A stretch of DNA of 64,000 bases from Candidatus Bathyarchaeota archaeon (lineage in GTDB: Archaea; Thermoproteota; Bathyarchaeia; Bathyarchaeales; Bathycorpusculaceae): contig OY969706.1 of the NCBI GenBank assembly GCA_963702095.1, positions 1,056,001 to 1,120,000 on the forward strand, given 5' to 3'. The position numbers were made by a program, and so were the translations under genes. This document shows, in pieces, positions 1 through 64,000 of this stretch (positions are counted from its first letter, which is position 1; the number at the start of each line of letters is the position of its first letter). The notes under the pieces were generated by a model. The model saw only the letters and a list, made by a program, of their open reading frames with translations. It was not told the DNA's origin and made no database searches.

Positions 1-312
1 CTTATCTTTACTGGGCACTTTATCGACAATCAAATTGAAAATTACGAGATTCAGGCTATCTTTCTTGAAGTTAACGCTAATTTCTCTTGCCACTCGTGAC
101 GAAGCGCCCTCCTCAAGAGAATCCAAAACTTCCTCATCGATTCTTCTTACAATCTCATTTACTCTTGAATTGGAATCCAAGAAAGAATCTGGCTTGATTA
201 ACTTTGTTGCCTTAGAGGGGCTCTCAAATGAAAAAAACCCGTCAATGGTCAAACCTTTCTTTATAACTCCCAGGTTTTCATCGCGTTCAAGTTCTCTAAC
301 TTTCAACTGCAT
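1..312 (-). CDS. Hypothetical protein, truncated by window edge
   Basis: ATG at 312 on the minus strand, open to the window start (MQLKVRELERDENLGVIKKG...); the + strand ORF 35..367 is its shadow. Confidence 0.6.
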   Translation of the reverse strand, partial: MQLKVRELERDENLGVIKKGLTIDGFFSFESPSKATKLIKPDSFLDSNSRVNEIVRRIDEEVLDSLEEGASSRVAREISVNFKKDSLNLVIFNLIVDKVPSKDK

Positions 313-416
313 GCTATCTAATTGGTTGGGAATAATATATTATAATTGCGCCTTTGCATACCACTAGAATTAAATCAATCCTCAACCAATAGAAACCAAA
401 AGAAGGATTCCAAGTA

Positions 417-1106
417 ATGACTCTTATTGAGGACTACGGCTTAGATACACCCGCAAGGTCCCTATTATTAACAGTTTTATCAATAAAGGATAATGCCGAA
501 AGGACAGAAATGGATAAACTGCGCATCCAAAAAGTCCTAAGATTCTACGAGTATCTGCGGGAAAAAAAGGAAATTGATTTCTCCAATTTTAAGCTTGGCG
601 GAGTCGCATACGAACTGGAAGAAAACCGAGAAACCCTCATAGAATACGAGCTTATAGACCAGAAAAACTGCGATTTCTTCCTAACTGAAGAAGGCAAAAC
701 AGCAGCGGGCGATCTCAAAAAAACCTTCAATCACGAAGAGTACGAACAGCTAGTCTGCGCCAAAAAACTTCTAAATGACTTACCGAACGACGAATTGCTC
801 TACTTCATGTATAAGACAATTCCAGAAACACAAAAGCACTCAACCGAGTTCGACCGTCTTGAAAGGAAAAAAGAAACATTAGTTAAGAACCTATTTGCAA
901 AACGAAAAATAGACTCTGAAACAGCAATTTGTTGGCTAGATGTAAGCGAAGAGGAATTCATTAAAATGTTCCCAAAGAAGAAGCTACCCGAAAGTGCAAT
1001 TAACATGATGGCCAAAGGCTACCAAGATTGCGCCGACGAAGATTTGAAGATTGCTAAGGACTTTGAGCAGGTAGAAAACGAACTTGATGAAGAATGCGGT
1101 GCGTAG
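417..1106 (+). CDS. wHTH protein with UPF0175-like HTH and a C-terminal MazE/NdoAI-like antitoxin helix
   Basis: Overlaps the MazF gene; C-terminus MAKGYQDCADEDLKIAKDFEQVE resembles the toxin-binding helix of NdoAI-type antitoxins. Confidence 0.55.
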   Translation: MTLIEDYGLDTPARSLLLTVLSIKDNAERTEMDKLRIQKVLRFYEYLREKKEIDFSNFKLGGVAYELEENRETLIEYELIDQKNCDFFLTEEGKTAAGDLKKTFNHEEYEQLVCAKKLLNDLPNDELLYFMYKTIPETQKHSTEFDRLERKKETLVKNLFAKRKIDSETAICWLDVSEEEFIKMFPKKKLPESAINMMAKGYQDCADEDLKIAKDFEQVENELDEECGA

Positions 1107-1435
1107 AGGCAATATTTTCTGGGCAGATCTTGACCCAGTCAAGGGATCCGAGCAGGGCAAAACCAGACCAGTCTTAATCATCCAAAACGATGTTGGCAAT
1201 GAAAATAGCCCGGTAACTATAGTAGCATGTATAACAACAAATTTAGCTAAGAAAAGACTATCCAACCAACGTTTTTATTACAGCAAAAGAAACAGGGCTA
1301 AATTCTGACTCTGTAGTTTTACTTAACCAAATAAGGACACTGGATAAAACCAGGCTACAAAATAAAATAGGGTCGGTACCAAAACTAAAAATGCTTGAAG
1401 TCGGAGAAGCCCTAAAAATCAGCCTAAATCTTTAG
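1084..1435 (+). CDS. mazF: MazF/PemK endoribonuclease toxin with a 1-nt frameshift near 1252-1255
   Basis: RRGNIFWADLDPVKGSEQGKTRPVLIIQND motif; alternative frame continues YPTNVFI...DSVVLLNQIRTLDKTRL...ALKISLNL to a stop at 1435. Confidence 0.9.
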
Positions 1436-1706
1436 TCAATCACTTGTTACATTCGATTTTTCCTAATTAGCGGTAGAACACACTTAAAGTCATCTATTTT
1501 TATGGCTTATGTGGAAACAATTGCTATACTAGCGCAAGCTAAACTATCCCTAAGGTCTATGCGGAACAAACCTCTTAAGCAGCTTCTGCAGATGAAGTTA
1601 TTGCAGTTTTACGCTGCATAGGAAACATCCCTGGATGTCTTCCCCGAGAAAAGACTCGGATCATCAAGGATTCGGGCGATTTGCCCTCAATCGATGGTGA
1701 TAACAA

Positions 1707-4700
1707 ATGATGGCAAAGATAGACAAAAAAATTGGTATAATTGGAATTGGGGCTGTAGGTACTCCGCTAAAAGCAACCTGTGAAGTATATTTCAAAGAAG
1801 TAAAAGAATATGATAAGAAAGGCAACTATGACTGGCAACCAATACTTGGTTGTAACATAGTCTTTATCTGTGTTCCGACCCCTGAAGGTGCTGCCGAAAG
1901 GTTAGATTGCAGTTGCATCGAAGAAGTTCTAACGCGACTTGACAATGACCGCTTCCTTGGAATAGTAGCAATAAAAAGCACCCTCGCTGTTGGCTTTATG
2001 GATAAAGCGTGCGATTTTCATCCTAATTTGCGTTTGGTCTACAATCCAGAATTTTTAAGAGAAAAAAGCGCTTTTCAATGGACAGTCAATCCTGATAGAA
2101 TTGTAGTATCGGGTGATCTAAGCGACGCCAAAGAAGTCTTGTCAGTTTTTGTCTGGGCTGAACATGCGAAGACGATAATAACGGATCATCGGTCTGCTGA
2201 AATTGGGAAGCTCGCTCATAATGCGTTCATTGCAACAAAAGTAGCCTTTACGAACGAAATGGAGCGAATATGTCAGAAACTTGAAGCAAATGTCGAAGAC
2301 GTTATGGATGTAGTGACGTCGGATCGCCGGGTAATATCAAAAGAACATCTACAACCATACTTAGGTCCGTATGGGGGGAAGTGTGTTCCTAAAGACATTA
2401 AAGAGCTTAAGAATGCCTCAAAATCTAATTTCTTGCAAGCAGTTGAAGATGTCAATGAAGAAACCAAGAGAAGATACGGCGCTAATGAAAACAAAGTAGG
2501 ATGTAACCTAACCCCCAAGTCAGAGATTAGAATTGTAACAATAATTCCAACGCGGTCTAGGTTGACCCAATTAGAAAAAGCACTCACAAACGTAGCAAAG
2601 CAAACTCGACCACCGGATGAATTAATTGTAGTCGGAGATGAAAAGACCGATTTACCAACTGACAGAAAAGCTATGGAAAGCAAATTCATCAAAACAAAGG
2701 TATCTTGGCTTTTTAACGCAAGAACCAAAAACCTTTCGGGCGCCATAAACACAGCAACTCAATTCCTCATAAAGACGGAGATTGATCCAGAAAGAACCTA
2801 CCTTGCCCTCTTGGACGACGATGACAGATGGGCACCTGACTACCTGCAAACACTTGTTGATCGAGCGACTTCTGCACTACAAGACCTTGTTATTTCTGGG
2901 CTAATCCGCCATGAGACTGAAGGGGATGCAGGGACTAAGCAAACCATCCCCCAAGCCATCAACCAAAATATGTTCTTGGTTGGAAATCCGCACATACAAG
3001 GGTCAAACCTATTTGTGAAAATGAGCACTTTTCTGCGAGCAGGAGGGTTTGATGAAAACCTTCCAAGTTGCACTGACAGAGATTTTATGATAAGATTACT
3101 GGATCTTGGGAATATCCAATACTCTTGCATACAGAGACACCTTGTTCACCATTATGCTAGCTCAGCAAGTCGCCTTTCAAAATATGGATCCGCGAGCAAA
3201 ATCGGCGGTCTGACGAGATTTTTGCGAAAATATCAAGACCGGATGACCGCCCAAGAAAGTCTTCAATTTAAAAAAAGGGCCAAAACTCTTTTCGGATGGA
3301 CAGAAAGCATAGTGCAACAAAGTGCTGAAATATCAAGCCTTCCACCCCCTCCTAAGTCAACAAACAAACATGCCTTTCATCTGGTCGTAGGATTTACTGC
3401 TTCGCATCTATCATGCGCAGGCAAACTCTTACGCGATCTGAGTGTATTTCAGAAACGCTTTCCTCAACCGATCTCTCTTGTAATTTTAGACAATACAGAG
3501 AATAGGAAGCAGCTTGAGCAATTGGTTGCAGAAAACAAAACAGGCCTATTCAGTTCAAGATTGATCTCTGAAAGCGAGGTATACCAAGACGCTGACGCAG
3601 GCAAACTAGGGACGTTCTACGTAAACAGAGAACGAAGAAAAGGACCAAGTTATGGAAGAACGGCGCTTCATCGATTCTTGTATTTGACAGGGGTTGAGTT
3701 AGAGAATCCTGTTTTTTGGATACTTGACGACGATGTTAGATTAGACAAAATAGTATATGCCTCTAATAATCAAGTAATAATACCTGAGCAATTTCAAGAG
3801 ATTGTAGATTACCTGCTCGAACAGAAAGTCGCTATCTGCGTCGCTGGGATCATGGGCGACCCCCCACTGCCGATTGAAAGCAGCATCCGCGGCCAACTAT
3901 TGGAGCTAAGCCATTATCTGAGAAAACAAACCGGCAACGCTCACAGTGAAAAAAAGCTTGATGCTGATGCGGTTGCAGAACGCTTCCCTGACCAATACTA
4001 CGATCTGTCAACAAGCCGATATGACCATTTAGAAACCCCAATCAAAGTATCGTTAAACATAGATGGGCTGGCTTTTGCTCAATGCATAGACTCTTTGTTT
4101 GAGGGAAGAAACCAACTTAGACCTGCTCTGCCAACAAACGCATCTATCATAATGCGAGGCGGTAACACTATCGTCACTGACATAGAATGCCTTCGAACAC
4201 ACATTAACAGTTCTCCAAGGATTAACGGGGTAGAACTCCGGAGGGGTGATACAAGCTGGGTAGAGCTGAACCGATATGTTGGCGGGGAACTGGTGGGTTA
4301 TGAAAACAAACAGGTCATCAGCCTTCCTCTATTCCTCAGGCAAGAGCGAGCGCCAACATTCAAGGCGAAATTGCTGGGTGAGACGCTAGCAGCCGACCTT
4401 TTGGGAGGAGCATTCGTCAGGGCGTTTACCCACCTATTCCAAAAGAGAAGCGAGAACAGCAAAGAAATGGTGGATATCGGTAGCACCCTTGCCTTCTCAG
4501 AGGAAGATTGCCATACAGTAATAGCAGAAACAATGCGTAATCTTGAACAACGCTTAACCATTTTGCATATGAGTGCATGGCGAATAAACGGTCTCATTTC
4601 ATCGATTAGATACCAAATTGCCAATGGTAGTGGGACTACCGCAAATATGCTAAACCAGGAAGAAACCACAAGACTTTATGCGGTTTTAAAATGGATCGAC

Positions 4701-7637
4701 GAAGATCTGTCGATTCAAAGAATAAATGAATTCTCCCAAAATCTCAAGTTAGGTGTAGCTGAAGGCATTACTGACTATTTACTTACGTTCGAAAAATCTA
4801 GGCTGCAATTTGCAACTAACCTTGGTTTGAAGGCGACTGGTAAGCAAAAAAGAAAGGCTCAAGAACTTATCCAAAAGCATTTTGGGGCTGTTACTCTCGG
4901 GTTAATAGGTCAGGGTCAAGAAGGCCTTGTGTTCAGTGACGGAACTAATGCATACAAATACTTCATCAAGAATGGTATCCAAAAGAAGAGTGGGCTGCTT
5001 GACCTTATCCGGGATAAGCTTAATTCGTCAGCAGAGCTCAAGCGAATTGTTGCAGTTGAGAATCTCATTGTTGAAGATAACCAAGTTTTGTTAAGCATGC
5101 CATTGATAGAAGGAAGCCACTATAATGGCGGCAGGATAACAGAATTCCTCGAACTCTTAAGAGAATGCAAGAGGGCAGGCATAGTCACAACAAACCTTTG
5201 GCCAAAAAACCTCATCGTTGGCAAGAATGGTCTGGTTTATGTTGACATTGGAAGGAGTTTAGCGCCTTTCCGAGAAGACCTCTTCAATGAAATGTGCAAG
5301 AGAGCATACCTAACCTATAGGTGGCACTTCAGGTCCGACCTCAAAGAACTGCTTACAAAAAGCCTACAGAACCCTAATCTACCAGAACTATTCGGGTTTG
5401 AAGAATTCAAGAAATCAATCGAAAAAGTAGATGTTCATACACAAATGGATAACTACCTAATCCACGAATGTCTCAAATCAAATCCTCGGACTGTGCTAGA
5501 TTTTGGTTGTGGCACAGGCACTATAGCTGACCAACTTGCCCATTATGGCTGTAAGGTAGATTGCTATGACCCTAACCCTGATAGATTCAATAGTCGACCA
5601 CACAGAGAGAATGTAACTTTACTGCAGCTAAACGACGTGGATAAGTCGGTTAAAGATGGACAAGGCTACGACTTAGTTTTGTGTAATCTAGTGCTATGTT
5701 CAATAGAATCTGACATTGAGGTCGAAGCGATAATGCAGCGACTTAGAAGCTTGACATCGCAGAATGGGCGGGCTATTATAGGATTGTGCAATCCCCTCTC
5801 GGATGAGGTTAAAACAAGCCCAAGCCAAACAAGAAACGTTACACACAACCAGTACCACGATCAATATGCCATTACAGAAACTACGCCCAAAGGTAATCAA
5901 AGGACAGATTGGCATCGACCCATCAGTTGGTATGAACACATGGCCCACCAAGCAGGTCTTGAAATAGAAAAAACGGTCGAAGTTCCAGGCGTAGACACCG
6001 AACGACTATCCCCCAGCAGCGACCAAATTTTGTTAGTACTACGTCCGTTGATCCAACCAAAACAAATCAAAACAGTCTCTTTAATGATAAAAGCCAGTGC
6101 TATGGAATGGCAAACTATTGAAAAACAGGTTAGGCACATTGTTTCGCAACTGGAAGGACCACAGAAATTCATCGAAAAAATAGTCGTCACTGACACAGCA
6201 ACAGAAGGCTTCGCAAGACAATACGCCAAACCAAACCTGGAGAAATTCCAGCAAGCCCTCCAAAAACTCACAGAGGACCATGTCATTGATCGAATAATTT
6301 CAGCCCCAGATAATTCAGAGCAAATCAAGGAAGTTTACCAAAAATGGTTTGGTATCGAATGCTCAAAACCACGCGTTATAACCAACGGGCAACCGGCTTT
6401 TATGACACTTTATGGATTCGACCAGTGCAAAAGCAACTACATACTGCAGATGGATTGTGACTGCATATTCTTTAGACGCTCACGCTCACACGACTATCTT
6501 GGAGAAATGATTAGTCTTCTTGAAAGCGACCACACAGCAGTAACAGTTGCTTTGCCAATTCCATATGGTGAACCACAACCCTTCAAAAAAGAAAATGAAA
6601 ACACACCATTCAGGGTCGAAGTAAGGTGCTGTCTGCTAAACTTGTCAAAACTTAAATCCATGCTACCACTAGAAAACAAATTGAAAGATGGCCAGTTAAG
6701 CTTGCCCTGGCACCGCAGCTTGGATTTAGCGATATCAAAGGGAAAAGCAACTTCTTATCGAGGCGGCAATCCCCAGACATGCTTTGTGCATGTACCGAAC
6801 TTTAGGAAAATTGACGTAAACGACTGGATGAGTATACTAGATGCAGCAGAAAACGGCAGAATGATTCCAGAGCAACTAAACAAAATACAGCTAGCTGGCG
6901 AAGCGGCAGACTGGCTAGGAAAACGAAACGAAGAAATGGTTATTCTAATGCGAGGACGCAATGTCCCTCTCTCAAAAGTCCGCCGCTGTGTGGCTTCTTT
7001 GCAGGCTCAATCTTTCAAAAACTGGTCAGCAATAATAATTGACGCTAATTCGTCTAATGGACTTGAGGAATTGTACGAGTTTTCATTAAGGAAATCCATT
7101 GGACACAAAGCCACTTATGTTCGCAACCATGTTTTAATGTCTCCGATGGAAAACATCGAATACGCAACCAGTAGCATATGCATGAACCCCCAATCAATCA
7201 TACTGCACCTAGACTTAGACGATGCACTCATAGGAACAGACGCTTTAAGAAAGGTCAAAGATGCCTACGACAAAGGAGCAGACGTAACAGTAGGGTCAAT
7301 GCTTAGGACCGACAAACAAGCGGAATATCAAGTGACCTTAAAGAATCCCCGTTCTAATCGGGGCGGAAACGTTTGGCAACACCTTCGAACCTACCGAAAA
7401 TACATCTACGACACAGTGCCCAAGGAGTACTTCAAAGTTGACGGAGAATGGGTTACTCATAGCGAGGACTGGGCTTTCATGATCCCCATGGTAGAACTCT
7501 CAAAGAATCCGGTTCATATCAAAGATAAGATATACTTCTACGAGCCGTCAGAGGATAAGCCAAACAGGGATATCCAAGAAAGGGAAACCCTTATCGCTAA
7601 AATCATAGCTAAGCCATCCCTGGGGGGTAAGAATTGA
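1707..7637 (+). CDS. 1976-aa multidomain enzyme: nucleotide-sugar dehydrogenase, GT2, GT-A-like, kinase-like, SAM methyltransferase, two further GT-A/GT2 domains
   Basis: GIIGIGAVG, YNPEFLRE, GGKCVPKD (UDP-Glc/GDP-Man dehydrogenase); IIPT..R, LDDDD, GGFDE (GT2); WILDDD; IGQGQEGLVF..YK..KNL..VDIG (kinase fold); VLDFGCGTG (MTase); MDCD and LDLDD DxD motifs. Confidence 0.8.
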   Translation: MMAKIDKKIGIIGIGAVGTPLKATCEVYFKEVKEYDKKGNYDWQPILGCNIVFICVPTPEGAAERLDCSCIEEVLTRLDNDRFLGIVAIKSTLAVGFMDKACDFHPNLRLVYNPEFLREKSAFQWTVNPDRIVVSGDLSDAKEVLSVFVWAEHAKTIITDHRSAEIGKLAHNAFIATKVAFTNEMERICQKLEANVEDVMDVVTSDRRVISKEHLQPYLGPYGGKCVPKDIKELKNASKSNFLQAVEDVNEETKRRYGANENKVGCNLTPKSEIRIVTIIPTRSRLTQLEKALTNVAKQTRPPDELIVVGDEKTDLPTDRKAMESKFIKTKVSWLFNARTKNLSGAINTATQFLIKTEIDPERTYLALLDDDDRWAPDYLQTLVDRATSALQDLVISGLIRHETEGDAGTKQTIPQAINQNMFLVGNPHIQGSNLFVKMSTFLRAGGFDENLPSCTDRDFMIRLLDLGNIQYSCIQRHLVHHYASSASRLSKYGSASKIGGLTRFLRKYQDRMTAQESLQFKKRAKTLFGWTESIVQQSAEISSLPPPPKSTNKHAFHLVVGFTASHLSCAGKLLRDLSVFQKRFPQPISLVILDNTENRKQLEQLVAENKTGLFSSRLISESEVYQDADAGKLGTFYVNRERRKGPSYGRTALHRFLYLTGVELENPVFWILDDDVRLDKIVYASNNQVIIPEQFQEIVDYLLEQKVAICVAGIMGDPPLPIESSIRGQLLELSHYLRKQTGNAHSEKKLDADAVAERFPDQYYDLSTSRYDHLETPIKVSLNIDGLAFAQCIDSLFEGRNQLRPALPTNASIIMRGGNTIVTDIECLRTHINSSPRINGVELRRGDTSWVELNRYVGGELVGYENKQVISLPLFLRQERAPTFKAKLLGETLAADLLGGAFVRAFTHLFQKRSENSKEMVDIGSTLAFSEEDCHTVIAETMRNLEQRLTILHMSAWRINGLISSIRYQIANGSGTTANMLNQEETTRLYAVLKWIDEDLSIQRINEFSQNLKLGVAEGITDYLLTFEKSRLQFATNLGLKATGKQKRKAQELIQKHFGAVTLGLIGQGQEGLVFSDGTNAYKYFIKNGIQKKSGLLDLIRDKLNSSAELKRIVAVENLIVEDNQVLLSMPLIEGSHYNGGRITEFLELLRECKRAGIVTTNLWPKNLIVGKNGLVYVDIGRSLAPFREDLFNEMCKRAYLTYRWHFRSDLKELLTKSLQNPNLPELFGFEEFKKSIEKVDVHTQMDNYLIHECLKSNPRTVLDFGCGTGTIADQLAHYGCKVDCYDPNPDRFNSRPHRENVTLLQLNDVDKSVKDGQGYDLVLCNLVLCSIESDIEVEAIMQRLRSLTSQNGRAIIGLCNPLSDEVKTSPSQTRNVTHNQYHDQYAITETTPKGNQRTDWHRPISWYEHMAHQAGLEIEKTVEVPGVDTERLSPSSDQILLVLRPLIQPKQIKTVSLMIKASAMEWQTIEKQVRHIVSQLEGPQKFIEKIVVTDTATEGFARQYAKPNLEKFQQALQKLTEDHVIDRIISAPDNSEQIKEVYQKWFGIECSKPRVITNGQPAFMTLYGFDQCKSNYILQMDCDCIFFRRSRSHDYLGEMISLLESDHTAVTVALPIPYGEPQPFKKENENTPFRVEVRCCLLNLSKLKSMLPLENKLKDGQLSLPWHRSLDLAISKGKATSYRGGNPQTCFVHVPNFRKIDVNDWMSILDAAENGRMIPEQLNKIQLAGEAADWLGKRNEEMVILMRGRNVPLSKVRRCVASLQAQSFKNWSAIIIDANSSNGLEELYEFSLRKSIGHKATYVRNHVLMSPMENIEYATSSICMNPQSIILHLDLDDALIGTDALRKVKDAYDKGADVTVGSMLRTDKQAEYQVTLKNPRSNRGGNVWQHLRTYRKYIYDTVPKEYFKVDGEWVTHSEDWAFMIPMVELSKNPVHIKDKIYFYEPSEDKPNRDIQERETLIAKIIAKPSLGGKN

Positions 7638-8197
7638 ACAAACCAATCATCTCTGTCATCGGCGACACCCATATGGAGCCTGGCGGAGCCAAATGGAACA
7701 CTGCTGAAGAGCTTGGAGAAAAACTAGCAACCGCAGGATACCGCATAATGACCGGGGGGCTCGGAGACTTACCAAAAGCAATAGCTAAAGGGGCCAGAAA
7801 ATCCTCTGGCTACATAGATGGAACACTAATTGCCATTCTTCCAGGATTTGACCCTTCAATAGCCCAAGACTACGCAGACATAGTCATCGCAACAGGGCTG
7901 GATCAAGCTAGAAACCTCATCATAGCCAACTGCGACGCCATTATAGCAGTCGGTGGTGGCGCCGGTACACTATCAGAAATAGCCCTCGCATGGTCGCTAA
8001 AACGCCTAATAATAGCGTTTGATCTTCCGGGATGGAGCGGTTCATTAGGAAACCACAGAATCGATGGCAGAAAGCGCTACAATGAAATTTCAGAGGATAA
8101 AATCTATAAAATCACAACGTGTAACGGTGCCCTTGAAAAATTGAATCATTACTTGCCAAAATACACAAGACGCCACAATGGTATTAAAGTAAAATAG
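7634..8197 (+). CDS. SLOG/LOG-family protein (TIGR00725-like)
   Basis: TGG, ILPG, RNLII..DAIIAVGGGAGTLSEI motif; TTGA overlap with the upstream stop. Confidence 0.85.
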   Translation: MNKPIISVIGDTHMEPGGAKWNTAEELGEKLATAGYRIMTGGLGDLPKAIAKGARKSSGYIDGTLIAILPGFDPSIAQDYADIVIATGLDQARNLIIANCDAIIAVGGGAGTLSEIALAWSLKRLIIAFDLPGWSGSLGNHRIDGRKRYNEISEDKIYKITTCNGALEKLNHYLPKYTRRHNGIKVK

Positions 8198-8216
8198 TGT
8201 TCAATCTTATTGACTA

Positions 8217-8942
8217 TCAAGACTCTCCACTGAAAGAATCAAGTATACTCTCAGCAATTTTTCTCACTTTAAATTCTTCATCTTCTGACTGAGGCACCGA
8301 TAAGGAAATTTCAATGATGTTATCAATTCCGACAATTTGAGCATGGATGTCTTTTCCAAAAAGCTCAAAAAAGTTTGAGTTTTTGCCTTCCCATCTGTCT
8401 AGAAAGGTATTTGTTGCTCTGCTGAATTTTTCGATCTTAGACATATTAAGCTCCATTAACTTTTTCTCAAAAACCGCTCTTATACTCCACCGATTAGACA
8501 AATGGTCTATCGAGAACTTGTACCCTTCTTTTTTAGTGATAATTAACTCAGATTTATTTAGTGGCAAAGTATCGTCGAGCGTTTTTTGAGACTCAGTAAG
8601 AAGGTTAATCATGTCTTCAAAGCCTAGAAGTTGGATCAGATGAACCCCAGCAATAGCCCTAACTGGATCAATCTCCTTCTGTTCAAGAGTTTTCAGTAAT
8701 TTAGAGTGAACCCATGCTCTTCGATCTTTTACCTTCATCTCTCGAGGAGCACTTTTTCTCAACTCATAAGTGACGCTACGGATTTCTTCAGCTAGATCTA
8801 CCAAGCCTGCGAATTCTTTTTTCTCTGTAAGATATACATTCGATTTGATGATACTTTTGGCGGCATCATAGTCTCGAAGCCAAAGGTTATCCCTAATTTC
8901 ACAGATTGTACTTACTAGCTGGTTGATGTTCTGTTCACTCAT
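8217..8942 (-). CDS. Hypothetical protein coupled to the upstream nuclease gene
   Basis: 241-aa ORF; ATGA overlap with 8939..9700. Confidence 0.6.
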   Translation of the reverse strand: MSEQNINQLVSTICEIRDNLWLRDYDAAKSIIKSNVYLTEKKEFAGLVDLAEEIRSVTYELRKSAPREMKVKDRRAWVHSKLLKTLEQKEIDPVRAIAGVHLIQLLGFEDMINLLTESQKTLDDTLPLNKSELIITKKEGYKFSIDHLSNRWSIRAVFEKKLMELNMSKIEKFSRATNTFLDRWEGKNSNFFELFGKDIHAQIVGIDNIIEISLSVPQSEDEEFKVRKIAESILDSFSGES

Positions 8943-9700
8943 TTTTCAACCCTCAAGATGTAGGCGTCATAACGTCGTCTATTTTGATTTCTTGCCGCTA
9001 AGAAAACAAAACCAGTGTAAGATCTGCCTATAAGCGACTGAAGTTGCTCAAGAGCATGCGAAAGCCTATTTGGTTCTAGCGCACCGGTAAATCCCTTTAC
9101 CTCTGCTAATAATGGAACACGATAACTATTTCTACCAACGAGCGCTGAAAGTTTATGAGCGTTATCATAAACCAGAAAATCAGGAACCAAGAATGTAGCT
9201 TTCTTGCCTGGTCTCAAATGGCTAATCTCTGAAGGACTTACTCCCATCTCAGTTAGAAGAAAATATGTGAATAACGATTCTCCAATCTCACCTGAAACAT
9301 CTCCAGAAAATGTTTTCTTAACTAAACAAGTCGCACCTTTGGGAGCCCGCGAACTAGACCTATTTATCGGAAGTCTTCTTCCAAAGCTGTAATAACAAAA
9401 ATTATCGTCTATTCTACTCACTTGTTTTTCAGAAAATCTACTATTGCAAATCTCCAATGTAGCCAAGTTGACGGAAAAGTTCCTAAAAATTGTGCAAACA
9501 CTACGATTGATATTATCAATTATTTGTTTTGCATCTGACTTCAGTTGCGCCTTCAGTTTTGCCCAGAACGCTAATTGTTGAAGGATATTCAAATAGATCA
9601 ACTGTAAGCAAATGAGCAAGCGGATTGGCAGACATACTTTCTCAATTGAACTGTGTTCTTCAGAAGAGCATATTAGCTTTTGTGCGCGCCATACTTTCAA
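8939..9700 (-). CDS. PD-(D/E)XK nuclease-family protein
   Basis: GEIGE...PDF...AEVKG...A..QL motif; start codon uncertain. Confidence 0.65.
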   Translation of the reverse strand: MKVWRAQKLICSSEEHSSIEKVCLPIRLLICLQLIYLNILQQLAFWAKLKAQLKSDAKQIIDNINRSVCTIFRNFSVNLATLEICNSRFSEKQVSRIDDNFCYYSFGRRLPINRSSSRAPKGATCLVKKTFSGDVSGEIGESLFTYFLLTEMGVSPSEISHLRPGKKATFLVPDFLVYDNAHKLSALVGRNSYRVPLLAEVKGFTGALEPNRLSHALEQLQSLIGRSYTGFVFLAARNQNRRRYDAYILRVEK

Positions 9701-9882
9701 AACGTTTCTAGGACAATAGCTCAGATCTAGTAATCCAGATAATTACCATAAAGACTAATGAATTAACGGGTCAAGAGCATCTCGAATAGTGAATATCTGT
9801 TTGCTATTAGTTGCTATTTCTTGTGATCTCTCGTCGTAACTTCTTTTAAGAGTTATGAGCGCAAGCTTCGTAAACAATTGTT

Positions 9883-10425
9883 TTACTGTGTTGTTCTCTC
9901 ATGTGAACAGTTCTCGGCTAGACGCTCTGTTAGATAGTAGAATCTTGGAACTGTACGCTGTGGATTGGCAACGATTTTGCCTTTCCGTCGCAAACGAAGG
10001 ATAATTCGCCTGAATGCATCATGTTTGAGCTCTAAAAAGTCTTGATAGCTGAATTCACGCTTTATGTCGTTTGCTTTGTTTAGGATGTAGCCCTCAAGAA
10101 GAAGACTACTAAATGTTCTCTGATACTCCTTCTTTACACAACTCAAATCATAGGGCTCGCGCCGGGGCTTGCTGACCTGGTATTGGAAAACGTTGGTCTG
10201 CTGAATATTGATAACCTGTTTCCCACTGCGAACCTCCGCAGCGCCCTCAGTTCCTTTCATGAAGGCGTCTACTAAGCTTAGGGTGATGTGGCATACGTCC
10301 ATGCCGTTATCTTTGGCCCACTGGACATATTCCTTCCAGCGCTGATAATGCCGCATGTTCGGCGCCCTAAAATTACAGATCAAATTCTTGGGCTGAACAC
10401 CACTGACCGCTTTTTGCTCTTCCAC
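9883..10425 (-). CDS. Putative DNA-binding protein (RHH-like N-terminus, wHTH-like C-terminus)
   Basis: 180-aa ORF; C-terminal FRRIILRLRRKGKI...PRFYYL wing pattern. Confidence 0.5.
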   Translation of the reverse strand: MEEQKAVSGVQPKNLICNFRAPNMRHYQRWKEYVQWAKDNGMDVCHITLSLVDAFMKGTEGAAEVRSGKQVINIQQTNVFQYQVSKPRREPYDLSCVKKEYQRTFSSLLLEGYILNKANDIKREFSYQDFLELKHDAFRRIILRLRRKGKIVANPQRTVPRFYYLTERLAENCSHERTTQ

Positions 10426-10540
10426 TTGCTATCTCAGCCCCAAAACAAAAGAAAAAAATGGGTGGTGAAAAGTCAGTACAAAAGTCTCACGTGTGCGGCG
10501 GATCTGGATACGTAAAAATCGTATAAATGCAAGACATGTA

Positions 10541-10555
10541 TGGCGGGTCCGACGG
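10541..10555. repeat. Attachment-site core, a copy of the tRNA-Lys 3' end
   Basis: TGGCGGGTCCGACGG is identical to 58504-58518 and lies 45 bp from the integrase stop. Confidence 0.85.
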
Positions 10556-10600
10556 TTGTAGACCACATACACACGAAAGAATACTAGATTTTTGGGGTAT

Positions 10601-12094
10601 TTAGGTAGCCTCCTTACGGATAATCTGCTTAAGATTCTCTGCAAGAATCGATAGCTGATGATTCTGCGTCTGGTCCTGTGTTTCTGTGTGGTTGCCTCGG
10701 ATTAATGCATCTTTGGATAGGATTTCTTCTGGGTTTCCGCCCCATGCGCGTATGATCTCTTTGAGCTGGTCAATTCTGTTAGCTTGGGTCTTAGGTCTAA
10801 TCGCTAAGCCGGCTGTCTGGTAGAGGTTTCTTAGGGTTTCTATGCCTAAGCTCTGGACGTCTTCGTAAGTGTTGATTGTGTGTCCCATCATGTACTCGAT
10901 GATTTCGGTGTCGATTTTTGCTGTGCTGAGTTGGCTTCGGAAGAATTTTCTCAAGCTGTGAGTTCTAACGGTGTACATCCAACTGTTGGGTAGTTTTTTA
11001 GAGACGTTAGTGCTGACTGCTAAAGTATGTACGATGTGTCTGATGGCTTTCTCGCTGACGCCTAACACTCGGTTTGTGACTTGTTGGTTTCGGATGAGTG
11101 GGGCATCGTCTGTTAGGGTTTCTGGTGGCATTGATCTGCCGCCTCTTTGTCGGTCTTGAAGGTACAGTTTTAGCAGTTGGCATGCTTCTGCGTTTATGAA
11201 GGTGTCGTAGTCGTGGTATTTTCCTTTGGTTATGGCGGCTTCAACGTGGATGTGGATGGGTACGCGGCCTGCTTCATAGTCTTCTTTTATGTGTCGGTAT
11301 TTGAGTTTGGCAAAGGTTCCTTCACGGAATGCGCCTGAGGTTATAGCTGCGATGATGAATGCTTCTCGTACTGCGGCTTTGTCTAGCATCAATGCGATTT
11401 CTTCTGGTTTTGGCGCTCGGTCTTTGTATGTTACTTTGCGGCTTAGCGGTTCGTCGAGTTCAACTTTTTTTACTCCGTTAACTCGGTAGAAAGTTTTTAT
11501 GGATTTTATGTGGTTGCTGACTGCGCCTGAGCTGAGGTCTTGGTCTTGGAGGTGGGCTAAGTAGTCGCTTAAGAATTCGCAGTGGCTTTGCACTTTTATT
11601 GGGTCTGGGATTGCGCCGACGGGTTTGACGTCTTGGATGATTATATCGGGGTTATGGCCTAACCATTCTGCGTATTTCTTGGTTTTAGTCGTGTAAATAA
11701 TGCAGCTGGAGTGCGAGGCTGAGCAGTGTCTTAAGAAGTGTCGTGCGATTTTTAGCATGCTCTGGTACTCAAAGATGTATGGAATTATGCTTGACTGGTT
11801 TCTTAGGCATGAGCGTATGATGTAGTCTACGAGTCCTTTTTCTTGGGCAGCTAAGATTTTGCTGAGTTGGATGGTTATAGGCTGTCGGAGTTTCCAGCCG
11901 TCTATGCTTCGCTCGATGGTGACGGTGTCGCCTTGGATTATCAGCGGTAGGTTGAGGCTTTTTAGTTCTTCAACGGAGAGGTTGCGGTTGCGGGTTATAG
12001 CGGAGGCTAAAGATGCTGTGCGTTGTAGCAATCTAGTTTTCTCCTTTGGAGCTTTTTGCTCTTCGAGTTTTTCGCTCCGATGGTCGGAACGCAT
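10601..12094 (-). CDS. Tyrosine recombinase/integrase
   Basis: FREGT (R), TKGK (K), HSLRKFF (HxxR), MMGH...Y catalytic residues. Confidence 0.93.
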   Translation of the reverse strand: MRSDHRSEKLEEQKAPKEKTRLLQRTASLASAITRNRNLSVEELKSLNLPLIIQGDTVTIERSIDGWKLRQPITIQLSKILAAQEKGLVDYIIRSCLRNQSSIIPYIFEYQSMLKIARHFLRHCSASHSSCIIYTTKTKKYAEWLGHNPDIIIQDVKPVGAIPDPIKVQSHCEFLSDYLAHLQDQDLSSGAVSNHIKSIKTFYRVNGVKKVELDEPLSRKVTYKDRAPKPEEIALMLDKAAVREAFIIAAITSGAFREGTFAKLKYRHIKEDYEAGRVPIHIHVEAAITKGKYHDYDTFINAEACQLLKLYLQDRQRGGRSMPPETLTDDAPLIRNQQVTNRVLGVSEKAIRHIVHTLAVSTNVSKKLPNSWMYTVRTHSLRKFFRSQLSTAKIDTEIIEYMMGHTINTYEDVQSLGIETLRNLYQTAGLAIRPKTQANRIDQLKEIIRAWGGNPEEILSKDALIRGNHTETQDQTQNHQLSILAENLKQIIRKEAT

Positions 12095-12542
12095 ACTCAG
12101 ACTCTTGTATAGACTGATTGCTTTTTAAATTCAATTCATGATTTTCTGGTAGACGCTGCAAACCAACCTTAAGCCGTTGCAAGTCCAAAATGTCGCTTTT
12201 CAGAAGCACTAAACCTGAAGCTTTTGGGTCGCCGCCATGAAGCGTAGGCGGTCCAGCGTCTCTATCCCACGACAAAATGAGGTATAACTCGCAATCGTAG
12301 ACTAACCAGCCGACGGCTTCTCTTTTCTGCGGTTTCATCGCAACAGCCAAGTTTCGGTTGTAGAGGACATGGTCTAAATAGCGGACAAAAATCAGCTGCT
12401 GAGATGGGTTTGGGGGGCTGGTGCCTGAATCCCGTTTTAGAGATGACTTATGGTTTGTGCCTCCAATGCTGCCTGGGGGTTGTGTCGCGTTTGGTGTAAG
12501 TTCAGCCATTCCCTCCCACCCAGCAAGCCTATGATTTGACAA
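12033..12542 (-). CDS. Hypothetical provirus protein
   Basis: 169-aa ORF overlapping both neighbours; small beta-barrel-like core similar in style to 36481..36903. Confidence 0.55.
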   Translation of the reverse strand: MSNHRLAGWEGMAELTPNATQPPGSIGGTNHKSSLKRDSGTSPPNPSQQLIFVRYLDHVLYNRNLAVAMKPQKREAVGWLVYDCELYLILSWDRDAGPPTLHGGDPKASGLVLLKSDILDLQRLKVGLQRLPENHELNLKSNQSIQESEYAFRPSERKTRRAKSSKGEN

Positions 12543-12873
12543 AGTCTAAATCCGATATTCCAAGCGTATCGCACAGATTCTTGAATGCCTGCAAAGCTTC
12601 CACTTGCTTTTTTTGGTCAGAAATCGATAGAATTCTGTTTTTGAGTAGTTCAAGCTCAGCCTTCAGGTCCAACTCTTCGATAAGCTGTAGTCTTTGTTCA
12701 TGGTCGTTTAGTACAAAGTTGATTTTGTTTAGGATGGCGCCGATGTCTGCGATGATTTCCTGAACCGATACTTTTTTGGGTTTTACCAAGCCCTTTTCAC
12801 CTTGACCAACTCTCAGGCTCATCATAAAAAGTATCTGCCCCCGCAAAGTGCTCATCACTTTGAAGGGTACCAC
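12529..12873 (-). CDS. Coiled-coil hypothetical protein
   Basis: Heptad Leu pattern; co-directional with neighbours. Confidence 0.55.
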   Translation of the reverse strand: MVPFKVMSTLRGQILFMMSLRVGQGEKGLVKPKKVSVQEIIADIGAILNKINFVLNDHEQRLQLIEELDLKAELELLKNRILSISDQKKQVEALQAFKNLCDTLGISDLDFVKS

Positions 12874-13381
12874 AAAGTGACGTATCTTTTACAGATATAT
12901 TGAGAGCACGTCAACCATGATTTCTAAGTCAGTTTCTTTTGCGACTTGGATAAATTCGTTTAGGTTTGTCTTGCTAAGGGTAAGGGCAGCTTCTGCTTTG
13001 ATGCTTAATGTGTAAAGTGGTGATAAAAAGTGGGCTTTTGCTGGTCGCACTCCATACTTTATTATCCAGCCCTGCTCACACAAGGCCTTCATGCGCCTAT
13101 CGACACTTTGCCGTTTGACGTGCCTAAAACCCTTAATATGCCTAATTTTCAAGTACATATCATAACTTGTCAGCGGGTTCTTTGCATCAAGAACTAGGAG
13201 TATAACACGGTTAAGTTTGGCTTCTCGGCCACTGAAGACATCAAGTTCTGTGCTCCTGTTTCTCTTCCGCGTCACAGATGTTTACCCTCCAGACGGCTTT
13301 GGAGGGCAAGAAAGCATGGAGTTTAGTTCTTACCATGCCCTGCTGTTGTTTTGGGCAGGCAGACGCTCGCTTCTCCTTTCA
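12874..13381. repeat. Imperfect direct repeat unit A1 (wHTH gene plus leader)
   Basis: Aligns by eye with 16256-16738, e.g. caaagtgacgtat and gtcacagatgt...ccagacgg. Confidence 0.8.
12889..13275 (-). CDS. wHTH protein (paralog of 16271..16654)
   Basis: VFSGREAKLN...LTSYDMYLKIR...SVDRRMKALCEQGWI. Confidence 0.75.
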   Translation of the reverse strand: MTRKRNRSTELDVFSGREAKLNRVILLVLDAKNPLTSYDMYLKIRHIKGFRHVKRQSVDRRMKALCEQGWIIKYGVRPAKAHFLSPLYTLSIKAEAALTLSKTNLNEFIQVAKETDLEIMVDVLSIYL

Positions 13382-13444
13382 AAAGTTGTTATTTCTTGGT
13401 TTTCCTTTTTCAAGGACCCTTCTATGTCATTAAGAGTTTGAGCC

Positions 13445-14257
13445 TCAGGTGAACTCTTTCCTCTCGAACAGCAACAATCCTAAAACTGTAGTTATGACAA
13501 AGTAGAGTCCTATTATTGCTAAGCCTTCTGGAACTGTTGCACTATAGTTCGTGACTTGGAGATCCGTTTTTGCCAAAATCCCTACACTTTCATGAGGTGG
13601 ATAAGGCACCATCAATATGTTTCCGACTATTTGAGCTGCATAGTTCAGAATGAACCAGGGTTCAAGTGGAATCAGCCCTGAGATATTAACGATAAGGGTA
13701 AAAACTATCAGAAGTAGCATAGAGTTGACGAAGACGGCGTTAGTGCTGTTCTTGAAGAGTGCGCTAATTAAGAAAACGAACCCTATGACGGCTGCAAGGA
13801 AAAGCCAAGCAAAAAGTATAGACAAGCCGAATCCTGAAGGAATATTTCCATAGTAAAATCCTACGGCTAAGGTTATTGTTGTAAAGATGGCGATCATTAT
13901 AGAGGAAGCTGCAAAAGCAGACAGCCACTTGCCTATGTATACTGTTGATCTCCGGATAGGGTTTGGAATGCTGAAGTAACCTGTTTTGTTTTGGAACTCG
14001 CCTGAAATTGCATCCCCTCCAAAGAATATTCCCGAGAAAATGGCTACCATTGGTGCTAGCGTGCCCCATAGGAAGTAAATTGAGAGGTTGGTATATACCG
14101 CTACTACTGTCAAGCCTATGCTTATGCCAAGTATGATTGATAGCGTCATTAAGAACCTTCGTGAACGTAGATAGTCAAGAAATGTATACTGCATAATGAT
14201 ACTTGCTTGGTTCAAGCTGTTTGGGATTGCAGTTTTTGTTTTGCTCATGCTTGTCAC
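13445..14257 (-). CDS. ABC-2 type transporter permease
   Basis: About 6 TM helices; DAISGEFQNKTG...PIRR..IGK motif. Confidence 0.9.
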   Translation of the reverse strand: MTSMSKTKTAIPNSLNQASIIMQYTFLDYLRSRRFLMTLSIILGISIGLTVVAVYTNLSIYFLWGTLAPMVAIFSGIFFGGDAISGEFQNKTGYFSIPNPIRRSTVYIGKWLSAFAASSIMIAIFTTITLAVGFYYGNIPSGFGLSILFAWLFLAAVIGFVFLISALFKNSTNAVFVNSMLLLIVFTLIVNISGLIPLEPWFILNYAAQIVGNILMVPYPPHESVGILAKTDLQVTNYSATVPEGLAIIGLYFVITTVLGLLLFERKEFT

Positions 14258-15201
14258 TTCGTATCCTTAATTAATTTTAGATAAATTTCCTCCAATTCAG
14301 AGGATGCTGGCTTATAGCTGGTCACATCTATGTTCAGATGCACTAAATCACGTAGAAGCTGGCTTTGCGCAGCTAAGCTTCCATTGATAGCAATCTTGAG
14401 CTTTGTATCATCTATTTTTTCTGCCCTTACGACGTTGTGGAGGTTAGCAATTGTTTTAGTCACCATTTTGCTATCGATGGGGCTTTGTAATCCAACTTCT
14501 ATGACGTTATTTTCTCCAGAGAATTTGGCGGTTAGGTTGGATAGTGAGTCATAAACAATCAGTTTGCCGTGATCGATCATTGCGACTTCATCGCAGATTT
14601 CGGCAACCTCGCTTAGAATGTGACTGCTCATGAAGATCAGGCGGTCTTGTCCCTTTAGTGACTTTATGATTTCTCTTATTTCGCAGACTCCTCTGGGGTC
14701 TAATCCTACGGTTGGTTCGTCAAGAAGAATCACTGTGGGATTACTTAGAAGTACGGAAGCTAGACAGATTCTTTGTTTCATGCCTTTCGAGAATTTGCCA
14801 ACACGTTTATCTATCCATTCAGTCATTTTGACATTTGCGACGACGTCCTCTATTTTGTTCCTACGCTCATCTGTCGGCACTCCTCTGATTTTTGCTATCA
14901 TGCTGAGGGCTTCTCGGGGAGTTAATGAGGAGTAGATCTCTGGTGTTTCAATTAGGCTGCCAACAGAAGCCAAAGCTTCTTTCTTGTGAGTGTGAACATT
15001 TAAACCGTTTATCAACGCGCTCCCAGATGAGGGCTTTATTAAGTCTGTGAGCATTTTGAGAGTGGTTGTTTTTCCAGCGCCGTTAGGGCCTAAGAACCCA
15101 ACGCATTTTGCGCCTTCGATTTTTAAGTTCAGGTCGGAAACAGCAGGGAATGAATTGAATTTCTTAACGAGATTTAATGTCTCTATCGATGGTTTAGTCA
15201 A
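14254..15201 (-). CDS. ABC transporter ATP-binding protein
   Basis: GPNGAGKT, FSKGMKQR, LLDEPT, SSH. Confidence 0.95.
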   Translation of the reverse strand: MTKPSIETLNLVKKFNSFPAVSDLNLKIEGAKCVGFLGPNGAGKTTTLKMLTDLIKPSSGSALINGLNVHTHKKEALASVGSLIETPEIYSSLTPREALSMIAKIRGVPTDERRNKIEDVVANVKMTEWIDKRVGKFSKGMKQRICLASVLLSNPTVILLDEPTVGLDPRGVCEIREIIKSLKGQDRLIFMSSHILSEVAEICDEVAMIDHGKLIVYDSLSNLTAKFSGENNVIEVGLQSPIDSKMVTKTIANLHNVVRAEKIDDTKLKIAINGSLAAQSQLLRDLVHLNIDVTSYKPASSELEEIYLKLIKDTK

Positions 15202-15239
15202 AGTGACCGCCCTTTTCTCCTTTTTAGACTACAATTTAC

Positions 15240-15263
15240 TTATTTGACTACTTGGTCAAATAA
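15240..15263. promoter_or_regulatory. Putative TetR operator
   Basis: Inverted repeat TTATTTGAC-N6-GTCAAATAA between the divergent ABC and TetR genes. Confidence 0.65.
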
Positions 15264-15336
15264 AAAATAGTTCATGTCCTAATAAAACTTGCCGTCGCAT
15301 AAGCAATTCTTAAATCGTGAAGAACAGTAGTATACG

Positions 15337-15939
15337 TTGGTCTTCATGCCCAAAATGTTATTCGAATACAAAAAAGCCGCAATAGCAAAAATTGTCCAAA
15401 CAGCATTTGAAATCTTGGACACAAAAGGGCATCAAGACTTAACAATGGATGAAATCGCAAAAAGATTAGGAATTAGCAAGGGCGCACTATATTCATACTT
15501 CACAAGCAAAGAAGAAATCCTTAAAGAAATCTACAAGAGCGGACGCCAAATAGTCCAAAGAATTTTGCTTGAAGCCAGCGAATGTAATGACTTCAAACAA
15601 ACGATGGAGCTGATCTTTAAGCTTATGTCCGATAAATATGAAAAGCAAGTTCGAATCTATTTTGAGATTTTGGCTTTGGCCTTACATAATGAGGGCATAA
15701 GAAAAACGCTTAAGGAAGATTACGAGAAAGATTTTGATATGATGCACAGCTTCGTACAGCATTTAGTCGCTAAGAAGCAGATCAGAACGGATGTGAACTC
15801 AAGAACCTTGGCGCATGTCTTTCGATCACTTTGGATGGGTGCCTGTGAAAAATTGATTCTTGGGTACGATACTTCAGAAATCCATGAAAACTGGATAACA
15901 CAAACATCATTGATGATGCAAGAAATAGATAGCCCATAA
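15337..15939 (+). CDS. TetR/AcrR family regulator
   Basis: TMDEIAKRLGISKGALYSYFTSKEEI. Confidence 0.95.
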   Translation: MVFMPKMLFEYKKAAIAKIVQTAFEILDTKGHQDLTMDEIAKRLGISKGALYSYFTSKEEILKEIYKSGRQIVQRILLEASECNDFKQTMELIFKLMSDKYEKQVRIYFEILALALHNEGIRKTLKEDYEKDFDMMHSFVQHLVAKKQIRTDVNSRTLAHVFRSLWMGACEKLILGYDTSEIHENWITQTSLMMQEIDSP

Positions 15940-16029
15940 TATTCCAAACTGGTGATTATCCTGTCAGCCATAGTAGCGCTACTAACGGCTTGTTGGTCCT
16001 ATCGGGGTATTAAAAGAAAAATAAAAAGA

Positions 16030-16146
16030 CCTTGGCTCAAAGCGAGTGGTTATGGGCGTCTTTTTCTTGCCTAAAGAGGCGGTGCTCCCAGAGTTTAGCG
16101 TGTAACGATTCTTGTCAGGGCAGGGTAATTAATCAACTGCGATGGC
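16030..16146. repeat. Conserved non-coding element B1
   Basis: Shares tctttttcttgcctaaagaggcggtgct, gagttt(a)agcgtgtaa and flanks with 20706-20837. Confidence 0.8.
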
Positions 16147-16255
16147 ATTAACCAGAGCGCACTCTCATTTTCAAATACTGGCAAGATATTAAAAAAAGTC
16201 AAATTCGGGTGCATCATACACCTTAAAGAAAAACATTTACCGATAAGGATACTGC

Positions 16256-16738
16256 AAAGTGACGTATTTCTTATAGACATATTGATAAGGTGTCGATAAG
16301 CATTTGCAGGTTGGTTTCTGGGGCTGTTTGAAGATAATCGTTTAGGTCTTTTTTGTTAAGGGCTAGTGCTGCTTGTGCCCTGATGTTTAATTTATAGAGC
16401 GGTGAGAGAAAATGCGCTTTTGCTGGCCTTATTCCCTCCTTCTTTAGCCAGCCTTGTTGGCAGAGTGCTTTTACTCGTCTATCGACACTTTGCCGTTTGA
16501 CATTCCTGTATCCTTTGATGGCTCTAATTTTCAAGTACATGTCATAGCTTGTTAGAAGCTTATTAGAGAGAACCAGGAAGATTATGAGGTTCAGTTTGGC
16601 CTGTCGGCCACTGAAAACCGCTAATTCTGTGCCCTTGGCTCTCTTCCTTGTCACAGATGTCTACTCCCCAGACGGATAAGGGAGCAAAAAAGCCACTGAC
16701 CTTTGGCTTACCTTTCAGAGGCACGCCTGCTCCTTTCA
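16256..16738. repeat. Imperfect direct repeat unit A2 (wHTH gene plus leader)
   Basis: Aligns with 12874-13381. Confidence 0.8.
16271..16654 (-). CDS. wHTH protein (paralog of 12889..13275)
   Basis: Shared LTSYDMYLKIR, VKRQSVDRR and RPAKAHFLSPLY. Confidence 0.75.
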   Translation of the reverse strand: MTRKRAKGTELAVFSGRQAKLNLIIFLVLSNKLLTSYDMYLKIRAIKGYRNVKRQSVDRRVKALCQQGWLKKEGIRPAKAHFLSPLYKLNIRAQAALALNKKDLNDYLQTAPETNLQMLIDTLSICL

Positions 16739-16824
16739 TGGCATAAGAAAAATGGAAGTAGTGAGCGGATTACGCTTACTTATCCACTTGTATTGTGGAC
16801 TGATTTATTCGTCATTTATTACGG

Positions 16825-18063
16825 CTATTCGTATCTTAGTGCGTCTACTGGTTTTAGTTTGGATGCTCTCCATGCGGGATACAATGCAAAGATTACGCTG
16901 ACTCCGACGCCAAATCCAAAAGCGCCCGCCAGAACAGTGGACGTTAGAACCGGCGTTATAGCTAAGCCTCCCGTCTGCGTTTGACTAAGCACCGCCAGAA
17001 TCACATTAGCCATTCCCCAACCAATCGCTATGCCCGTGATTGCGCCGATTAATCCGATAATCACTGACTCGCCCAAGAAGATGGTAAGTACCGTATGGCT
17101 CTTCATGCCCAATGCCTTTAGAATACCAATCTCACGGGTGCGCTCAATCAATGACACAATCATTATGTTCATTATTCCAATGCCCGCTACGAGCAATGAA
17201 ATCGCTGCAATTCCTCCAAGGAAAAGCGAATTGGTTTGGAACACAGAGTTCAAGGTATCTGTTACACTGCTGGGAGTAATGACAGTTACTTGGTTGTCAA
17301 AGTGGTTTTGAATAGTCTTTGAAGCCTCTGTAATCGTTGCGTTGTCGGCGCTGTTTAACCTGACAATTATGGCGTATGCTACGTCGGTGTCAAAGAAGCT
17401 CTGTGCTTTCTCAATTGGGATATAGACACCTAAATCGTTGGGTCCACCAATACCAAGGACGCCCACTGTTGGAAGCACAGCAGCCACACGCGCAACATAG
17501 GTTTCGTTCTTGAATGGGTAAGTGGTTGCGTTAACCCAGACTATGCTGACTTTGTCGCCTGCTTCAAGAAATTTTGTGCCGTTTTGGTTGGGATCACTAA
17601 CCCTTGCACCCACAATTATTGCGTTCTCGTCTCCATTGGCTGGGAAGGTTCCGCTGGCGGCAGCGAAGGTTTTGCTGTAGATGCTCTGGTACTCAGTGAA
17701 GTTTAAGCCCACTATGCCTGGTGCTAAATGTGTGACGCCGCCGTTTTGGATGTAACCTATCTGATTGATAGCAGGTGTAGCGGAAATGATTGTTGGTGAG
17801 AGCGATTTTATTTCGTCAGTATAGTTCAGGTACAGCTTAAACGATGAAGAGGCAGTTGCAGTGTTGGGCATTACTATTACTGTGTCAGCTGCAAATCCGC
17901 CCTCAAGTTGTCCTGTCAAGGTAGTTTGTAAGCCCTGCGTGATTGACATCAACGCGACTATGGCTGCTATGCCAATTACCACGCCCAAAGTGGTTAAGGC
18001 AGCACGGAATTTTCGAAGCTTTATGGCACTTAAAGAATAACCCAATACATCAAGCGGATTCAT
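16825..18063 (-). CDS. MacB/FtsX-type ABC transporter permease
   Basis: RAALTTLGVVIG; GIGIMNIMIVSLIERTREIGILKALG; YPAWRASKLKPVDALRYE. Confidence 0.95.
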   Translation of the reverse strand: MNPLDVLGYSLSAIKLRKFRAALTTLGVVIGIAAIVALMSITQGLQTTLTGQLEGGFAADTVIVMPNTATASSSFKLYLNYTDEIKSLSPTIISATPAINQIGYIQNGGVTHLAPGIVGLNFTEYQSIYSKTFAAASGTFPANGDENAIIVGARVSDPNQNGTKFLEAGDKVSIVWVNATTYPFKNETYVARVAAVLPTVGVLGIGGPNDLGVYIPIEKAQSFFDTDVAYAIIVRLNSADNATITEASKTIQNHFDNQVTVITPSSVTDTLNSVFQTNSLFLGGIAAISLLVAGIGIMNIMIVSLIERTREIGILKALGMKSHTVLTIFLGESVIIGLIGAITGIAIGWGMANVILAVLSQTQTGGLAITPVLTSTVLAGAFGFGVGVSVIFALYPAWRASKLKPVDALRYE

Positions 18064-18744
18064 TTAGTTCACCTCGTCAGAGATGATGTTACCGTCAAAC
18101 ACTTGCACTGTGCGCTTAGCGAGTTTGGCGACGTTTTGGTCGTGGGTTACCATAATGATGGTTACTCCGTCGGCGCTGAGCTTCTTGATTAAAGCAATAA
18201 TCTCTTGTGCGGTTTTTGAATCGATATTCCCTGTCGGTTCATCTAATAGTAAGAAGCGGGGGTTGTTTGCCAAGGCGCGAGCAATGGCGACGCGTTGTTG
18301 TTGCCCTCCGCTGAGTTCTGCGGGTTTATGGTTCATTCGGCTCTTCAAGCCAACCATCTCTAAAAGTTCTGCAACTCGAATATCCCGCTGCGCTTTATCT
18401 GCACCTGCTATTATCATAGCTAATTCGACGTTAGCTTTAGCGGTCAATCTTGGGATGAGATTGAAGAATTGGAAGACGAAGCCGATGCGACTTCTTACTT
18501 CGGTGAGTTGGTTGTCGTTTAGGGTTGATACGTCGGTGGATTGGATGAAGAGTTTGCCTGTTGTGGGTTTATCCAGTGCTCCGATCATGTTGAGAAGAGT
18601 TGATTTGCCGCTTCCCGAGGGCCCTAAAATGGCGAGAAACTCGCCTGACTTGACTGTTAGGTTGACGCCTCGGAGGGCTTCAACGGGTATTTTGCCTAAC
18701 AAGTAGGTTTTTTTGAGGTTTACTGCTTCTACGACGGTTGACAT
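18064..18744 (-). CDS. LolD/MacB-type ABC ATP-binding protein
   Basis: GPSGSGKS, LSGGQQQR, LLDEPTGN; ATG at 18744 preferred as start. Confidence 0.95.
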   Translation of the reverse strand: MSTVVEAVNLKKTYLLGKIPVEALRGVNLTVKSGEFLAILGPSGSGKSTLLNMIGALDKPTTGKLFIQSTDVSTLNDNQLTEVRSRIGFVFQFFNLIPRLTAKANVELAMIIAGADKAQRDIRVAELLEMVGLKSRMNHKPAELSGGQQQRVAIARALANNPRFLLLDEPTGNIDSKTAQEIIALIKKLSADGVTIIMVTHDQNVAKLAKRTVQVFDGNIISDEVN

Positions 18745-18793
18745 GGATATTCGACCTTGCATGCCTAAGCCTTGGCGCATCCATCTAATAAAG

Positions 18794-18812
18794 CTATGTC
18801 AATAAGACATAG
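18794..18812. promoter_or_regulatory. Putative PadR operator
   Basis: CTATGTC-N5-GACATAG palindrome (ATGT..ACAT) between padR and the ABC operon. Confidence 0.65.
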
Positions 18813-18834
18813 TTCTTTACGACGTAGTACGCCA

Positions 18835-19419
18835 CTACATTTCCATCATTCGCTTATACAAATCAACCGTTCCCTTAAGCATCAAAACAGCGTACTCAAG
18901 CAAAGCCAAATTAAACTTATCTAAAATCGCAGAATACTTCTCCAGCTTACCAACATTCTCATCATAACGTGCCAAAGCAAAAGCATAGTACGGCTCGATT
19001 ATCTTCTGGCGCTCCTCCTTTGTAATCAAATTAAAAAAGACAATGTGCACCGTAAGTTCATCAGTGTAGGTACTCTGCACTTGACCCGTCAAGCGTATTG
19101 GAGTCGCGGTGAGTTCTTTAACGTGTTTTAGACCGGATTCGGTGAGCCAGTAAACCTTTCGGTTTGGAGCATTGGGTTGCGATTCCACCCTGCATTTAAT
19201 ATAGTCCTCATTTTGGAATTGAGCCAAACGTGGATAAATCACGCTATTGCTTAAGTTAGGGTATAGTGACCCGAACATGTCAGTAATCCGCTTCTTTAAT
19301 TCATAACCGTGCGCTGGACCCAACACTAACGCGCCAAGCACCATCAGGTCAATTTCGTTCTTACCCATCTGAAGCAACCCAAGGTAACATAGAGCACTTA
19401 AGGTAATAAATTCAAGCAT
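18835..19419 (-). CDS. PadR family regulator
   Basis: GPAHGYELKK...IYPRL...PNRKVYWLTESG; real start may be the ATG at 19369. Confidence 0.92.
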   Translation of the reverse strand: MLEFITLSALCYLGLLQMGKNEIDLMVLGALVLGPAHGYELKKRITDMFGSLYPNLSNSVIYPRLAQFQNEDYIKCRVESQPNAPNRKVYWLTESGLKHVKELTATPIRLTGQVQSTYTDELTVHIVFFNLITKEERQKIIEPYYAFALARYDENVGKLEKYSAILDKFNLALLEYAVLMLKGTVDLYKRMMEM

Positions 19420-19554
19420 TCTTATACATGACTAACAGGTGAGCCACTTACTTCTCTTTTACAAAACTAAATGGTGAAACCTTAAACCTTTACATGGCAG
19501 GGGGCATACAAAAGCACGTTTTCGTATATCGGCAAGCTATTTAAATACCGTTAA

Positions 19555-19572
19555 TTACCGATATATCGGTAA
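19555..19572. promoter_or_regulatory. Perfect 18-bp palindrome, putative protein-binding site
   Basis: TTACCGATATATCGGTAA with partial half-sites nearby (~19525, ~19592). Confidence 0.5.
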
Positions 19573-19677
19573 ATAGCCGTGAGAAAAACACTTACCGACA
19601 TCAGGGCGAAAAACATGAAAAACAGATTAACCTTCCATGTGCTCGCACAACTTATCAAGCAGTCTGAATGCTAATGC

Positions 19678-20193
19678 TCAAATTTTTTCTATGACGTTAT
19701 ATTCAACTTCTTTGATGAACGGTTTAAGCGCTTTTAGTAGTCCTTTATCTAATGTTGCAACAAAGACTTTTTCCTTAACTTCATCATAGAGTTGAATAAC
19801 AAGCGCTATGAGTTCGGGGTCGCCCTTTTTCACCGCGTATTCTGGTCTCGCGTCTAGCTTGCTCAAGTGTTTTCTAACGTTATCCATCACTTTCGAGTAT
19901 TTTCTATAGTTCACTGCTTCCACTTGGATAAGACCTTGCTCAACTGCAGCGCTGATTCTTTCCACAGAATCGAGTATTCGGTTTGCCGCCTCGGGAGATG
20001 TTTCTTGGATTTCTTCTGCGAACTCTTTGGGGTCATCAACAACTTCCTGCGCTATCGCTTTTGGGATTATGACTTTAAAGTTTTCTTTCTTTTTCTGCCG
20101 CAAGAAATCCTCTAGTTTCCCTTTTCTATCATAGAATATGAGAATTGATGAGTCTACGACAAGATAGTTAGGCATCGATGGCGCCAGCTTCAT
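19678..20193 (-). CDS. PIN-domain toxin (VapC/DUF3368-like)
   Basis: LVVDSS...IIPKAIAQE...GD...ATLD. Confidence 0.8.
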   Translation of the reverse strand: MKLAPSMPNYLVVDSSILIFYDRKGKLEDFLRQKKKENFKVIIPKAIAQEVVDDPKEFAEEIQETSPEAANRILDSVERISAAVEQGLIQVEAVNYRKYSKVMDNVRKHLSKLDARPEYAVKKGDPELIALVIQLYDEVKEKVFVATLDKGLLKALKPFIKEVEYNVIEKI

Positions 20194-20617
20194 CTAGAAG
20201 TGAGACAAACTCATAGTAGCTTATTCCTATTGTGGCGGCTGCTTGTCTAAAAGTCATCTTTTCAGCTTTTACCTTGGCGGCAACTTTGTTAAACTTCTCC
20301 ACTCCCTCAGCCCCAAATCGGCCTTTGTAGAGGTCCATCATTGTTTGTTCCTCGAATGCCTCCATTAACTTCTGGGGTGAAACTTCAAGCTTGAAATCAC
20401 CAGCAAAATACACTCTTGTGTTGCCTTTGGCTTCGCTCTCTACGGCGCTGGCAGCTTCAAGCTCTCGCAGATACTTGTAAACGGTTGGCAGCGGATAGCC
20501 TAAGTGTTTTCCAATGCCTTCCGCAGTCTCGCCCCTGTGCTTTGCTAAGTGCGCGATTATCTTTGCTTTGTTCGGATTCCCTATCGCTCGGAGAATCGAA
20601 ACTGTTTTCTCAGCCAT
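20168..20617 (-). CDS. ArsR-type wHTH plus UPF0175-like HTH antitoxin
   Basis: LRAIGNPNKAKII...TVYKYLRELE; C-terminal TFRQAAATIGISYYEF; overlaps the PIN gene. Confidence 0.8.
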   Translation of the reverse strand: MAEKTVSILRAIGNPNKAKIIAHLAKHRGETAEGIGKHLGYPLPTVYKYLRELEAASAVESEAKGNTRVYFAGDFKLEVSPQKLMEAFEEQTMMDLYKGRFGAEGVEKFNKVAAKVKAEKMTFRQAAATIGISYYEFVSLLDEAGAIDA

Positions 20618-20705
20618 AAAGGTCAGTTAATAAAATATATAATGCCAACTATAAACATTGTGGACTAATATTAGGACCCACCGACTAAGCAAAATGAAAA
20701 TAGAA

Positions 20706-20837
20706 CTTGGCTACAAAGCATGAGGCTATGGAAATCTTTTTCTTGCCTAAAGAGGCGGTGCTTCTGGAGTTTAAGCGTGTAAACGGTTTTGAGACTTTGT
20801 ATGTCAATATGAGGTTTCAGATCAGCGCTACCGATGG
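20706..20837. repeat. Conserved non-coding element B2
   Basis: Copy of 16030-16146. Confidence 0.8.
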
Positions 20838-20947
20838 CAACCGCTTGCGTTTAATTTCACCGTGTGAATTGCTATCATTTTTTGAGTCAGGAGTTAAAAG
20901 CCTTTGTTCAACTTGTAGGTTTTTGATTAATTATGGCTACCAACATT

Positions 20948-23662
20948 CTAAAGGTCATCAGGGTCTATGCCGTGCAAAGTTTTGTTGGATTTAAACAACT
21001 CAATTATTCTTTCAGCTGTAAGTTTACCCTGCCAAAATTGAACAATCATGTCACCGATAATAGGCGCTGAAATCAGGGTCACCTTGGAACTAATTGCATT
21101 ATCCTTTGCAACATCAGCAAAATCTGGATAACCCAAAGTCATGTTCACTACAGGTTTGTATTTAGCCCCTTTACCAAGAACTTCCTCCGCTTCAATAGCC
21201 GAGACCCGCCCAATTTCTTTTCGTTTTACTTCAATTGCAATTAAGCCTTCTGGAATAGTAATCAAAATGTCTGGACTGTGCTGGTCTTTATCCCCCACAA
21301 ATTCAGACTTGATACCAAACTCAGCAGTAAACACCTGTGCCAAGTGCCTTGCTAAGTCGTCGCCGTGAGTTTCATAAAGCCCATCGATTGCACCCGTTTC
21401 TTTTCCCATCTTCTTTGCTAGCCTAATTTGACTGGACCTCTTTCTTTGGGCTTCGTTTTTGATATACGCTTCAACTGACTCTTTTATTCGCAATGCCAGA
21501 GAGTCTCCGATATCAGAAACTTTTGCCAACTCGTCAATGCTGGCTTTAAGAATATTATCGATGTCAACGAATCCTGCTTTTACCAGATTCATTGCCCGCC
21601 TTCTATGTATGCCTTGAATTCTTAACCTAATTATCGGAAGTGCTTCTTTGGGTACACCAAAATAAATGCGCTCTGACAAGTCGTATAGGAATTTGACGAA
21701 ATCATCGTCAAAATTGAAAAGAGGTTTCTCTGCTAAGCGCGCAAGACCATGAAGTATCCATTGGATATTGTCAGCCACCCTGTGAATTACACCTGGCGGT
21801 GCATATTGGCTTAATTCAATGTATTGTGCTCCCTCTGTCCATCTTAAAAGCATTCGAGTTGTCCTTAGACTTGCTAAGAAGATGTCAGGGGAGGGTTTGT
21901 ATATGAAAGCATCTTTATGCATAAACCAAATTGCTTGTAATTCTTGTGTTTCCGCTTGGCTTTTGGGGGGATAAACCCTTTCAGCGCCATTGGTGCAACA
22001 ACAGAGATGAATAATTCCCTCAGTGATTAATTCGTAGTTACCCTTGGAAAATTTAGCTTCATTGGCTTGAAGTACGGTTTTAAGAAGGATTATTGCTTTT
22101 GGGGTAAGTAGCTCTTCTGCACATCGTAAGCCTAGTTCAGTTGCCTCTAACTTTCCATTTTCTTTTACTAAGCCACCATTTTTGAGTACGCCTATTTCTT
22201 TTTCTATCATTTCTACGATTTCTTTTTTGTAAGTCTCTGGCTTATCGATAGAATATTGAAAACCGAAAAGTGTGTTTTGGAGACAGAAACTTAATTCGTC
22301 TGTGTTAGAGCAAGTTTTAGAGCTTATTAGTTGTAATAACGAGCAGTCTAAGCCTTCACATTTCGAAATTTGAGAGGTAATCCTTTCAGGTTTCGTATTT
22401 ACGTAGTTATCCCAAAAGTATTCTAAAGTTCTCTCATCAGACGCCAACAAAATTGATCTGCCAAACTGGTCGGGTCCCCTTAATCGTCCAGCTCTTCCTG
22501 AAATATTTTTGTAACTTGACACTGAGAGTGGTTGACCATCATAATATCGGGTGAAAAGAATGACAGCATTTTTTGCTGGTGTATTGACTCCAGCAGAAAG
22601 TGTTGGTGTGGTGCAAATTATTCGGATATTTCCATTCTTAAATTCTTTCTCGACGAACCTACGTTCATCAGCTAGCAAACCTGAATGATGGAAAGATACG
22701 CCATGTGGAACAGACTTTTTGAGTTTGGCAGTGGTAGGTGTTGCCTCTAACAGCTCATCGAGTTTCTCCAATTCACGCTCAAGTTGAGGAAGTATCGGCA
22801 TCTCTTTTGCCAAACCTTCAGCAAGTTCCTCTGCCTTAAGTTGTGTGTTAACAAAAACTAAGCATTGTTCTGTTTTGCTTGTTTGGACTATTTCCCCGTA
22901 TGTCTGTATCATTAAACCTTTTTCAATTCCGACATTCCCAGAATTGAATTCTCTATATAGGAAATCTCTATTATTGAGGGCTTGCCCATGAAACTTAATA
23001 GGAGCTGTTCCTGAGTAGAAAATGCCTTCTCTAAGTTCAACATCCCTCTCTTGAATGTTTATAAGACCACAGCTGAGCCATTTTGCAAGAATATCAGCAT
23101 TTGTGATAGTAGCGGAAAGTCCAATAATTTGAATATCTTTGGTAAAGAAGATTAACCGTGTAAGTAACATTTCAAGGGAAATCCCACGAGTATTATCGCC
23201 TATATGCTGTATTTCGTCGATTACAACTAAGCCTATATTGTCCAGAATCTTGGGTCTTTTTACTATTAATGAGTTAAGCTTTTCATATGTTGCAATTATT
23301 ACGTCAAAGGATAGCAACTCATTATCAAATTCATAATGATCAGATGTGGAAATAGCGGTTTTTAGTCCCCAGGTGCCGTATTTTTCTTCAAAGTCTTTGT
23401 ACATTTGTTCGGCTAACGCTCGTAGAGGAACTAAAAAGAAGCTTTTTTTATCTTGTTTTTTTGAAGCGTTTAGAGCTGCAAGTTCGCCTATGAAGGTCTT
23501 ACCAGTATTTGTTGGAGCACTTACAAGAAGGTTCTTGCCTTCAAAAAGACCTGATTGAACTGCCGCTTCTTGTGCTTTTGTAAGACTTTCAAAGCATAGT
23601 TCTTTAAGCCGGTCAATGATCGTCTGACTTAGGCCAAACCCTGCGAGCTCATCAATACGCAT
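20948..23662 (-). CDS. Hel308/Ski2-like SF2 helicase with HhH and a C-terminal PD-(D/E)XK nuclease domain
   Basis: APTNTGKT, DEIQ, GLSAT, FHHSGL, TPTLSAGVNTP, SGRAGR; C-terminal SPDILI...IAIEVK. Confidence 0.88.
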   Translation of the reverse strand: MRIDELAGFGLSQTIIDRLKELCFESLTKAQEAAVQSGLFEGKNLLVSAPTNTGKTFIGELAALNASKKQDKKSFFLVPLRALAEQMYKDFEEKYGTWGLKTAISTSDHYEFDNELLSFDVIIATYEKLNSLIVKRPKILDNIGLVVIDEIQHIGDNTRGISLEMLLTRLIFFTKDIQIIGLSATITNADILAKWLSCGLINIQERDVELREGIFYSGTAPIKFHGQALNNRDFLYREFNSGNVGIEKGLMIQTYGEIVQTSKTEQCLVFVNTQLKAEELAEGLAKEMPILPQLERELEKLDELLEATPTTAKLKKSVPHGVSFHHSGLLADERRFVEKEFKNGNIRIICTTPTLSAGVNTPAKNAVILFTRYYDGQPLSVSSYKNISGRAGRLRGPDQFGRSILLASDERTLEYFWDNYVNTKPERITSQISKCEGLDCSLLQLISSKTCSNTDELSFCLQNTLFGFQYSIDKPETYKKEIVEMIEKEIGVLKNGGLVKENGKLEATELGLRCAEELLTPKAIILLKTVLQANEAKFSKGNYELITEGIIHLCCCTNGAERVYPPKSQAETQELQAIWFMHKDAFIYKPSPDIFLASLRTTRMLLRWTEGAQYIELSQYAPPGVIHRVADNIQWILHGLARLAEKPLFNFDDDFVKFLYDLSERIYFGVPKEALPIIRLRIQGIHRRRAMNLVKAGFVDIDNILKASIDELAKVSDIGDSLALRIKESVEAYIKNEAQRKRSSQIRLAKKMGKETGAIDGLYETHGDDLARHLAQVFTAEFGIKSEFVGDKDQHSPDILITIPEGLIAIEVKRKEIGRVSAIEAEEVLGKGAKYKPVVNMTLGYPDFADVAKDNAISSKVTLISAPIIGDMIVQFWQGKLTAERIIELFKSNKTLHGIDPDDL

Positions 23663-23739
23663 TCTGTTTACCTAATGAATGCTTATTGCTAGCGTCAATA
23701 TATAAGCTAACTCGCTATTCATGGTTCGACAAGGTATTA

Positions 23740-24450
23740 CTATAAAACCTTTGTTTCGTTTAGTAACTCAGTTGTTTTTTCAATAAGTAAATCTACAAGT
23801 TCCCCCCGCTCAACATAGTCAAATTCATAGACGATTCGAGTGTAGTCAACATAAGCACTATCAGTTCTGACAACATCGAGGATACAGGGATTTATCAATT
23901 GGTGAATATTTCTTAATCGTTTCAACTTGTCAGCAGCCGATTGGGGGTTTTCATTTGGTCTTATTTCTGGAAAGTCAGGGGTTGGAGCAAATCTGTAATA
24001 ATTCTGAAAAGGGTCCTGATAATCTCGGAGCTTTTCAAATCGAGGATTCATGGGTTTAACCTCTAAATGGTGAACTACACCATTTCGGAACACTTGTATG
24101 GTTTCATATAGACTCCTCCATTTTTCTCGAAGCGAAGGCGTAGGTGTAAACTTGCAGTTATCGGTCTCCGTTAGTTGATATCCTCTTTTATCTTGATGCA
24201 TTGCAGAATGGTTGTAACGAGTTGCGCGACAATCGGGTGTTCCATCGAAAATTTCTATGGTTGTCTCTCTGAGAACCGCAAGAATAGCAACATATGTCGG
24301 TAAGTCTGTGCCTTTAAGTGAGACCCAATCGTTCCTTACGGCGTCCCACCACTGCTTAGTTACTTCTAAACTTCGGCACCAATCATAACATATTTCACAT
24401 TTTAGCATACTAGAGCGATATGTGGCATACTGTTCATAGCATTTTCTCAA
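23740..24450 (-). CDS. Putative HEPN-domain protein
   Basis: Helical protein with Rx4H motif FRNGVVH. Confidence 0.5.
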   Translation of the reverse strand: MRKCYEQYATYRSSMLKCEICYDWCRSLEVTKQWWDAVRNDWVSLKGTDLPTYVAILAVLRETTIEIFDGTPDCRATRYNHSAMHQDKRGYQLTETDNCKFTPTPSLREKWRSLYETIQVFRNGVVHHLEVKPMNPRFEKLRDYQDPFQNYYRFAPTPDFPEIRPNENPQSAADKLKRLRNIHQLINPCILDVVRTDSAYVDYTRIVYEFDYVERGELVDLLIEKTTELLNETKVL

Positions 24451-24572
24451 ATTATCTGCCTAAGAGTCATTCAGAAAAGCCTGCTGATGAATTTATGGAA
24501 AAAGAGAAATACCAAGAATAGAGTTATGGATAGGTTATCCCAAGCATAGAATGCCCAGATTTCCTTTGAGTA

Positions 24573-26162
24573 ATGCTTGGAAAGGAAAATGAAATGCAGG
24601 ATAAATGTGAAAAAGAGGTTGACGACGCCTCATACGTAGTAGCGCTCGGATATTCTAACGTACCTCAAATTGTTAAAGAGAACCCTGTTATTGTAGTTGG
24701 AATATTAACAACAAAAAATTTAATGGATCAGTTAGAAAATGTGGAGTTCGATAAAAAAGAGAATGTAATTCATAGAAAAAATAGTCTTCTTGAACTCGAA
24801 GAAATAGCCGAAGATCTCTCAGAATACGTTCTTGAGTTTAGGGTTAAAATAATTGAGTCTATGACTCACCCCATTAGTGAGATAAAAGAAGTATATACTT
24901 CGATAATAAAAGACCTCATGGAAGGAACACTTTACCAATTCCAAAAAAGCATAGTTTACACTCGAAAGGTACTAGATTATGGCTTTGAGGAAAAGGAAAT
25001 TGCACCCGACCTTCCAAGTAATTCAAAAGTAATATATTGCCCGAAAAAGGATCCTAATAAATTCATAAGATTGGCAAGACTTCTTGCAAGACTTCACTAT
25101 GAAAGAGAAAAAACCATTACGTTATCAAGCGCTTTGGACCGAGTAAAAAGAAGTTACCCCAATAATTTCCAAATTGTTCGTATACGTTGGAATAGCCCGT
25201 CAATTGATGATTACAATGATCTTAACGTTGGCCCACCTTTTATGGTTATGAAGAAACCATTTGCAGCGCATTATGAAACTCAGTCCATTATGGTTGGTAA
25301 ACGGCTTAATATTTCACCTATCGCCCGTTTTTGCAGCGGGCAAGATAATGATGGCGAGATATCAAGATGTATACACAGTAATGGAAGCGAGAATCCATAC
25401 GGAGCTCTTGCAATTGACTCCTCTGGTGAGACGTGTGAAGATTGTTCCGCCCAGACGCGTTATCTAAAATGTGCGTACCAGAGACCTGCGTGCGATGGCA
25501 AGACCGTAGCCTGCAAAAATTATGCTTTTGCAGGAATTTTTTGTTTGGGTGCACACGCATTATATGTAACGCATTTTGGAAACACATTGAAAGTGGGAAC
25601 TGCTTTTGGAAGTAATGTAATCGGAAGATTACTAGAACAAGGTGCTGCTAGTGCTCTCGTAATATACCCAATTAATGGGGTAAAAATAGCAAGTGATCTT
25701 GAGCTAGCGATTACACGTTGCCTCAAAGAGAGGTTTATCCAAGGAACTGAACAATTGTGTGGTGGTGAGATTTCAAAGGTCGTATTTAAGGGACCGTCTA
25801 ATGAATACAGATTAAGTACTTTTCTACAAACATGGCATAATACTCGAGTTGAGATGTTGGAGGATATCCGTCGATACCTTTTCTCGGCAACTTTAAAGCT
25901 AGAGCAAGGTAACATCCATTTGAATAAAGCAAGCGTTGATTCCTCAATTGTTTCTTTAACTGATTGTTATGAGAATCCTGGTAACTCGTTTGAATTTGAA
26001 AAGAACTTAAAAGTAGTCAGAAAACGGTTCCAACAGTGTCAATCATCATTCACAGGCAAAGTTGTTGGATATAGAGGACCGTTTGTTTTTCTAGATTCAG
26101 GCAGTATATTAGATTTGAAAGCTATACAAGGCTTTGTGGTGGAGGGAAATTTAAGTGAGTGA
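24573..26162 (+). CDS. DUF2797-like Cys-rich/GIY-YIG-type protein with N-terminal extension
   Basis: Cys clusters followed by HALYVTHFGNTLKVGT...RLLEQGA..A...LE; terminal GKVVGYRG.F...DLKAIQG. Confidence 0.75.
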   Translation: MLGKENEMQDKCEKEVDDASYVVALGYSNVPQIVKENPVIVVGILTTKNLMDQLENVEFDKKENVIHRKNSLLELEEIAEDLSEYVLEFRVKIIESMTHPISEIKEVYTSIIKDLMEGTLYQFQKSIVYTRKVLDYGFEEKEIAPDLPSNSKVIYCPKKDPNKFIRLARLLARLHYEREKTITLSSALDRVKRSYPNNFQIVRIRWNSPSIDDYNDLNVGPPFMVMKKPFAAHYETQSIMVGKRLNISPIARFCSGQDNDGEISRCIHSNGSENPYGALAIDSSGETCEDCSAQTRYLKCAYQRPACDGKTVACKNYAFAGIFCLGAHALYVTHFGNTLKVGTAFGSNVIGRLLEQGAASALVIYPINGVKIASDLELAITRCLKERFIQGTEQLCGGEISKVVFKGPSNEYRLSTFLQTWHNTRVEMLEDIRRYLFSATLKLEQGNIHLNKASVDSSIVSLTDCYENPGNSFEFEKNLKVVRKRFQQCQSSFTGKVVGYRGPFVFLDSGSILDLKAIQGFVVEGNLSE

Positions 26163-28683
26163 TGACTATTCTTACGATTCGTACTTTTTAGAACTATTTG
26201 AGTTACAAACAGAGGAATTCTTGACCAGTTTTAGGGAATTACCCTTCTCACTATACCTTCCTCAACATTCAGAGAAAGTGCGCGCTCTATTTCCAAAAGA
26301 CTTCAAACGATTTGCATATTTTTCAGGGATGCTTGAATCGGGGGATTTTATTACCGCCTATATGGAGAAAAATCGTCAAGCATACCTTGTTTCTTCAAGT
26401 GATTTATCGACAAAACAATTTTTTGCGTTTGGAAGACAAGAATCCGATTATAAAGTTACCTTTAAAAAAATAGAAAACATTTCAGCTGCCGAGGTTTTGC
26501 AGCATGCTCCTTGGTTGATGGATCATTTTCTTTATTCATTCTTACGAAAGTCCATTCCTAATAACTTCAGATGCGAGGGTTCAGTGGCTTACGACATTAG
26601 TGCTGATTTACTTACTGGGAAAGAGGTCAAATCAACCAACGCACTTCTATCTAATTTGGCAGTATACCCCGCAGTAACCTTTTCAATTAACCACTATGGC
26701 GAAAAAATATATATTCATCTATCTCCGACCACCAGAATTTTGTCCAAAGCATCGATTCACAGGATTCAGCAGAATGCTGACTTCTCAAAAGACATAGTAA
26801 AGTATGTACGTTTAGATCTTGGCAAAATCAGCAGGTTTGCCGAAATTAAGGAAATCACCGAATTGCATAGTGATGTAAAAATTAATTCTGAAGCTTTTGG
26901 AAATAGAAATTTTCTTGAATTCGCTAGAGCCAATTACCCTGACATTCAACTGAACGATCCCAAAGCCAAATTGGCGATAGTTATTCCTTCGGGTTCTTCA
27001 AATTCATGGGTTTTCTCCTCAGAGGCCATGTATCCTTCATTCAATTTCCAAGCTATTGATGCTCTAGATCCCAAATTTTTTAAAAGCCTTCTTGGCATCA
27101 TAAAGGCTAGATCAGTAGCCAGATTGGAAAACGCAAGGCAGTTTGTTACAGCCATAAATCCGCTGAGTTCACCTTGCGGAGTAATTGAGATTAATGAAAC
27201 ACCTTTCACATCGAGAATATTGGTCAACGCTCCTTTCCTTCACAGCAATAAAATTGACGAAAGAAACCTCGAAAGACTCTCTGTGTCAGATGATGGCGCC
27301 GTTTTCGAGGCTCCATCAATTAGTTTAAGGGTTGCCGATAGCAAAGGTACATTCAGTGAAAAAACTATTTATCCGGGAATTGATCGTAAATTTGCTAATC
27401 TAAACGATTTGATGAAATGGCCAAATTTAGCACCTCTTGAGCCTATCCCCGAAATAAAAATTTGTTTGATAGTCGATAAAAAATTGGAAAATCAATGGAG
27501 CGCCGAGAAGGAAAACTTTAAACAAGCGTTGCTAAAAGGTGTGAATAATTACAAGTATTCATTTTCAGGGTTTGAGCAAACTTTTAAGTGCCCAATCGTG
27601 ATGTTGAATGAGTTTATAGTCGGCGACTTTTTTGGGGCTGAATTCGAAGAAGTTGTTAAGAAAATAAGTCCGGCTAACTTTGACTGCATTATTCTTATAA
27701 TTCCCCGATGGCTTGAATCAGCCCTTTCATCTAAGCAGATTTATTTGGTTCCAAAGGAAAAAATCATGCAAAAGGGCGTTCCAGTGCAGGTTATCGCAAA
27801 TGATCCAACTAGGGTAAAAGGAACGCTCAAGGATAAAGTTAGAGATCCATTTGTCATGTTTGGCTTGGCATTAAATATTGCTGCTAAACCTGGATATCGG
27901 CTTACTGCTTTCTCTAAAGAATTTGCTGACAAAATAATCGGAAACTCTGTAGTAATGGGCTATAACATAACGCGGATAACTCCTAAGTTGAGGAGTCTCG
28001 AACAAAACAGTACTTTAGAAGAGCGTATGGGTAAAACTATCCCTCTTGTAGCCCCACTCTTTATTATTGACAATAGAGGCTCTCGCATACTTCATTGGAA
28101 TTTTTATCAACCAACTTCCGAAGTAACGCTTTTTTCTGAGTTTGGTGATAAAATATTTAACAAAATTCCCAATGATGTTCAAAGGGTAATCATTCACAAA
28201 GACGGCCCCTTCAAGGATAATGAACTGAAGGTTCTTGAAAGTTTTAATACCGCCGACAGAAAAGTTATCCCCATCTCGATCACGCAATCAAATGCTTTGA
28301 GAATGCATAATGCATCGCATATAGGTGTAGGCAACGAGATTCAGCGTGGCGTCTTTCTAAAGTTGGATAACCGCAACTTCGAACTAGCAACAACGACTAT
28401 TCAAAGCTGGGACGCAACAAATTGGGGTTGGCCGCATCCTATTCACGTTCGAATACATGCAAATCAGGAATATGTTCAAAACCTGAAATTACTGTATCAT
28501 ATTTTCGCTCTTACTAAGATGCATTTTGGATCGCAACGTCCTACGCGGGCGCCAATTTCTATCCATTACGCAAATATGGTATCGACATTTCTACGTGCCC
28601 TTGGTGACGAAGCTCCTTCATTCCATCAAAGCTTCGAAAAAGTCTTTAATGAGAAGGGAAGAATGCCCTTATGGTTCCTTTAA
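26155..28683 (+). CDS. ago: Long prokaryotic Argonaute, predicted catalytically inactive
   Basis: 842 aa; MID pocket Y..K..Q..K (IYLVPK, GVPVQVI, NIAAKPG); PIWI motifs VVMGYN, IIHKDG, LTKM, RAPISIHYAN, C-terminal PLWFL. Confidence 0.9.
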   Translation: MSDDYSYDSYFLELFELQTEEFLTSFRELPFSLYLPQHSEKVRALFPKDFKRFAYFSGMLESGDFITAYMEKNRQAYLVSSSDLSTKQFFAFGRQESDYKVTFKKIENISAAEVLQHAPWLMDHFLYSFLRKSIPNNFRCEGSVAYDISADLLTGKEVKSTNALLSNLAVYPAVTFSINHYGEKIYIHLSPTTRILSKASIHRIQQNADFSKDIVKYVRLDLGKISRFAEIKEITELHSDVKINSEAFGNRNFLEFARANYPDIQLNDPKAKLAIVIPSGSSNSWVFSSEAMYPSFNFQAIDALDPKFFKSLLGIIKARSVARLENARQFVTAINPLSSPCGVIEINETPFTSRILVNAPFLHSNKIDERNLERLSVSDDGAVFEAPSISLRVADSKGTFSEKTIYPGIDRKFANLNDLMKWPNLAPLEPIPEIKICLIVDKKLENQWSAEKENFKQALLKGVNNYKYSFSGFEQTFKCPIVMLNEFIVGDFFGAEFEEVVKKISPANFDCIILIIPRWLESALSSKQIYLVPKEKIMQKGVPVQVIANDPTRVKGTLKDKVRDPFVMFGLALNIAAKPGYRLTAFSKEFADKIIGNSVVMGYNITRITPKLRSLEQNSTLEERMGKTIPLVAPLFIIDNRGSRILHWNFYQPTSEVTLFSEFGDKIFNKIPNDVQRVIIHKDGPFKDNELKVLESFNTADRKVIPISITQSNALRMHNASHIGVGNEIQRGVFLKLDNRNFELATTTIQSWDATNWGWPHPIHVRIHANQEYVQNLKLLYHIFALTKMHFGSQRPTRAPISIHYANMVSTFLRALGDEAPSFHQSFEKVFNEKGRMPLWFL

Positions 28684-28694
28684 GGTGAATAGAT

Positions 28695-29366
28695 ATGGTT
28701 GGTGGCGACACTGGAAAAGAAGGTATTGGTTATGAAGAATTGACTTTAGCGTTTCTCCTTTGTGGACCCTACGAAGTCGGCGCTTGTGAGTATGTTAACT
28801 TTGAAAGAGCAAGGGAATGGGAAATCAACCCTAAGCTTTTCAACTCAAAAATTCTCCAAATCCCATTTACAATTGATGTAGATTTTTTTATTAAAACGCC
28901 AGCTGTATACCATATTTTCTTCTGCAAAAGTTCAAGAAAGCTGGAAAAAAATAGCCCAAAAGAGTACTTTGAGAAAGCCCTCAGTACTTTTTGCGTTCTT
29001 GAAAGTCGTGGAAAAGAAAAATTTCAGGATAATTTTAAGTACTATTTCTTTTCCGACGCCATTCCTTGGCATTTAGTTAAGGATTTGCCAACTCGAGACA
29101 CTATCGAGCTCTCAGCAACGTTACTCAAATCAATGGGTTGTAAGAACACTGCAAAAAATAGGCAAATGTTTTCTCAACCGATTATAGCGGCAGTAAAACA
29201 AAAAACTAGATTTTGCCAGATTGACGAGGCGCTAATAAAAGAAAGAAAACCGCGTTTTCCTCAATTTGATGATATCGTCTCTCAGATTGCACAAGCTAAG
29301 CGTGAAGTTGAGCAAGCAATAAGTGCGCTTTTCCTCGGACTCTGTAGCTCAAGTATCTTTAGGTAA
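28695..29366 (+). CDS. Putative PD-(D/E)XK nuclease (Cap4/DUF4297-like N-terminus), pAgo-associated
   Basis: GGDTGKEGIGYE...DVD...FFCKS pattern; AGGTGA RBS; starts 11 nt after the ago stop. Confidence 0.55.
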   Translation: MVGGDTGKEGIGYEELTLAFLLCGPYEVGACEYVNFERAREWEINPKLFNSKILQIPFTIDVDFFIKTPAVYHIFFCKSSRKLEKNSPKEYFEKALSTFCVLESRGKEKFQDNFKYYFFSDAIPWHLVKDLPTRDTIELSATLLKSMGCKNTAKNRQMFSQPIIAAVKQKTRFCQIDEALIKERKPRFPQFDDIVSQIAQAKREVEQAISALFLGLCSSSIFR

Positions 29367-29838
29367 AGGTAGCAATCATTTAGGCAAACAATTCACTGTT
29401 GGAAAAACCACCTTCTCAATAGGAAATTATAAAAAAATACTTAGCGCTGCTAAATCATTTCAAAAGTCAAACAAAGAGCTAAAAATATTTGGTCACTTAA
29501 TTGATGAATTCAAGTTTTTAGGGAGTGACGAACCCGAAAGTATTGCAGGTATCTGTATTCTTTTTAATGACATTGTCTTCCCCCAAAATAATCTGGAAAT
29601 TTCGATGGCTATTACTCTAAATAATTACGATATTATTTTGTTCAAGCATAAGGAATTGTCAGACTTAATATGGGAAAAGTTGGATAGAAAACAAGGAAAA
29701 TACAACCTGTCTAATGTTAATGTACTTCGACAATTTGATGAAAAAACCGCTGTCGCTATTGCAATGCGAGCTTTTTCTAAAGGTCGATCAACCGATTTAA
29801 TGGAAAATAAATTCATTGTGCGAACCGACGAGATGTAG
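29323..29838 (+). CDS. Hypothetical protein, possibly the frameshifted C-terminal half of 28695..29366
   Basis: 44-nt overlap, GTG start without a clear RBS. Confidence 0.5.
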   Translation: MRFSSDSVAQVSLGKGSNHLGKQFTVGKTTFSIGNYKKILSAAKSFQKSNKELKIFGHLIDEFKFLGSDEPESIAGICILFNDIVFPQNNLEISMAITLNNYDIILFKHKELSDLIWEKLDRKQGKYNLSNVNVLRQFDEKTAVAIAMRAFSKGRSTDLMENKFIVRTDEM

Positions 29839-29939
29839 TAGACGTGTATTTCTAATTCTAATCTAATTTATATACAAAATACTGACTACATTATACAAAT
29901 CTAACGATTTGCTAGAAAAACTATGGAAGTTCAAGAGCA

Positions 29940-32887
29940 ATGAGTTATTTTTGCAAAAACGTTGATAAGATTAAGCTGATGCAGAAAAGCGTTCCTACTG
30001 ACAAGGGTCTAAGAGAGTGCCAAATTGGTGCCTACTGGGCTGTTAATGCTCATTTTACATCTTCAGATGAACCTGCTCTTGTTGTAATGCCAACGGGTTC
30101 CGGAAAAACTGCATTAATAGAATTGTTGTCTTTTGGGTTAAAAGCAAAACGCGTACTTGTAATTACTCCGGGTGCTGTACTGCGTGATCAGTTAAAGGAT
30201 AACTTTCATGAGCTTACTGATTTAGTTGGACAAGGCATCCTTCCAGATGATATTGAGAAGCCAAAGGTTGACTGCCAAAATACTGTAATTACGTCAAAGG
30301 ATCAATGGGAACAACTCGAGAATTGTGATGTTATCGTATGCACACCGCATTCAATCAGCCCTAAGTATCATAAAGCAATTGCTCCTCCACCGGAAGGATT
30401 TTTCGATGTTGTCTTTTTCGACGAAGCACACCATATTAGGGCACCAAGCTGGGAAGAACTGCTTGGAATGTTTGGATCAAGCAAAAAAGTCCTCTTAACG
30501 GCCACTCCTTTCAGGCTTGACCAACTAAAAATGCTCGGTCGTATGATCTACAATTATCCGATTGAACGAGCAGTACAGAATAAAATTTACCAAAAAATAG
30601 AGTACCATAAAGTAGAAGTAGCAAATCCAGACGATCGGAATAGAGCCCTTTGCGATACAGTAAAAATAATTATGGGAGAAGAGAAAGAAAACGGTTTGAA
30701 ACCAAAAATTTTAGTACGAACCGATAAAGTGAAGAAATCAGATGCCCTAATTAAATTATACGCCGAAAATGGATTAAAAATCCGTAAAGTAGATTACACT
30801 CAAAATATGAATGCAAACAAAGCAGTTTTAACTAACCTTAAAGATGATAAAATAGATGGTATAGTTTGTGTGGGCATGCTTGGTGAGGGTATTGATATTC
30901 CTGCCCTCAAAATAGCAGTTTTACATGACCCCCCTAAATCCTTTCCACTCACCATTCAATTTATAGGCAGAATCTGTAGACCTAATGAAGCAAAAAAAGC
31001 ACATGTTGTTGCAGATCCTAAGCAAATAATTGAACGGGACACAAGTGATGAACTACGCCGCCTGTATGGATATGATAAAAAAGGTTGGCATGACCTCATT
31101 CCCGATATGGTTGACGAAGTGGTAGGTCGTGAGACAGAGATTCTTAGTTTGCCCTACCAAATCGGAAGTGGCCCATAAACGCCCAAGACATCAAACCATT
31201 TTACAGCGTTCAAATATATTCTTTGCAACCAGAGACCCTTAATTTAGATACTACCTGTAATTTTGCCGATGATGACATAGCAGTCTTCAAGCTACCGACA
31301 GCCAACGCCAATCTAAGAGTGTTTATCACTCAAAGAATAACTTCTCCTGCATGGGCTTCCAACTTAAGTAAAATCCGTGCTTTAACTTTTGATCTGCATT
31401 TATATTATTACCTGCCCGCAATAGGCTTTTTATTCGAATCAACAACTTTCAATCCTATCTCAGAAGAGATAAGGTATTCAATGACCAATGGACAGGAGCA
31501 AAAACTTCCTAGTGAGGAATTGGTTAAAGCCCTGAGATGTGCAGACCATTTAAACTTTAATATGTTAGGATTAGCGAGCGCTATTGGTTCTAGCCCGTCA
31601 ATTCCAAGTTATAAAACGTTAATGGGCAAGGAGGTCGAAGCTTCGATCGTTCCCACCGACTCACACATATTTATTCCAGGTCACGCTCTTGCAAGGAAAA
31701 AGACTGGCGAAACTATTGGCTTTTCATCATTTCAGGGGAAAATTTGGTCATTAAAGCGTGGAACAATCACACAATTCATTTCATGGTGCAATGAAGTTGC
31801 AGCTAACATTAATATGACTGCAGAAGTTTATTCGCTTCGCGATATTCCCTATCTGAATCCCATTAAAACGGCATGGAGCTTTTCAAGTAAGCCAATCGTA
31901 GTTACGGTGGACCCACATATTTCTGAGTATATAGCAACAATTATTCATCATGAGAGCGGGAAAGAAGACAACTCGATTATTTTTGGGGACCCAATTTTTG
32001 AAATAGTTGATAGTACAGACAAAGACCTATTCGTTACCTTCTATCCTAATTTCGCTGATAAAACATTTAGCATTAACATGTCATATAACATATCGAATAA
32101 CAGTTGGGCTGTTGCAGATTCAGGCTATTATGAACTAAAGCTTGAACCTTCAAATGCGATAGATGGAAAATTGAATTTTAGATTAGAGTATGCTTTCCAA
32201 GAAGAATTTCCGCCTTTTATCTATCTTACAAATGGAACTCTGATTAACGGGCGAACCCTAATTGAGCCAAAGCCTGAATATAAGGACATACCATTTCCTG
32301 AAGAGTGCTTTGTAAAAGGGCTAGTTTGGGATGATTGCAACATCAATAAGGAGTTCCTTAATAAGGGCGAAGCAGTTGGTACTAAAAAAACTATACATGA
32401 CTGGCTTGAGTCATGGCTGAGCAATAATTTGCCGCCGGATTCAATCATTTTTAAAGACCATGAAAGTGGTGAAATAGCTGATTTTATAGCGATTCAACCT
32501 GATGGTAAAATTATAGGTTTCTATCACTGTAAGTCTTCATCGACAAAGCAACCGGGCGCAAGCATTGGTCACATAAGTGCAGTCATGGACCAAGTTTTAA
32601 GGAGTATCTCTTTGGTCAATACGCGGACGCTCGTTGATAGACTATTAGAGCACAGTGACGGAAGGCGACCTAGGTCAAAATTTATCAGGGGTGATCGAGG
32701 TATGGTGAATCAATTGAAGGATACTTTTTCACCGTTAGATTGGTCATATCAAGTTTTCATTGTACAACCTGGTTTAGACTGCAAAGAGGCAGCGGTATAC
32801 GAAAATACTAAACTGCTATTGCTTACCTGCTATGAATGGCTAAAAGACATTGGAGCTAAACTAAGAATAATGGGGTTTTATAAATAA
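29940..32887 (+). CDS. ResIII/DEAH SF2 helicase with C-terminal PD-(D/E)XK nuclease, split by a frameshift near 31173
   Basis: MPTGSGKT, DEAHH, LTATP, GEGIDIP, QFIGR; second frame open from 31148 (PINAQDIKPFYSVQIY); DH..GEIADFIAI...YHCKSS. Confidence 0.82.
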
Positions 32888-32945
32888 TAGAATTATTCCA
32901 AGAAGAATAATTTTGCAAGATTGTCCGTATACATTGAAAAGTTGC

Positions 32946-34391
32946 CTATTTTTCCATGCCTTTATTCCAGAAAAGGTAAACTTTTATTTGGGATAACATT
33001 CCAAGTATTTTAATGAGTTTAGTGAGCTGTTTAGAATTGGCGTTTTGAATGTATTTTACGTAATCGGAAGTTTTTCCAAAAGGTTGATGTCGGCTAGCCG
33101 TTACCTCTTTTTTGAAGCGTGGATGCTTGTCTTTTGTGAAAGCAATTTTTAGCGCATTTATTTGTTCACTAGTTGAACTCCCGATTTTGGCTGCGACATA
33201 GCGTTCGCTGCACAGAAGCCGTAAATCAAAACCAAATTTGGTCAGAGTATTTGTGACTTCTTTAACGCTTTCGATATGCTGCTGTTCGGCAATTTTTTTC
33301 ATACCCGCTTTCTCTGCGAAGGGCGAATATTTTGGCATAACAGCAATCAATTCAACATAAGGAGTACCCACCATCTGTAGTGTATCATGAATTAGCTTAG
33401 CACCTAATCCTATTGTTCGATATTTTGGGTGGATAACCACTCGATTAATAATGCTTAGTTGTTTGTTCATTTCTTGAATAGTCATTCTCGGCAGCACTAT
33501 TCGTCTTCCATAGCATGCTGGTGGTGGGTAACTGTAGACTATGACGCCGCAGAGTTCATCGCCTCTTACTAGGCGGAAGATTTTTCGTGGAACCGCAACC
33601 TTGTGCCCTCGGTAGTGGAAACTGCTTAGTTTTTGCCAGTCTTCTCTGGTGCCTTCTTCAATTCTCATTTCACGGATTAGGCTGCATTCGGTTGCTGGAG
33701 TGTTTGGGTAGTAGTTGATTTTGATTTCTTCTCCGAATCGTTTGCGGACCAATACGCTGGGTTTGAGGTCTTCGGCTAGGTCGCTGTGGGTTGTTGCTGC
33801 TATGACTGCTTTGCCTTGTTGGCGGGCGATTTTCTGCAGGTTGAAAGCGATGATTTTGGCGGTGTCTCGGTCTAAGCATGCGGCGAATTCATCCATAAGC
33901 CACCATTGCTTGCCGCTCTCGATTAGTTTGGCGATTCGGTAACGATAACGTTGACCATCGCTCAATTGGCTGTAAGTGCGCAGAAAAAGGAAAGCATCGT
34001 TTAGGCCGACTTTGCTTAACAGCTCTAAACCTTCTTCGACTGTGGCTCCGATAGTCTCAATCAATGGCTTCTCAGCGTCCACTGCCACATCTGACAGGTC
34101 GATGGCTTCCTCGTCTAAATCCGCCTTAATTGCTCGCAACAGTACGCTTTTGCCGCTGCCGCTATCCCCAGTAATATAAACGATGTCTTGAGGTCCGATC
34201 TTCAATTCAGCATCAAGAACCTTAAAGCGCTGGGTATCGTCGATGCCTAATCCGAAGGCTTCAGCCACAACCAAGCTGCGAGGTGTCGGCTTAGTATGGG
34301 TTTCATAGCTGATATTGTATGTGAACTTGCCTTCCGTCCGGTCGTAGATTCGTCGGAATTGCCTTATGCGAATGTCTCTTTGTCGTCTCAT
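32946..34391 (-). CDS. ABC-ATPase fused to GNAT acetyltransferase (Mom-like DNA modification candidate)
   Basis: GDSGSGKS, LSDGQRYR, MDEF, TTH; then FHYR, INRVVIHPKYRTIGLG, PFAEKAGM. Confidence 0.85.
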   Translation of the reverse strand: MRRQRDIRIRQFRRIYDRTEGKFTYNISYETHTKPTPRSLVVAEAFGLGIDDTQRFKVLDAELKIGPQDIVYITGDSGSGKSVLLRAIKADLDEEAIDLSDVAVDAEKPLIETIGATVEEGLELLSKVGLNDAFLFLRTYSQLSDGQRYRYRIAKLIESGKQWWLMDEFAACLDRDTAKIIAFNLQKIARQQGKAVIAATTHSDLAEDLKPSVLVRKRFGEEIKINYYPNTPATECSLIREMRIEEGTREDWQKLSSFHYRGHKVAVPRKIFRLVRGDELCGVIVYSYPPPACYGRRIVLPRMTIQEMNKQLSIINRVVIHPKYRTIGLGAKLIHDTLQMVGTPYVELIAVMPKYSPFAEKAGMKKIAEQQHIESVKEVTNTLTKFGFDLRLLCSERYVAAKIGSSTSEQINALKIAFTKDKHPRFKKEVTASRHQPFGKTSDYVKYIQNANSKQLTKLIKILGMLSQIKVYLFWNKGMEK

Positions 34392-34398
34392 TTCTTGG

Positions 34399-35847
34399 TC
34401 ACCTTGGAATAACTGTTAAGAATGGTTCGGGTTCCATCTGCACGGTTGCAAACACGGCTAGCGCCGTACTCCAAAACACGTCATCATGGGTGCCGTTTGG
34501 ATGCGAGTATCCTATGGCGCCGTCCTTGCGTAGGTCATAGCGTTCCACGTTTAACTCGGTGCAGATGTCACCTCTGTATGGTCGCTCCCAATTGAGCAGT
34601 GGATAGTAGAATTGCTTGTTCATCATGCGCTGCTTTAGCAGGCTTGCCATCTCGCTCTTTCTTGGCACGCTAAAGTTGACGCCTTCGGCATTCTCTATGC
34701 CCGCAGTCTCCATGTCAGTGATGATGCTTGGGCCTTCCCGTGTAAAGTCAACCCTGATCTTCTGGAAACCGCCCCATCTATCCTGCAGCGCCTTTAGATA
34801 ACCGAGAACTTGAGCGTAGAGTGTGGGCTGCTGGAAAATCTTTAGGTGCCGAAGGAACAGCTTATCGTTTAGGCGCTCAACCACCGAAAGCACACAGTAA
34901 TCCCTTGTCTGCGCCAAGTCAAGTCCAGCAAAAAAGTCCCCTTCACAGCTAGCTTCAGGATTGAACTCTTGCAAATCCTCGCCGCAATTCTTCACTGTGC
35001 CCACGCAGGCAACAATTAAACTCTGAGCCAGCCAAACATCTTCATCCTCTGCCCACTCAGCTTCCATTTCCCGACGCCAACGTTGCGGGTCATCCCCGAA
35101 CTGACGCTTAATCTTCTCAACAATAGCAGGCTTAAGCGGACCATTAGGTTCAAGCGCATCAGTCCACCGAACATGTGACCGTGCAAAATCAGAGTAGTCT
35201 TTGTGGTTGCACATTTTCCAAAACAGCGAATCCGTATTCCAAGGCGTTGACGTGGCGATTAGTTTGCCGTTGGTTGTTCCAAGCGTAAACAGTATGGCAT
35301 CATAGAGCTCCTCGTCGTTAGGAACGAAATTGGCTTCTTCGATCCAGATTACTTTAAAGGTTGGGCCTCTGATTGTGTCGGGGTTGTTGGGGAAGGCTTC
35401 AATCATGCTGCCATTTGGCAACGTAATCCTTGTTTTTTGTATGTGCAGGCCTGGCTGCTGTGGAAGCTTTCGGCAAAAACCGCCCATGCGTCGTATGTTT
35501 AGTTTGGTTTGGCGCCAGCTTGGACCCACAATCGCGACATAGCTGTCAGGATGTTCCCAGGCGTATTTAAGAAGCAAAGCTGAAACCGAGAAGCTTTTCC
35601 CGGTTTGGCGTGCCCAGCGTACAGCGGTGAATTGGTTTTTCTCAAATTTCTCGGCTAACTCAAGCTGGTATTTGAAGGGTGTAAAGCCAAAAATCTGCTC
35701 AAAAAAGCCCTTAACATCCCTCTTTAAGGCATCGACATGGTTTTCGCTGGATTTTTCAACCGCTGCCACGTCCTCCCAGAGCTTGTTGTACTCCGAGAAG
35801 AGCTGATTAGGACGAAGTGCCCTGGGACTTTTTCCTAAGCGCCTCAT
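34399..35847 (-). CDS. terL: Terminase large subunit
   Basis: FKYQ, WARQTGKS, IRG..WIEEA, STP, GLDLAQTRD, HDDVFWS. Confidence 0.95.
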   Translation of the reverse strand: MRRLGKSPRALRPNQLFSEYNKLWEDVAAVEKSSENHVDALKRDVKGFFEQIFGFTPFKYQLELAEKFEKNQFTAVRWARQTGKSFSVSALLLKYAWEHPDSYVAIVGPSWRQTKLNIRRMGGFCRKLPQQPGLHIQKTRITLPNGSMIEAFPNNPDTIRGPTFKVIWIEEANFVPNDEELYDAILFTLGTTNGKLIATSTPWNTDSLFWKMCNHKDYSDFARSHVRWTDALEPNGPLKPAIVEKIKRQFGDDPQRWRREMEAEWAEDEDVWLAQSLIVACVGTVKNCGEDLQEFNPEASCEGDFFAGLDLAQTRDYCVLSVVERLNDKLFLRHLKIFQQPTLYAQVLGYLKALQDRWGGFQKIRVDFTREGPSIITDMETAGIENAEGVNFSVPRKSEMASLLKQRMMNKQFYYPLLNWERPYRGDICTELNVERYDLRKDGAIGYSHPNGTHDDVFWSTALAVFATVQMEPEPFLTVIPR

Positions 35848-36259
35848 ATTTTGGCCTCAACTCCATTAATTCCACTTCAATTTTGCGGTAGCGCACGTAT
35901 TCGGCAAAACGCTCCTGATACACCTTCGCCCCAGCTATGATTCCACGCAAACGCAAAACCTCAGACTTATCTATGCCAGGCTCTTGGAGCGCCTCTATCG
36001 CGGCGGCTAACTTCTTTAGCATCGTCTCAACACTTGGAAGCTCGTTTGGCAAGTCTTTAAAAGAAGAAGAAGCGCAGATTTTTCCACCTTCTTCTTCTCT
36101 TGAAATTAGTCCTAAGTCTAGGAGCTTTTGGTAGATGGCGTTTTGGCTATACTTGAATTCTAAACTAAAGGCTAAAACGGCATAATCAGTGATGCCTGAA
36201 GTGTACCAGTCTTTGAGCTTTTTCTCGTCATCTACTGGCCAAGGTTTGCCTTTAGTCAT
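35807..36259 (-). CDS. Putative terminase small subunit
   Basis: HTH-like N-terminus and coiled coil; immediately upstream of terL. Confidence 0.55.
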   Translation of the reverse strand: MTKGKPWPVDDEKKLKDWYTSGITDYAVLAFSLEFKYSQNAIYQKLLDLGLISREEEGGKICASSSFKDLPNELPSVETMLKKLAAAIEALQEPGIDKSEVLRLRGIIAGAKVYQERFAEYVRYRKIEVELMELRPKYEALRKKSQGTSS

Positions 36260-36497
36260 GTTTTCTGCCCCACAAACAACCCAATCACGGTGCCGCTTAA
36301 TCCTGTGATGGATGCGAAAATCTCAGCGTTCCAAGTGTGCAAAATGGCTAAGTGGGCTATCTCAAGAGCAGACATAAACGCCGTCATGCATATGGCGAAT
36401 TTTACGCCCAACACAAGCTTAGCAGTAGGTTCCTCAACGATGAGGCGGCTCTCTCAAAGCGTCTTCTAGTCAAGGCACGTTTAATGGGGTCTGCCAT
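36256..36497 (-). CDS. Small 2-TM membrane protein (holin-like) with a 1-nt frameshift near 36447
   Basis: MADPIKRALTRRRFE / LIVEEPTAKLVLGVKFAICMTAF...GTVIGLFVGQKT; stop overlaps the next ATG (ATGA); absent from the ORF track. Confidence 0.6.
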
Positions 36498-36903
36498 CGA
36501 CACTCAACCTCTGCTGAAACATTGTCATCCGAAAAGTTCTTGGGCGGTTCATCGTTCGGTGCCCGCCCATCATAAAACTGTTAATGAGCTTGCTAGCCGA
36601 TTCGCTGGGAATATGCTCTTTTACCAAAACTTGGACGCCTAAAGCCCAACCGATAGGTATTGCGGTGTAGTCCAGATCGAAGAGACCGTCGGCATAGCGA
36701 AAACTGTTCTGTGCAATTACAATATGTTTTATTTTACCTATCAGCCCAACGTATATGCCCCAGCTTTTCACCGGTACATCTATAGTTAAGCCTGAACCGG
36801 AGCTTTTGCCAACCGAGGCATCACACCAATCTACAGCGATTAAATCGCCCGGCTTAACGTTCTCTATGAGCTTTAGCACTTGCTTACTCAACAGGACACC
36901 CAT
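36481..36903 (-). CDS. Hypothetical provirus protein
   Basis: GDLIAVDWCDAS...SWG; 140 aa. Confidence 0.65.
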   Translation of the reverse strand: MGVLLSKQVLKLIENVKPGDLIAVDWCDASVGKSSGSGLTIDVPVKSWGIYVGLIGKIKHIVIAQNSFRYADGLFDLDYTAIPIGWALGVQVLVKEHIPSESASKLINSFMMGGHRTMNRPRTFRMTMFQQRLSVDGRPH

Positions 36904-37052
36904 AACCTACGGGGGAAAACATTGTAAAAAGCAATCTTGCGAAAAAACAACCTCTAAAAAATAAGGGATAAGAAAAACCAGTTAATGATTAGCTCTCAGC
37001 GTAGAATAAAAATGTTAATTTTAAATAGGTAAAGCGCAGATACAAAAATCCG

Positions 37053-38129
37053 GTGGGTGAGTTGGAGGAAAAACAAAAAAAATTTAATTATATCTGGATT
37101 GTTCGATGCGCTGGAAATGATGCAAATAGAAACGTTACCTGTAACATGTTAGAGAAAGCACCTTCAACTAGACTCATTAAGCCATTGGTGGAAGTAATTG
37201 ACCCGAAGATACTTCACAGGTTATCTAGACTCTTACGGGCTAAATATGGGTCTATAATGGTCGAATTACCCGCTTACTTTCTTGAAGTACGAAATAAGTA
37301 TTCAAGTTCTATTGAAAATCTAATCGCCCAATACCCCGACCAAGCGACCTTTTATGTTAAACACAAATCACTATTGGATACTCCCGTAATTTCGGCTCAA
37401 CATATTGGAAACCGTGATTACGATGAGGAGACTGAAACTCTTAAAAAAGTCAAAGATGACTTTAAGTCAGTAGCTGTACGAGTAAGAGTTCCCTATTTTG
37501 AACTAGCTACTGCAACGAGAATTCTTAACTCATATAAATCGTTAGTCAGCAAGATGGAAGAAAACGATAGCCTATTGATGGATGTTTTTAATTTATCGGG
37601 TTATGAAACTCAAATAAACTCAAACGTTGAGTTGATGTCTAAAATTGCTGCTGAAAGAACCGCCAAAACATTTGTTCTAAATGCCTTTGAACCAATTGAT
37701 AACGGTCATAATTTTGGGCCACTACTTAGCTTTAGAAATAATCTTAGTGGATTTGGCGATTTTGCGACAGAAAGGCGATTCCCACCAGAAGGAGGACGAC
37801 AACCGGAAAAGAAAGTTGGAAAATACTACTTTTGGGATCGGTTTTATCTAAAAGACTTCAAGAGAGTGGACTATGATATTGTTGCTGCATCGTTGAAGGC
37901 TACAGCGTTTTGGAGCAATCACGATAAACACGTTTCAAGCTGTAATGCATGTTATGCCCTGCAACATAATGACTACAACAGAAGCCCAACTTATTGGAAG
38001 GCTTTTAGAATGATTCATTACTTGCATTCAATTACTAATGAGACAGCCAAACATTTTAGCTCTGTTACATCGGACCAAGACCTTGACCCAGACGGTTTCG
38101 ATATTTTATTTAACGTCGAAGAGATTTAA
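37053..38129 (+). CDS. Beta-protein/sce7725-like TIM-barrel protein
   Basis: IKPLVEV, VAVRV, GFGDFAT, SPTYWK..MIHYL; paired with an sce7726-like gene. Confidence 0.6.
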   Translation: MGELEEKQKKFNYIWIVRCAGNDANRNVTCNMLEKAPSTRLIKPLVEVIDPKILHRLSRLLRAKYGSIMVELPAYFLEVRNKYSSSIENLIAQYPDQATFYVKHKSLLDTPVISAQHIGNRDYDEETETLKKVKDDFKSVAVRVRVPYFELATATRILNSYKSLVSKMEENDSLLMDVFNLSGYETQINSNVELMSKIAAERTAKTFVLNAFEPIDNGHNFGPLLSFRNNLSGFGDFATERRFPPEGGRQPEKKVGKYYFWDRFYLKDFKRVDYDIVAASLKATAFWSNHDKHVSSCNACYALQHNDYNRSPTYWKAFRMIHYLHSITNETAKHFSSVTSDQDLDPDGFDILFNVEEI

Positions 38130-38937
38130 TGTGTTGAATGTCATGCGAACAAAACAAGATTACCTGTCCGAAATACCATTTGAGTTCTTGATCGGTTTTT
38201 CTAAAGAAACGGGTCTAATTCGCGATAATGCTTGTTTTACAAAAAAGGATTTTATTCATCGATTGATACCTAACCTAACTCTTTCCGATTGCCAACAACT
38301 CAATGAGGAGTCAAAAGAAGGGCATTGTTACAAGTCAAGTGTTAGCCGGTATCTAAATGAATTCCCGACAGGTAATATTGTCAGTAAGAATTTTGTTGAA
38401 CATTTAGGCAAATTTGAAAGTCAACTTGGTTCAATTTTTTATGAATTTCCCATTACACATACCAGGGTTGATATTCTCAGACTTTCAGGAGAATTTTACG
38501 CGTATGAAGTCAAGTCTGTACGCGATAAGCTTGACCGATTAGTTTACCAAATTCCTGCCCTCCAAAAATACTTTGATTATGTAACTGTTGTTATTCCAAC
38601 CGAAAACGAAAAAAGCGTTAGGTGCTATCTTCAAAAAAACATTGGAATAACCAGTTTTCAAGTAAAAGACCGATTAATGGTCTTTGATTCCAAAAGGAAA
38701 GCAAAAAAAAGCGTGCTGTTGGATTCTATTGCCCAACTAGAAATATTGCGCTTGGACGAACTTAGGGATATTTACCGCTGTGGTAAGCTTAAACCAACAA
38801 GGAAGGAAGCCATTGAAGGAATAATGAGAAACCTGAACACAAAGGAGATTCACACTGTTTTTCTGTCAAAGCTTAAGGATAGAGAAAGAAAAACGCAGAC
38901 GAACCATTCAAATCAAAAAAGACTGGGTCATTTTTAG
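38038..38937 (+). CDS. sce7726-like (MmcB-type) PD-(D/E)XK nuclease
   Basis: EF..TRVDI...AYEVKSVRDKLDRL..Q...YFDYVTVV...IGI; real start probably near 38129-38143. Confidence 0.8.
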   Translation: MRQPNILALLHRTKTLTQTVSIFYLTSKRFNVLNVMRTKQDYLSEIPFEFLIGFSKETGLIRDNACFTKKDFIHRLIPNLTLSDCQQLNEESKEGHCYKSSVSRYLNEFPTGNIVSKNFVEHLGKFESQLGSIFYEFPITHTRVDILRLSGEFYAYEVKSVRDKLDRLVYQIPALQKYFDYVTVVIPTENEKSVRCYLQKNIGITSFQVKDRLMVFDSKRKAKKSVLLDSIAQLEILRLDELRDIYRCGKLKPTRKEAIEGIMRNLNTKEIHTVFLSKLKDRERKTQTNHSNQKRLGHF

Positions 38938-39231
38938 TAACACTTCTTATCAAATTATCTCTTGGGTTATACCACATTAATTCGAAAATCACCTACTCTT
39001 CCAACACGTGGAAAACCATAATTGGTTGCTGCCACTAAACTGTTCTACGGTTCTGCGTTTTCTGGGCTAAGTAAAATACGTTCAATCGGTATCTCCTGCA
39101 AATTAATGGTAGCCATACTGTCCAGCAACCTTATCGTGTAGTTGCGGGAAATTAATACAATACTTGCTAAAAGAAAAAACAACTTTAAAGCACTAACAAA
39201 TAGTCATTAAAAACGCTGCGACAGTTTCTTT

Positions 39232-41441
39232 TTATTTTGTTACTTTTAATCTGTTAATTCTATTGACTTTCGATTTTAGTGCGTACACGTAATCCGCTAA
39301 CAAAACGGCTTCCCTGCCAAGCTCCAACATTATCTCCAATTCTTGAGTTTGACCGTCAACAAGATATTCAGCGCTGATAACTCGGAAGTCTGCGTCTACG
39401 TTCTCGTTTGGCAACTCAACATGTACTTTGTCGCCTGCAAGGATTAAAGTCGTGCCGTAGTCGATAACTGAACTTTTAACAGTTAGGTGCTCAGCTGGGT
39501 CCTTCATATAGTCAAGGATTGCTTGGGCTCTTAGGTTACATTCGTTGTCGCTGTATAATTCGTCGTCTGTGTCAACGTATTCTCGGAGTCCGTAGAGCGC
39601 TTGACTAGGATAATCTTCAACAACCGCACAGTAACGCATACCGCCGAAGTATAGACCATCTATCCAGTAATCGCCGTTTCCAGGGCTTAAATCCTGATGA
39701 ATATTTATTGAAACTTGAACCCTTACAATTTTGTTCCAATGGAACCCTGATTGACCATAACCGGGAAGCCATTCATCCGCATACTTGGAGCCGACTTTAA
39801 GCGAGACCTGGTTCCATTGAGCGTCATGCGCGACACCGGGTTTAGCAACCATTTGCTTTCCAGTATCGTCGATTAAGCTAATTGCCACCCCTGAACCTTC
39901 AAACGTGCTTGGAATATAGAGGCATAAATTAAGCGTGGGAAATAACTCGCAATTTGGTTCCATCCCTGCTTTGAAGGTGAATTTTGCCATTCCATACCAA
40001 TCGTTCACAAGGTGAACTTTGACGCTGCTTGTTCCGAAGGCTTTGTTTGTACTATCCTGTGCGACGTTTCCTGAGCCGCCCGAGCCTCCAGCGAAAGTCC
40101 AATCACCGTAGGGTGGATGCAGTATCTCTGTGAAGCCGTCTTTATCGAGAGGATAGCTTTTGTCCGACGCGCCCCAAATGGTGATTTTGTTTCGCACTGC
40201 AGAGATGTCTTTGCTGTAGGTGCTTTCCTCGATGCTGTCGGTTAAGTCGGCAACTACGCTTCGGCTGTTTTTGCGGAAAAACTCAAATCGCCCATCTGGA
40301 GCAACACGGAAATCAAAACCGATTACCCCGTTGTAGTCCGCTGACTGTGCAATATACTGCAGTATGTCCCAAACTGGCGTATCGTTGTAATCAAGCTCTG
40401 TATAGGTTGTGCTTGTATTCTCGACGAGTTCATAGCCATTGCGTGTATGGCTGATTCCCACGTAATTGTCCAGTAGGTCCTTGACTATGGTTTCGCCTTT
40501 GCAGTTGAGGTATTTTTTGGTGACTGTTCGGCGAAATAGCCGCTCTCCCCAGCATCTACCGCTTATGAGGGCATAGGTTTCTGTGCCTGTGGCTTGGTAC
40601 TCTATGTGCTCAACTTTGAGCGAAATCATGGGTAGCACGTTTGGGTTATAGGGGATGCGGCAAATTCCGATTCCTCCAGTTGCTCCCAGTTGGATGGGTA
40701 ACCAGCCGCTTTGGCTGTATTTTTTGCCCCAATTCTGGAGTTTAACTTCAAAGCTGCTTACCTCTTTTGTGGCGCCCAAATGAACCGTACATTCGATTAT
40801 GTCGGTCTCTGGAACGAAGATATTGCCAAAAACAACTACTGGTTTTGGAACGTTGATTACTTGCTCGGTGCTAGTTGGGGGCAACCCGACGTAGTGGAAA
40901 TTGGCCGTAATGGATGCATCATTGCCAGGATACCAAACGTATGGATTGTCATTGTTTCCGTCGCCCCAATCATCAAAGGTGTAGCCTGATTGTGGAAAAG
41001 CCTCTAGGCTGATTTGGTCTTCGGGATTAAAATGGAGTGTTGCTGGAAAGCTGGCAAAGACTACCGAGGTTTGCTGCCCAACGTTTATGGCTATTATGTG
41101 GTTGCATTCTTGGCTTAAGGCGGTGATTGTTAGGGTTTTGGTGCCTGTCCCGCCTTCTTGGCCTTGCCCTTCGTATAGGTTAAGTACAAGGATTATTGGT
41201 TGGGGTGTGTCCCAAGCTGCAAGTTGAGAAGCGGTGTTAGTGGCTGTCCAGTAGCCGGCAAAGATTTCATACCATTGGCTGCCAAGGAAAGGCGTCGGAA
41301 ACGCCAAATCTCCTGTAACGTAATCGCCGTTTCCATCGGTCAGCTGCCTTCTTCGACGGCAACGTAATCAACGACGGCAACGTTAGCGCCCACAATTGGA
41401 TTCCCATGTTGGTCCTGAACATGCACAGTAAAAGACGTCAA
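39232..41441 (-). CDS. Tail tip/baseplate hub protein with Ig-like and carbohydrate-binding-like domains (frameshift near 41345)
   Basis: TTG at 41441 overlaps the upstream stop; VQDQHGNPIVGANV / TDGNG Ig-like; GYTFDDW repeat; FRVAPDGRFEFF, VRNKITIWG, SQALYGLRE, GDKVHV hub motifs. Confidence 0.75.
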
Positions 41442-42118
41442 GGCGACTCAAGACCTCTGCGAAGCGATGCGTTGCCTCCAATGTTGCTGCTCATGGAGCT
41501 TACGGATTCTTCGCCGGCTCTGGTTATGCTTCTAACGTGCTGGGGCGTTGAAATATTGGCGGCGTTAAAGGTCTTAACGCTACTCGTCGCCGAATCCATG
41601 CTTTTAGAAAAAGCAAACATCGCAACTGCAGCGGCAGCAATGACAGCGATCCCAACTCCGGTTAATGCGAAAAAGGTTGCATAACTAATGTTTAGTGCAT
41701 TTTGAGCAGCGGTTGAAATCCAAGCGGCAGCGCTATAGACCGCGTGAGCTGTAGCAGAAATTCCCAAGCGAACAGCTTGAAGCGTCTGTGATATGATGCC
41801 TGTCTGAGTAGCTGTGTTTTGAGCCACTTGAGCCGTCATGGCGCCAGTAGTTGAAACCGCCAAAGTGCTTTGAACACCAGCGCCTGCAGCAACGGCGGCG
41901 TTTTGGGCTGTCTGGGTTGCAGTGGCAGTCATCAGAATAGCATGCAACGAAGTCATGACGCGAATAACAGAGAAGATTTGCATGACACTTCTGCCAGTCT
42001 GTGAGTCTAGGGCGCCAAAAGAGACCCCTAAATTGATTACATCAGAGGAGATGGAGCGGAAAACGGATGAGGCTCGGTTCTCAGCACGAACGGCTATGCT
42101 GATGTCGCGCATGCTCAT
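41438..42118 (-). CDS. Short tape-measure-like protein
   Basis: ISIAVRAENRAS N-terminus, Ala/Thr-rich, AAQNALN..TGVG motif; position after the chaperone. Confidence 0.7.
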   Translation of the reverse strand: MSMRDISIAVRAENRASSVFRSISSDVINLGVSFGALDSQTGRSVMQIFSVIRVMTSLHAILMTATATQTAQNAAVAAGAGVQSTLAVSTTGAMTAQVAQNTATQTGIISQTLQAVRLGISATAHAVYSAAAWISTAAQNALNISYATFFALTGVGIAVIAAAAVAMFAFSKSMDSATSSVKTFNAANISTPQHVRSITRAGEESVSSMSSNIGGNASLRRGLESP

Positions 42119-42450
42119 GTCAGGCCAGCCTCCACTTTGGCACTTTCAATTGCCTCGATGATTATTTGTTCGAGTTGGGGCAGGTATTCTTGTAATGCGG
42201 GAAAGAGGTAGGGTTTAGCTTGCATGTATCGGGTGCCAGCTTCCACAAAGTAAGCGTAGGTTGCTTCAGCGCCGATACTTACCAGCCAATCTTTGACTAC
42301 AGCGTAGATTGTGCTTCTTAGGTAGCCTGTTTTTACGGAGACAAGTTGTCTTGCTAATGCTTGCACATCGTTAGCCCAAGTGACTAAATAACGGTAGACG
42401 GCATTCTGCAGGGCAGGGTCAAGCCTAAGCATAGCATCCCCAAACTCCAC
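42115..42450 (-). CDS. HK97 gp10-like neck/tail-completion protein
   Basis: VKTGYLRSTI...YAYFVEAGTRYMQAKPYLFPA. Confidence 0.9.
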   Translation of the reverse strand: MEFGDAMLRLDPALQNAVYRYLVTWANDVQALARQLVSVKTGYLRSTIYAVVKDWLVSIGAEATYAYFVEAGTRYMQAKPYLFPALQEYLPQLEQIIIEAIESAKVEAGLT

Positions 42451-42476
42451 TAACCCCTCGACATCGCAGTCAATTT

Positions 42477-42680
42477 CTACCGTTTTCTTGTTTCCCTCTC
42501 TACTTTGCGCTTTTCTTCTTCGACCATAGCGTCCATTTCGTTGAGTACTACAAGGAAGGACTGGACGGTTCTTGCAGGCTGTTTTCTAAGTTGGGTGATG
42601 GTCCAGCCGAATTCTTTGCATAGCCTAAACTCGCTAAGAGCTGGGTTCGGTCTTCCTCGCTTAATTGCGCTAATAAAAAA
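42477..42680 (-). other. -1 programmed frameshift site T TTT TTA (42680-42674) and GT-form extension
   Basis: In-frame X XXY YYZ heptamer; -1 frame reads ISAIKRG...RLCKEFGWTITQLRKQP... to TAG at 42477. Confidence 0.78.
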
Positions 42681-43006
42681 CGCAAATCCTCATGAGACAA
42701 CCCATTTAGTTTATTGACGATTTTGGAGAGCAATTCGCCAAGCTCGATCGGGACGCCTTCTTCGTCGCCAAGCAACTTTTGCAGAGTTATCGGTTTAGTT
42801 TCGGGTTGCCCATGGATGCTAGCGATTATGGTTTCCGCTTGGATGGCAAGAAAGTCACTGCTTACCACTTCGCCGGTGACGTTGTTGTATTTCGTGTGCT
42901 TCTGAATGATGCGGTTGCGTTTAGCCCAGGTTATCTCTTTTAGAACGTACTTGCCTGCGAATTCAGAGCCAAATCTGTTATCGAGGTCTAAAACTTCGCT
43001 GTTCAA
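42548..43006 (-). CDS. Tail assembly chaperone (G form)
   Basis: Lies between the tail tube and tape measure genes; contains a slippery site. Confidence 0.75.
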   Translation of the reverse strand: MNSEVLDLDNRFGSEFAGKYVLKEITWAKRNRIIQKHTKYNNVTGEVVSSDFLAIQAETIIASIHGQPETKPITLQKLLGDEEGVPIELGELLSKIVNKLNGLSHEDLRFLLAQLSEEDRTQLLASLGYAKNSAGPSPNLENSLQEPSSPSL

Positions 43007-43867
43007 TTAGGTCACCTCGCTATCAGTGAAAGATTCTGCAGTGAAGCCCAATTTCATGGCGATGATGTCTTCTGGTCGGCGAACAGAGCTTACGTTTGCC
43101 CATTGGCAGTTCTTGAACAGGAAATACTTGCCAGCGCTTAAATCGAACTTGAGGCTAAATGAGCCATCGGCTGCTGCATAGTATTGGTCTTTGTTTTCAA
43201 AAGTGCAGGTTAATTCACCCGATAGGTCTCTGTGTCTTGGCACGATATACTTGGGCTTTGTTGGGTTGCTAGCTCGAATCACGCCGACACGTTTCAGGTT
43301 GTTTGCTATGGTGAATTTCCAGTCAGTTGTAACTTCAAAAGGCGACAAATTGGAACCATCAGCATTACCTTTCAGAACTGCGATGTCCTCCCAAGAGACG
43401 GCGCCGCTAAGCAAATCGTAGGTTGCACCGGCAGGTTTAGCCGAAGCGCCCGTCACATCCTGGGACATTAGATCGCATTCTGCGCGAAGCACGTCTTCCA
43501 TTGAGCATGAGATTGTTGCTTTATCAATTCTTGAACCGGTATATAGTAAATCAACAAGCTCATCTTGGCCTTCATCTAGAACCGATACTGTGAGCGCGAA
43601 GCAATCGACGACATGGTGCACAAAATTCATGATGTCATCTGAGGGAAGCGGATAAGCTACTTTGAGGTCGGCTTTGAGCAATCCTCGTTTGAGGGCAACT
43701 AAATCGCGGGTGCCGCATCCTCTTATTTTGACAAGTGATGGGTCGATGGCTGGTTCTATGTCGTCTGCGGTTAAGGTTTTGAAAATTGGGTTCGGGGGTA
43801 GTGGAGCGCCTAAGTAGTCCTCTAAGATGTAGTTGAATTTAGAGGTGGCGCCTGCGTAGACGGGCAT
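43007..43867 (-). CDS. Major tail tube protein
   Basis: 286 aa; GSRIDKATIS, WKFTIANNL, RDLSGELTCTF; synteny. Confidence 0.8.
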   Translation of the reverse strand: MPVYAGATSKFNYILEDYLGAPLPPNPIFKTLTADDIEPAIDPSLVKIRGCGTRDLVALKRGLLKADLKVAYPLPSDDIMNFVHHVVDCFALTVSVLDEGQDELVDLLYTGSRIDKATISCSMEDVLRAECDLMSQDVTGASAKPAGATYDLLSGAVSWEDIAVLKGNADGSNLSPFEVTTDWKFTIANNLKRVGVIRASNPTKPKYIVPRHRDLSGELTCTFENKDQYYAAADGSFSLKFDLSAGKYFLFKNCQWANVSSVRRPEDIIAMKLGFTAESFTDSEVT

Positions 43868-43914
43868 TTAGTTGCCGCCTCCCATTTGGGCGTTAGTTTT
43901 ATTCATTGTATCCC

Positions 43915-45270
43915 TCATTTTGCAACCCACAATTTCTTAGGAAAATAACTGCACTTGACTTGGACAGTGACTCTTGCAAAAGTCGAATCATCGGTTTTAT
44001 TGGATGTCTGAGTTACAGCTACATCAATCAAGCCAGGTATGACTCTGCGGTGCTGAATTCCCGTGCCCGGGTCCCAAAGCGGGCCTAACCTGCTGTACAG
44101 GTGCATAATCCGTTCAACTTCAACTCGCATGCGTTCTCGAATAAAGCAGGCTTTGTCAAGGGTAGTACCAAGGACCTTAACTAAAACTTCAACGGCGACT
44201 ACTTCAGCTCTTAACCAACGGTTGCCGCCTTCACTTAGGCTGTAGCAGCTGATTGCATATTTTTGGGGCATGTTTTTGAAGTCATGCTTTGATGGTTGAA
44301 TATCCCAATCAGCAACGGTTGAGGCTCGACCGTCTAGCCAAGCAATTTCGGTTTTAGCGGGCCCGCCTATCCATTCTGCTTTCAGCGTCTCCAATAGGAC
44401 TGTGCTGTTTGGTTCAACTGCAACTTGAGAATTCAAGAACCGATGGATAATGCGAAGGCTGTCTCGGGGTTTTCCAGTGGTGTGCTCAAAGAACCACCAG
44501 TAGGCCTCAAACTGGAGAAGCTCAGCGCCACTGTACCAGACTGTTGGCATGGTGACGGCTTCTTGCATATGGCACACCATGTAGGAGATTGGCATGTTGT
44601 CTGGGTTCCAGATGTTGGCTTCTGGATGCGCCGATAAGCCTCGATGGCGAGTTTCCCAATACCAGCTCTCAATTGTGGCGCCCCAATGCTCCGGATAGGG
44701 TGAAGAGGCCCTTAGCTTGTCAACCAGATACTTGAAAGCTGCAGCGGGTTCCATGTCACCTGAATTAGTCTTAAACCCCACCGTGACAATGTCTTCGTAT
44801 CCAGCGATAACTTGCAAAACTTTGTCGAAGGCTGCAATCTTCCATTCGCAAAAATAAACCTTAATACCGTTAGATTTGCAGAACTGCAGTAACCCAATTA
44901 CATAGTCGTCTGGGAAGGGTAGATGCAGCCACTCTTCATAGTAGCTTACGAGTTCTGCAATACGAATCCAGGGTATCTGGACGCCCGCCGCAATCAAATC
45001 CTGTAACCGCTCGGGGGTCACATACTGAGCTGTATCCCAGCCGCCAGCGCAGTCAATCATCACGGGGATGCCTTGAAAATTAGCAGTTATCCAAGCGGCC
45101 TCATCAGCCCAAACAGCATGTGCATTATACTCAGGGAGCAACACAACATCTGAAACCTTTCCCTCGTTAACTGCGAGCATCTGCTCGTAAACGGCGTGGA
45201 CATTTGGCATGTGCACCGTAAACTCCGGCGACGTCTTTTCGCTAACATGATAAACGATGGTTTTGAGCAC
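43915..45270 (-). CDS. Fusion of a TIM-barrel/glycosidase-like domain to a tail-terminator-like C-terminal domain
   Basis: N-terminal ~280 aa homologous to 45730..46686; C-terminal part sits in the terminator position before the tube gene. Confidence 0.55.
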   Translation of the reverse strand: MLKTIVYHVSEKTSPEFTVHMPNVHAVYEQMLAVNEGKVSDVVLLPEYNAHAVWADEAAWITANFQGIPVMIDCAGGWDTAQYVTPERLQDLIAAGVQIPWIRIAELVSYYEEWLHLPFPDDYVIGLLQFCKSNGIKVYFCEWKIAAFDKVLQVIAGYEDIVTVGFKTNSGDMEPAAAFKYLVDKLRASSPYPEHWGATIESWYWETRHRGLSAHPEANIWNPDNMPISYMVCHMQEAVTMPTVWYSGAELLQFEAYWWFFEHTTGKPRDSLRIIHRFLNSQVAVEPNSTVLLETLKAEWIGGPAKTEIAWLDGRASTVADWDIQPSKHDFKNMPQKYAISCYSLSEGGNRWLRAEVVAVEVLVKVLGTTLDKACFIRERMRVEVERIMHLYSRLGPLWDPGTGIQHRRVIPGLIDVAVTQTSNKTDDSTFARVTVQVKCSYFPKKLWVAK

Positions 45271-45596
45271 TATGCACTCCCCAGATAGGGCTCTGTTTCG
45301 GCATCGATGTATGCCTGCAAGAAAGCCACCGCATCATTCCAAAAGCCCTGAGCGCTAGCGGGGTCACGAATGCGACGATATGCCCAAGCCGCAAAATTGC
45401 ATGCAGAGAACTTGACCAGCTGAGGCACGAAAGCTGGCACCATCAAACCCTTGGCTTTTAGGAACCCGTCGATTAAGCCGCTACTAGCAACTATGCAACT
45501 GGCTATTTCCGTATCCTCGCTTGTCTCTGCTGCGTCAATGTGCAAGAAAGGCTTTACTTCCGAGACAACGCAATAGTCTGCCATCGAAATTACCAA
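45270..45596 (-). CDS. Head-tail adaptor (gp6/gp15-like)
   Basis: YCVVSEVKPFLHI...DTEIASCIVASSGLIDGFL...VPQLVK. Confidence 0.8.
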   Translation of the reverse strand: MVISMADYCVVSEVKPFLHIDAAETSEDTEIASCIVASSGLIDGFLKAKGLMVPAFVPQLVKFSACNFAAWAYRRIRDPASAQGFWNDAVAFLQAYIDAETEPYLGSA

Positions 45597-45729
45597 GTAG
45601 CCAATCAGAAAAATTAGAAAAAAAGGCTTCTTATCAAAAAAAACCTATCAAAAAATCTACACTAAAAAATACCCTGAAACTCCTAAGTTTTAAAAGCCAA
45701 CAACCGTTAGATATCGATAAACGGGTTGA

Positions 45730-46686
45730 ATGATAATGAACAGGGCAACAATATTAATCGCTGTATTAGTATGCATCATTCTAACCGTCAGTTTTGCAGG
45801 AATCATCGCTACTTATAGCATCGCTGACGAAAACAAAAGCCTCAAAGAACAATTGGCAGCACCGTCAAAAAGCAGCAGTTAACGTTAGTTTTCCATGTAT
45901 CCGAAAAAGGCGATGAATACACATATGCCCGGCTCCCAAACGCCAGCTATACTTACGACCAAATACTCGCACTAAACAACAACACGTACCAAATCCTCTT
46001 ACTTCCAGAATACAAAGGAAACCTCAACTGGACAGAAGAACTCGCCTGGATAGAAGCAAACTTTGGAGGACCACAAGGCATCCCAATAATGCTAGATGTC
46101 TTTGGTGGAGGAAGTCAGAGTACACCCACACCAATGCTGACAACAGACCAAATCTCACAGGCTATGGACATAGCAAACGTCAAGTGCATTCGTATTGCAG
46201 AGGTAATAAGCTGGCACCTAGAAAACAACCTATCCTTCCCAACTAATTACGTTAATGAGCTCTTAGAATTCTGCAAAACACACAACCTCCAAGTATTTTG
46301 GACTGAGTGGAAAAACGACTTCCCAGATAAAAATGTAGAAACCTTTACAGCGATTAAATCATACATAGCAGGCTACGAAGACCTTGTAACCGTTTCCTTT
46401 TCTACCAATTCACAAGAACTTGAACCTGCGGACGCATTTCTAAAACTTGATCAAATGTTTACTCAATGGGGCACATCAATTCAACCTTGGTACTGGAATA
46501 CCACCCAAAACCAAGACCTAATGGACATGCCTGCCTCACTAATACCTAGAACACACTTTTGCAGCTCAAGGATTAGGCGCAAAAATAATACAGTATGAAC
46601 CTTACTGGTATCTCTTTGATAATGGAGTACCAAACGAAAACTTGAAGCTAATCTTAACAAATTTAGTCAACGAAAACAGCCACTAA
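45730..46686 (+). CDS. Membrane-anchored paralog of the 43915..45270 N-terminal domain (frameshifts near 45870 and 46545)
   Basis: N-terminal TM ILIAVLVCIILTVSFAGII; then VFHVSEK, LLLPEY, IRIAEV, FWTEWK, GYEDLVTV..TNS, WG..IQPWYW, QYEPYW. Confidence 0.75.
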
Positions 46687-46731
46687 CTCTTTTAAAAAAA
46701 GGAAATTAAGGAAAGAACCGCCTTTTTCGGT

Positions 46732-47880
46732 CTAGTAGTGGCCGCCGCAGTTAATGCAGTCTATTTTCATTTGGCTTGTCGTGCCTGAATCGTATGCGAT
46801 GACGAGTATGAAGCTGTATGTGCCGCTTGGTGTACCGCAGCTGATCCATCTGTCGCCGCCATTGTAAACGAGTTGCTCGCTGCTGAGTCGCCAGTTGTAG
46901 TTGTCGCTTGAGACGTAGACGAGGAACCTGCTGAATGATTGCATTGAATCGCCATGTATCCAAACTTGCCCTGAAGCTGTGCCTCCGAGCCAATAGGATG
47001 CTCGTGCTGTTGCGCCACTTGATGCTGCGAGGAAGGTTGCGTAGCTGTAGTCAGGTGTTCTATACTGGCATTCGTATGGATTAGTAATGGATGCTGAGCC
47101 CCAAACGTCTGTGTATTGGCAGCTACATGCGAAGTGGATTTCGTCGTCAGGGATTAGGAATTTCCAGCTTTCCCAGCCCTCGTCGTAGTGTGATGTTCCA
47201 ACGCTAAATCCGTGTCTGTTGCTTGAATCGGGTATGTCATCAGTTGCACCGCGTTTCTCATAGTAAATTGGGTAGCCGGGTGTAACGTGGTCCCACTCTA
47301 TGCAGAATGAGATTCTGTAAGTGTGTCCGTTCCAAACATGTCCGTTTACTGAGTCAGTGAAGTCTTGCGTTGACCAGTAGTTTGGCCATTGGTCGTATCC
47401 ATAGGTTAAGCCAGACCATGTTAGGTCATATTGGAAGTAGAGTGTGTTGCCGTTCCATTGGTCGTAGTAGAATGTTTGGTCGTTAACCCAGACTGCTCCG
47501 CCTTGTCTGCTAATTGGAATCCACATCGTTGGGTATGGTCCTTCGGCTGGTATCGGTATCTCTAAGCCGTTTGCAACTACCACTCCGTCGATTTCGAGGA
47601 CTTTGAGAAGTCTTGCTTGTACCATTTCGCCGTCGTAGAAGTTACTATCCCATGCGGGTAGTTCTGCGGTTAAGTATGCAACGTCATATTTGTCCTCAGA
47701 TGGGTAGCCATAACATGACTGCTCATGGCTCCAATCATAGCACCGTGAGAATTGCGTGTCATCGATGGTAAGGCTGCCGATTATTGTCTCGCCCGTTGCT
47801 GCCGCTTTTGGAGTTAGTATGGCAAACATTGAGATTGCTAAGAGAGCAATTATCAAGATAGAGATTGGCTTTTTATTCAA
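46732..47880 (-). CDS. Secreted aromatic-rich protein of unknown function
   Basis: Signal peptide MNKKPISILIIALLAISMFAIL; W/Y/C-rich; AGGTGA RBS. Confidence 0.75.
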   Translation of the reverse strand: MNKKPISILIIALLAISMFAILTPKAAATGETIIGSLTIDDTQFSRCYDWSHEQSCYGYPSEDKYDVAYLTAELPAWDSNFYDGEMVQARLLKVLEIDGVVVANGLEIPIPAEGPYPTMWIPISRQGGAVWVNDQTFYYDQWNGNTLYFQYDLTWSGLTYGYDQWPNYWSTQDFTDSVNGHVWNGHTYRISFCIEWDHVTPGYPIYYEKRGATDDIPDSSNRHGFSVGTSHYDEGWESWKFLIPDDEIHFACSCQYTDVWGSASITNPYECQYRTPDYSYATFLAASSGATARASYWLGGTASGQVWIHGDSMQSFSRFLVYVSSDNYNWRLSSEQLVYNGGDRWISCGTPSGTYSFILVIAYDSGTTSQMKIDCINCGGHY

Positions 47881-48046
47881 TTTTTCACCTCCACCAACCC
47901 CTAAATTGGAAAATAACTGCTGAAATGCCTTCTTTTCAAAAAACAGGCAATAAAAAACACTAATTAAAATGAATTAACTAACCGATAACTAGTTAAAAAC
48001 AACGATAAAAAAAGGATAAAAAACAAAGGCTTACTGAATGCAAACA

Positions 48047-48253
48047 CTATCTTTCTAAAAACGCCTTTGCATCAGCAGCAATACGTCGGCATTCTTCCTC
48101 AGACACCTGATCGTCTTGAACAGCATTCACAACATCACTAAGCAAAGTTGTGACTTTGTCCTTGTTCACCTTAAAATCTATACCAACCAAACCAGCGATT
48201 ACTGAAAAGGCAGTTGTAGCAATCAAAGCTATAGTTCCATAATCCAAAATCAA
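48047..48253 (-). CDS. Small membrane protein (holin-like)
   Basis: One TM helix plus charged C-terminus; overlaps the portal stop. Confidence 0.55.
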   Translation of the reverse strand: MILDYGTIALIATTAFSVIAGLVGIDFKVNKDKVTTLLSDVVNAVQDDQVSEEECRRIAADAKAFLER

Positions 48254-49509
48254 TCACCTCCCTTACTTTTGCCATCCAAACTTGTTGACGGTGATGACTG
48301 TGGATTAGCCTCCCAGAGCTCCCAACCTAGAATTTTAACAGCGTTTTTTCTAAATTCTTCAGGTCTAATCAGTTGCTTATCTGCTGCTGAAATTAGATCG
48401 GCAGCTGAGATTTCAGGGGTCTCAGGGTTGCCCCAGTTTAAGCGTACCTGTGCCTTTAGGGGGTCATAACCGCTCTGTTTTGTAATAACTGCAAAAATCT
48501 CCCGCTCGACTCTTCGTTTAATCATTCTTTGGATGGGGTCGATTAACATATCCTGTAGTTCAAGTGCAGCTTTGGCTGAGGCTTCGGTGAAACCAGGAGT
48601 ACTAAATAGGCGTGGGAGTGGCGTTTCACAGCCTAAATAAAACTGGTTAACAATATGGTCGATGTAGTACTCGAAGCGGGCTCTTGGGTCAATAGAAACT
48701 GGGTTAACGCTTACGTTTTTGGCGCCGCTAAAGAGCCATTGGCCTTCTTCGGGTCGGTTTCTAATAGCGTTTTCATATTTCTTGAAACTTTCATCCTTCA
48801 TACCCTCGGCTTGAACAACTACGTCAGGACCGGCATACTTGACAAAGATGCTGGGAAGGATTTTCTCGATTTTAGCTTTCATCCAAGCAAACGCAGGTCG
48901 CTTATCATTGTTGATTGCTAAGGTGTGAAGAAGAACCTGTAGTAAGCCTACACCGAAACCTGAATTAAAGTTTTGATTGATGTTCCAATGCAAAACGGCA
49001 TCAGGTCGCAATTCCCCATTGTTTACGCTTTCACAATAGGCGGCTCGAAGATGGTAGCTCTCAACTTTGTAGGGGATTTTAAAACCTTTAACGCTTGACA
49101 GTTTAATTTTGTCGATTGCGTCGATAGGCATTCGGACAAACTCTGCAAGCCTGTCCGGTGTAAGCCTTAGCCAAAACTCATTTCCACAAGCAATCAACCG
49201 AACAGCCATGTCATGCATTAAGCAATCTAAGTTGATTTCTTCGTTGAAAGAATCAACGGCGTTTTTGGCTTTCTCTTGACCCTGCGCACAAGTGGTGTAA
49301 AATCGTTTAACCGCGCTAGCAGCTAATAAGTCAACGCTGCTTTTGCAGGTTGGGTCTCGGTCATAGAGTCTCATGACGTCGGCAAGCGGAATATCTGAGG
49401 TCTCGTAGAATATTGTTCCAGTTGGATGGGCAACGCCTGAGGAGGGCGGAGCAAAACTGAGGAACTCTCGTAGTTTGTGGTAGATTTGGCTTATGGTTTT
49501 TTCCTCCAA
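48250..49509 (-). CDS. Portal protein
   Basis: 419 aa; LYDRDPTCKSSVD, GNEFW, VLHW...GFGVG, PIQRMIKRRVE, IRPEEFR. Confidence 0.85.
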   Translation of the reverse strand: MEEKTISQIYHKLREFLSFAPPSSGVAHPTGTIFYETSDIPLADVMRLYDRDPTCKSSVDLLAASAVKRFYTTCAQGQEKAKNAVDSFNEEINLDCLMHDMAVRLIACGNEFWLRLTPDRLAEFVRMPIDAIDKIKLSSVKGFKIPYKVESYHLRAAYCESVNNGELRPDAVLHWNINQNFNSGFGVGLLQVLLHTLAINNDKRPAFAWMKAKIEKILPSIFVKYAGPDVVVQAEGMKDESFKKYENAIRNRPEEGQWLFSGAKNVSVNPVSIDPRARFEYYIDHIVNQFYLGCETPLPRLFSTPGFTEASAKAALELQDMLIDPIQRMIKRRVEREIFAVITKQSGYDPLKAQVRLNWGNPETPEISAADLISAADKQLIRPEEFRKNAVKILGWELWEANPQSSPSTSLDGKSKGGD

Positions 49510-49742
49510 GCCAAAAATAATCTGCCTTTTTCCGTTATTCGAAAAGGTGCAGTTTTCTCAGCGCTCTCTTTTTCTATGTCTCCGTCTATGACAAGAAAAG
49601 CAAACATGCCCGAAAAACAGGCGTAAGAAATGTCTTTGGTGCGAAAGAGCCTCTTCTCAAGTGCTGTGCGACGCATAGGGCCATAGCTAAGAGTTTTTAG
49701 GATAGCCTCAGCCACACCCAAACGGTCAATTAATTCACCCAT
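49491..49742 (-). CDS. Small wHTH protein
   Basis: ILKTLSYGPMRRT...PFRITEKGR. Confidence 0.7.
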   Translation of the reverse strand: MGELIDRLGVAEAILKTLSYGPMRRTALEKRLFRTKDISYACFSGMFAFLVIDGDIEKESAEKTAPFRITEKGRLFLAWRKKP

Positions 49743-49808
49743 TTTTACATCAGCCCAAACTTTCTTGAAAACAAAAAAGGAGGTTGTTAAGTGAGAGGCA
49801 GTTTTGCT

Positions 49809-50789
49809 CTAAGCTTCAGTCTGCTCTATAGTCTGCTTGATGTTTGTCATTCTGGCAATACCCTTAGAACGCAGGATACCTAAGCCAAATCTGGTTGTGG
49901 CACGAACCCCGTACTTGCCATTCTTAACGTCTATCCAGTCTTCGACTGTAACGTCTCGGCGTAGCAGCATAACAGCGGCAATTCTTGTGTCAATTGCGTA
50001 GGCAGTTCCGTTAGGTACAAGGGTTGTTGACTGAACTTTCATGTTCAGAACGTTTCCTATGCTGCCTTGGGCAATGTCGGTTTCGTCGCTGGGCAGATAT
50101 ACTGAGTTTATGAATTTGTCGTCGTTTAACAATTGGTGCTTCTGCATAGTGCTGCATGGTAGTACTGTTGGGTTCCAGTCCTCGCCTTCGACAGCGTTAT
50201 GAATGTTTAGCAATCCCGCCCAACTTAGTGGTGTATTGCCGCCGGCAACCTCTGCTCCGCCAGCGAGATCGGCATTAGCAACAGCAGCATACAATGCCAG
50301 AATTCTCTTTGTTTCATCTTTGGCAAGGGCTCTTCCAACTTTTTCTACCATGTTATTCATTACGTTCCAAGTGGCGTCTTCGGTGAATTCTTTAGTCCAT
50401 TCTTCAGAGGCTTCGGCTAGGATGTTTGTGTAGATGTCAACGGTACTGCTTTTTTTGCCGCTCAAGCGTGTGACTGCACCTTCAGCATATCGATATGCGA
50501 CAGCTTCTTCGTCAAGTGGAAAGCGCTCCATCTGCTCAGTAGTCGGCAGAACGGTTATGATGCTTCTGCCAATAAGGTTAGGCTGTGCTGCCTGCACTAG
50601 AGTGTCATGCATTCTTCCAAGGGCACCAACAGAATCGCTAAAGAGGCCTTCTTTGACTCCCAAATCGGTATAGCGTTTTAGAAATGGGTGGGTGCACATC
50701 TTCGGTTTCAAAGTTTCATAGAACTGCCTAGTTGAGCCGTCTGTAATGGCTTTGTCTTGCATTACTGCTTCGAAAAGTCTTGGTTTCAT
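49809..50789 (-). CDS. Major capsid protein (HK97 fold)
   Basis: AEG, SEEWTKEFTEDA, GNVLNMKV..TTLVP, RATTRFG. Confidence 0.88.
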   Translation of the reverse strand: MKPRLFEAVMQDKAITDGSTRQFYETLKPKMCTHPFLKRYTDLGVKEGLFSDSVGALGRMHDTLVQAAQPNLIGRSIITVLPTTEQMERFPLDEEAVAYRYAEGAVTRLSGKKSSTVDIYTNILAEASEEWTKEFTEDATWNVMNNMVEKVGRALAKDETKRILALYAAVANADLAGGAEVAGGNTPLSWAGLLNIHNAVEGEDWNPTVLPCSTMQKHQLLNDDKFINSVYLPSDETDIAQGSIGNVLNMKVQSTTLVPNGTAYAIDTRIAAVMLLRRDVTVEDWIDVKNGKYGVRATTRFGLGILRSKGIARMTNIKQTIEQTEA

Positions 50790-51221
50790 TTAGGCGCCTG
50801 CCTCTATGAAGATTAAATCGCCGTCTGCCTCTGCCTTGTTTACGGTAGTTCCTAATTTGCGACTCATGTAGATAGTGTAAGTTGCTGCACCGCCTTCGTT
50901 TACTTCTTGATCGTTTAGTTCAGTTACTTTTCCGTTGCCGCCGTTACGGACTGCAACCCCTGCGGCAGTGGTTGCGCCATTAGCAACCACTTTGACCCTG
51001 CCTTTTCTTAGGATGGGAACCTGCTCGCTATCCGCAGCGGCTTTAACAGCAATGCCAAAGCCATACCAAGTGGTAGGAGTAGCCGTCACTTTGCCATCAT
51101 TTGTTAATTCGACAGGTGACCCCTTTGTAACTGCGCCATTGGCTTCATAACTCTCAATGACTGCATTTGGATCGTCAGTTTCTCCAGCAGACATCCAAGG
51201 CTTACCTGTTTTATCAGCCAT
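50790..51221 (-). CDS. Head decoration/cement protein (DUF2190-like)
   Basis: Gly/Ala-rich, GIAVKAA...VPILRKG; lies between protease and MCP. Confidence 0.7.
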   Translation of the reverse strand: MADKTGKPWMSAGETDDPNAVIESYEANGAVTKGSPVELTNDGKVTATPTTWYGFGIAVKAAADSEQVPILRKGRVKVVANGATTAAGVAVRNGGNGKVTELNDQEVNEGGAATYTIYMSRKLGTTVNKAEADGDLIFIEAGA

Positions 51222-51298
51222 CCAAAATAATCTCCAAAAGTTTTAACGTTCAGCCAAGGTCGTTCTTGGCCTACTAGCCCCACAAAAGTGAGCATAAA

Positions 51299-52216
51299 CT
51301 AAGGTACACTCCCCAAGCGTTCTTTCGCCCTAAAAATCTCCGAGCGAATTCCCTGACAGATACGTTGCATGCCCAAGCTTGACCGTTGTACCATCTGAGA
51401 AGGCAACAACCGCTCAAGGATAGCGATATGCTCAGAAAGAGGAATCATAACAGGAGGGTTCGTTAGCAATCCTCCACCGGGCAACTTCTTTCGCAGTTCC
51501 TCGATGGTTTTGTTAGCAGTAGACAGCTGGTTTTTTGCCTCATCGCAGGTATTCTCAGCGGTCTTGCATTTGCTCTCTGTGTCAGATAATTTTGTGTTAG
51601 CTTCAAAAATCTGTAACTTGAGGTTCTCAATTGTTTCCGTGTTCTGTCCGTTTACTTTTGCAGCGACCTTTTCAGCGATTAAATTCAAGTCTTTCTCTGC
51701 CAATTGTACAGGATTCTTACCCGTTGCAAGATGCTCTAGTACCTGAACGTTAGTTTCAGGCACACCTGGAACGGCAACAAGCGATAACTCAGGATTGAAC
51801 AAGCCGTGCGGAACTTTGGCGTCCACTACATCAAGCGTGTTGTAGTCAGCGCCGACACTAACGTGCTGAACGAGTCCATTTCTAATTTTATCAGCGGTGG
51901 CAGCGTCATAAATCTCAGCCTCATAATTTAGACATCGAGCAGCGGCATCGTAGTTGCACTTGGTTACTTTTCCAGCAGCCGAATCAACAGCCACATGCTC
52001 GATATAGACAGGGGCATCAACCAGCTTGTCAGCAAAAGCTCGGAGTTCTTCAGGCGTATAAACGTTAAAGTTCCTAGACATTCCAGCGGCCAATGCAACT
52101 CCGCCGATTCGTAATGGCTTCTCTGCTACTGCTTCAAGGACTTTGAAGGGAAGAACCGAAGATACATGCTCCCGAACATGCTTACACTCTTTACAGCCAG
52201 AGCCACACTGAGACAT
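51299..52216 (-). CDS. Prohead protease with coiled-coil scaffold
   Basis: SRNFNVYTPEEL, PVYIEH, VSVG, ELSLVAVPG; C-terminal coiled coil. Confidence 0.85.
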   Translation of the reverse strand: MSQCGSGCKECKHVREHVSSVLPFKVLEAVAEKPLRIGGVALAAGMSRNFNVYTPEELRAFADKLVDAPVYIEHVAVDSAAGKVTKCNYDAAARCLNYEAEIYDAATADKIRNGLVQHVSVGADYNTLDVVDAKVPHGLFNPELSLVAVPGVPETNVQVLEHLATGKNPVQLAEKDLNLIAEKVAAKVNGQNTETIENLKLQIFEANTKLSDTESKCKTAENTCDEAKNQLSTANKTIEELRKKLPGGGLLTNPPVMIPLSEHIAILERLLPSQMVQRSSLGMQRICQGIRSEIFRAKERLGSVP

Positions 52217-52593
52217 ACCTAAATCGCCAAGAAAACAATTCTGCGGTTAAGCATTAATGGCTTGAGAGCCTAAACAGGATAATATCGCAAACAGGACATA
52301 CACGGCTACTTGGACATAGCACATCGTTTAGCTTTTTTAGCTCTGGGAAATCATTTCGCAACAGGATTAACTGTGAACAATTTGGTAAGTTCCTCCGCAG
52401 TTAGACTTCCTTCGATTAATTTTTGTAAAACCCTTCTCGTAATTCGCCTTGTAGAGCAGGTCATTATTGATCTCGCTGGCTTCTGTCAGGTATGAGGGAT
52501 TTTTCTTACAGTTAATGACAAGGAGAACCATTAAGGCAAAATCTAAATACACTAATTAAACAATCAAGAATACCAGTTCTGGGATAGAAAATT

Positions 52594-53734
52594 ATGAAGT
52601 CAAAAAAACAAGTGATTTACGGGATAATAGTAGCATTCATTGTTCCTACCTTACTGGTTTTTGTCTCATGGGCTATAGGAGCGGTTCATGATGTGATGTT
52701 TGTTATTGATGAAGTTATTGCCGCTACGGCAGCATCGTTGGTGTTTGCGGGACTTGTTATATGTGTTCATGGTGTGATAGGAAAAGAAGGAATTATAGAA
52801 GCAAGAGACATATTGAAACTCCCTAAAGCTAAACAAGCTAGTTGGATACAAAGACATAGAATTTTTGTTAAGAAAGATAAGAAGGCAGACTTTTGGTTAA
52901 TGATTTTTCTACTAGCGGTTTTCGGTTCTATCGCTATCCTGATTGCTACAACTTTTCCAGTAGTGCCCTCTTCAACAAACGCAGTTCTCATATCTAATGT
53001 TACTAAAGGAACCATGATTGCTTTTGGTGCAGGAATCCTGATCACTTGTATACTGCTTTCAGGGAATGAATTATACAACATATGGGATTCCAAACAAAAA
53101 ATCATTTACGAACAAAAAAAGGCTCTTTTAACCATAATTACTGACTTTGATAATTCATTTCGAGAATTAAAGCAAACTACTCAACAGAAAACGAAGGAAA
53201 GACTACTAGATGACTTTCAAAATAATCTTAGAAATCTATGTTACGATTACCCGTGGGATGAAAAAAAACGAGACAGAATAGTAGATGTATTAAACTACAT
53301 ACCGTCTAGACTCGCAAACGACCCTAACGTCGGGTCTTATCTGCTCTTTCTTGGATTTATAATTCATCGAGACAGCAAGTATACTATAAAACTAGTAAAA
53401 GAGAAGTTCTCAGTAGAATTGGAGAACTTGTATAATGACCAACGATTTGAAACTAACCCAAAACCTATACTTTTACTTCAAGAACTAAACGAGCATTCAG
53501 AAGTATATATGATGAAACTGATTGACGAGACAAGTTCAATTTCTAAATGGAGCGACCAGCGATTTCAAGCTTTAGGCAGTAACATTGAACTATGGGAACT
53601 AAAGACCAAAAACATAGAAGCCCATTCTAGAAGTTTCAGATTATATACTCAGAAAAATGGATGATGCAGCACGAAGTAATGATGATACAGTTTTCAAAAG
53701 ACTTGATTTCCTTAAAGCAGTAACAAAGAGGTAA
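52594..53734 (+). CDS. Membrane protein with 4 TM helices and a helical C-terminal domain (possible frameshift near 53625)
   Basis: Hydrophobic segments; ORF stops at 53664 but an alternative frame runs to 53734. Confidence 0.6.
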
Positions 53735-53756
53735 AGAAGAATCAGAGGTTTTATCG

Positions 53757-54257
53757 TTGCAGAAACCGTTGCACATTGAACTCATAGCTACAGATGGTGC
53801 AGTACAAAAAAGGGTACTGTGGGCACATTCCGCACCTAACGGTGTATATTGTGGTATGTGTAGCAACGGTCAAGATTTTCATGTTACTTACCATGCGGAC
53901 GGGAATGTGTTTAATAATTTTGGCGGCAAAACAACAAAGACTTTTACAGGAAAATCCTTTAAAGAGTTTACAGGGTATCAACAACTATTATGTTCTGGCG
54001 TTACCAATAACTTGTCTCATGGGTTCTATCCTTCATATACGCTAAAGAAACTAGACGCTATTGTAAACATTGATGTACGAAATTACAAAAAAGGCGCTGG
54101 TTGCATGTTGTTTATGGTAGAGCCAACTTTTACTGCACTATCAGAATTAGTTAGGCATTTTCAAACTGGGAACCAACCACATATAACGGAAGTTCACTCA
54201 TTTATGGAATGTAATCCTTGGTTAGCTATTTTTGTATATGGCGATGTTTACGGTTAG
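53757..54257 (+). CDS. Hypothetical protein
   Basis: 166-aa ORF with HVTYHADG. Confidence 0.6.
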   Translation: MQKPLHIELIATDGAVQKRVLWAHSAPNGVYCGMCSNGQDFHVTYHADGNVFNNFGGKTTKTFTGKSFKEFTGYQQLLCSGVTNNLSHGFYPSYTLKKLDAIVNIDVRNYKKGAGCMLFMVEPTFTALSELVRHFQTGNQPHITEVHSFMECNPWLAIFVYGDVYG

Positions 54258-54391
54258 ATTTACAGGGTGTCCTTCTCCTCAAAGGCATCAAATTCTTTAA
54301 TTCTAATAAAAAACGACATCGTTCGAATCGGGTAAGACAACCACCAAGGCGCAGAGAAATGTTATATTCTTAGCACTTGCAATAGAACACT

Positions 54392-55072
54392 ATGGGTAAA
54401 AAGAGTAGGCTAGACGCTTTAGATAATATTACTCTTGCATTGTTTGGCGCTTCATTGGCTATCCCAGCGTTGATAGGCTACTATGGATTAGATGTCCGAT
54501 TAATGGTAATTCCCAGTTTATGCTATGGCTTTTGGATTCTAATCATTGGCTACGCCAAACCTAAAGTGTCATTTGATGGTCAGCCTGACCGTGCGCTGGT
54601 TGAGCGTATCCGTGGCTGGGCATATGTTTTGGGCTTTCCTGTGTGTTCGGTAACGAATTTCATCTTCATCTTTGTGCTTCCGCATACACTCGACTACTTC
54701 CTTTTTGGAATCGTAACTGGAAGCGCTGCATTGTTCCTATGTGTTAGCATTGTCCAAGCAATCTTCAGAAAAGATATCGCTAACATGGACGTTGAGCAAC
54801 ACGGCTTGCTTTTAAGCATGCTGAGTTGGGTTGGAGCATCAATCATTTTCGTTTCTGTAGGGTTACCCTATCCTACGATTATGACAACCTGGACGAGTTA
54901 CCCTCTTGCGATGGTAGTAGCTTATTCGGTGACAGCTGTGATTATGTTTTGTTTCAGCTTTGACAGATATAAGAAGTCATCTAAGCTGTGTAAGCAACTT
55001 GCGGATTCAATGAGGGAAAGCAGATTGTCCAAGAAGAAGCAAAAGACGGAATCAGTCGAGAAAAACATGTGA
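54392..55072 (+). CDS. Multi-pass membrane protein
   Basis: About 6 hydrophobic helices. Confidence 0.7.
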   Translation: MGKKSRLDALDNITLALFGASLAIPALIGYYGLDVRLMVIPSLCYGFWILIIGYAKPKVSFDGQPDRALVERIRGWAYVLGFPVCSVTNFIFIFVLPHTLDYFLFGIVTGSAALFLCVSIVQAIFRKDIANMDVEQHGLLLSMLSWVGASIIFVSVGLPYPTIMTTWTSYPLAMVVAYSVTAVIMFCFSFDRYKKSSKLCKQLADSMRESRLSKKKQKTESVEKNM

Positions 55073-55130
55073 AAAAGTACACAGGATATTCACTTTGAAT
55101 AAAGGAATATCACTTTCTTCTCTTATTATT

Positions 55131-55805
55131 CTAAACCCAGTTTTGTTCTTTTTCGGGGTGCGCTAAAACCCAATTATATTTGTCGATGAATGTCGTGGCT
55201 GTTTTAGGCGCATATTTCTGCTCTAACTGCCTTAATGTCGGTTGTAGTTGTCTCATTCTCTCTTGCATCTCCACCAAGAATAAGAAGTAATCGTTTCCAT
55301 CACCATTTTTGTTAAACTTTTTCCTGATGTCTACATCCCACATAATAAAAAAATTGGGGCAGCAAAGATGTAATATTTTAGAAGCTGTTGTTGGACCCGC
55401 ACGTTTAGGTTTTCCTTTATTGCTACTAAAGCTCGTCATTGCCATATCGTTGAAAAGCTCTGTTATTTGAGTTTTGAGAGCTTTCAGATTATCAGCATTC
55501 TCTATGTTTAAGGTTCTAAAGGGCGCAAGCTTTGCACTAAATTGAGCATCTTTTAGTTTTTCATAAACTGCCTCTAATCCTGAATAACCAAGATGCCTCT
55601 GCATTACTCCCCATACTAGAAGGAAAGCAACCAAAATTCTTTCTCTATAGAGGTCGTTGAGGTCTTTCAGGTCAATTTTACTGAATTCAGCAATGCATGC
55701 TTGGTAAATTAGGTCAGTAATTCCCCATCGAGCTTCCACGTCTTCGATAACCTTAGAGAACTCTTCTTCTTTTATACTGTTATCCGCCAGCTTAGCAACC
55801 TCCAA
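55131..55805 (-). CDS. HhH DNA-glycosylase-fold protein
   Basis: FL..WG and GPTTASKILHLCCPNFFIMWD..IR motif. Confidence 0.6.
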   Translation of the reverse strand: MEVAKLADNSIKEEEFSKVIEDVEARWGITDLIYQACIAEFSKIDLKDLNDLYRERILVAFLLVWGVMQRHLGYSGLEAVYEKLKDAQFSAKLAPFRTLNIENADNLKALKTQITELFNDMAMTSFSSNKGKPKRAGPTTASKILHLCCPNFFIMWDVDIRKKFNKNGDGNDYFLFLVEMQERMRQLQPTLRQLEQKYAPKTATTFIDKYNWVLAHPEKEQNWV

Positions 55806-55808
55806 TTA

Positions 55809-56315
55809 TTATGTATGAAGCGTAAATCTGATCAACCAATCAATTACCTGAAAAATAGCAATTACCGCCAACGATGCAACCGCAACGAAAAAGGCATTTC
55901 GTAATTCTTTTTCTTCAGGGCTTTTTGAGCGCATTGCAAACAATGGCTGGATCAATGGCTGATTACCATAGATAGGAAATGGATATAGTTTATTACCTCC
56001 TTCATTGAGGACTTCTACTTGCCCGCCCTTAGTAGCCACAGCACCAACTACCGTAAACCAAGTGTAGCCTGACATAAGAGGGGCTTGGCTGTATGGAATT
56101 GTTGCTTCAGACTTTGGGGCTAAATTTTGAATGTTTAATGGCTGATACACATTTTGGTTAAGTTGACTCCACGAGAGCATAATTTGAATAAAACCATCAA
56201 ATGTTGCGGAGCCAAGATTTTTCACTTTGTAGGCATACTTAGCTGTTTTGCCGACGACTGCTTCTTTGGGTGCTTGAACAACAACCTCGAGCTTATACGT
56301 TGCGTTTGCTGTCAT
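55809..56315 (-). CDS. Ig-like (CARDB-like) protein with C-terminal TM anchor
   Basis: YKVKNLG, LAPKSE; terminal hydrophobic helix. Confidence 0.6.
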   Translation of the reverse strand: MTANATYKLEVVVQAPKEAVVGKTAKYAYKVKNLGSATFDGFIQIMLSWSQLNQNVYQPLNIQNLAPKSEATIPYSQAPLMSGYTWFTVVGAVATKGGQVEVLNEGGNKLYPFPIYGNQPLIQPLFAMRSKSPEEKELRNAFFVAVASLAVIAIFQVIDWLIRFTLHT

Positions 56316-56385
56316 ATCTGTCCCCCGGCCATTTTTTGTTGTTACCGCTAATAAGGTTTTTCAACGATTATGGGGTTTGCTTTGT

Positions 56386-56598
56386 CTATTTGGTACTTCT
56401 TGTATTCAAGTTGTTCGAAGTATTAAGAACGTCAATAAATTCTAAATCAGCCCTTGCACGCTCGATTTTCTTTAAAGCATTCCGTCTAGAACGAGTTACA
56501 TTGGGTGTTTCTACTTTCAGCTTATGTGCAATTCGATAGTCGCTTAGGCCCTCACTATGCAACCGTAGAATCTGCCGTTCACGCTCAGTCAACGCCAT
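56386..56598 (-). CDS. LuxR/Tfx-type HTH regulator
   Basis: LTERERQILRLHSEGLSDYRIAHKL...RNALKKI. Confidence 0.85.
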   Translation of the reverse strand: MALTERERQILRLHSEGLSDYRIAHKLKVETPNVTRSRRNALKKIERARADLEFIDVLNTSNNLNTRSTK

Positions 56599-56600
56599 AT

Positions 56601-57167
56601 CTAATTCGTTCCATCAGGCTCTTCGGAGTAATCATTCAGAACCACGCCTTGGGCTAGCAAGTCCTTCTCTGATGCTTTGTAGGCGTCTACGCCGAAGCTT
56701 GTCATAGCCCAGCACCAACCCCGCCGCTCAACAACCGCCGAGTCCAGCTCCTGAGATAACCGTTTATTCATGCGAATAATCCGTCGAGTCACTTGATAAC
56801 GAGCAACCTTGAACTCAGCCAATTTAGCAGCTATGTCTTTAGGCAGTAATCCGGGAGCGCCTGCTTCAAACAGCAACTGAAGAATAGCCTTGTCAACCTC
56901 GTCACAGCAAGCGGCTTCTTCAATTAGTGACTTCTCAAAATACAAAGAATCCTTTAAGCCAGCAAAGATAACCTTAAGCAAGAGTTTTATTTCGGCGACG
57001 TCACGGTCGAGTTTCTTGTCCTTGGCAAACAGGTACTTGAGTTTTCCAACTTTGTCAGCTTGGCTACGCTTCCTTTTATCTGCTTTTTGGGCTGAAAATG
57101 TCGTGTTTTGAACAGGGTCATCGCTGGCTTCCATGTCAAAAGGCACACTCCACGGTTTTCGCTCCAT
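56601..57167 (-). CDS. wHTH-containing protein
   Basis: DEVDKAILQLL...DIAAKL...VTRRI; ATGA overlap with the next gene. Confidence 0.65.
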   Translation of the reverse strand: MERKPWSVPFDMEASDDPVQNTTFSAQKADKRKRSQADKVGKLKYLFAKDKKLDRDVAEIKLLLKVIFAGLKDSLYFEKSLIEEAACCDEVDKAILQLLFEAGAPGLLPKDIAAKLAEFKVARYQVTRRIIRMNKRLSQELDSAVVERRGWCWAMTSFGVDAYKASEKDLLAQGVVLNDYSEEPDGTN

Positions 57168-57316
57168 GAACGCATGTGACTTTTAGCGTTGGGCAATCTA
57201 CTCTAAGCAACCGTAGAAAAGCAACTTCCCAAAAGCATGGACTTTTCCCATGCCCTCGCCATACCGCTAAAAGTACTTTTGAACAGGTTTTAACAGCCAA
57301 AAACCTGAAACTACCG

Positions 57317-58273
57317 CTAAGAAACATAGCTTTTACCTCCCTCTCCCCCGGTCTTTGTTACCTCTTGGGGAGCTCCTTCTAAATTTCCTACAAGCCGCCC
57401 CAAAGCATCCGCAACCTTAGCCAAGTCGCAACCCATCTTCTCCAACTTTGCAAGACTACCTGAAATCCGCTCCAAATCACCAAGAGCAGTTTCCACTTGA
57501 CCTTCCAATTTCTTAACCCGCTCAGGCATCAACAAATACTCGACGGCTGCGTCACGGCCAAGATGGTCCAGTTCTCCTTCGTCTTCGCCGGGGCTGTCAT
57601 CAATCAACCGCTTTGGAGTGCTTACCTCAAAATAGCGGTTTAACAGGTTGGCTACTGGGTCGTCGATGCCAAGTTCATGGCGGTTGTTGATTGTTCCCTG
57701 CCCTAAAACGCAGCCATACTTGCTCATTAGGCCCTGAGCGACGCGGTCAGCCAAGTTCTTAGCTAAAGTCACAAGCTCCCCGGGACTTCGACCATAGAAA
57801 GTCTCTACATGGACAATCCAAGACGTCGTCGTATGCCTCACCTTAACACCCTGCTCCAGCCCCAAAAGCGCGGTCCAATTCTGCATCTCAATCCGCCGAA
57901 AATCGCCCGAAGGATAAACCCCCTCACGTAACACTGGATACTTGAAAAAACACCGATGCAACCGAAACACGCCGCTGCTGAAGAGGACTCCCTCACAGGA
58001 TATGAGAAAGTTTTGACCTCGCTCTGTTAGCTCAAAATCGACGAAGTTGCTGCGCTTTAATCTGCGGATTAAGCCTGCCTTTTCAAGCTTTTTAACATAG
58101 TAAGCGACATGCTGGCGCTTCCATCCACGGACGCGCCCTATTTTGGCTGGGTACATTTTGACTTCTATGCCTTTGAGTATGGGTATGACACGGGCGCGAA
58201 CGGTATTGAAGTCAAATTTGACTTTTGACTTTGAAAGCGCAAAATTTTGACTTCTATCTGGTTGGGCAGTCAA
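57317..58273 (-). CDS. wHTH plus unknown domain plus coiled coil; candidate replication initiator
   Basis: HVAYYVKKLEKAGLI..ELTERG; RLH..FKY, IDDSPG..GELD; first gene inside the att site. Confidence 0.55.
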   Translation of the reverse strand: MTAQPDRSQNFALSKSKVKFDFNTVRARVIPILKGIEVKMYPAKIGRVRGWKRQHVAYYVKKLEKAGLIRRLKRSNFVDFELTERGQNFLISCEGVLFSSGVFRLHRCFFKYPVLREGVYPSGDFRRIEMQNWTALLGLEQGVKVRHTTTSWIVHVETFYGRSPGELVTLAKNLADRVAQGLMSKYGCVLGQGTINNRHELGIDDPVANLLNRYFEVSTPKRLIDDSPGEDEGELDHLGRDAAVEYLLMPERVKKLEGQVETALGDLERISGSLAKLEKMGCDLAKVADALGRLVGNLEGAPQEVTKTGGEGGKSYVS

Positions 58274-58503
58274 AAGCTTTAGCGCCTCCTGGATTCCTTA
58301 AAGTTGTCGCAGGCGTCAGAGGAAGCCACACGGCCTATTGATCGTCTGCCCCTCATGGACGGTTCAGAGCAGCGCCCGCACCAAAAAACGCAGTCCATAC
58401 AATAGTGAACTGTCGCGCTATGCGTAGAAGCAGTGTAGAGCGTACGCTGAGGGAAAAAAGAAGAGAGAAAAGAAAAAAGGCTAGTACTCTTTCGTGTAAA
58501 TGT

Positions 58504-58518
58504 TGGCGGGTCCGACGG
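58504..58518. repeat. Attachment-site core within tRNA-Lys
   Basis: Identical to 10541-10555. Confidence 0.85.
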
Positions 58519-58581
58519 GAGTTGAACCCGCGACCCTCGGATTAAAAGTCCGATGCTCTAGCCTGACTGAGCTACGGACCC
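58504..58581 (-). tRNA. trnK: tRNA-Lys(UUU), no intron, CCA encoded
   Basis: GGGTCCG acceptor stem, TCGGA-CTTTTAA-TCCGA anticodon arm, GGTTCAACTCC T-arm, ends CGGACCCGCCA. Confidence 0.97.
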
Positions 58582-58678
58582 GCGCTCATTTTTGTTGCGG
58601 CTGATAGAACAATACAAAGGGGTTTTTTAGTATTTCGATTGTGAGGGCGCAAAAGGTGAGTGGTTGAGGGTTTTTTAC

Positions 58679-59038
58679 TTAAGCCCTGAGTATGGTTGCC
58701 ATGAAGCTTCTGATTTTTTCGTGTGAACTAAGGATGGTTTCGATTGTTTTGGCGCCTTTGTCGGTTAGTTTGTAGACGCGTTTGCGTTCAATCCAGATGC
58801 CTTCGACTAGGCCGTTTCGCTCCAGCGAGTAGAGTAGGGAGTAGACTGTGCCAGAGCTGACGAGGTAGTGGAATTTGGTGTGGATGAAGCTTATGACGTC
58901 GTAGCCGCTGATGGGTCCGTTTCTGAGTTCAGCCATTATGATGGTGTCTAGGAAGCTTTTGATTACGCGTTCGTTCATTTTTTTGATTATTCGGGCTTCA
59001 GATTTTTCCCCGTTTACCGTTATTGTTAGTGCTACCAT
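58679..59038 (-). CDS. PadR family regulator
   Basis: GPISGYDV...SGTVYSLLYSLERNG...RVYKLTDKG. Confidence 0.93.
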   Translation of the reverse strand: MVALTITVNGEKSEARIIKKMNERVIKSFLDTIIMAELRNGPISGYDVISFIHTKFHYLVSSGTVYSLLYSLERNGLVEGIWIERKRVYKLTDKGAKTIETILSSHEKIRSFMATILRA

Positions 59039-59440
59039 GTTTACACGATCCCGTTTTCTCTATTCGTGTTTAGATATATAAGTTTTATTCGAATTTAGAA
59101 TAGAATGTTATTACATAACCGAAAATGTTTAAACAAACTAGCTGCCTCCAAGTAACCGCTCAACCAGCAACCCCACAAAAAACTCCCAAAACGCAAACAC
59201 ATACGCCTAATTACTGCCCAGTAGCAGCGCATAAACTTGACAAAAACATGTCAGCGCCAACCCAAAAACTCAATAAAAATTACCGCAAAAATATACAAAA
59301 AAGCCCCACCCAACCACCAGTTTATACTGCAAAACCGCAGTTTTTTAGCGGTTCCAATCGATTTTAATAGTGACCGATATATGTGCATGTTAACAAACGT
59401 TATCTTGCATTTTGACCCTAAATTCCTCGGTGTTAAATAA

Positions 59441-61081
59441 TTGATTTCATGGAAATACACGTTTAAACGTATAAACGAAGAATACGAAATCGCCACGAAG
59501 AAGAAGCAGGCCCTAGAGAACCTGTGCGCTTCAGGCAGGATTTCACAAGCAACCCACGACTCATTCACAAGCGACATCGTCAAAGCCATAACCGAGCTTG
59601 AAAATCAACGCAAAGAACTCGGCGAGAAAATGCAGGCAAAAACCCTCGAACTTGAAGGGCAACTTAAAACACTCGAAATGTTGCTTGCCAACTACGAAAT
59701 CCAGCATGTCGTAGGCGAAATCGATGACGAAATTTATACCCGAGAAATTAATCTTCTCGCAAGTACCCTTGAAACAACCAAGAATGAATTAGGCACAATC
59801 AAAGAGGCGGCTAGTCAACTTTTTTCTTCCCCCAAACCAATAGAGGCTCCAGTAGCGGTTAAACCAGTCGCTGAAGCTGCGCCCATACCATCAATTCCCG
59901 TTGAAGTTCCAGTTGAAACTGCCACAATCGAACCCGCAATCGTGGAAACAGTGACAGCTGCCGAACCTACATCAGTTGAAACAGCGCCAGCCGAAGCACC
60001 AGTCGAACCTGCTCCAGTTGAAGTAGCATCGATAGAAGTTGCATCTATTGAGGCTCCAGTTGAGATAGCTCCAGTTGTGGAAGCCCCCATTGAACCCTCT
60101 CCAGTTGAAGCTCCAATCGAAACCGTGCCAGTTGAGTGCGCTCCCGCAGAAGTAGCTCCAGTCGAAACTGTCGAAGCAGCCCCAATCGAAGCACCAGCAG
60201 TTGAAGCCCCTCCAGCCCAAGAAACCGTAATTGAAACTCCAGTTGAAGCAGCACCAACAGAAGCCCCCATAGAGATTCCAGTCGAGGCAGTCCCAGTTGT
60301 GGAAGCTCCAATTGAAACCGCTCCAGTTGAAACCCCAGTCGAAACTGCAACAGTTGAAATACCAGCAATCGAAGAAGCCCCTATTGCTGAAGCTCCAATC
60401 ATCGAGTCAGCCCCCATGGATGTGCCAGTTGAAACCGCCCCTGTCGAGGTTGCACCAGTAGAAACAGCGCCAGAGACCGAAGCGCCAGCAGCAATTGAAA
60501 CTCTAGCCGTTGAGACCCCTGTTGTTGAAGCAGCCTCTGCTCCAGCGGAAGAAGCTCCAATCGCCTCTGCCGAGCAAGAAATACAAATTATCACCGAACC
60601 AGCAGTAGAAGCAGTTATCAATGAATCAATCATCGAGGAAGCATCTGCCGCTGAACCAGTAGCCGAAGCAGCCCCAATTGAAGAGCCGATCATGGAAGCA
60701 TCAGTTGAAGAAGACGCTCCAGTTCAGACTTTACTCATCGAGGAAGCTCCAGCAGTTGAAGAAACCCCAATAGAAACCGCAACTCAAGAAATCGTTGACG
60801 CTGCTCCAGCTGAAGTGGTAGATGAGGCCTGTGCAGAACCAGTCGTTGAGGCACCTCTGCAAACATTCGAAGTTACCGAGCATGCCCCAACAGAAATCAC
60901 CCTTGAAAAAGCATTAGAAGACGCAATAATTGTAGAGCAACTTCAACCAGTTATCGTGGAGGAGGTCCACGTGCCAGCCCACCCTACAGAAGCGCCCCCG
61001 CAGGCGCCTTCAGAAGAGACCGCAGAGGCAGACCAATCCCCCCCAGTAGAAGAAAACGACGAAAACACCACAACTGAATAA
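59441..61081 (+). CDS. CdvA-like coiled-coil protein with a long acidic Pro/Ala/Glu/Val-rich tail
   Basis: N-terminal GRISQAT...YEIQHVVGEIDDEIY coiled coil; more than 400 aa of APVE/APIE-type repeats. Confidence 0.7.
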   Translation: MISWKYTFKRINEEYEIATKKKQALENLCASGRISQATHDSFTSDIVKAITELENQRKELGEKMQAKTLELEGQLKTLEMLLANYEIQHVVGEIDDEIYTREINLLASTLETTKNELGTIKEAASQLFSSPKPIEAPVAVKPVAEAAPIPSIPVEVPVETATIEPAIVETVTAAEPTSVETAPAEAPVEPAPVEVASIEVASIEAPVEIAPVVEAPIEPSPVEAPIETVPVECAPAEVAPVETVEAAPIEAPAVEAPPAQETVIETPVEAAPTEAPIEIPVEAVPVVEAPIETAPVETPVETATVEIPAIEEAPIAEAPIIESAPMDVPVETAPVEVAPVETAPETEAPAAIETLAVETPVVEAASAPAEEAPIASAEQEIQIITEPAVEAVINESIIEEASAAEPVAEAAPIEEPIMEASVEEDAPVQTLLIEEAPAVEETPIETATQEIVDAAPAEVVDEACAEPVVEAPLQTFEVTEHAPTEITLEKALEDAIIVEQLQPVIVEEVHVPAHPTEAPPQAPSEETAEADQSPPVEENDENTTTE

Positions 61082-61092
61082 ACCACCCTAAC

Positions 61093-61109
61093 CTTTTCTT
61101 TTTTGTTTT
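61093..61109 (+). terminator. T-rich archaeal terminator
   Basis: cttttcttttttgtttt just after the stop codon. Confidence 0.5.
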
Positions 61110-61787
61110 AATTTATTGACCATTTCTCAGTTCTCCCGGTTCAGGTTTGATGCAATACTCTTTTCTGTTTTTGTCTCTGGGTGTGGCAATCCACAGGGCA
61201 CCACAAGATTGCAGTTGGGCACGGTTGCTTTTTGGGATTGCAACGTTTTTTGGCGTCTGTTTCGGTGGGGGATATGCGTTTTCTTCCACATGCCCTGCAT
61301 GGCTCTATGCAAAGGCGGTCGCGGTGTGGATGTGGAAGCATGTTGAGTCTTCTTAAGAATTCACATGATAGCAATGTATAAGTGCAATGCAGTCGGCGCA
61401 CTGGCATCGCCCATTCAACAACTTCCAAACATCCTTCACTTCCAAACCCCTCACCCAACCGCCGCCTATAAGCAATTTTGGCGCTTAAAAAGCACAATTA
61501 AAAACACCATACAAAACCACAAAAAGGCGGCCACCTGCCTCCCTACTACCTGCATTGCGTAAAACGCACGGTTCCACCTAGTCGCTACCCTCTCTCTATA
61601 GGTTTGTGCATACATCTGATATTTGGATCTTGATATGTTGGCGCAGAACGCAACAGACGTGCGGTTAACGTGGAATCAATGCATAGCCCAGGGTTGGCGG
61701 TATTTCTGTTTGTTGTGTTTGGGCTATGTTAGTGCTTTTCTGCTAGGCGTTTCGCTTGTTTAAGACCTTTGATGGCCCAGGTGTTCT

Positions 61788-62732
61788 TTATGAGGGTAAG
61801 CGGGCGGCTACTGCGCCGATTATCAGCCGCTCTGAGAACCCTGAAACAAACGCCAACGCAAAAATCAAGTAGATACTGACCGTTAGGTCGGCTACTTGCA
61901 CTAATCCTGCGATAACAAAGATTGCGATTATGATGGCTGCTGCGAAGCCTATGATGGGTTTGGCGATGGTCATCCATTTGTTGAGTAACCGTTCTGGGGT
62001 GTCGCTTTTTAATGCAAAAGCCTGCTGTAAACCCAGCAAGCCGCTGATGGCTCCGCCTGAGCCTCCGAGTAAACCTATGGTGAACCAGAACAGCCAGTTC
62101 TCCGTGGGCACTGCTCCGGCGCTGGGGACTAGCGTAAGAGTGATGATAGATGCTACACTTAATGCTAACGCTATCACGGTTAAGGTTGCGAGCTGTTGCA
62201 TTGTCAACTCCAGATAGATGTATTTGTTGTTGTAGTAGTTCTGCACGATTCTTCTGCATTCAATTACGTTGTCCAGTTTTATGGGTGAACTGAGTTTCCA
62301 GCCGCCGTTTCCCGAATCCTGCCCTATTAACCTGCGGATATTCTGTTTGGCACCCTCATTTAGCATGGAGGTGTCTTCATAGAGAAGTTTCCCCGCTTTC
62401 GCATCAACCTCAGCGGGATCCATCAATCGATAAGTAACAAGCTCAGCGTTATAGTATAATGCCCAAGCGTTTTGAGCTCTGCCCTCTTTGAGTTCAGCTC
62501 GGGATTTGTTGACATACAAAAGCGCTTTTTGCGCAACTGAAACATTGGCGGGTACAGGCGGGTTTTTGATGTATTGATCTAAAAACTCTTCCATCGGCGC
62601 AAGTTCTAGTTCGAGTTGTTTTTGGGAAGTAGATTTGAGCCAGTTCCAATCGGGCAGCTTCAAGTTAACCCTTCTGTTTGCCAGATTCTCTAGTGAAGAG
62701 TTGTAGTTTACAAACCTTTCCACGTTTGTCAT
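61788..62732 (-). CDS. Membrane protein with 4 C-terminal TM helices
   Basis: GLLGGSGGAIS, KPIIG, AFVSGFSER motifs. Confidence 0.8.
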   Translation of the reverse strand: MTNVERFVNYNSSLENLANRRVNLKLPDWNWLKSTSQKQLELELAPMEEFLDQYIKNPPVPANVSVAQKALLYVNKSRAELKEGRAQNAWALYYNAELVTYRLMDPAEVDAKAGKLLYEDTSMLNEGAKQNIRRLIGQDSGNGGWKLSSPIKLDNVIECRRIVQNYYNNKYIYLELTMQQLATLTVIALALSVASIITLTLVPSAGAVPTENWLFWFTIGLLGGSGGAISGLLGLQQAFALKSDTPERLLNKWMTIAKPIIGFAAAIIIAIFVIAGLVQVADLTVSIYLIFALAFVSGFSERLIIGAVAARLPS

Positions 62733-62748
62733 ACAACGGATTTAGCGT

Positions 62749-63555
62749 TTGAGAGTAAAACACAAAAAGAACTATCGCCCCAATACACTTATGACGACTA
62801 AGAAACATACATGTCTATGGCTTGACGAATTAAGCACCCAAGAAGCCGCTCAAGCCGCAAAAGACGGCAAAGTCATAATCTTTCCCTTAGGCAGCGTTGA
62901 AGAACACGGCGACCACTTGCCCCTGTGCACAGACAGCATCCAACCCGAATACATCGCACTCGAAGTCGCCAAGAAAACCGGATGTTTGGTTGCGCCACCG
63001 CTCCGCTATGGCATCTGCAACGCCACCCGCAACTTTCCAGGAACCCTCACCATACAGTTTGATACTCTCTACCGATTGGCGCATGACGTCCTAAGTGAGC
63101 TTGTTCGGAACGGCTTCAAAAAAATAATCGTTATGAGCGGTCACGCTGGCAACTCGCATATGGTTGCGCTGCGGTTGGCGGCACAGGACATAGTGGTGGC
63201 CAACGACGCCAAAGGCGACGAGGTCAGGATTTTGGTGCTCTCGGACTTTGATTTTGCGGTGGAGTTAACGCCTCAGTATGCTGCGGTGAAGGATGGCCAC
63301 GCTGGCACCTTGGAGACTTCACGGGTGATGGCGATTAAGCCTGAACTAATCAAAGGCAAAGGCACCGCGGCAGTGTGGAATATGCCCCGTTTCGAGGTGG
63401 TTGCGCATCCGGAGCTGGGTTTTCCAAGCGGAGTCAACGGAGACCCAACCGAAGCCTCTGCTGAGAAAGGAGAAAAAATCAACCGATACATTATTGAAAA
63501 AGTTGTGGGGTTGATTCAATCCTTAAACAGTGGATCAAAAAATTCGGTGTTTTGA
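62749..63555 (+). CDS. Creatininase/mycofactocin-peptidase family amidohydrolase
   Basis: PLGSVEEHGDHLPLCTD, FPGT, GHAGN, HAG..ETS, GVNGDP; start probably the ATG at 62791. Confidence 0.93.
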   Translation: MRVKHKKNYRPNTLMTTKKHTCLWLDELSTQEAAQAAKDGKVIIFPLGSVEEHGDHLPLCTDSIQPEYIALEVAKKTGCLVAPPLRYGICNATRNFPGTLTIQFDTLYRLAHDVLSELVRNGFKKIIVMSGHAGNSHMVALRLAAQDIVVANDAKGDEVRILVLSDFDFAVELTPQYAAVKDGHAGTLETSRVMAIKPELIKGKGTAAVWNMPRFEVVAHPELGFPSGVNGDPTEASAEKGEKINRYIIEKVVGLIQSLNSGSKNSVF

Positions 63556-63760
63556 CTATTGAGGTTAAAGGGCTCTTCGGGTCTGCTTGAGGTTTGCTCC
63601 ACAACCAGCCGGCAACCCAAAACCGTTGCAGAACAAAAAACACAGCCGCCCACCAAAGCCACAGGAAGAAGAAGAGTAAGGGCGCCTATGCCTTCATCTA
63701 ACACTAGAAAAAACAAAATACCCCACATAATCCATTGGCTAAAAAACGAACAGAGGGATT

Positions 63761-64000
63761 CTACGCGGGTGCCGGCATTTCTGAAGTTTCAGGCGTCGCC
63801 ACCCCTGCCTCGCGGAACAGCCGCCGAATCGCCCCAGGCATATTAGCCGCAACCTTACACAACTCGCCGCCGCCCATGCGCCTGTTAAGGATGCCTACCA
63901 CAGTTACAAACGCGTCTTCAGTGTTTATTATGTCACGCATCGAAGCATCATAGTTTATCTGTATGTACTCAAGGAAGCTTTCGAGGTCGCGGATACGCAG
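63761..64000 (-). CDS. DUF2267-like protein C-terminus, truncated by window edge
   Basis: Open minus frame RDLESFLEYI...VVGILNRRMGGGELCKVAANMPGAIRRLF to TAG at 63761. Confidence 0.6.
   Translation of the reverse strand: MRIRDLESFLEYIQINYDASMRDIINTEDAFVTVVGILNRRMGGGELCKVAANMPGAIRRLFREAGVATPETSEMPAPA

Follow-up and report, generated by a model that had tools for sequence, protein, structure and literature searches.

Bathyarchaeia are among the most abundant archaea in sediments, and we know of no experimental work on host recognition by their viruses or on the composition of their cell surfaces. Among phages, decorative and carbohydrate-binding domains are well known on necks and tail tubes, and proteins that act on glycans or bind them are found at the neck of phi29 (the pre-neck appendages) and of lactococcal phages (the neck passage structure). 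Influenza neuraminidase is a receptor-destroying enzyme whose glycosidase head is carried on a stalk behind an N-terminal signal anchor. To our knowledge, in none of these three systems does one genome encode both a virion-borne enzyme and a membrane-anchored paralogue that was acquired separately.

The terminator-type proteins of T5 and of the archaeal tailed virus HFTV1 form a hexamer atop the tail tube (PMC11784142, PMC12494034); in HFTV1, this is hexameric gp29, which is called a "tail completion protein" (PMC12494034). Additional domains, such as one for contact with the sheath, occur in some terminators, and the available part of the T5 paper does not name an enzyme domain among them (PMC11784142). 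HFTV1 also has a capsid turret protein in which a carbohydrate-binding module is joined by a deacetylase/hydrolase-like domain, and which its authors propose to bind and degrade host surface glycan during adsorption; they looked for homologues of it among other haloarchaeal viruses and found none (PMC12494034). Among glycoside hydrolases, GH98 is a small inverting family that belongs to no clan and includes galactosidase and xylanase activities (PMC5738707).

In the 64,000-nucleotide stretch of DNA analyzed here (the window), a head-tail virus is integrated in the genome of a Bathyarchaeia archaeon. Its genes for the head-tail adaptor and the tail tube flank a gene for a two-domain fusion protein, and a gene on the opposite strand encodes a second copy of the first of these domains (Table 1). 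In the reading that we favor, with a probability of about 60%, the fusion gene encodes a tail terminator bearing a GH98-like barrel that acts on a host glycan, while the + strand copy is a separate, host-lineage member of the same family that has become a pseudogene at this locus.

Table 1. Features of the fusion gene, the + strand copy, and their surroundings (positions are those of the window; aa, amino acids).
Feature	Position	Strand	Evidence or remarks
Tail tube protein, 286 aa	43007..43867	-	Pfam Phage_tube_2, E 5e-10; PHROG 290; directly downstream of fusion gene
Fusion gene, 451 aa: GH98-like barrel and tail terminator	43915..45270	-	Open reading frame; homologues; AF2 model
C-terminal domain, aa 286-451 (166 aa), predicted tail-terminator fold	43915..44415	-	Two helices and beta-sheet; Foldseek; BFVD
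N-terminal domain, aa 1-285, predicted (beta/alpha)8 barrel	44416..45270	-	Eight strand-helix units; without signal peptide or membrane anchor
Head-tail adaptor, 108 aa	45270..45596	-	Pfam Phage_Mu_Gp36, E 2.1e-05; directly upstream of fusion gene; neighbor kept across related loci
Variable cargo slot	45597..48046		Between adaptor and putative portal plus 68-aa gene; carries + copy and 382-aa secreted protein
TATA-like box TTTTAAAAG	45688..45696	+	40-48 nt upstream of conserved ATG at 45736
+ copy, first piece, signal-anchor helix	45730..45882	+	First frameshift brings stop; relatives with intact gene read on in frame
+ copy, first frameshift, 2-nt insertion	45858..45859 (about)	+	Alignment with L017, L029, L030, L002
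+ copy, second piece, barrel strands 1-7	45828..46598	+	Other frame
+ copy, second frameshift, one extra C in CC	46545..46546	+	Alignment with L017, L029, L030, L002
+ copy, third piece, strand 8 (QYEPYW) and last helix	46543..46686	+	Back in first frame
382-aa secreted protein	46732..47880	-	In cargo slot

The fusion and adaptor genes overlap by one base, at the GTG start of the former and the stop of the latter. To the extent covered by the available DNA, all 22 loci with the fused gene (9 genomic and 13 viral) have one gene order: adaptor, fusion gene, tube, 152-aa gene, gp10-like gene, putative tape measure, and tip protein. The slot on the other side of the adaptor is variable: it is 0.6-4.4 kb long across relatives, where it carries other secreted or membrane proteins, and a 96%-identical relative (L001/L023) has unrelated DNA in place of the slot seen here. 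No direct repeats of at least 18 nt that could mark the provirus ends were found in the 28-60 kb part of the window, and no integrase was matched. A single tRNA-Lys lies at 58504-58581. Among the sequencing runs searched, no RNA run was found for this stretch, and none contained more than a quarter of its sampled words.

The preliminary description of this DNA had raised the question of whether the C-terminal part of the fusion protein is a tail terminator, and the AF2 model of the protein (pLDDT 89.1, pTM 0.89) answers in favor. Foldseek matched the domain to the T5 tail terminator p142 (8bcu_A, TM(target) 0.60, E 2.4e-5) and to HFTV1 tail chain 9fkb_Pa (TM 0.56), and 14 of its best 50 BFVD matches bear the name of a tail terminator, a tail completion protein, or a neck terminator. 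These terminator and completion matches span 114-196 aa, and their names mix "terminator" with "completion." In the model, residues 288-442 comprise two helices and a beta-sheet, which agrees with the antiparallel sheet between two helices described for terminators of about 130-170 aa (PMC11784142). At the sequence level, 16 such domains searched against Pfam and PHROGs had no more than scattered matches at chance level, even with E values of 10 allowed, NCBIfam and a PDB profile search with the domain gave none, and a search for stand-alone versions returned just two fragments of broken genes.

The fusion itself, which had been flagged as a possible artifact, is genuine. It has 54 homologues, down to 40% identity and mostly full-length, and the gene order is constant; among those listed, all but one have Bathyarchaeia or Bathyarchaeota as the source name. 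The terminator fold of the C-terminal domain together with its place between adaptor and tail tube in 22/22 loci indicates that viruses of Bathyarchaeia truly carry this fusion and have conserved it. The cluster names of 10 relatives read "hypothetical," except for one "discoidin domain-containing protein." The parts of the Bathyarchaeia virus papers that were available contain no glycosidase, neck, or superinfection passage on this gene, though their supplementary tables may list it, and the literature matches listed include no fusion of a tail terminator with a glycoside hydrolase.

The N-terminal ~280 aa of the fusion protein are paralogous to the product of the + strand gene, which begins 460 bp away (45270 to 45730). 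BLASTP aligned the 451-aa product with the open frame of the second + piece at 89/220 identities (40%, E 2e-47), the last + piece matches residues 248-275 of the fusion protein (E 4e-07), and every shared motif named earlier is found in both genes. The N-terminal membrane anchor that had been assigned to the + copy is likewise present (MIMNRATILIAVLVCIILTVSFAGIIAT), though it is read in one frame and most of the domain in another.

Both copies had been suspected to be TIM barrels with glycosidase or glycan-binding function, and the AlphaFold models agree on a TIM barrel for each, with GH98 glycoside hydrolases as the closest solved structures. The barrel of the + copy was modeled through L017, an intact 316-aa relative with 85% protein identity (pLDDT 91.4), in which a helix at residues 3-45 precedes the barrel. 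GH98 is the top structural match for each barrel independently. The fusion barrel matches 2wmh_A at Z 20.9 (rmsd 3.4 Å, 267 residues aligned), 2wmi_A at 20.4, and 9h6h_A at 17.6, with the next family at 15.9; the L017 barrel matches the same three structures at Z 21.2 (rmsd 2.9 Å, 249 aligned), 21.1, and 18.8, with the next at 15.8. Other barrels thus reach only Z ~15-16. Foldseek also placed the fusion barrel with a GH98 structure (2wmf, E 5e-10). The ESM Atlas gave just weak leads to DUF4434/GHL10, at 0.86 and 0.84, on which we place no weight.

Sequence searches did not return this relationship. No GH98 or other glycosidase model was matched in Pfam hmmscan by any of 30 barrel-family members at E values up to 10 (0/30), no Pfam family was assigned to the fusion protein (P0001) or to P0002, and the barrel had no match in PHROGs, NCBIfam, or, by sequence, the PDB. 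A search of the genome itself with the PF08306 profile gave no match, but control profiles matched nothing either. Two distant relatives searched against the PDB had matches confined to their binding modules.

Four residues (E106, E142, N169, and E255 in fusion protein numbering) are unchanged in 30/30 members of both clades of the family, and the acidic ones sit at the ends of barrel strands 4, 5, and 8. They are also largely kept in distant bacterial relatives, with E106 in 9/9 that cover the position, D/E142 in 29/31, N169 in 31/32, and E255 in 49/50. Some of these relatives carry F5/8-type-C, NedA-like galactose-binding, Laminin_G_3, BNR_4, or SLH domains, an architecture that resembles extracellular glycosidases. 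In GH98, the general acid is Glu411 of RgGH98 (PMC8730463), and for the B. ovatus enzyme, the title of PDB entry 9h6g describes E361A as the inactive form. When the aligned ranges are interpolated linearly, rather than superposed residue by residue, both of these positions fall within ~6 residues of L017 E155, the counterpart of E106 in the fusion protein. Altogether, the models and the conserved residues suggest that the barrel may be catalytic, with a glycan as its probable substrate.

A non-catalytic barrel, serving as a glycan binder or as a purely structural neck decoration, would fit both the lack of any matching glycosidase sequence family and the well-known decorative and carbohydrate-binding domains of phage necks and tubes. 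We consider this improbable, as binders need not keep the acidic residues of strands 4, 5, and 8, which are invariant here and kept in distant relatives, and the closest structures are active enzymes.

The + strand gene is split into three pieces by two indels. Two extra bases followed by one extra C take the reading from frame A to B and back to A, and since the indels sum to 3 bases, the third piece regains the first frame. As the DNA reads, the two frameshifts allow no anchored enzyme to be made here. Compared with L017, the + copy has a dN/dS of 0.14 and no stop beyond those that the two frameshifts bring, and the stand-alone gene is intact in five related loci (L002, L017, L027, L029, and L030). 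The + copy here is most likely a recent pseudogene.

Both frameshifts could instead be assembly errors, with the gene intact in the living cell. Beyond the low dN/dS and the lack of other damage, the 3-base total restores the first frame, a near-identical contig of sequencing run X2 lacks the two inserted letters, a loose end in run X3 has the same shorter form, and frame breaks occur even in the essential fusion gene of three other genomic loci (L003, L005, and L006). However, the X2 and X3 contigs come from other samples and thus represent relatives rather than this cell, and no near-identical contig spans the second site. Neither indel lies within a long homopolymer, and the adjoining provirus can be aligned to L001 over ~9.4 kb (3.1 kb at 80% and 6.3 kb at 94%), with no frame break in the 12 genes in common. 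On balance, we regard assembly errors as unlikely.

The + copy had been proposed to be a duplicate of the virion domain, made in the lysogen to destroy or mask the glycan receptor and so exclude superinfection. The phylogeny argues against the duplication step. The fused clade splits off with support of 100/100, and the viral anchored copies fall within the clade of chromosomal genes (92/89); a single clade of all virus-borne copies is rejected by the AU test (p 0.003, for a grouping chosen after inspection of the tree). Whether transfer ran from host to virus or the other way depends on the midpoint root. The chromosomal relatives consist of a membrane anchor, a coiled-coil stalk, and the barrel, and it is with these stalked genes that the + copy groups.

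Other parts of the superinfection proposal are consistent with the data. The + gene is provirus-borne, diverges from the structural genes, and encodes a signal-anchor helix that would leave the barrel facing outward. It also has a candidate promoter of its own: a TATA-like box whose core, T-(A/T)-T-A-A-A-A-G, recurs in 5/5 aligned loci. The cargo slot that the gene occupies carries secreted or membrane proteins of other kinds in relatives, related viruses keep the gene whole and under purifying selection, and the core residues are invariant in both clades. The pair of genes, which the preliminary description suggested looking for in related proviruses, was indeed found again in related viruses. 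However, a second copy lies within the kept flank in only 5/22 fused-gene loci (L002, L026, L027, L029, and L030, where L002 and L026 look like one virus), so the pair is optional, and the frameshifts preclude an anchored enzyme at this locus. With the duplication rejected, exclusion by a duplicated virion domain appears quite doubtful.

The anchored copy may also be cargo for some other role, such as remodeling of the cell's own surface glycan, foraging on external polysaccharide, or release of new virions from debris, and the chromosomal stalked genes may serve likewise. In keeping with this, the closest relatives are chromosomal, with housekeeping genes around 9/9 loci examined, distant bacterial relatives resemble extracellular glycosidases with binding modules, and the L017 gene lies outside a virion module beside an IS element. 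However, no conserved neighbors of the chromosomal loci indicate a pathway, and small remnants of a viral protease gene near the L017 copy mean that it may be a viral leftover. The domain is also rare, with the barrel in 5/301 sampled genomes of the class, including this one, so it is not a general envelope enzyme; for this reason, we rejected a role of the chromosomal stalked genes as core envelope enzymes. We therefore treat another cargo role as possible, though a minority reading.

Under the reading that we favor, the fusion product would be a tail terminator, a ring that caps the tail tube on the side of the head, and if it forms the usual hexamer, the neck would be ringed by six barrels. 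The most likely task of these barrels would be to bind a host-envelope glycan and probably to cleave it; the target could be S-layer glycan or exopolysaccharide, met as the short-tailed virion nears or leaves the cell. The + gene product would consist of a membrane anchor, a short stalk, and an outward-facing barrel. This gene would derive from the lineage of chromosomal anchor-stalk-barrel genes of Bathyarchaeia and not from the virion gene, and it would travel in the variable cargo slot under its own promoter, with related viruses keeping the anchored gene intact under purifying selection. A bolder proposal joins the two proteins in a two-part receptor-destroying system, in which a terminator ring of six GH98-like glycosidases would act from the virion neck and, in some members, the host-derived anchored enzyme, made from the provirus, would trim the same glycan on the lysogen surface. 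We hold this to be improbable as well; if true, it would mean that archaeal viruses independently reached the logic of influenza neuraminidase and would bring a new GH98-related glycosidase family.

The retention of an enzyme-like barrel on the terminator throughout this virus group points to surface glycan as a key player. The barrel family, including its stalked cell-surface and bacterial members, would be a new glycosidase family, so far by fold alone. It may also offer a clean case of one host domain acquired twice by a virus, by two routes and for two locations. A stalked homologue (L020) is encoded in the genome of Candidatus Bathyarchaeum tardum, reported as a cultivated representative of Bathyarchaeia, which makes the question testable.

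Compared with GH98 as represented by S. pneumoniae Sp4GH98/Sp3GH98, R. gnavus RgGH98, and the B. ovatus endoxylanase, the barrel is alike in its predicted (beta/alpha)8 fold, and relatives of the barrel are likewise extracellular, some with glycan-binding modules; a conserved Glu may lie near the site of the general acid, to judge from the interpolation. It differs in that sequence identity is just 13-16%, the GH98 Pfam model finds no match, and the barrel is shorter (~270 residues vs. ~290-310 in the aligned GH98 ranges) and borne by archaea and their viruses. Both models also lack the C-terminal beta-sandwich of GH98: the stand-alone protein stops at the barrel, whereas the fusion protein continues as the terminator-fold domain. 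The predicted fold in common with GH98 is no proof of activity. Set against tail terminators (T5 p142, lambda gpU, SPP1 gp17, and HFTV1 gp29), the modeled C-terminal domain is equal in fold and size, and the fusion gene likewise directly precedes the tail tube gene, but the protein adds an N-terminal, enzyme-like barrel of 285 aa. Like the HFTV1 turret, it would give an archaeal tailed virus a domain with putative glycan activity at a site other than the tail tip; the two differ in fold, carrier (tail terminator here, capsid turret there), and host. The putative glycan-active protein at the neck recalls the phi29 and lactococcal phage structures, without homology. The chromosomal and cargo copies, also without homology, appear to be built like influenza neuraminidase, with the signal anchor at the N-terminus followed by a stalk and a glycosidase-like head.

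The fusion gene lies in the minus-strand structural module of a head-tail virus, which spans ~39.2-52.2 kb of the window (see table). The virus is integrated, because the window comes from one contig of 2.94 Mb and cellular genes lie on both flanks (e.g., genes for a Hel308-type helicase, a creatininase, and a CdvA-like protein). The search for provirus ends located a single tRNA-Lys, with no integrase match in the family searches and no long direct repeat. A possible defence island (20948..31178) adjoins the provirus, and the window also encodes a 546-aa protein that combines an N-terminal CdvA-like coiled-coil domain with an extensin-like proline-rich stretch.

Features of the provirus and its surroundings (window coordinates, except in the last line)
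Feature	Position	Strand	Assignment or remark
Hel308-like helicase, candidate defence island	20948..23662		
DUF2797 protein, candidate defence island	24573..26162		
842-aa protein, candidate defence island	26155..28683		weak Piwi match, E 1.4e-4, below cut-off
ResIII/DEAD helicase, candidate defence island	29940..31178		
Large terminase, beyond the structural module	34399..35847		family searches
Tail tip protein	39232..41307	-	family searches
HK97-gp10-like Neck1 protein	42115..42450	-	family searches
Tail tube protein	43007..43867	-	Phage_tube_2
Fusion protein	43915..45270	-	barrel and C-domain
Head-tail adaptor	45270..45596	-	Phage_Mu_Gp36
Cargo slot	45597..48046		
+ copy of the barrel, three pieces	45730..45882, 45828..46598, 46543..46686	+	
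382-aa slot protein	46732..47880	-	
Capsid protein	49809..50789	-	family searches
tRNA-Lys	58504-58581		
546-aa protein	59441..61081	+	
497-aa secreted and 152-aa membrane proteins, slot cargo of relative L001	L001 3390..5449		opposite the structural genes

The 451-aa fusion protein matches the middle piece of the + copy at 89 of 220 residues (40%, E 2e-47), and the final piece aligns with its residues 248-275. This confirms the paralogy claimed in the preliminary description, all of whose listed motifs were found. A search of 5.8 billion proteins yielded 54 homologues of the fusion protein, mostly full-length (436-461 aa), with identity down to 43%; nearly all named relatives are from Bathyarchaeia. 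Scans of genome and viral contigs placed the fused gene in 22 loci (9 genomic and 13 viral), where, as far as the available DNA of each extends, the order is adaptor, fused gene, tube, a 152-aa gene, the gp10-like gene, a putative tape measure, and the tip protein. The fusion, for which an artefact had been considered, is real and conserved. In three genomic records (L003, L005, and L006) the fused gene is broken over several frames, four or more times in L006. Either these proviruses are decaying or the assemblies are rich in indels, a warning that frame breaks in assemblies of this kind need not be biological.

In the AlphaFold2 model, residues 288-442 of the fusion protein form two helices and a sheet. 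This C-domain matches the T5 tail terminator p142 (8bcu_A; TM on target 0.60, E 2.4e-5) and the HFTV1 tail chain 9fkb_Pa (156 residues, TM 0.56), and among its best 50 matches in a viral structure library (BFVD), 14 are named tail terminator, tail completion, or neck terminator, measuring 126-196 aa. In the T5 passages cited here, the terminator fold is a four-stranded sheet between two helices, six copies of the protein assemble on the final ring of the tube, and some terminators bear additional domains (PMC11784142); in those on HFTV1, a hexameric "tail completion protein" sits between connector and tube (PMC12494034). Because the window has a separate gp10-like Neck1 gene, the modelled C-domain is best read as the tail terminator, a fold that the preliminary description had proposed to look for.

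Residues 1 to ~283 consist of eight strand-helix units in the same model (pLDDT 89.1, pTM 0.89; 33-sequence alignment). When this barrel was compared with 48,161 chain representatives by VIA-align, the top three matches were GH98 catalytic modules: 2wmh_A (Z 20.9; rmsd 3.4 A, 267 aligned residues, 13% identity), 2wmi_A (20.4), and 9h6h_A (17.6). The next families (GH1, GH53, GH18, and others) reach Z 15-16, and Foldseek concurs (2wmf, E 5e-10). A second, independent model (pLDDT 91.4) was made of L017, an intact 316-aa relative with 85% protein identity to the + copy; it has a long helix at residues 3-45, then the barrel, and also matches GH98 first (Z 21.2, 21.1, and 18.8; next family 15.8). 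The predicted fold agrees with the TIM-barrel glycosidase or glycan binder suggested beforehand, but no sequence library (Pfam, PHROGs, NCBIfam, or PDB sequence searches) recognises the barrel, which is therefore not a sequence-level member of GH98. According to the passages cited, GH98 enzymes are inverting, include galactosidases and xylanases, and make up a small family that belongs to no clan (PMC5738707). Altogether, a GH98-like barrel and a terminator-fold domain form a conserved fusion, encoded where the gene order would place a terminator.

Several points favour catalysis by the barrel. Residues E106, E142, N169, and E255 are invariant among 30 aligned barrels from both clades and, in the model, sit at or just past the ends of strands 4, 5, 6, and 8. 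Searching 1.84 billion representatives with a profile returned 133 relatives; the 51 aligned distant ones (E 1e-10 to 1e-3, mostly 350-1000 aa) retain, where covered, E106 in 9/9, D/E142 in 29/31, N169 in 31/32, and E255 in 49/50. Several of 41 scanned relatives (36 from the distant group) bear F5/8-type-C, NedA-like galactose-binding, Laminin_G_3, BNR_4, FG-GAP, or SLH domains, which commonly accompany extracellular glycosidases. Finally, the GH98 general acid Glu411 of RgGH98, as given in the passages cited (PMC8730463), and E361 of the B. ovatus enzyme, whose E361A form is labelled inactive in its structure title, both fall within ~6 residues of L017 E155, the counterpart of E106, by linear interpolation of aligned ranges rather than superposition; a general acid near E106 is thus suggestive only. 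Directly before the WYW motif, residue 201 (window ~44668-44670) is Glu in most fused proteins; stand-alone proteins have Gln there, as do 43 of 50 distant relatives. By these alignments, it is a clade-specific change close to the presumed active site.

The + copy, whose hydrophobic N-terminus bears out the membrane anchor noted earlier, occupies a variable cargo slot between the putative portal plus a 68-aa gene and the adaptor. The closest relative, L001/L023 (fusion protein 96% identical), matches the window on either side of the slot, and its own slot, between putative portal plus a 66-68-aa gene and adaptor, holds unrelated DNA. Slot length ranges from 0.6 to 4.4 kb among relatives, and the slot seems to collect surface proteins. 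The pairing recurs in related viruses: within the available flanks of the 22 loci, an anchored barrel gene lies beside the fused gene in L002 and L026 (apparently the same virus), L027, L029, and L030. The gene is intact in these loci and in L017, encoding 311-402 aa; in L017 it neighbours an IS element and small remnants of the viral protease gene. A T-(A/T)-TAAAAG box ~40 nt ahead of the conserved ATG in 5/5 aligned loci would fit an archaeal promoter travelling with the gene. The 382-aa protein that shares the slot with the + copy starts with a signal or anchor sequence and drew no match in the family searches; it is 80% identical in L002/L026, with a 60% fragment in L033.

Genome scans also revealed stand-alone barrel genes, whose full frames start with a hydrophobic anchor; in most, 100-150 Q/S/N/L-rich residues matching coiled-coil families separate anchor and barrel. 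Housekeeping genes (e.g., adenylosuccinate lyase, cysteine desulfurase, prolyl-tRNA synthetase, ammonium transporter, and RNase P subunits) flank all nine stalked loci examined (L010, L012, L013, L014, L015, L016, L018, L019, and L020); at L018, a terminase gene lies 3 kb off, past two metabolic genes. The domain is rare (5/301 sampled genomes of the class at E 1e-10, the window's included), and no chromosomal stalked copy was found in the window's own genome. Three contigs of one Bathyarchaeota MAG (L007, L009, and L010) hold two fused-gene loci and a chromosomal stalked copy, so host and virus versions of the barrel can coexist.

The preliminary description took the + copy for a duplicated virion domain. 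A maximum-likelihood tree of 31 barrels, rooted only at the midpoint, sets the fused clade apart (100/100), while the virus-borne anchored copies (window, L002, L027, L029, and L030) and L017 nest in the chromosomal group beside L015 (92/89). Forcing all virus-borne copies together costs 49 log-likelihood units (AU p 0.003, for a grouping chosen after the tree was seen). This nesting and the AU test rule out duplication of the virion domain. An anchored 309-aa gene, L011, is placed with the fused clade. The paralogue in the slot is membrane-anchored and separately derived: either it would have been acquired from the stalked lineage in a second event, or such cargo would be the ancestor of that lineage. 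The original observation is thus confirmed, and its interpretation partly supported.

The + copy is not a single open frame. Compared with four intact relatives, it has two extra bases at ~45858-45859 and one extra C at 46545/46546, so that reading leaves the first frame and regains it after ~690 nt, by chance, as a trace of compensating mutation, or as an assembly effect. In the L017 frame, the copy contains no stops beyond those that the indels introduce, and its dN/dS over 314 codons is 0.14, which means that selection acted on the gene until very recently. In public sequencing runs, which come from other samples, the 2-nt insertion is missing from a near-identical contig in X2, and a loose end in X3 agrees with that shorter version; no near-identical contig in these runs bridges the second site. 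Neither indel lies at a long homopolymer, and in ~9.4 kb of adjacent provirus DNA that aligns with L001, the 12 shared genes match with uninterrupted frames. In our estimate, the chance that the + copy is a real pseudogene of recent origin is about three in four; the anchored form is most likely dead in the window's genome.

Six barrels would ring the virion neck, where they would bind, and probably cut, envelope glycan during approach or release. Because the putative tape measure is only 226 aa, a short tail is expected, with the neck near the cell surface at adsorption. The anchored form would act at the outer surface of the lysogen membrane, where it may exclude superinfecting viruses, as first proposed, help release, or serve the cell.

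A titles-level literature search returned no enzyme-like barrel on a tail terminator. We found the barrel family neither in print nor in any family library searched, nor the pairing with a host-derived anchored paralogue in print, and the passages searched in papers on Bathyarchaeia viruses do not mention the fusion gene. The finding, of moderate importance overall, matters more for archaeal virology and carbohydrate-enzyme classification. Glycan-active proteins on virions are common: lactococcal phages have glycan binders at the neck, and phi29 appendages and influenza neuraminidase offer further comparisons. Among archaeal viruses, the HFTV1 capsid turrets are, in the passages cited, a proposed glycan-active virion protein away from the tail tip (PMC12494034).
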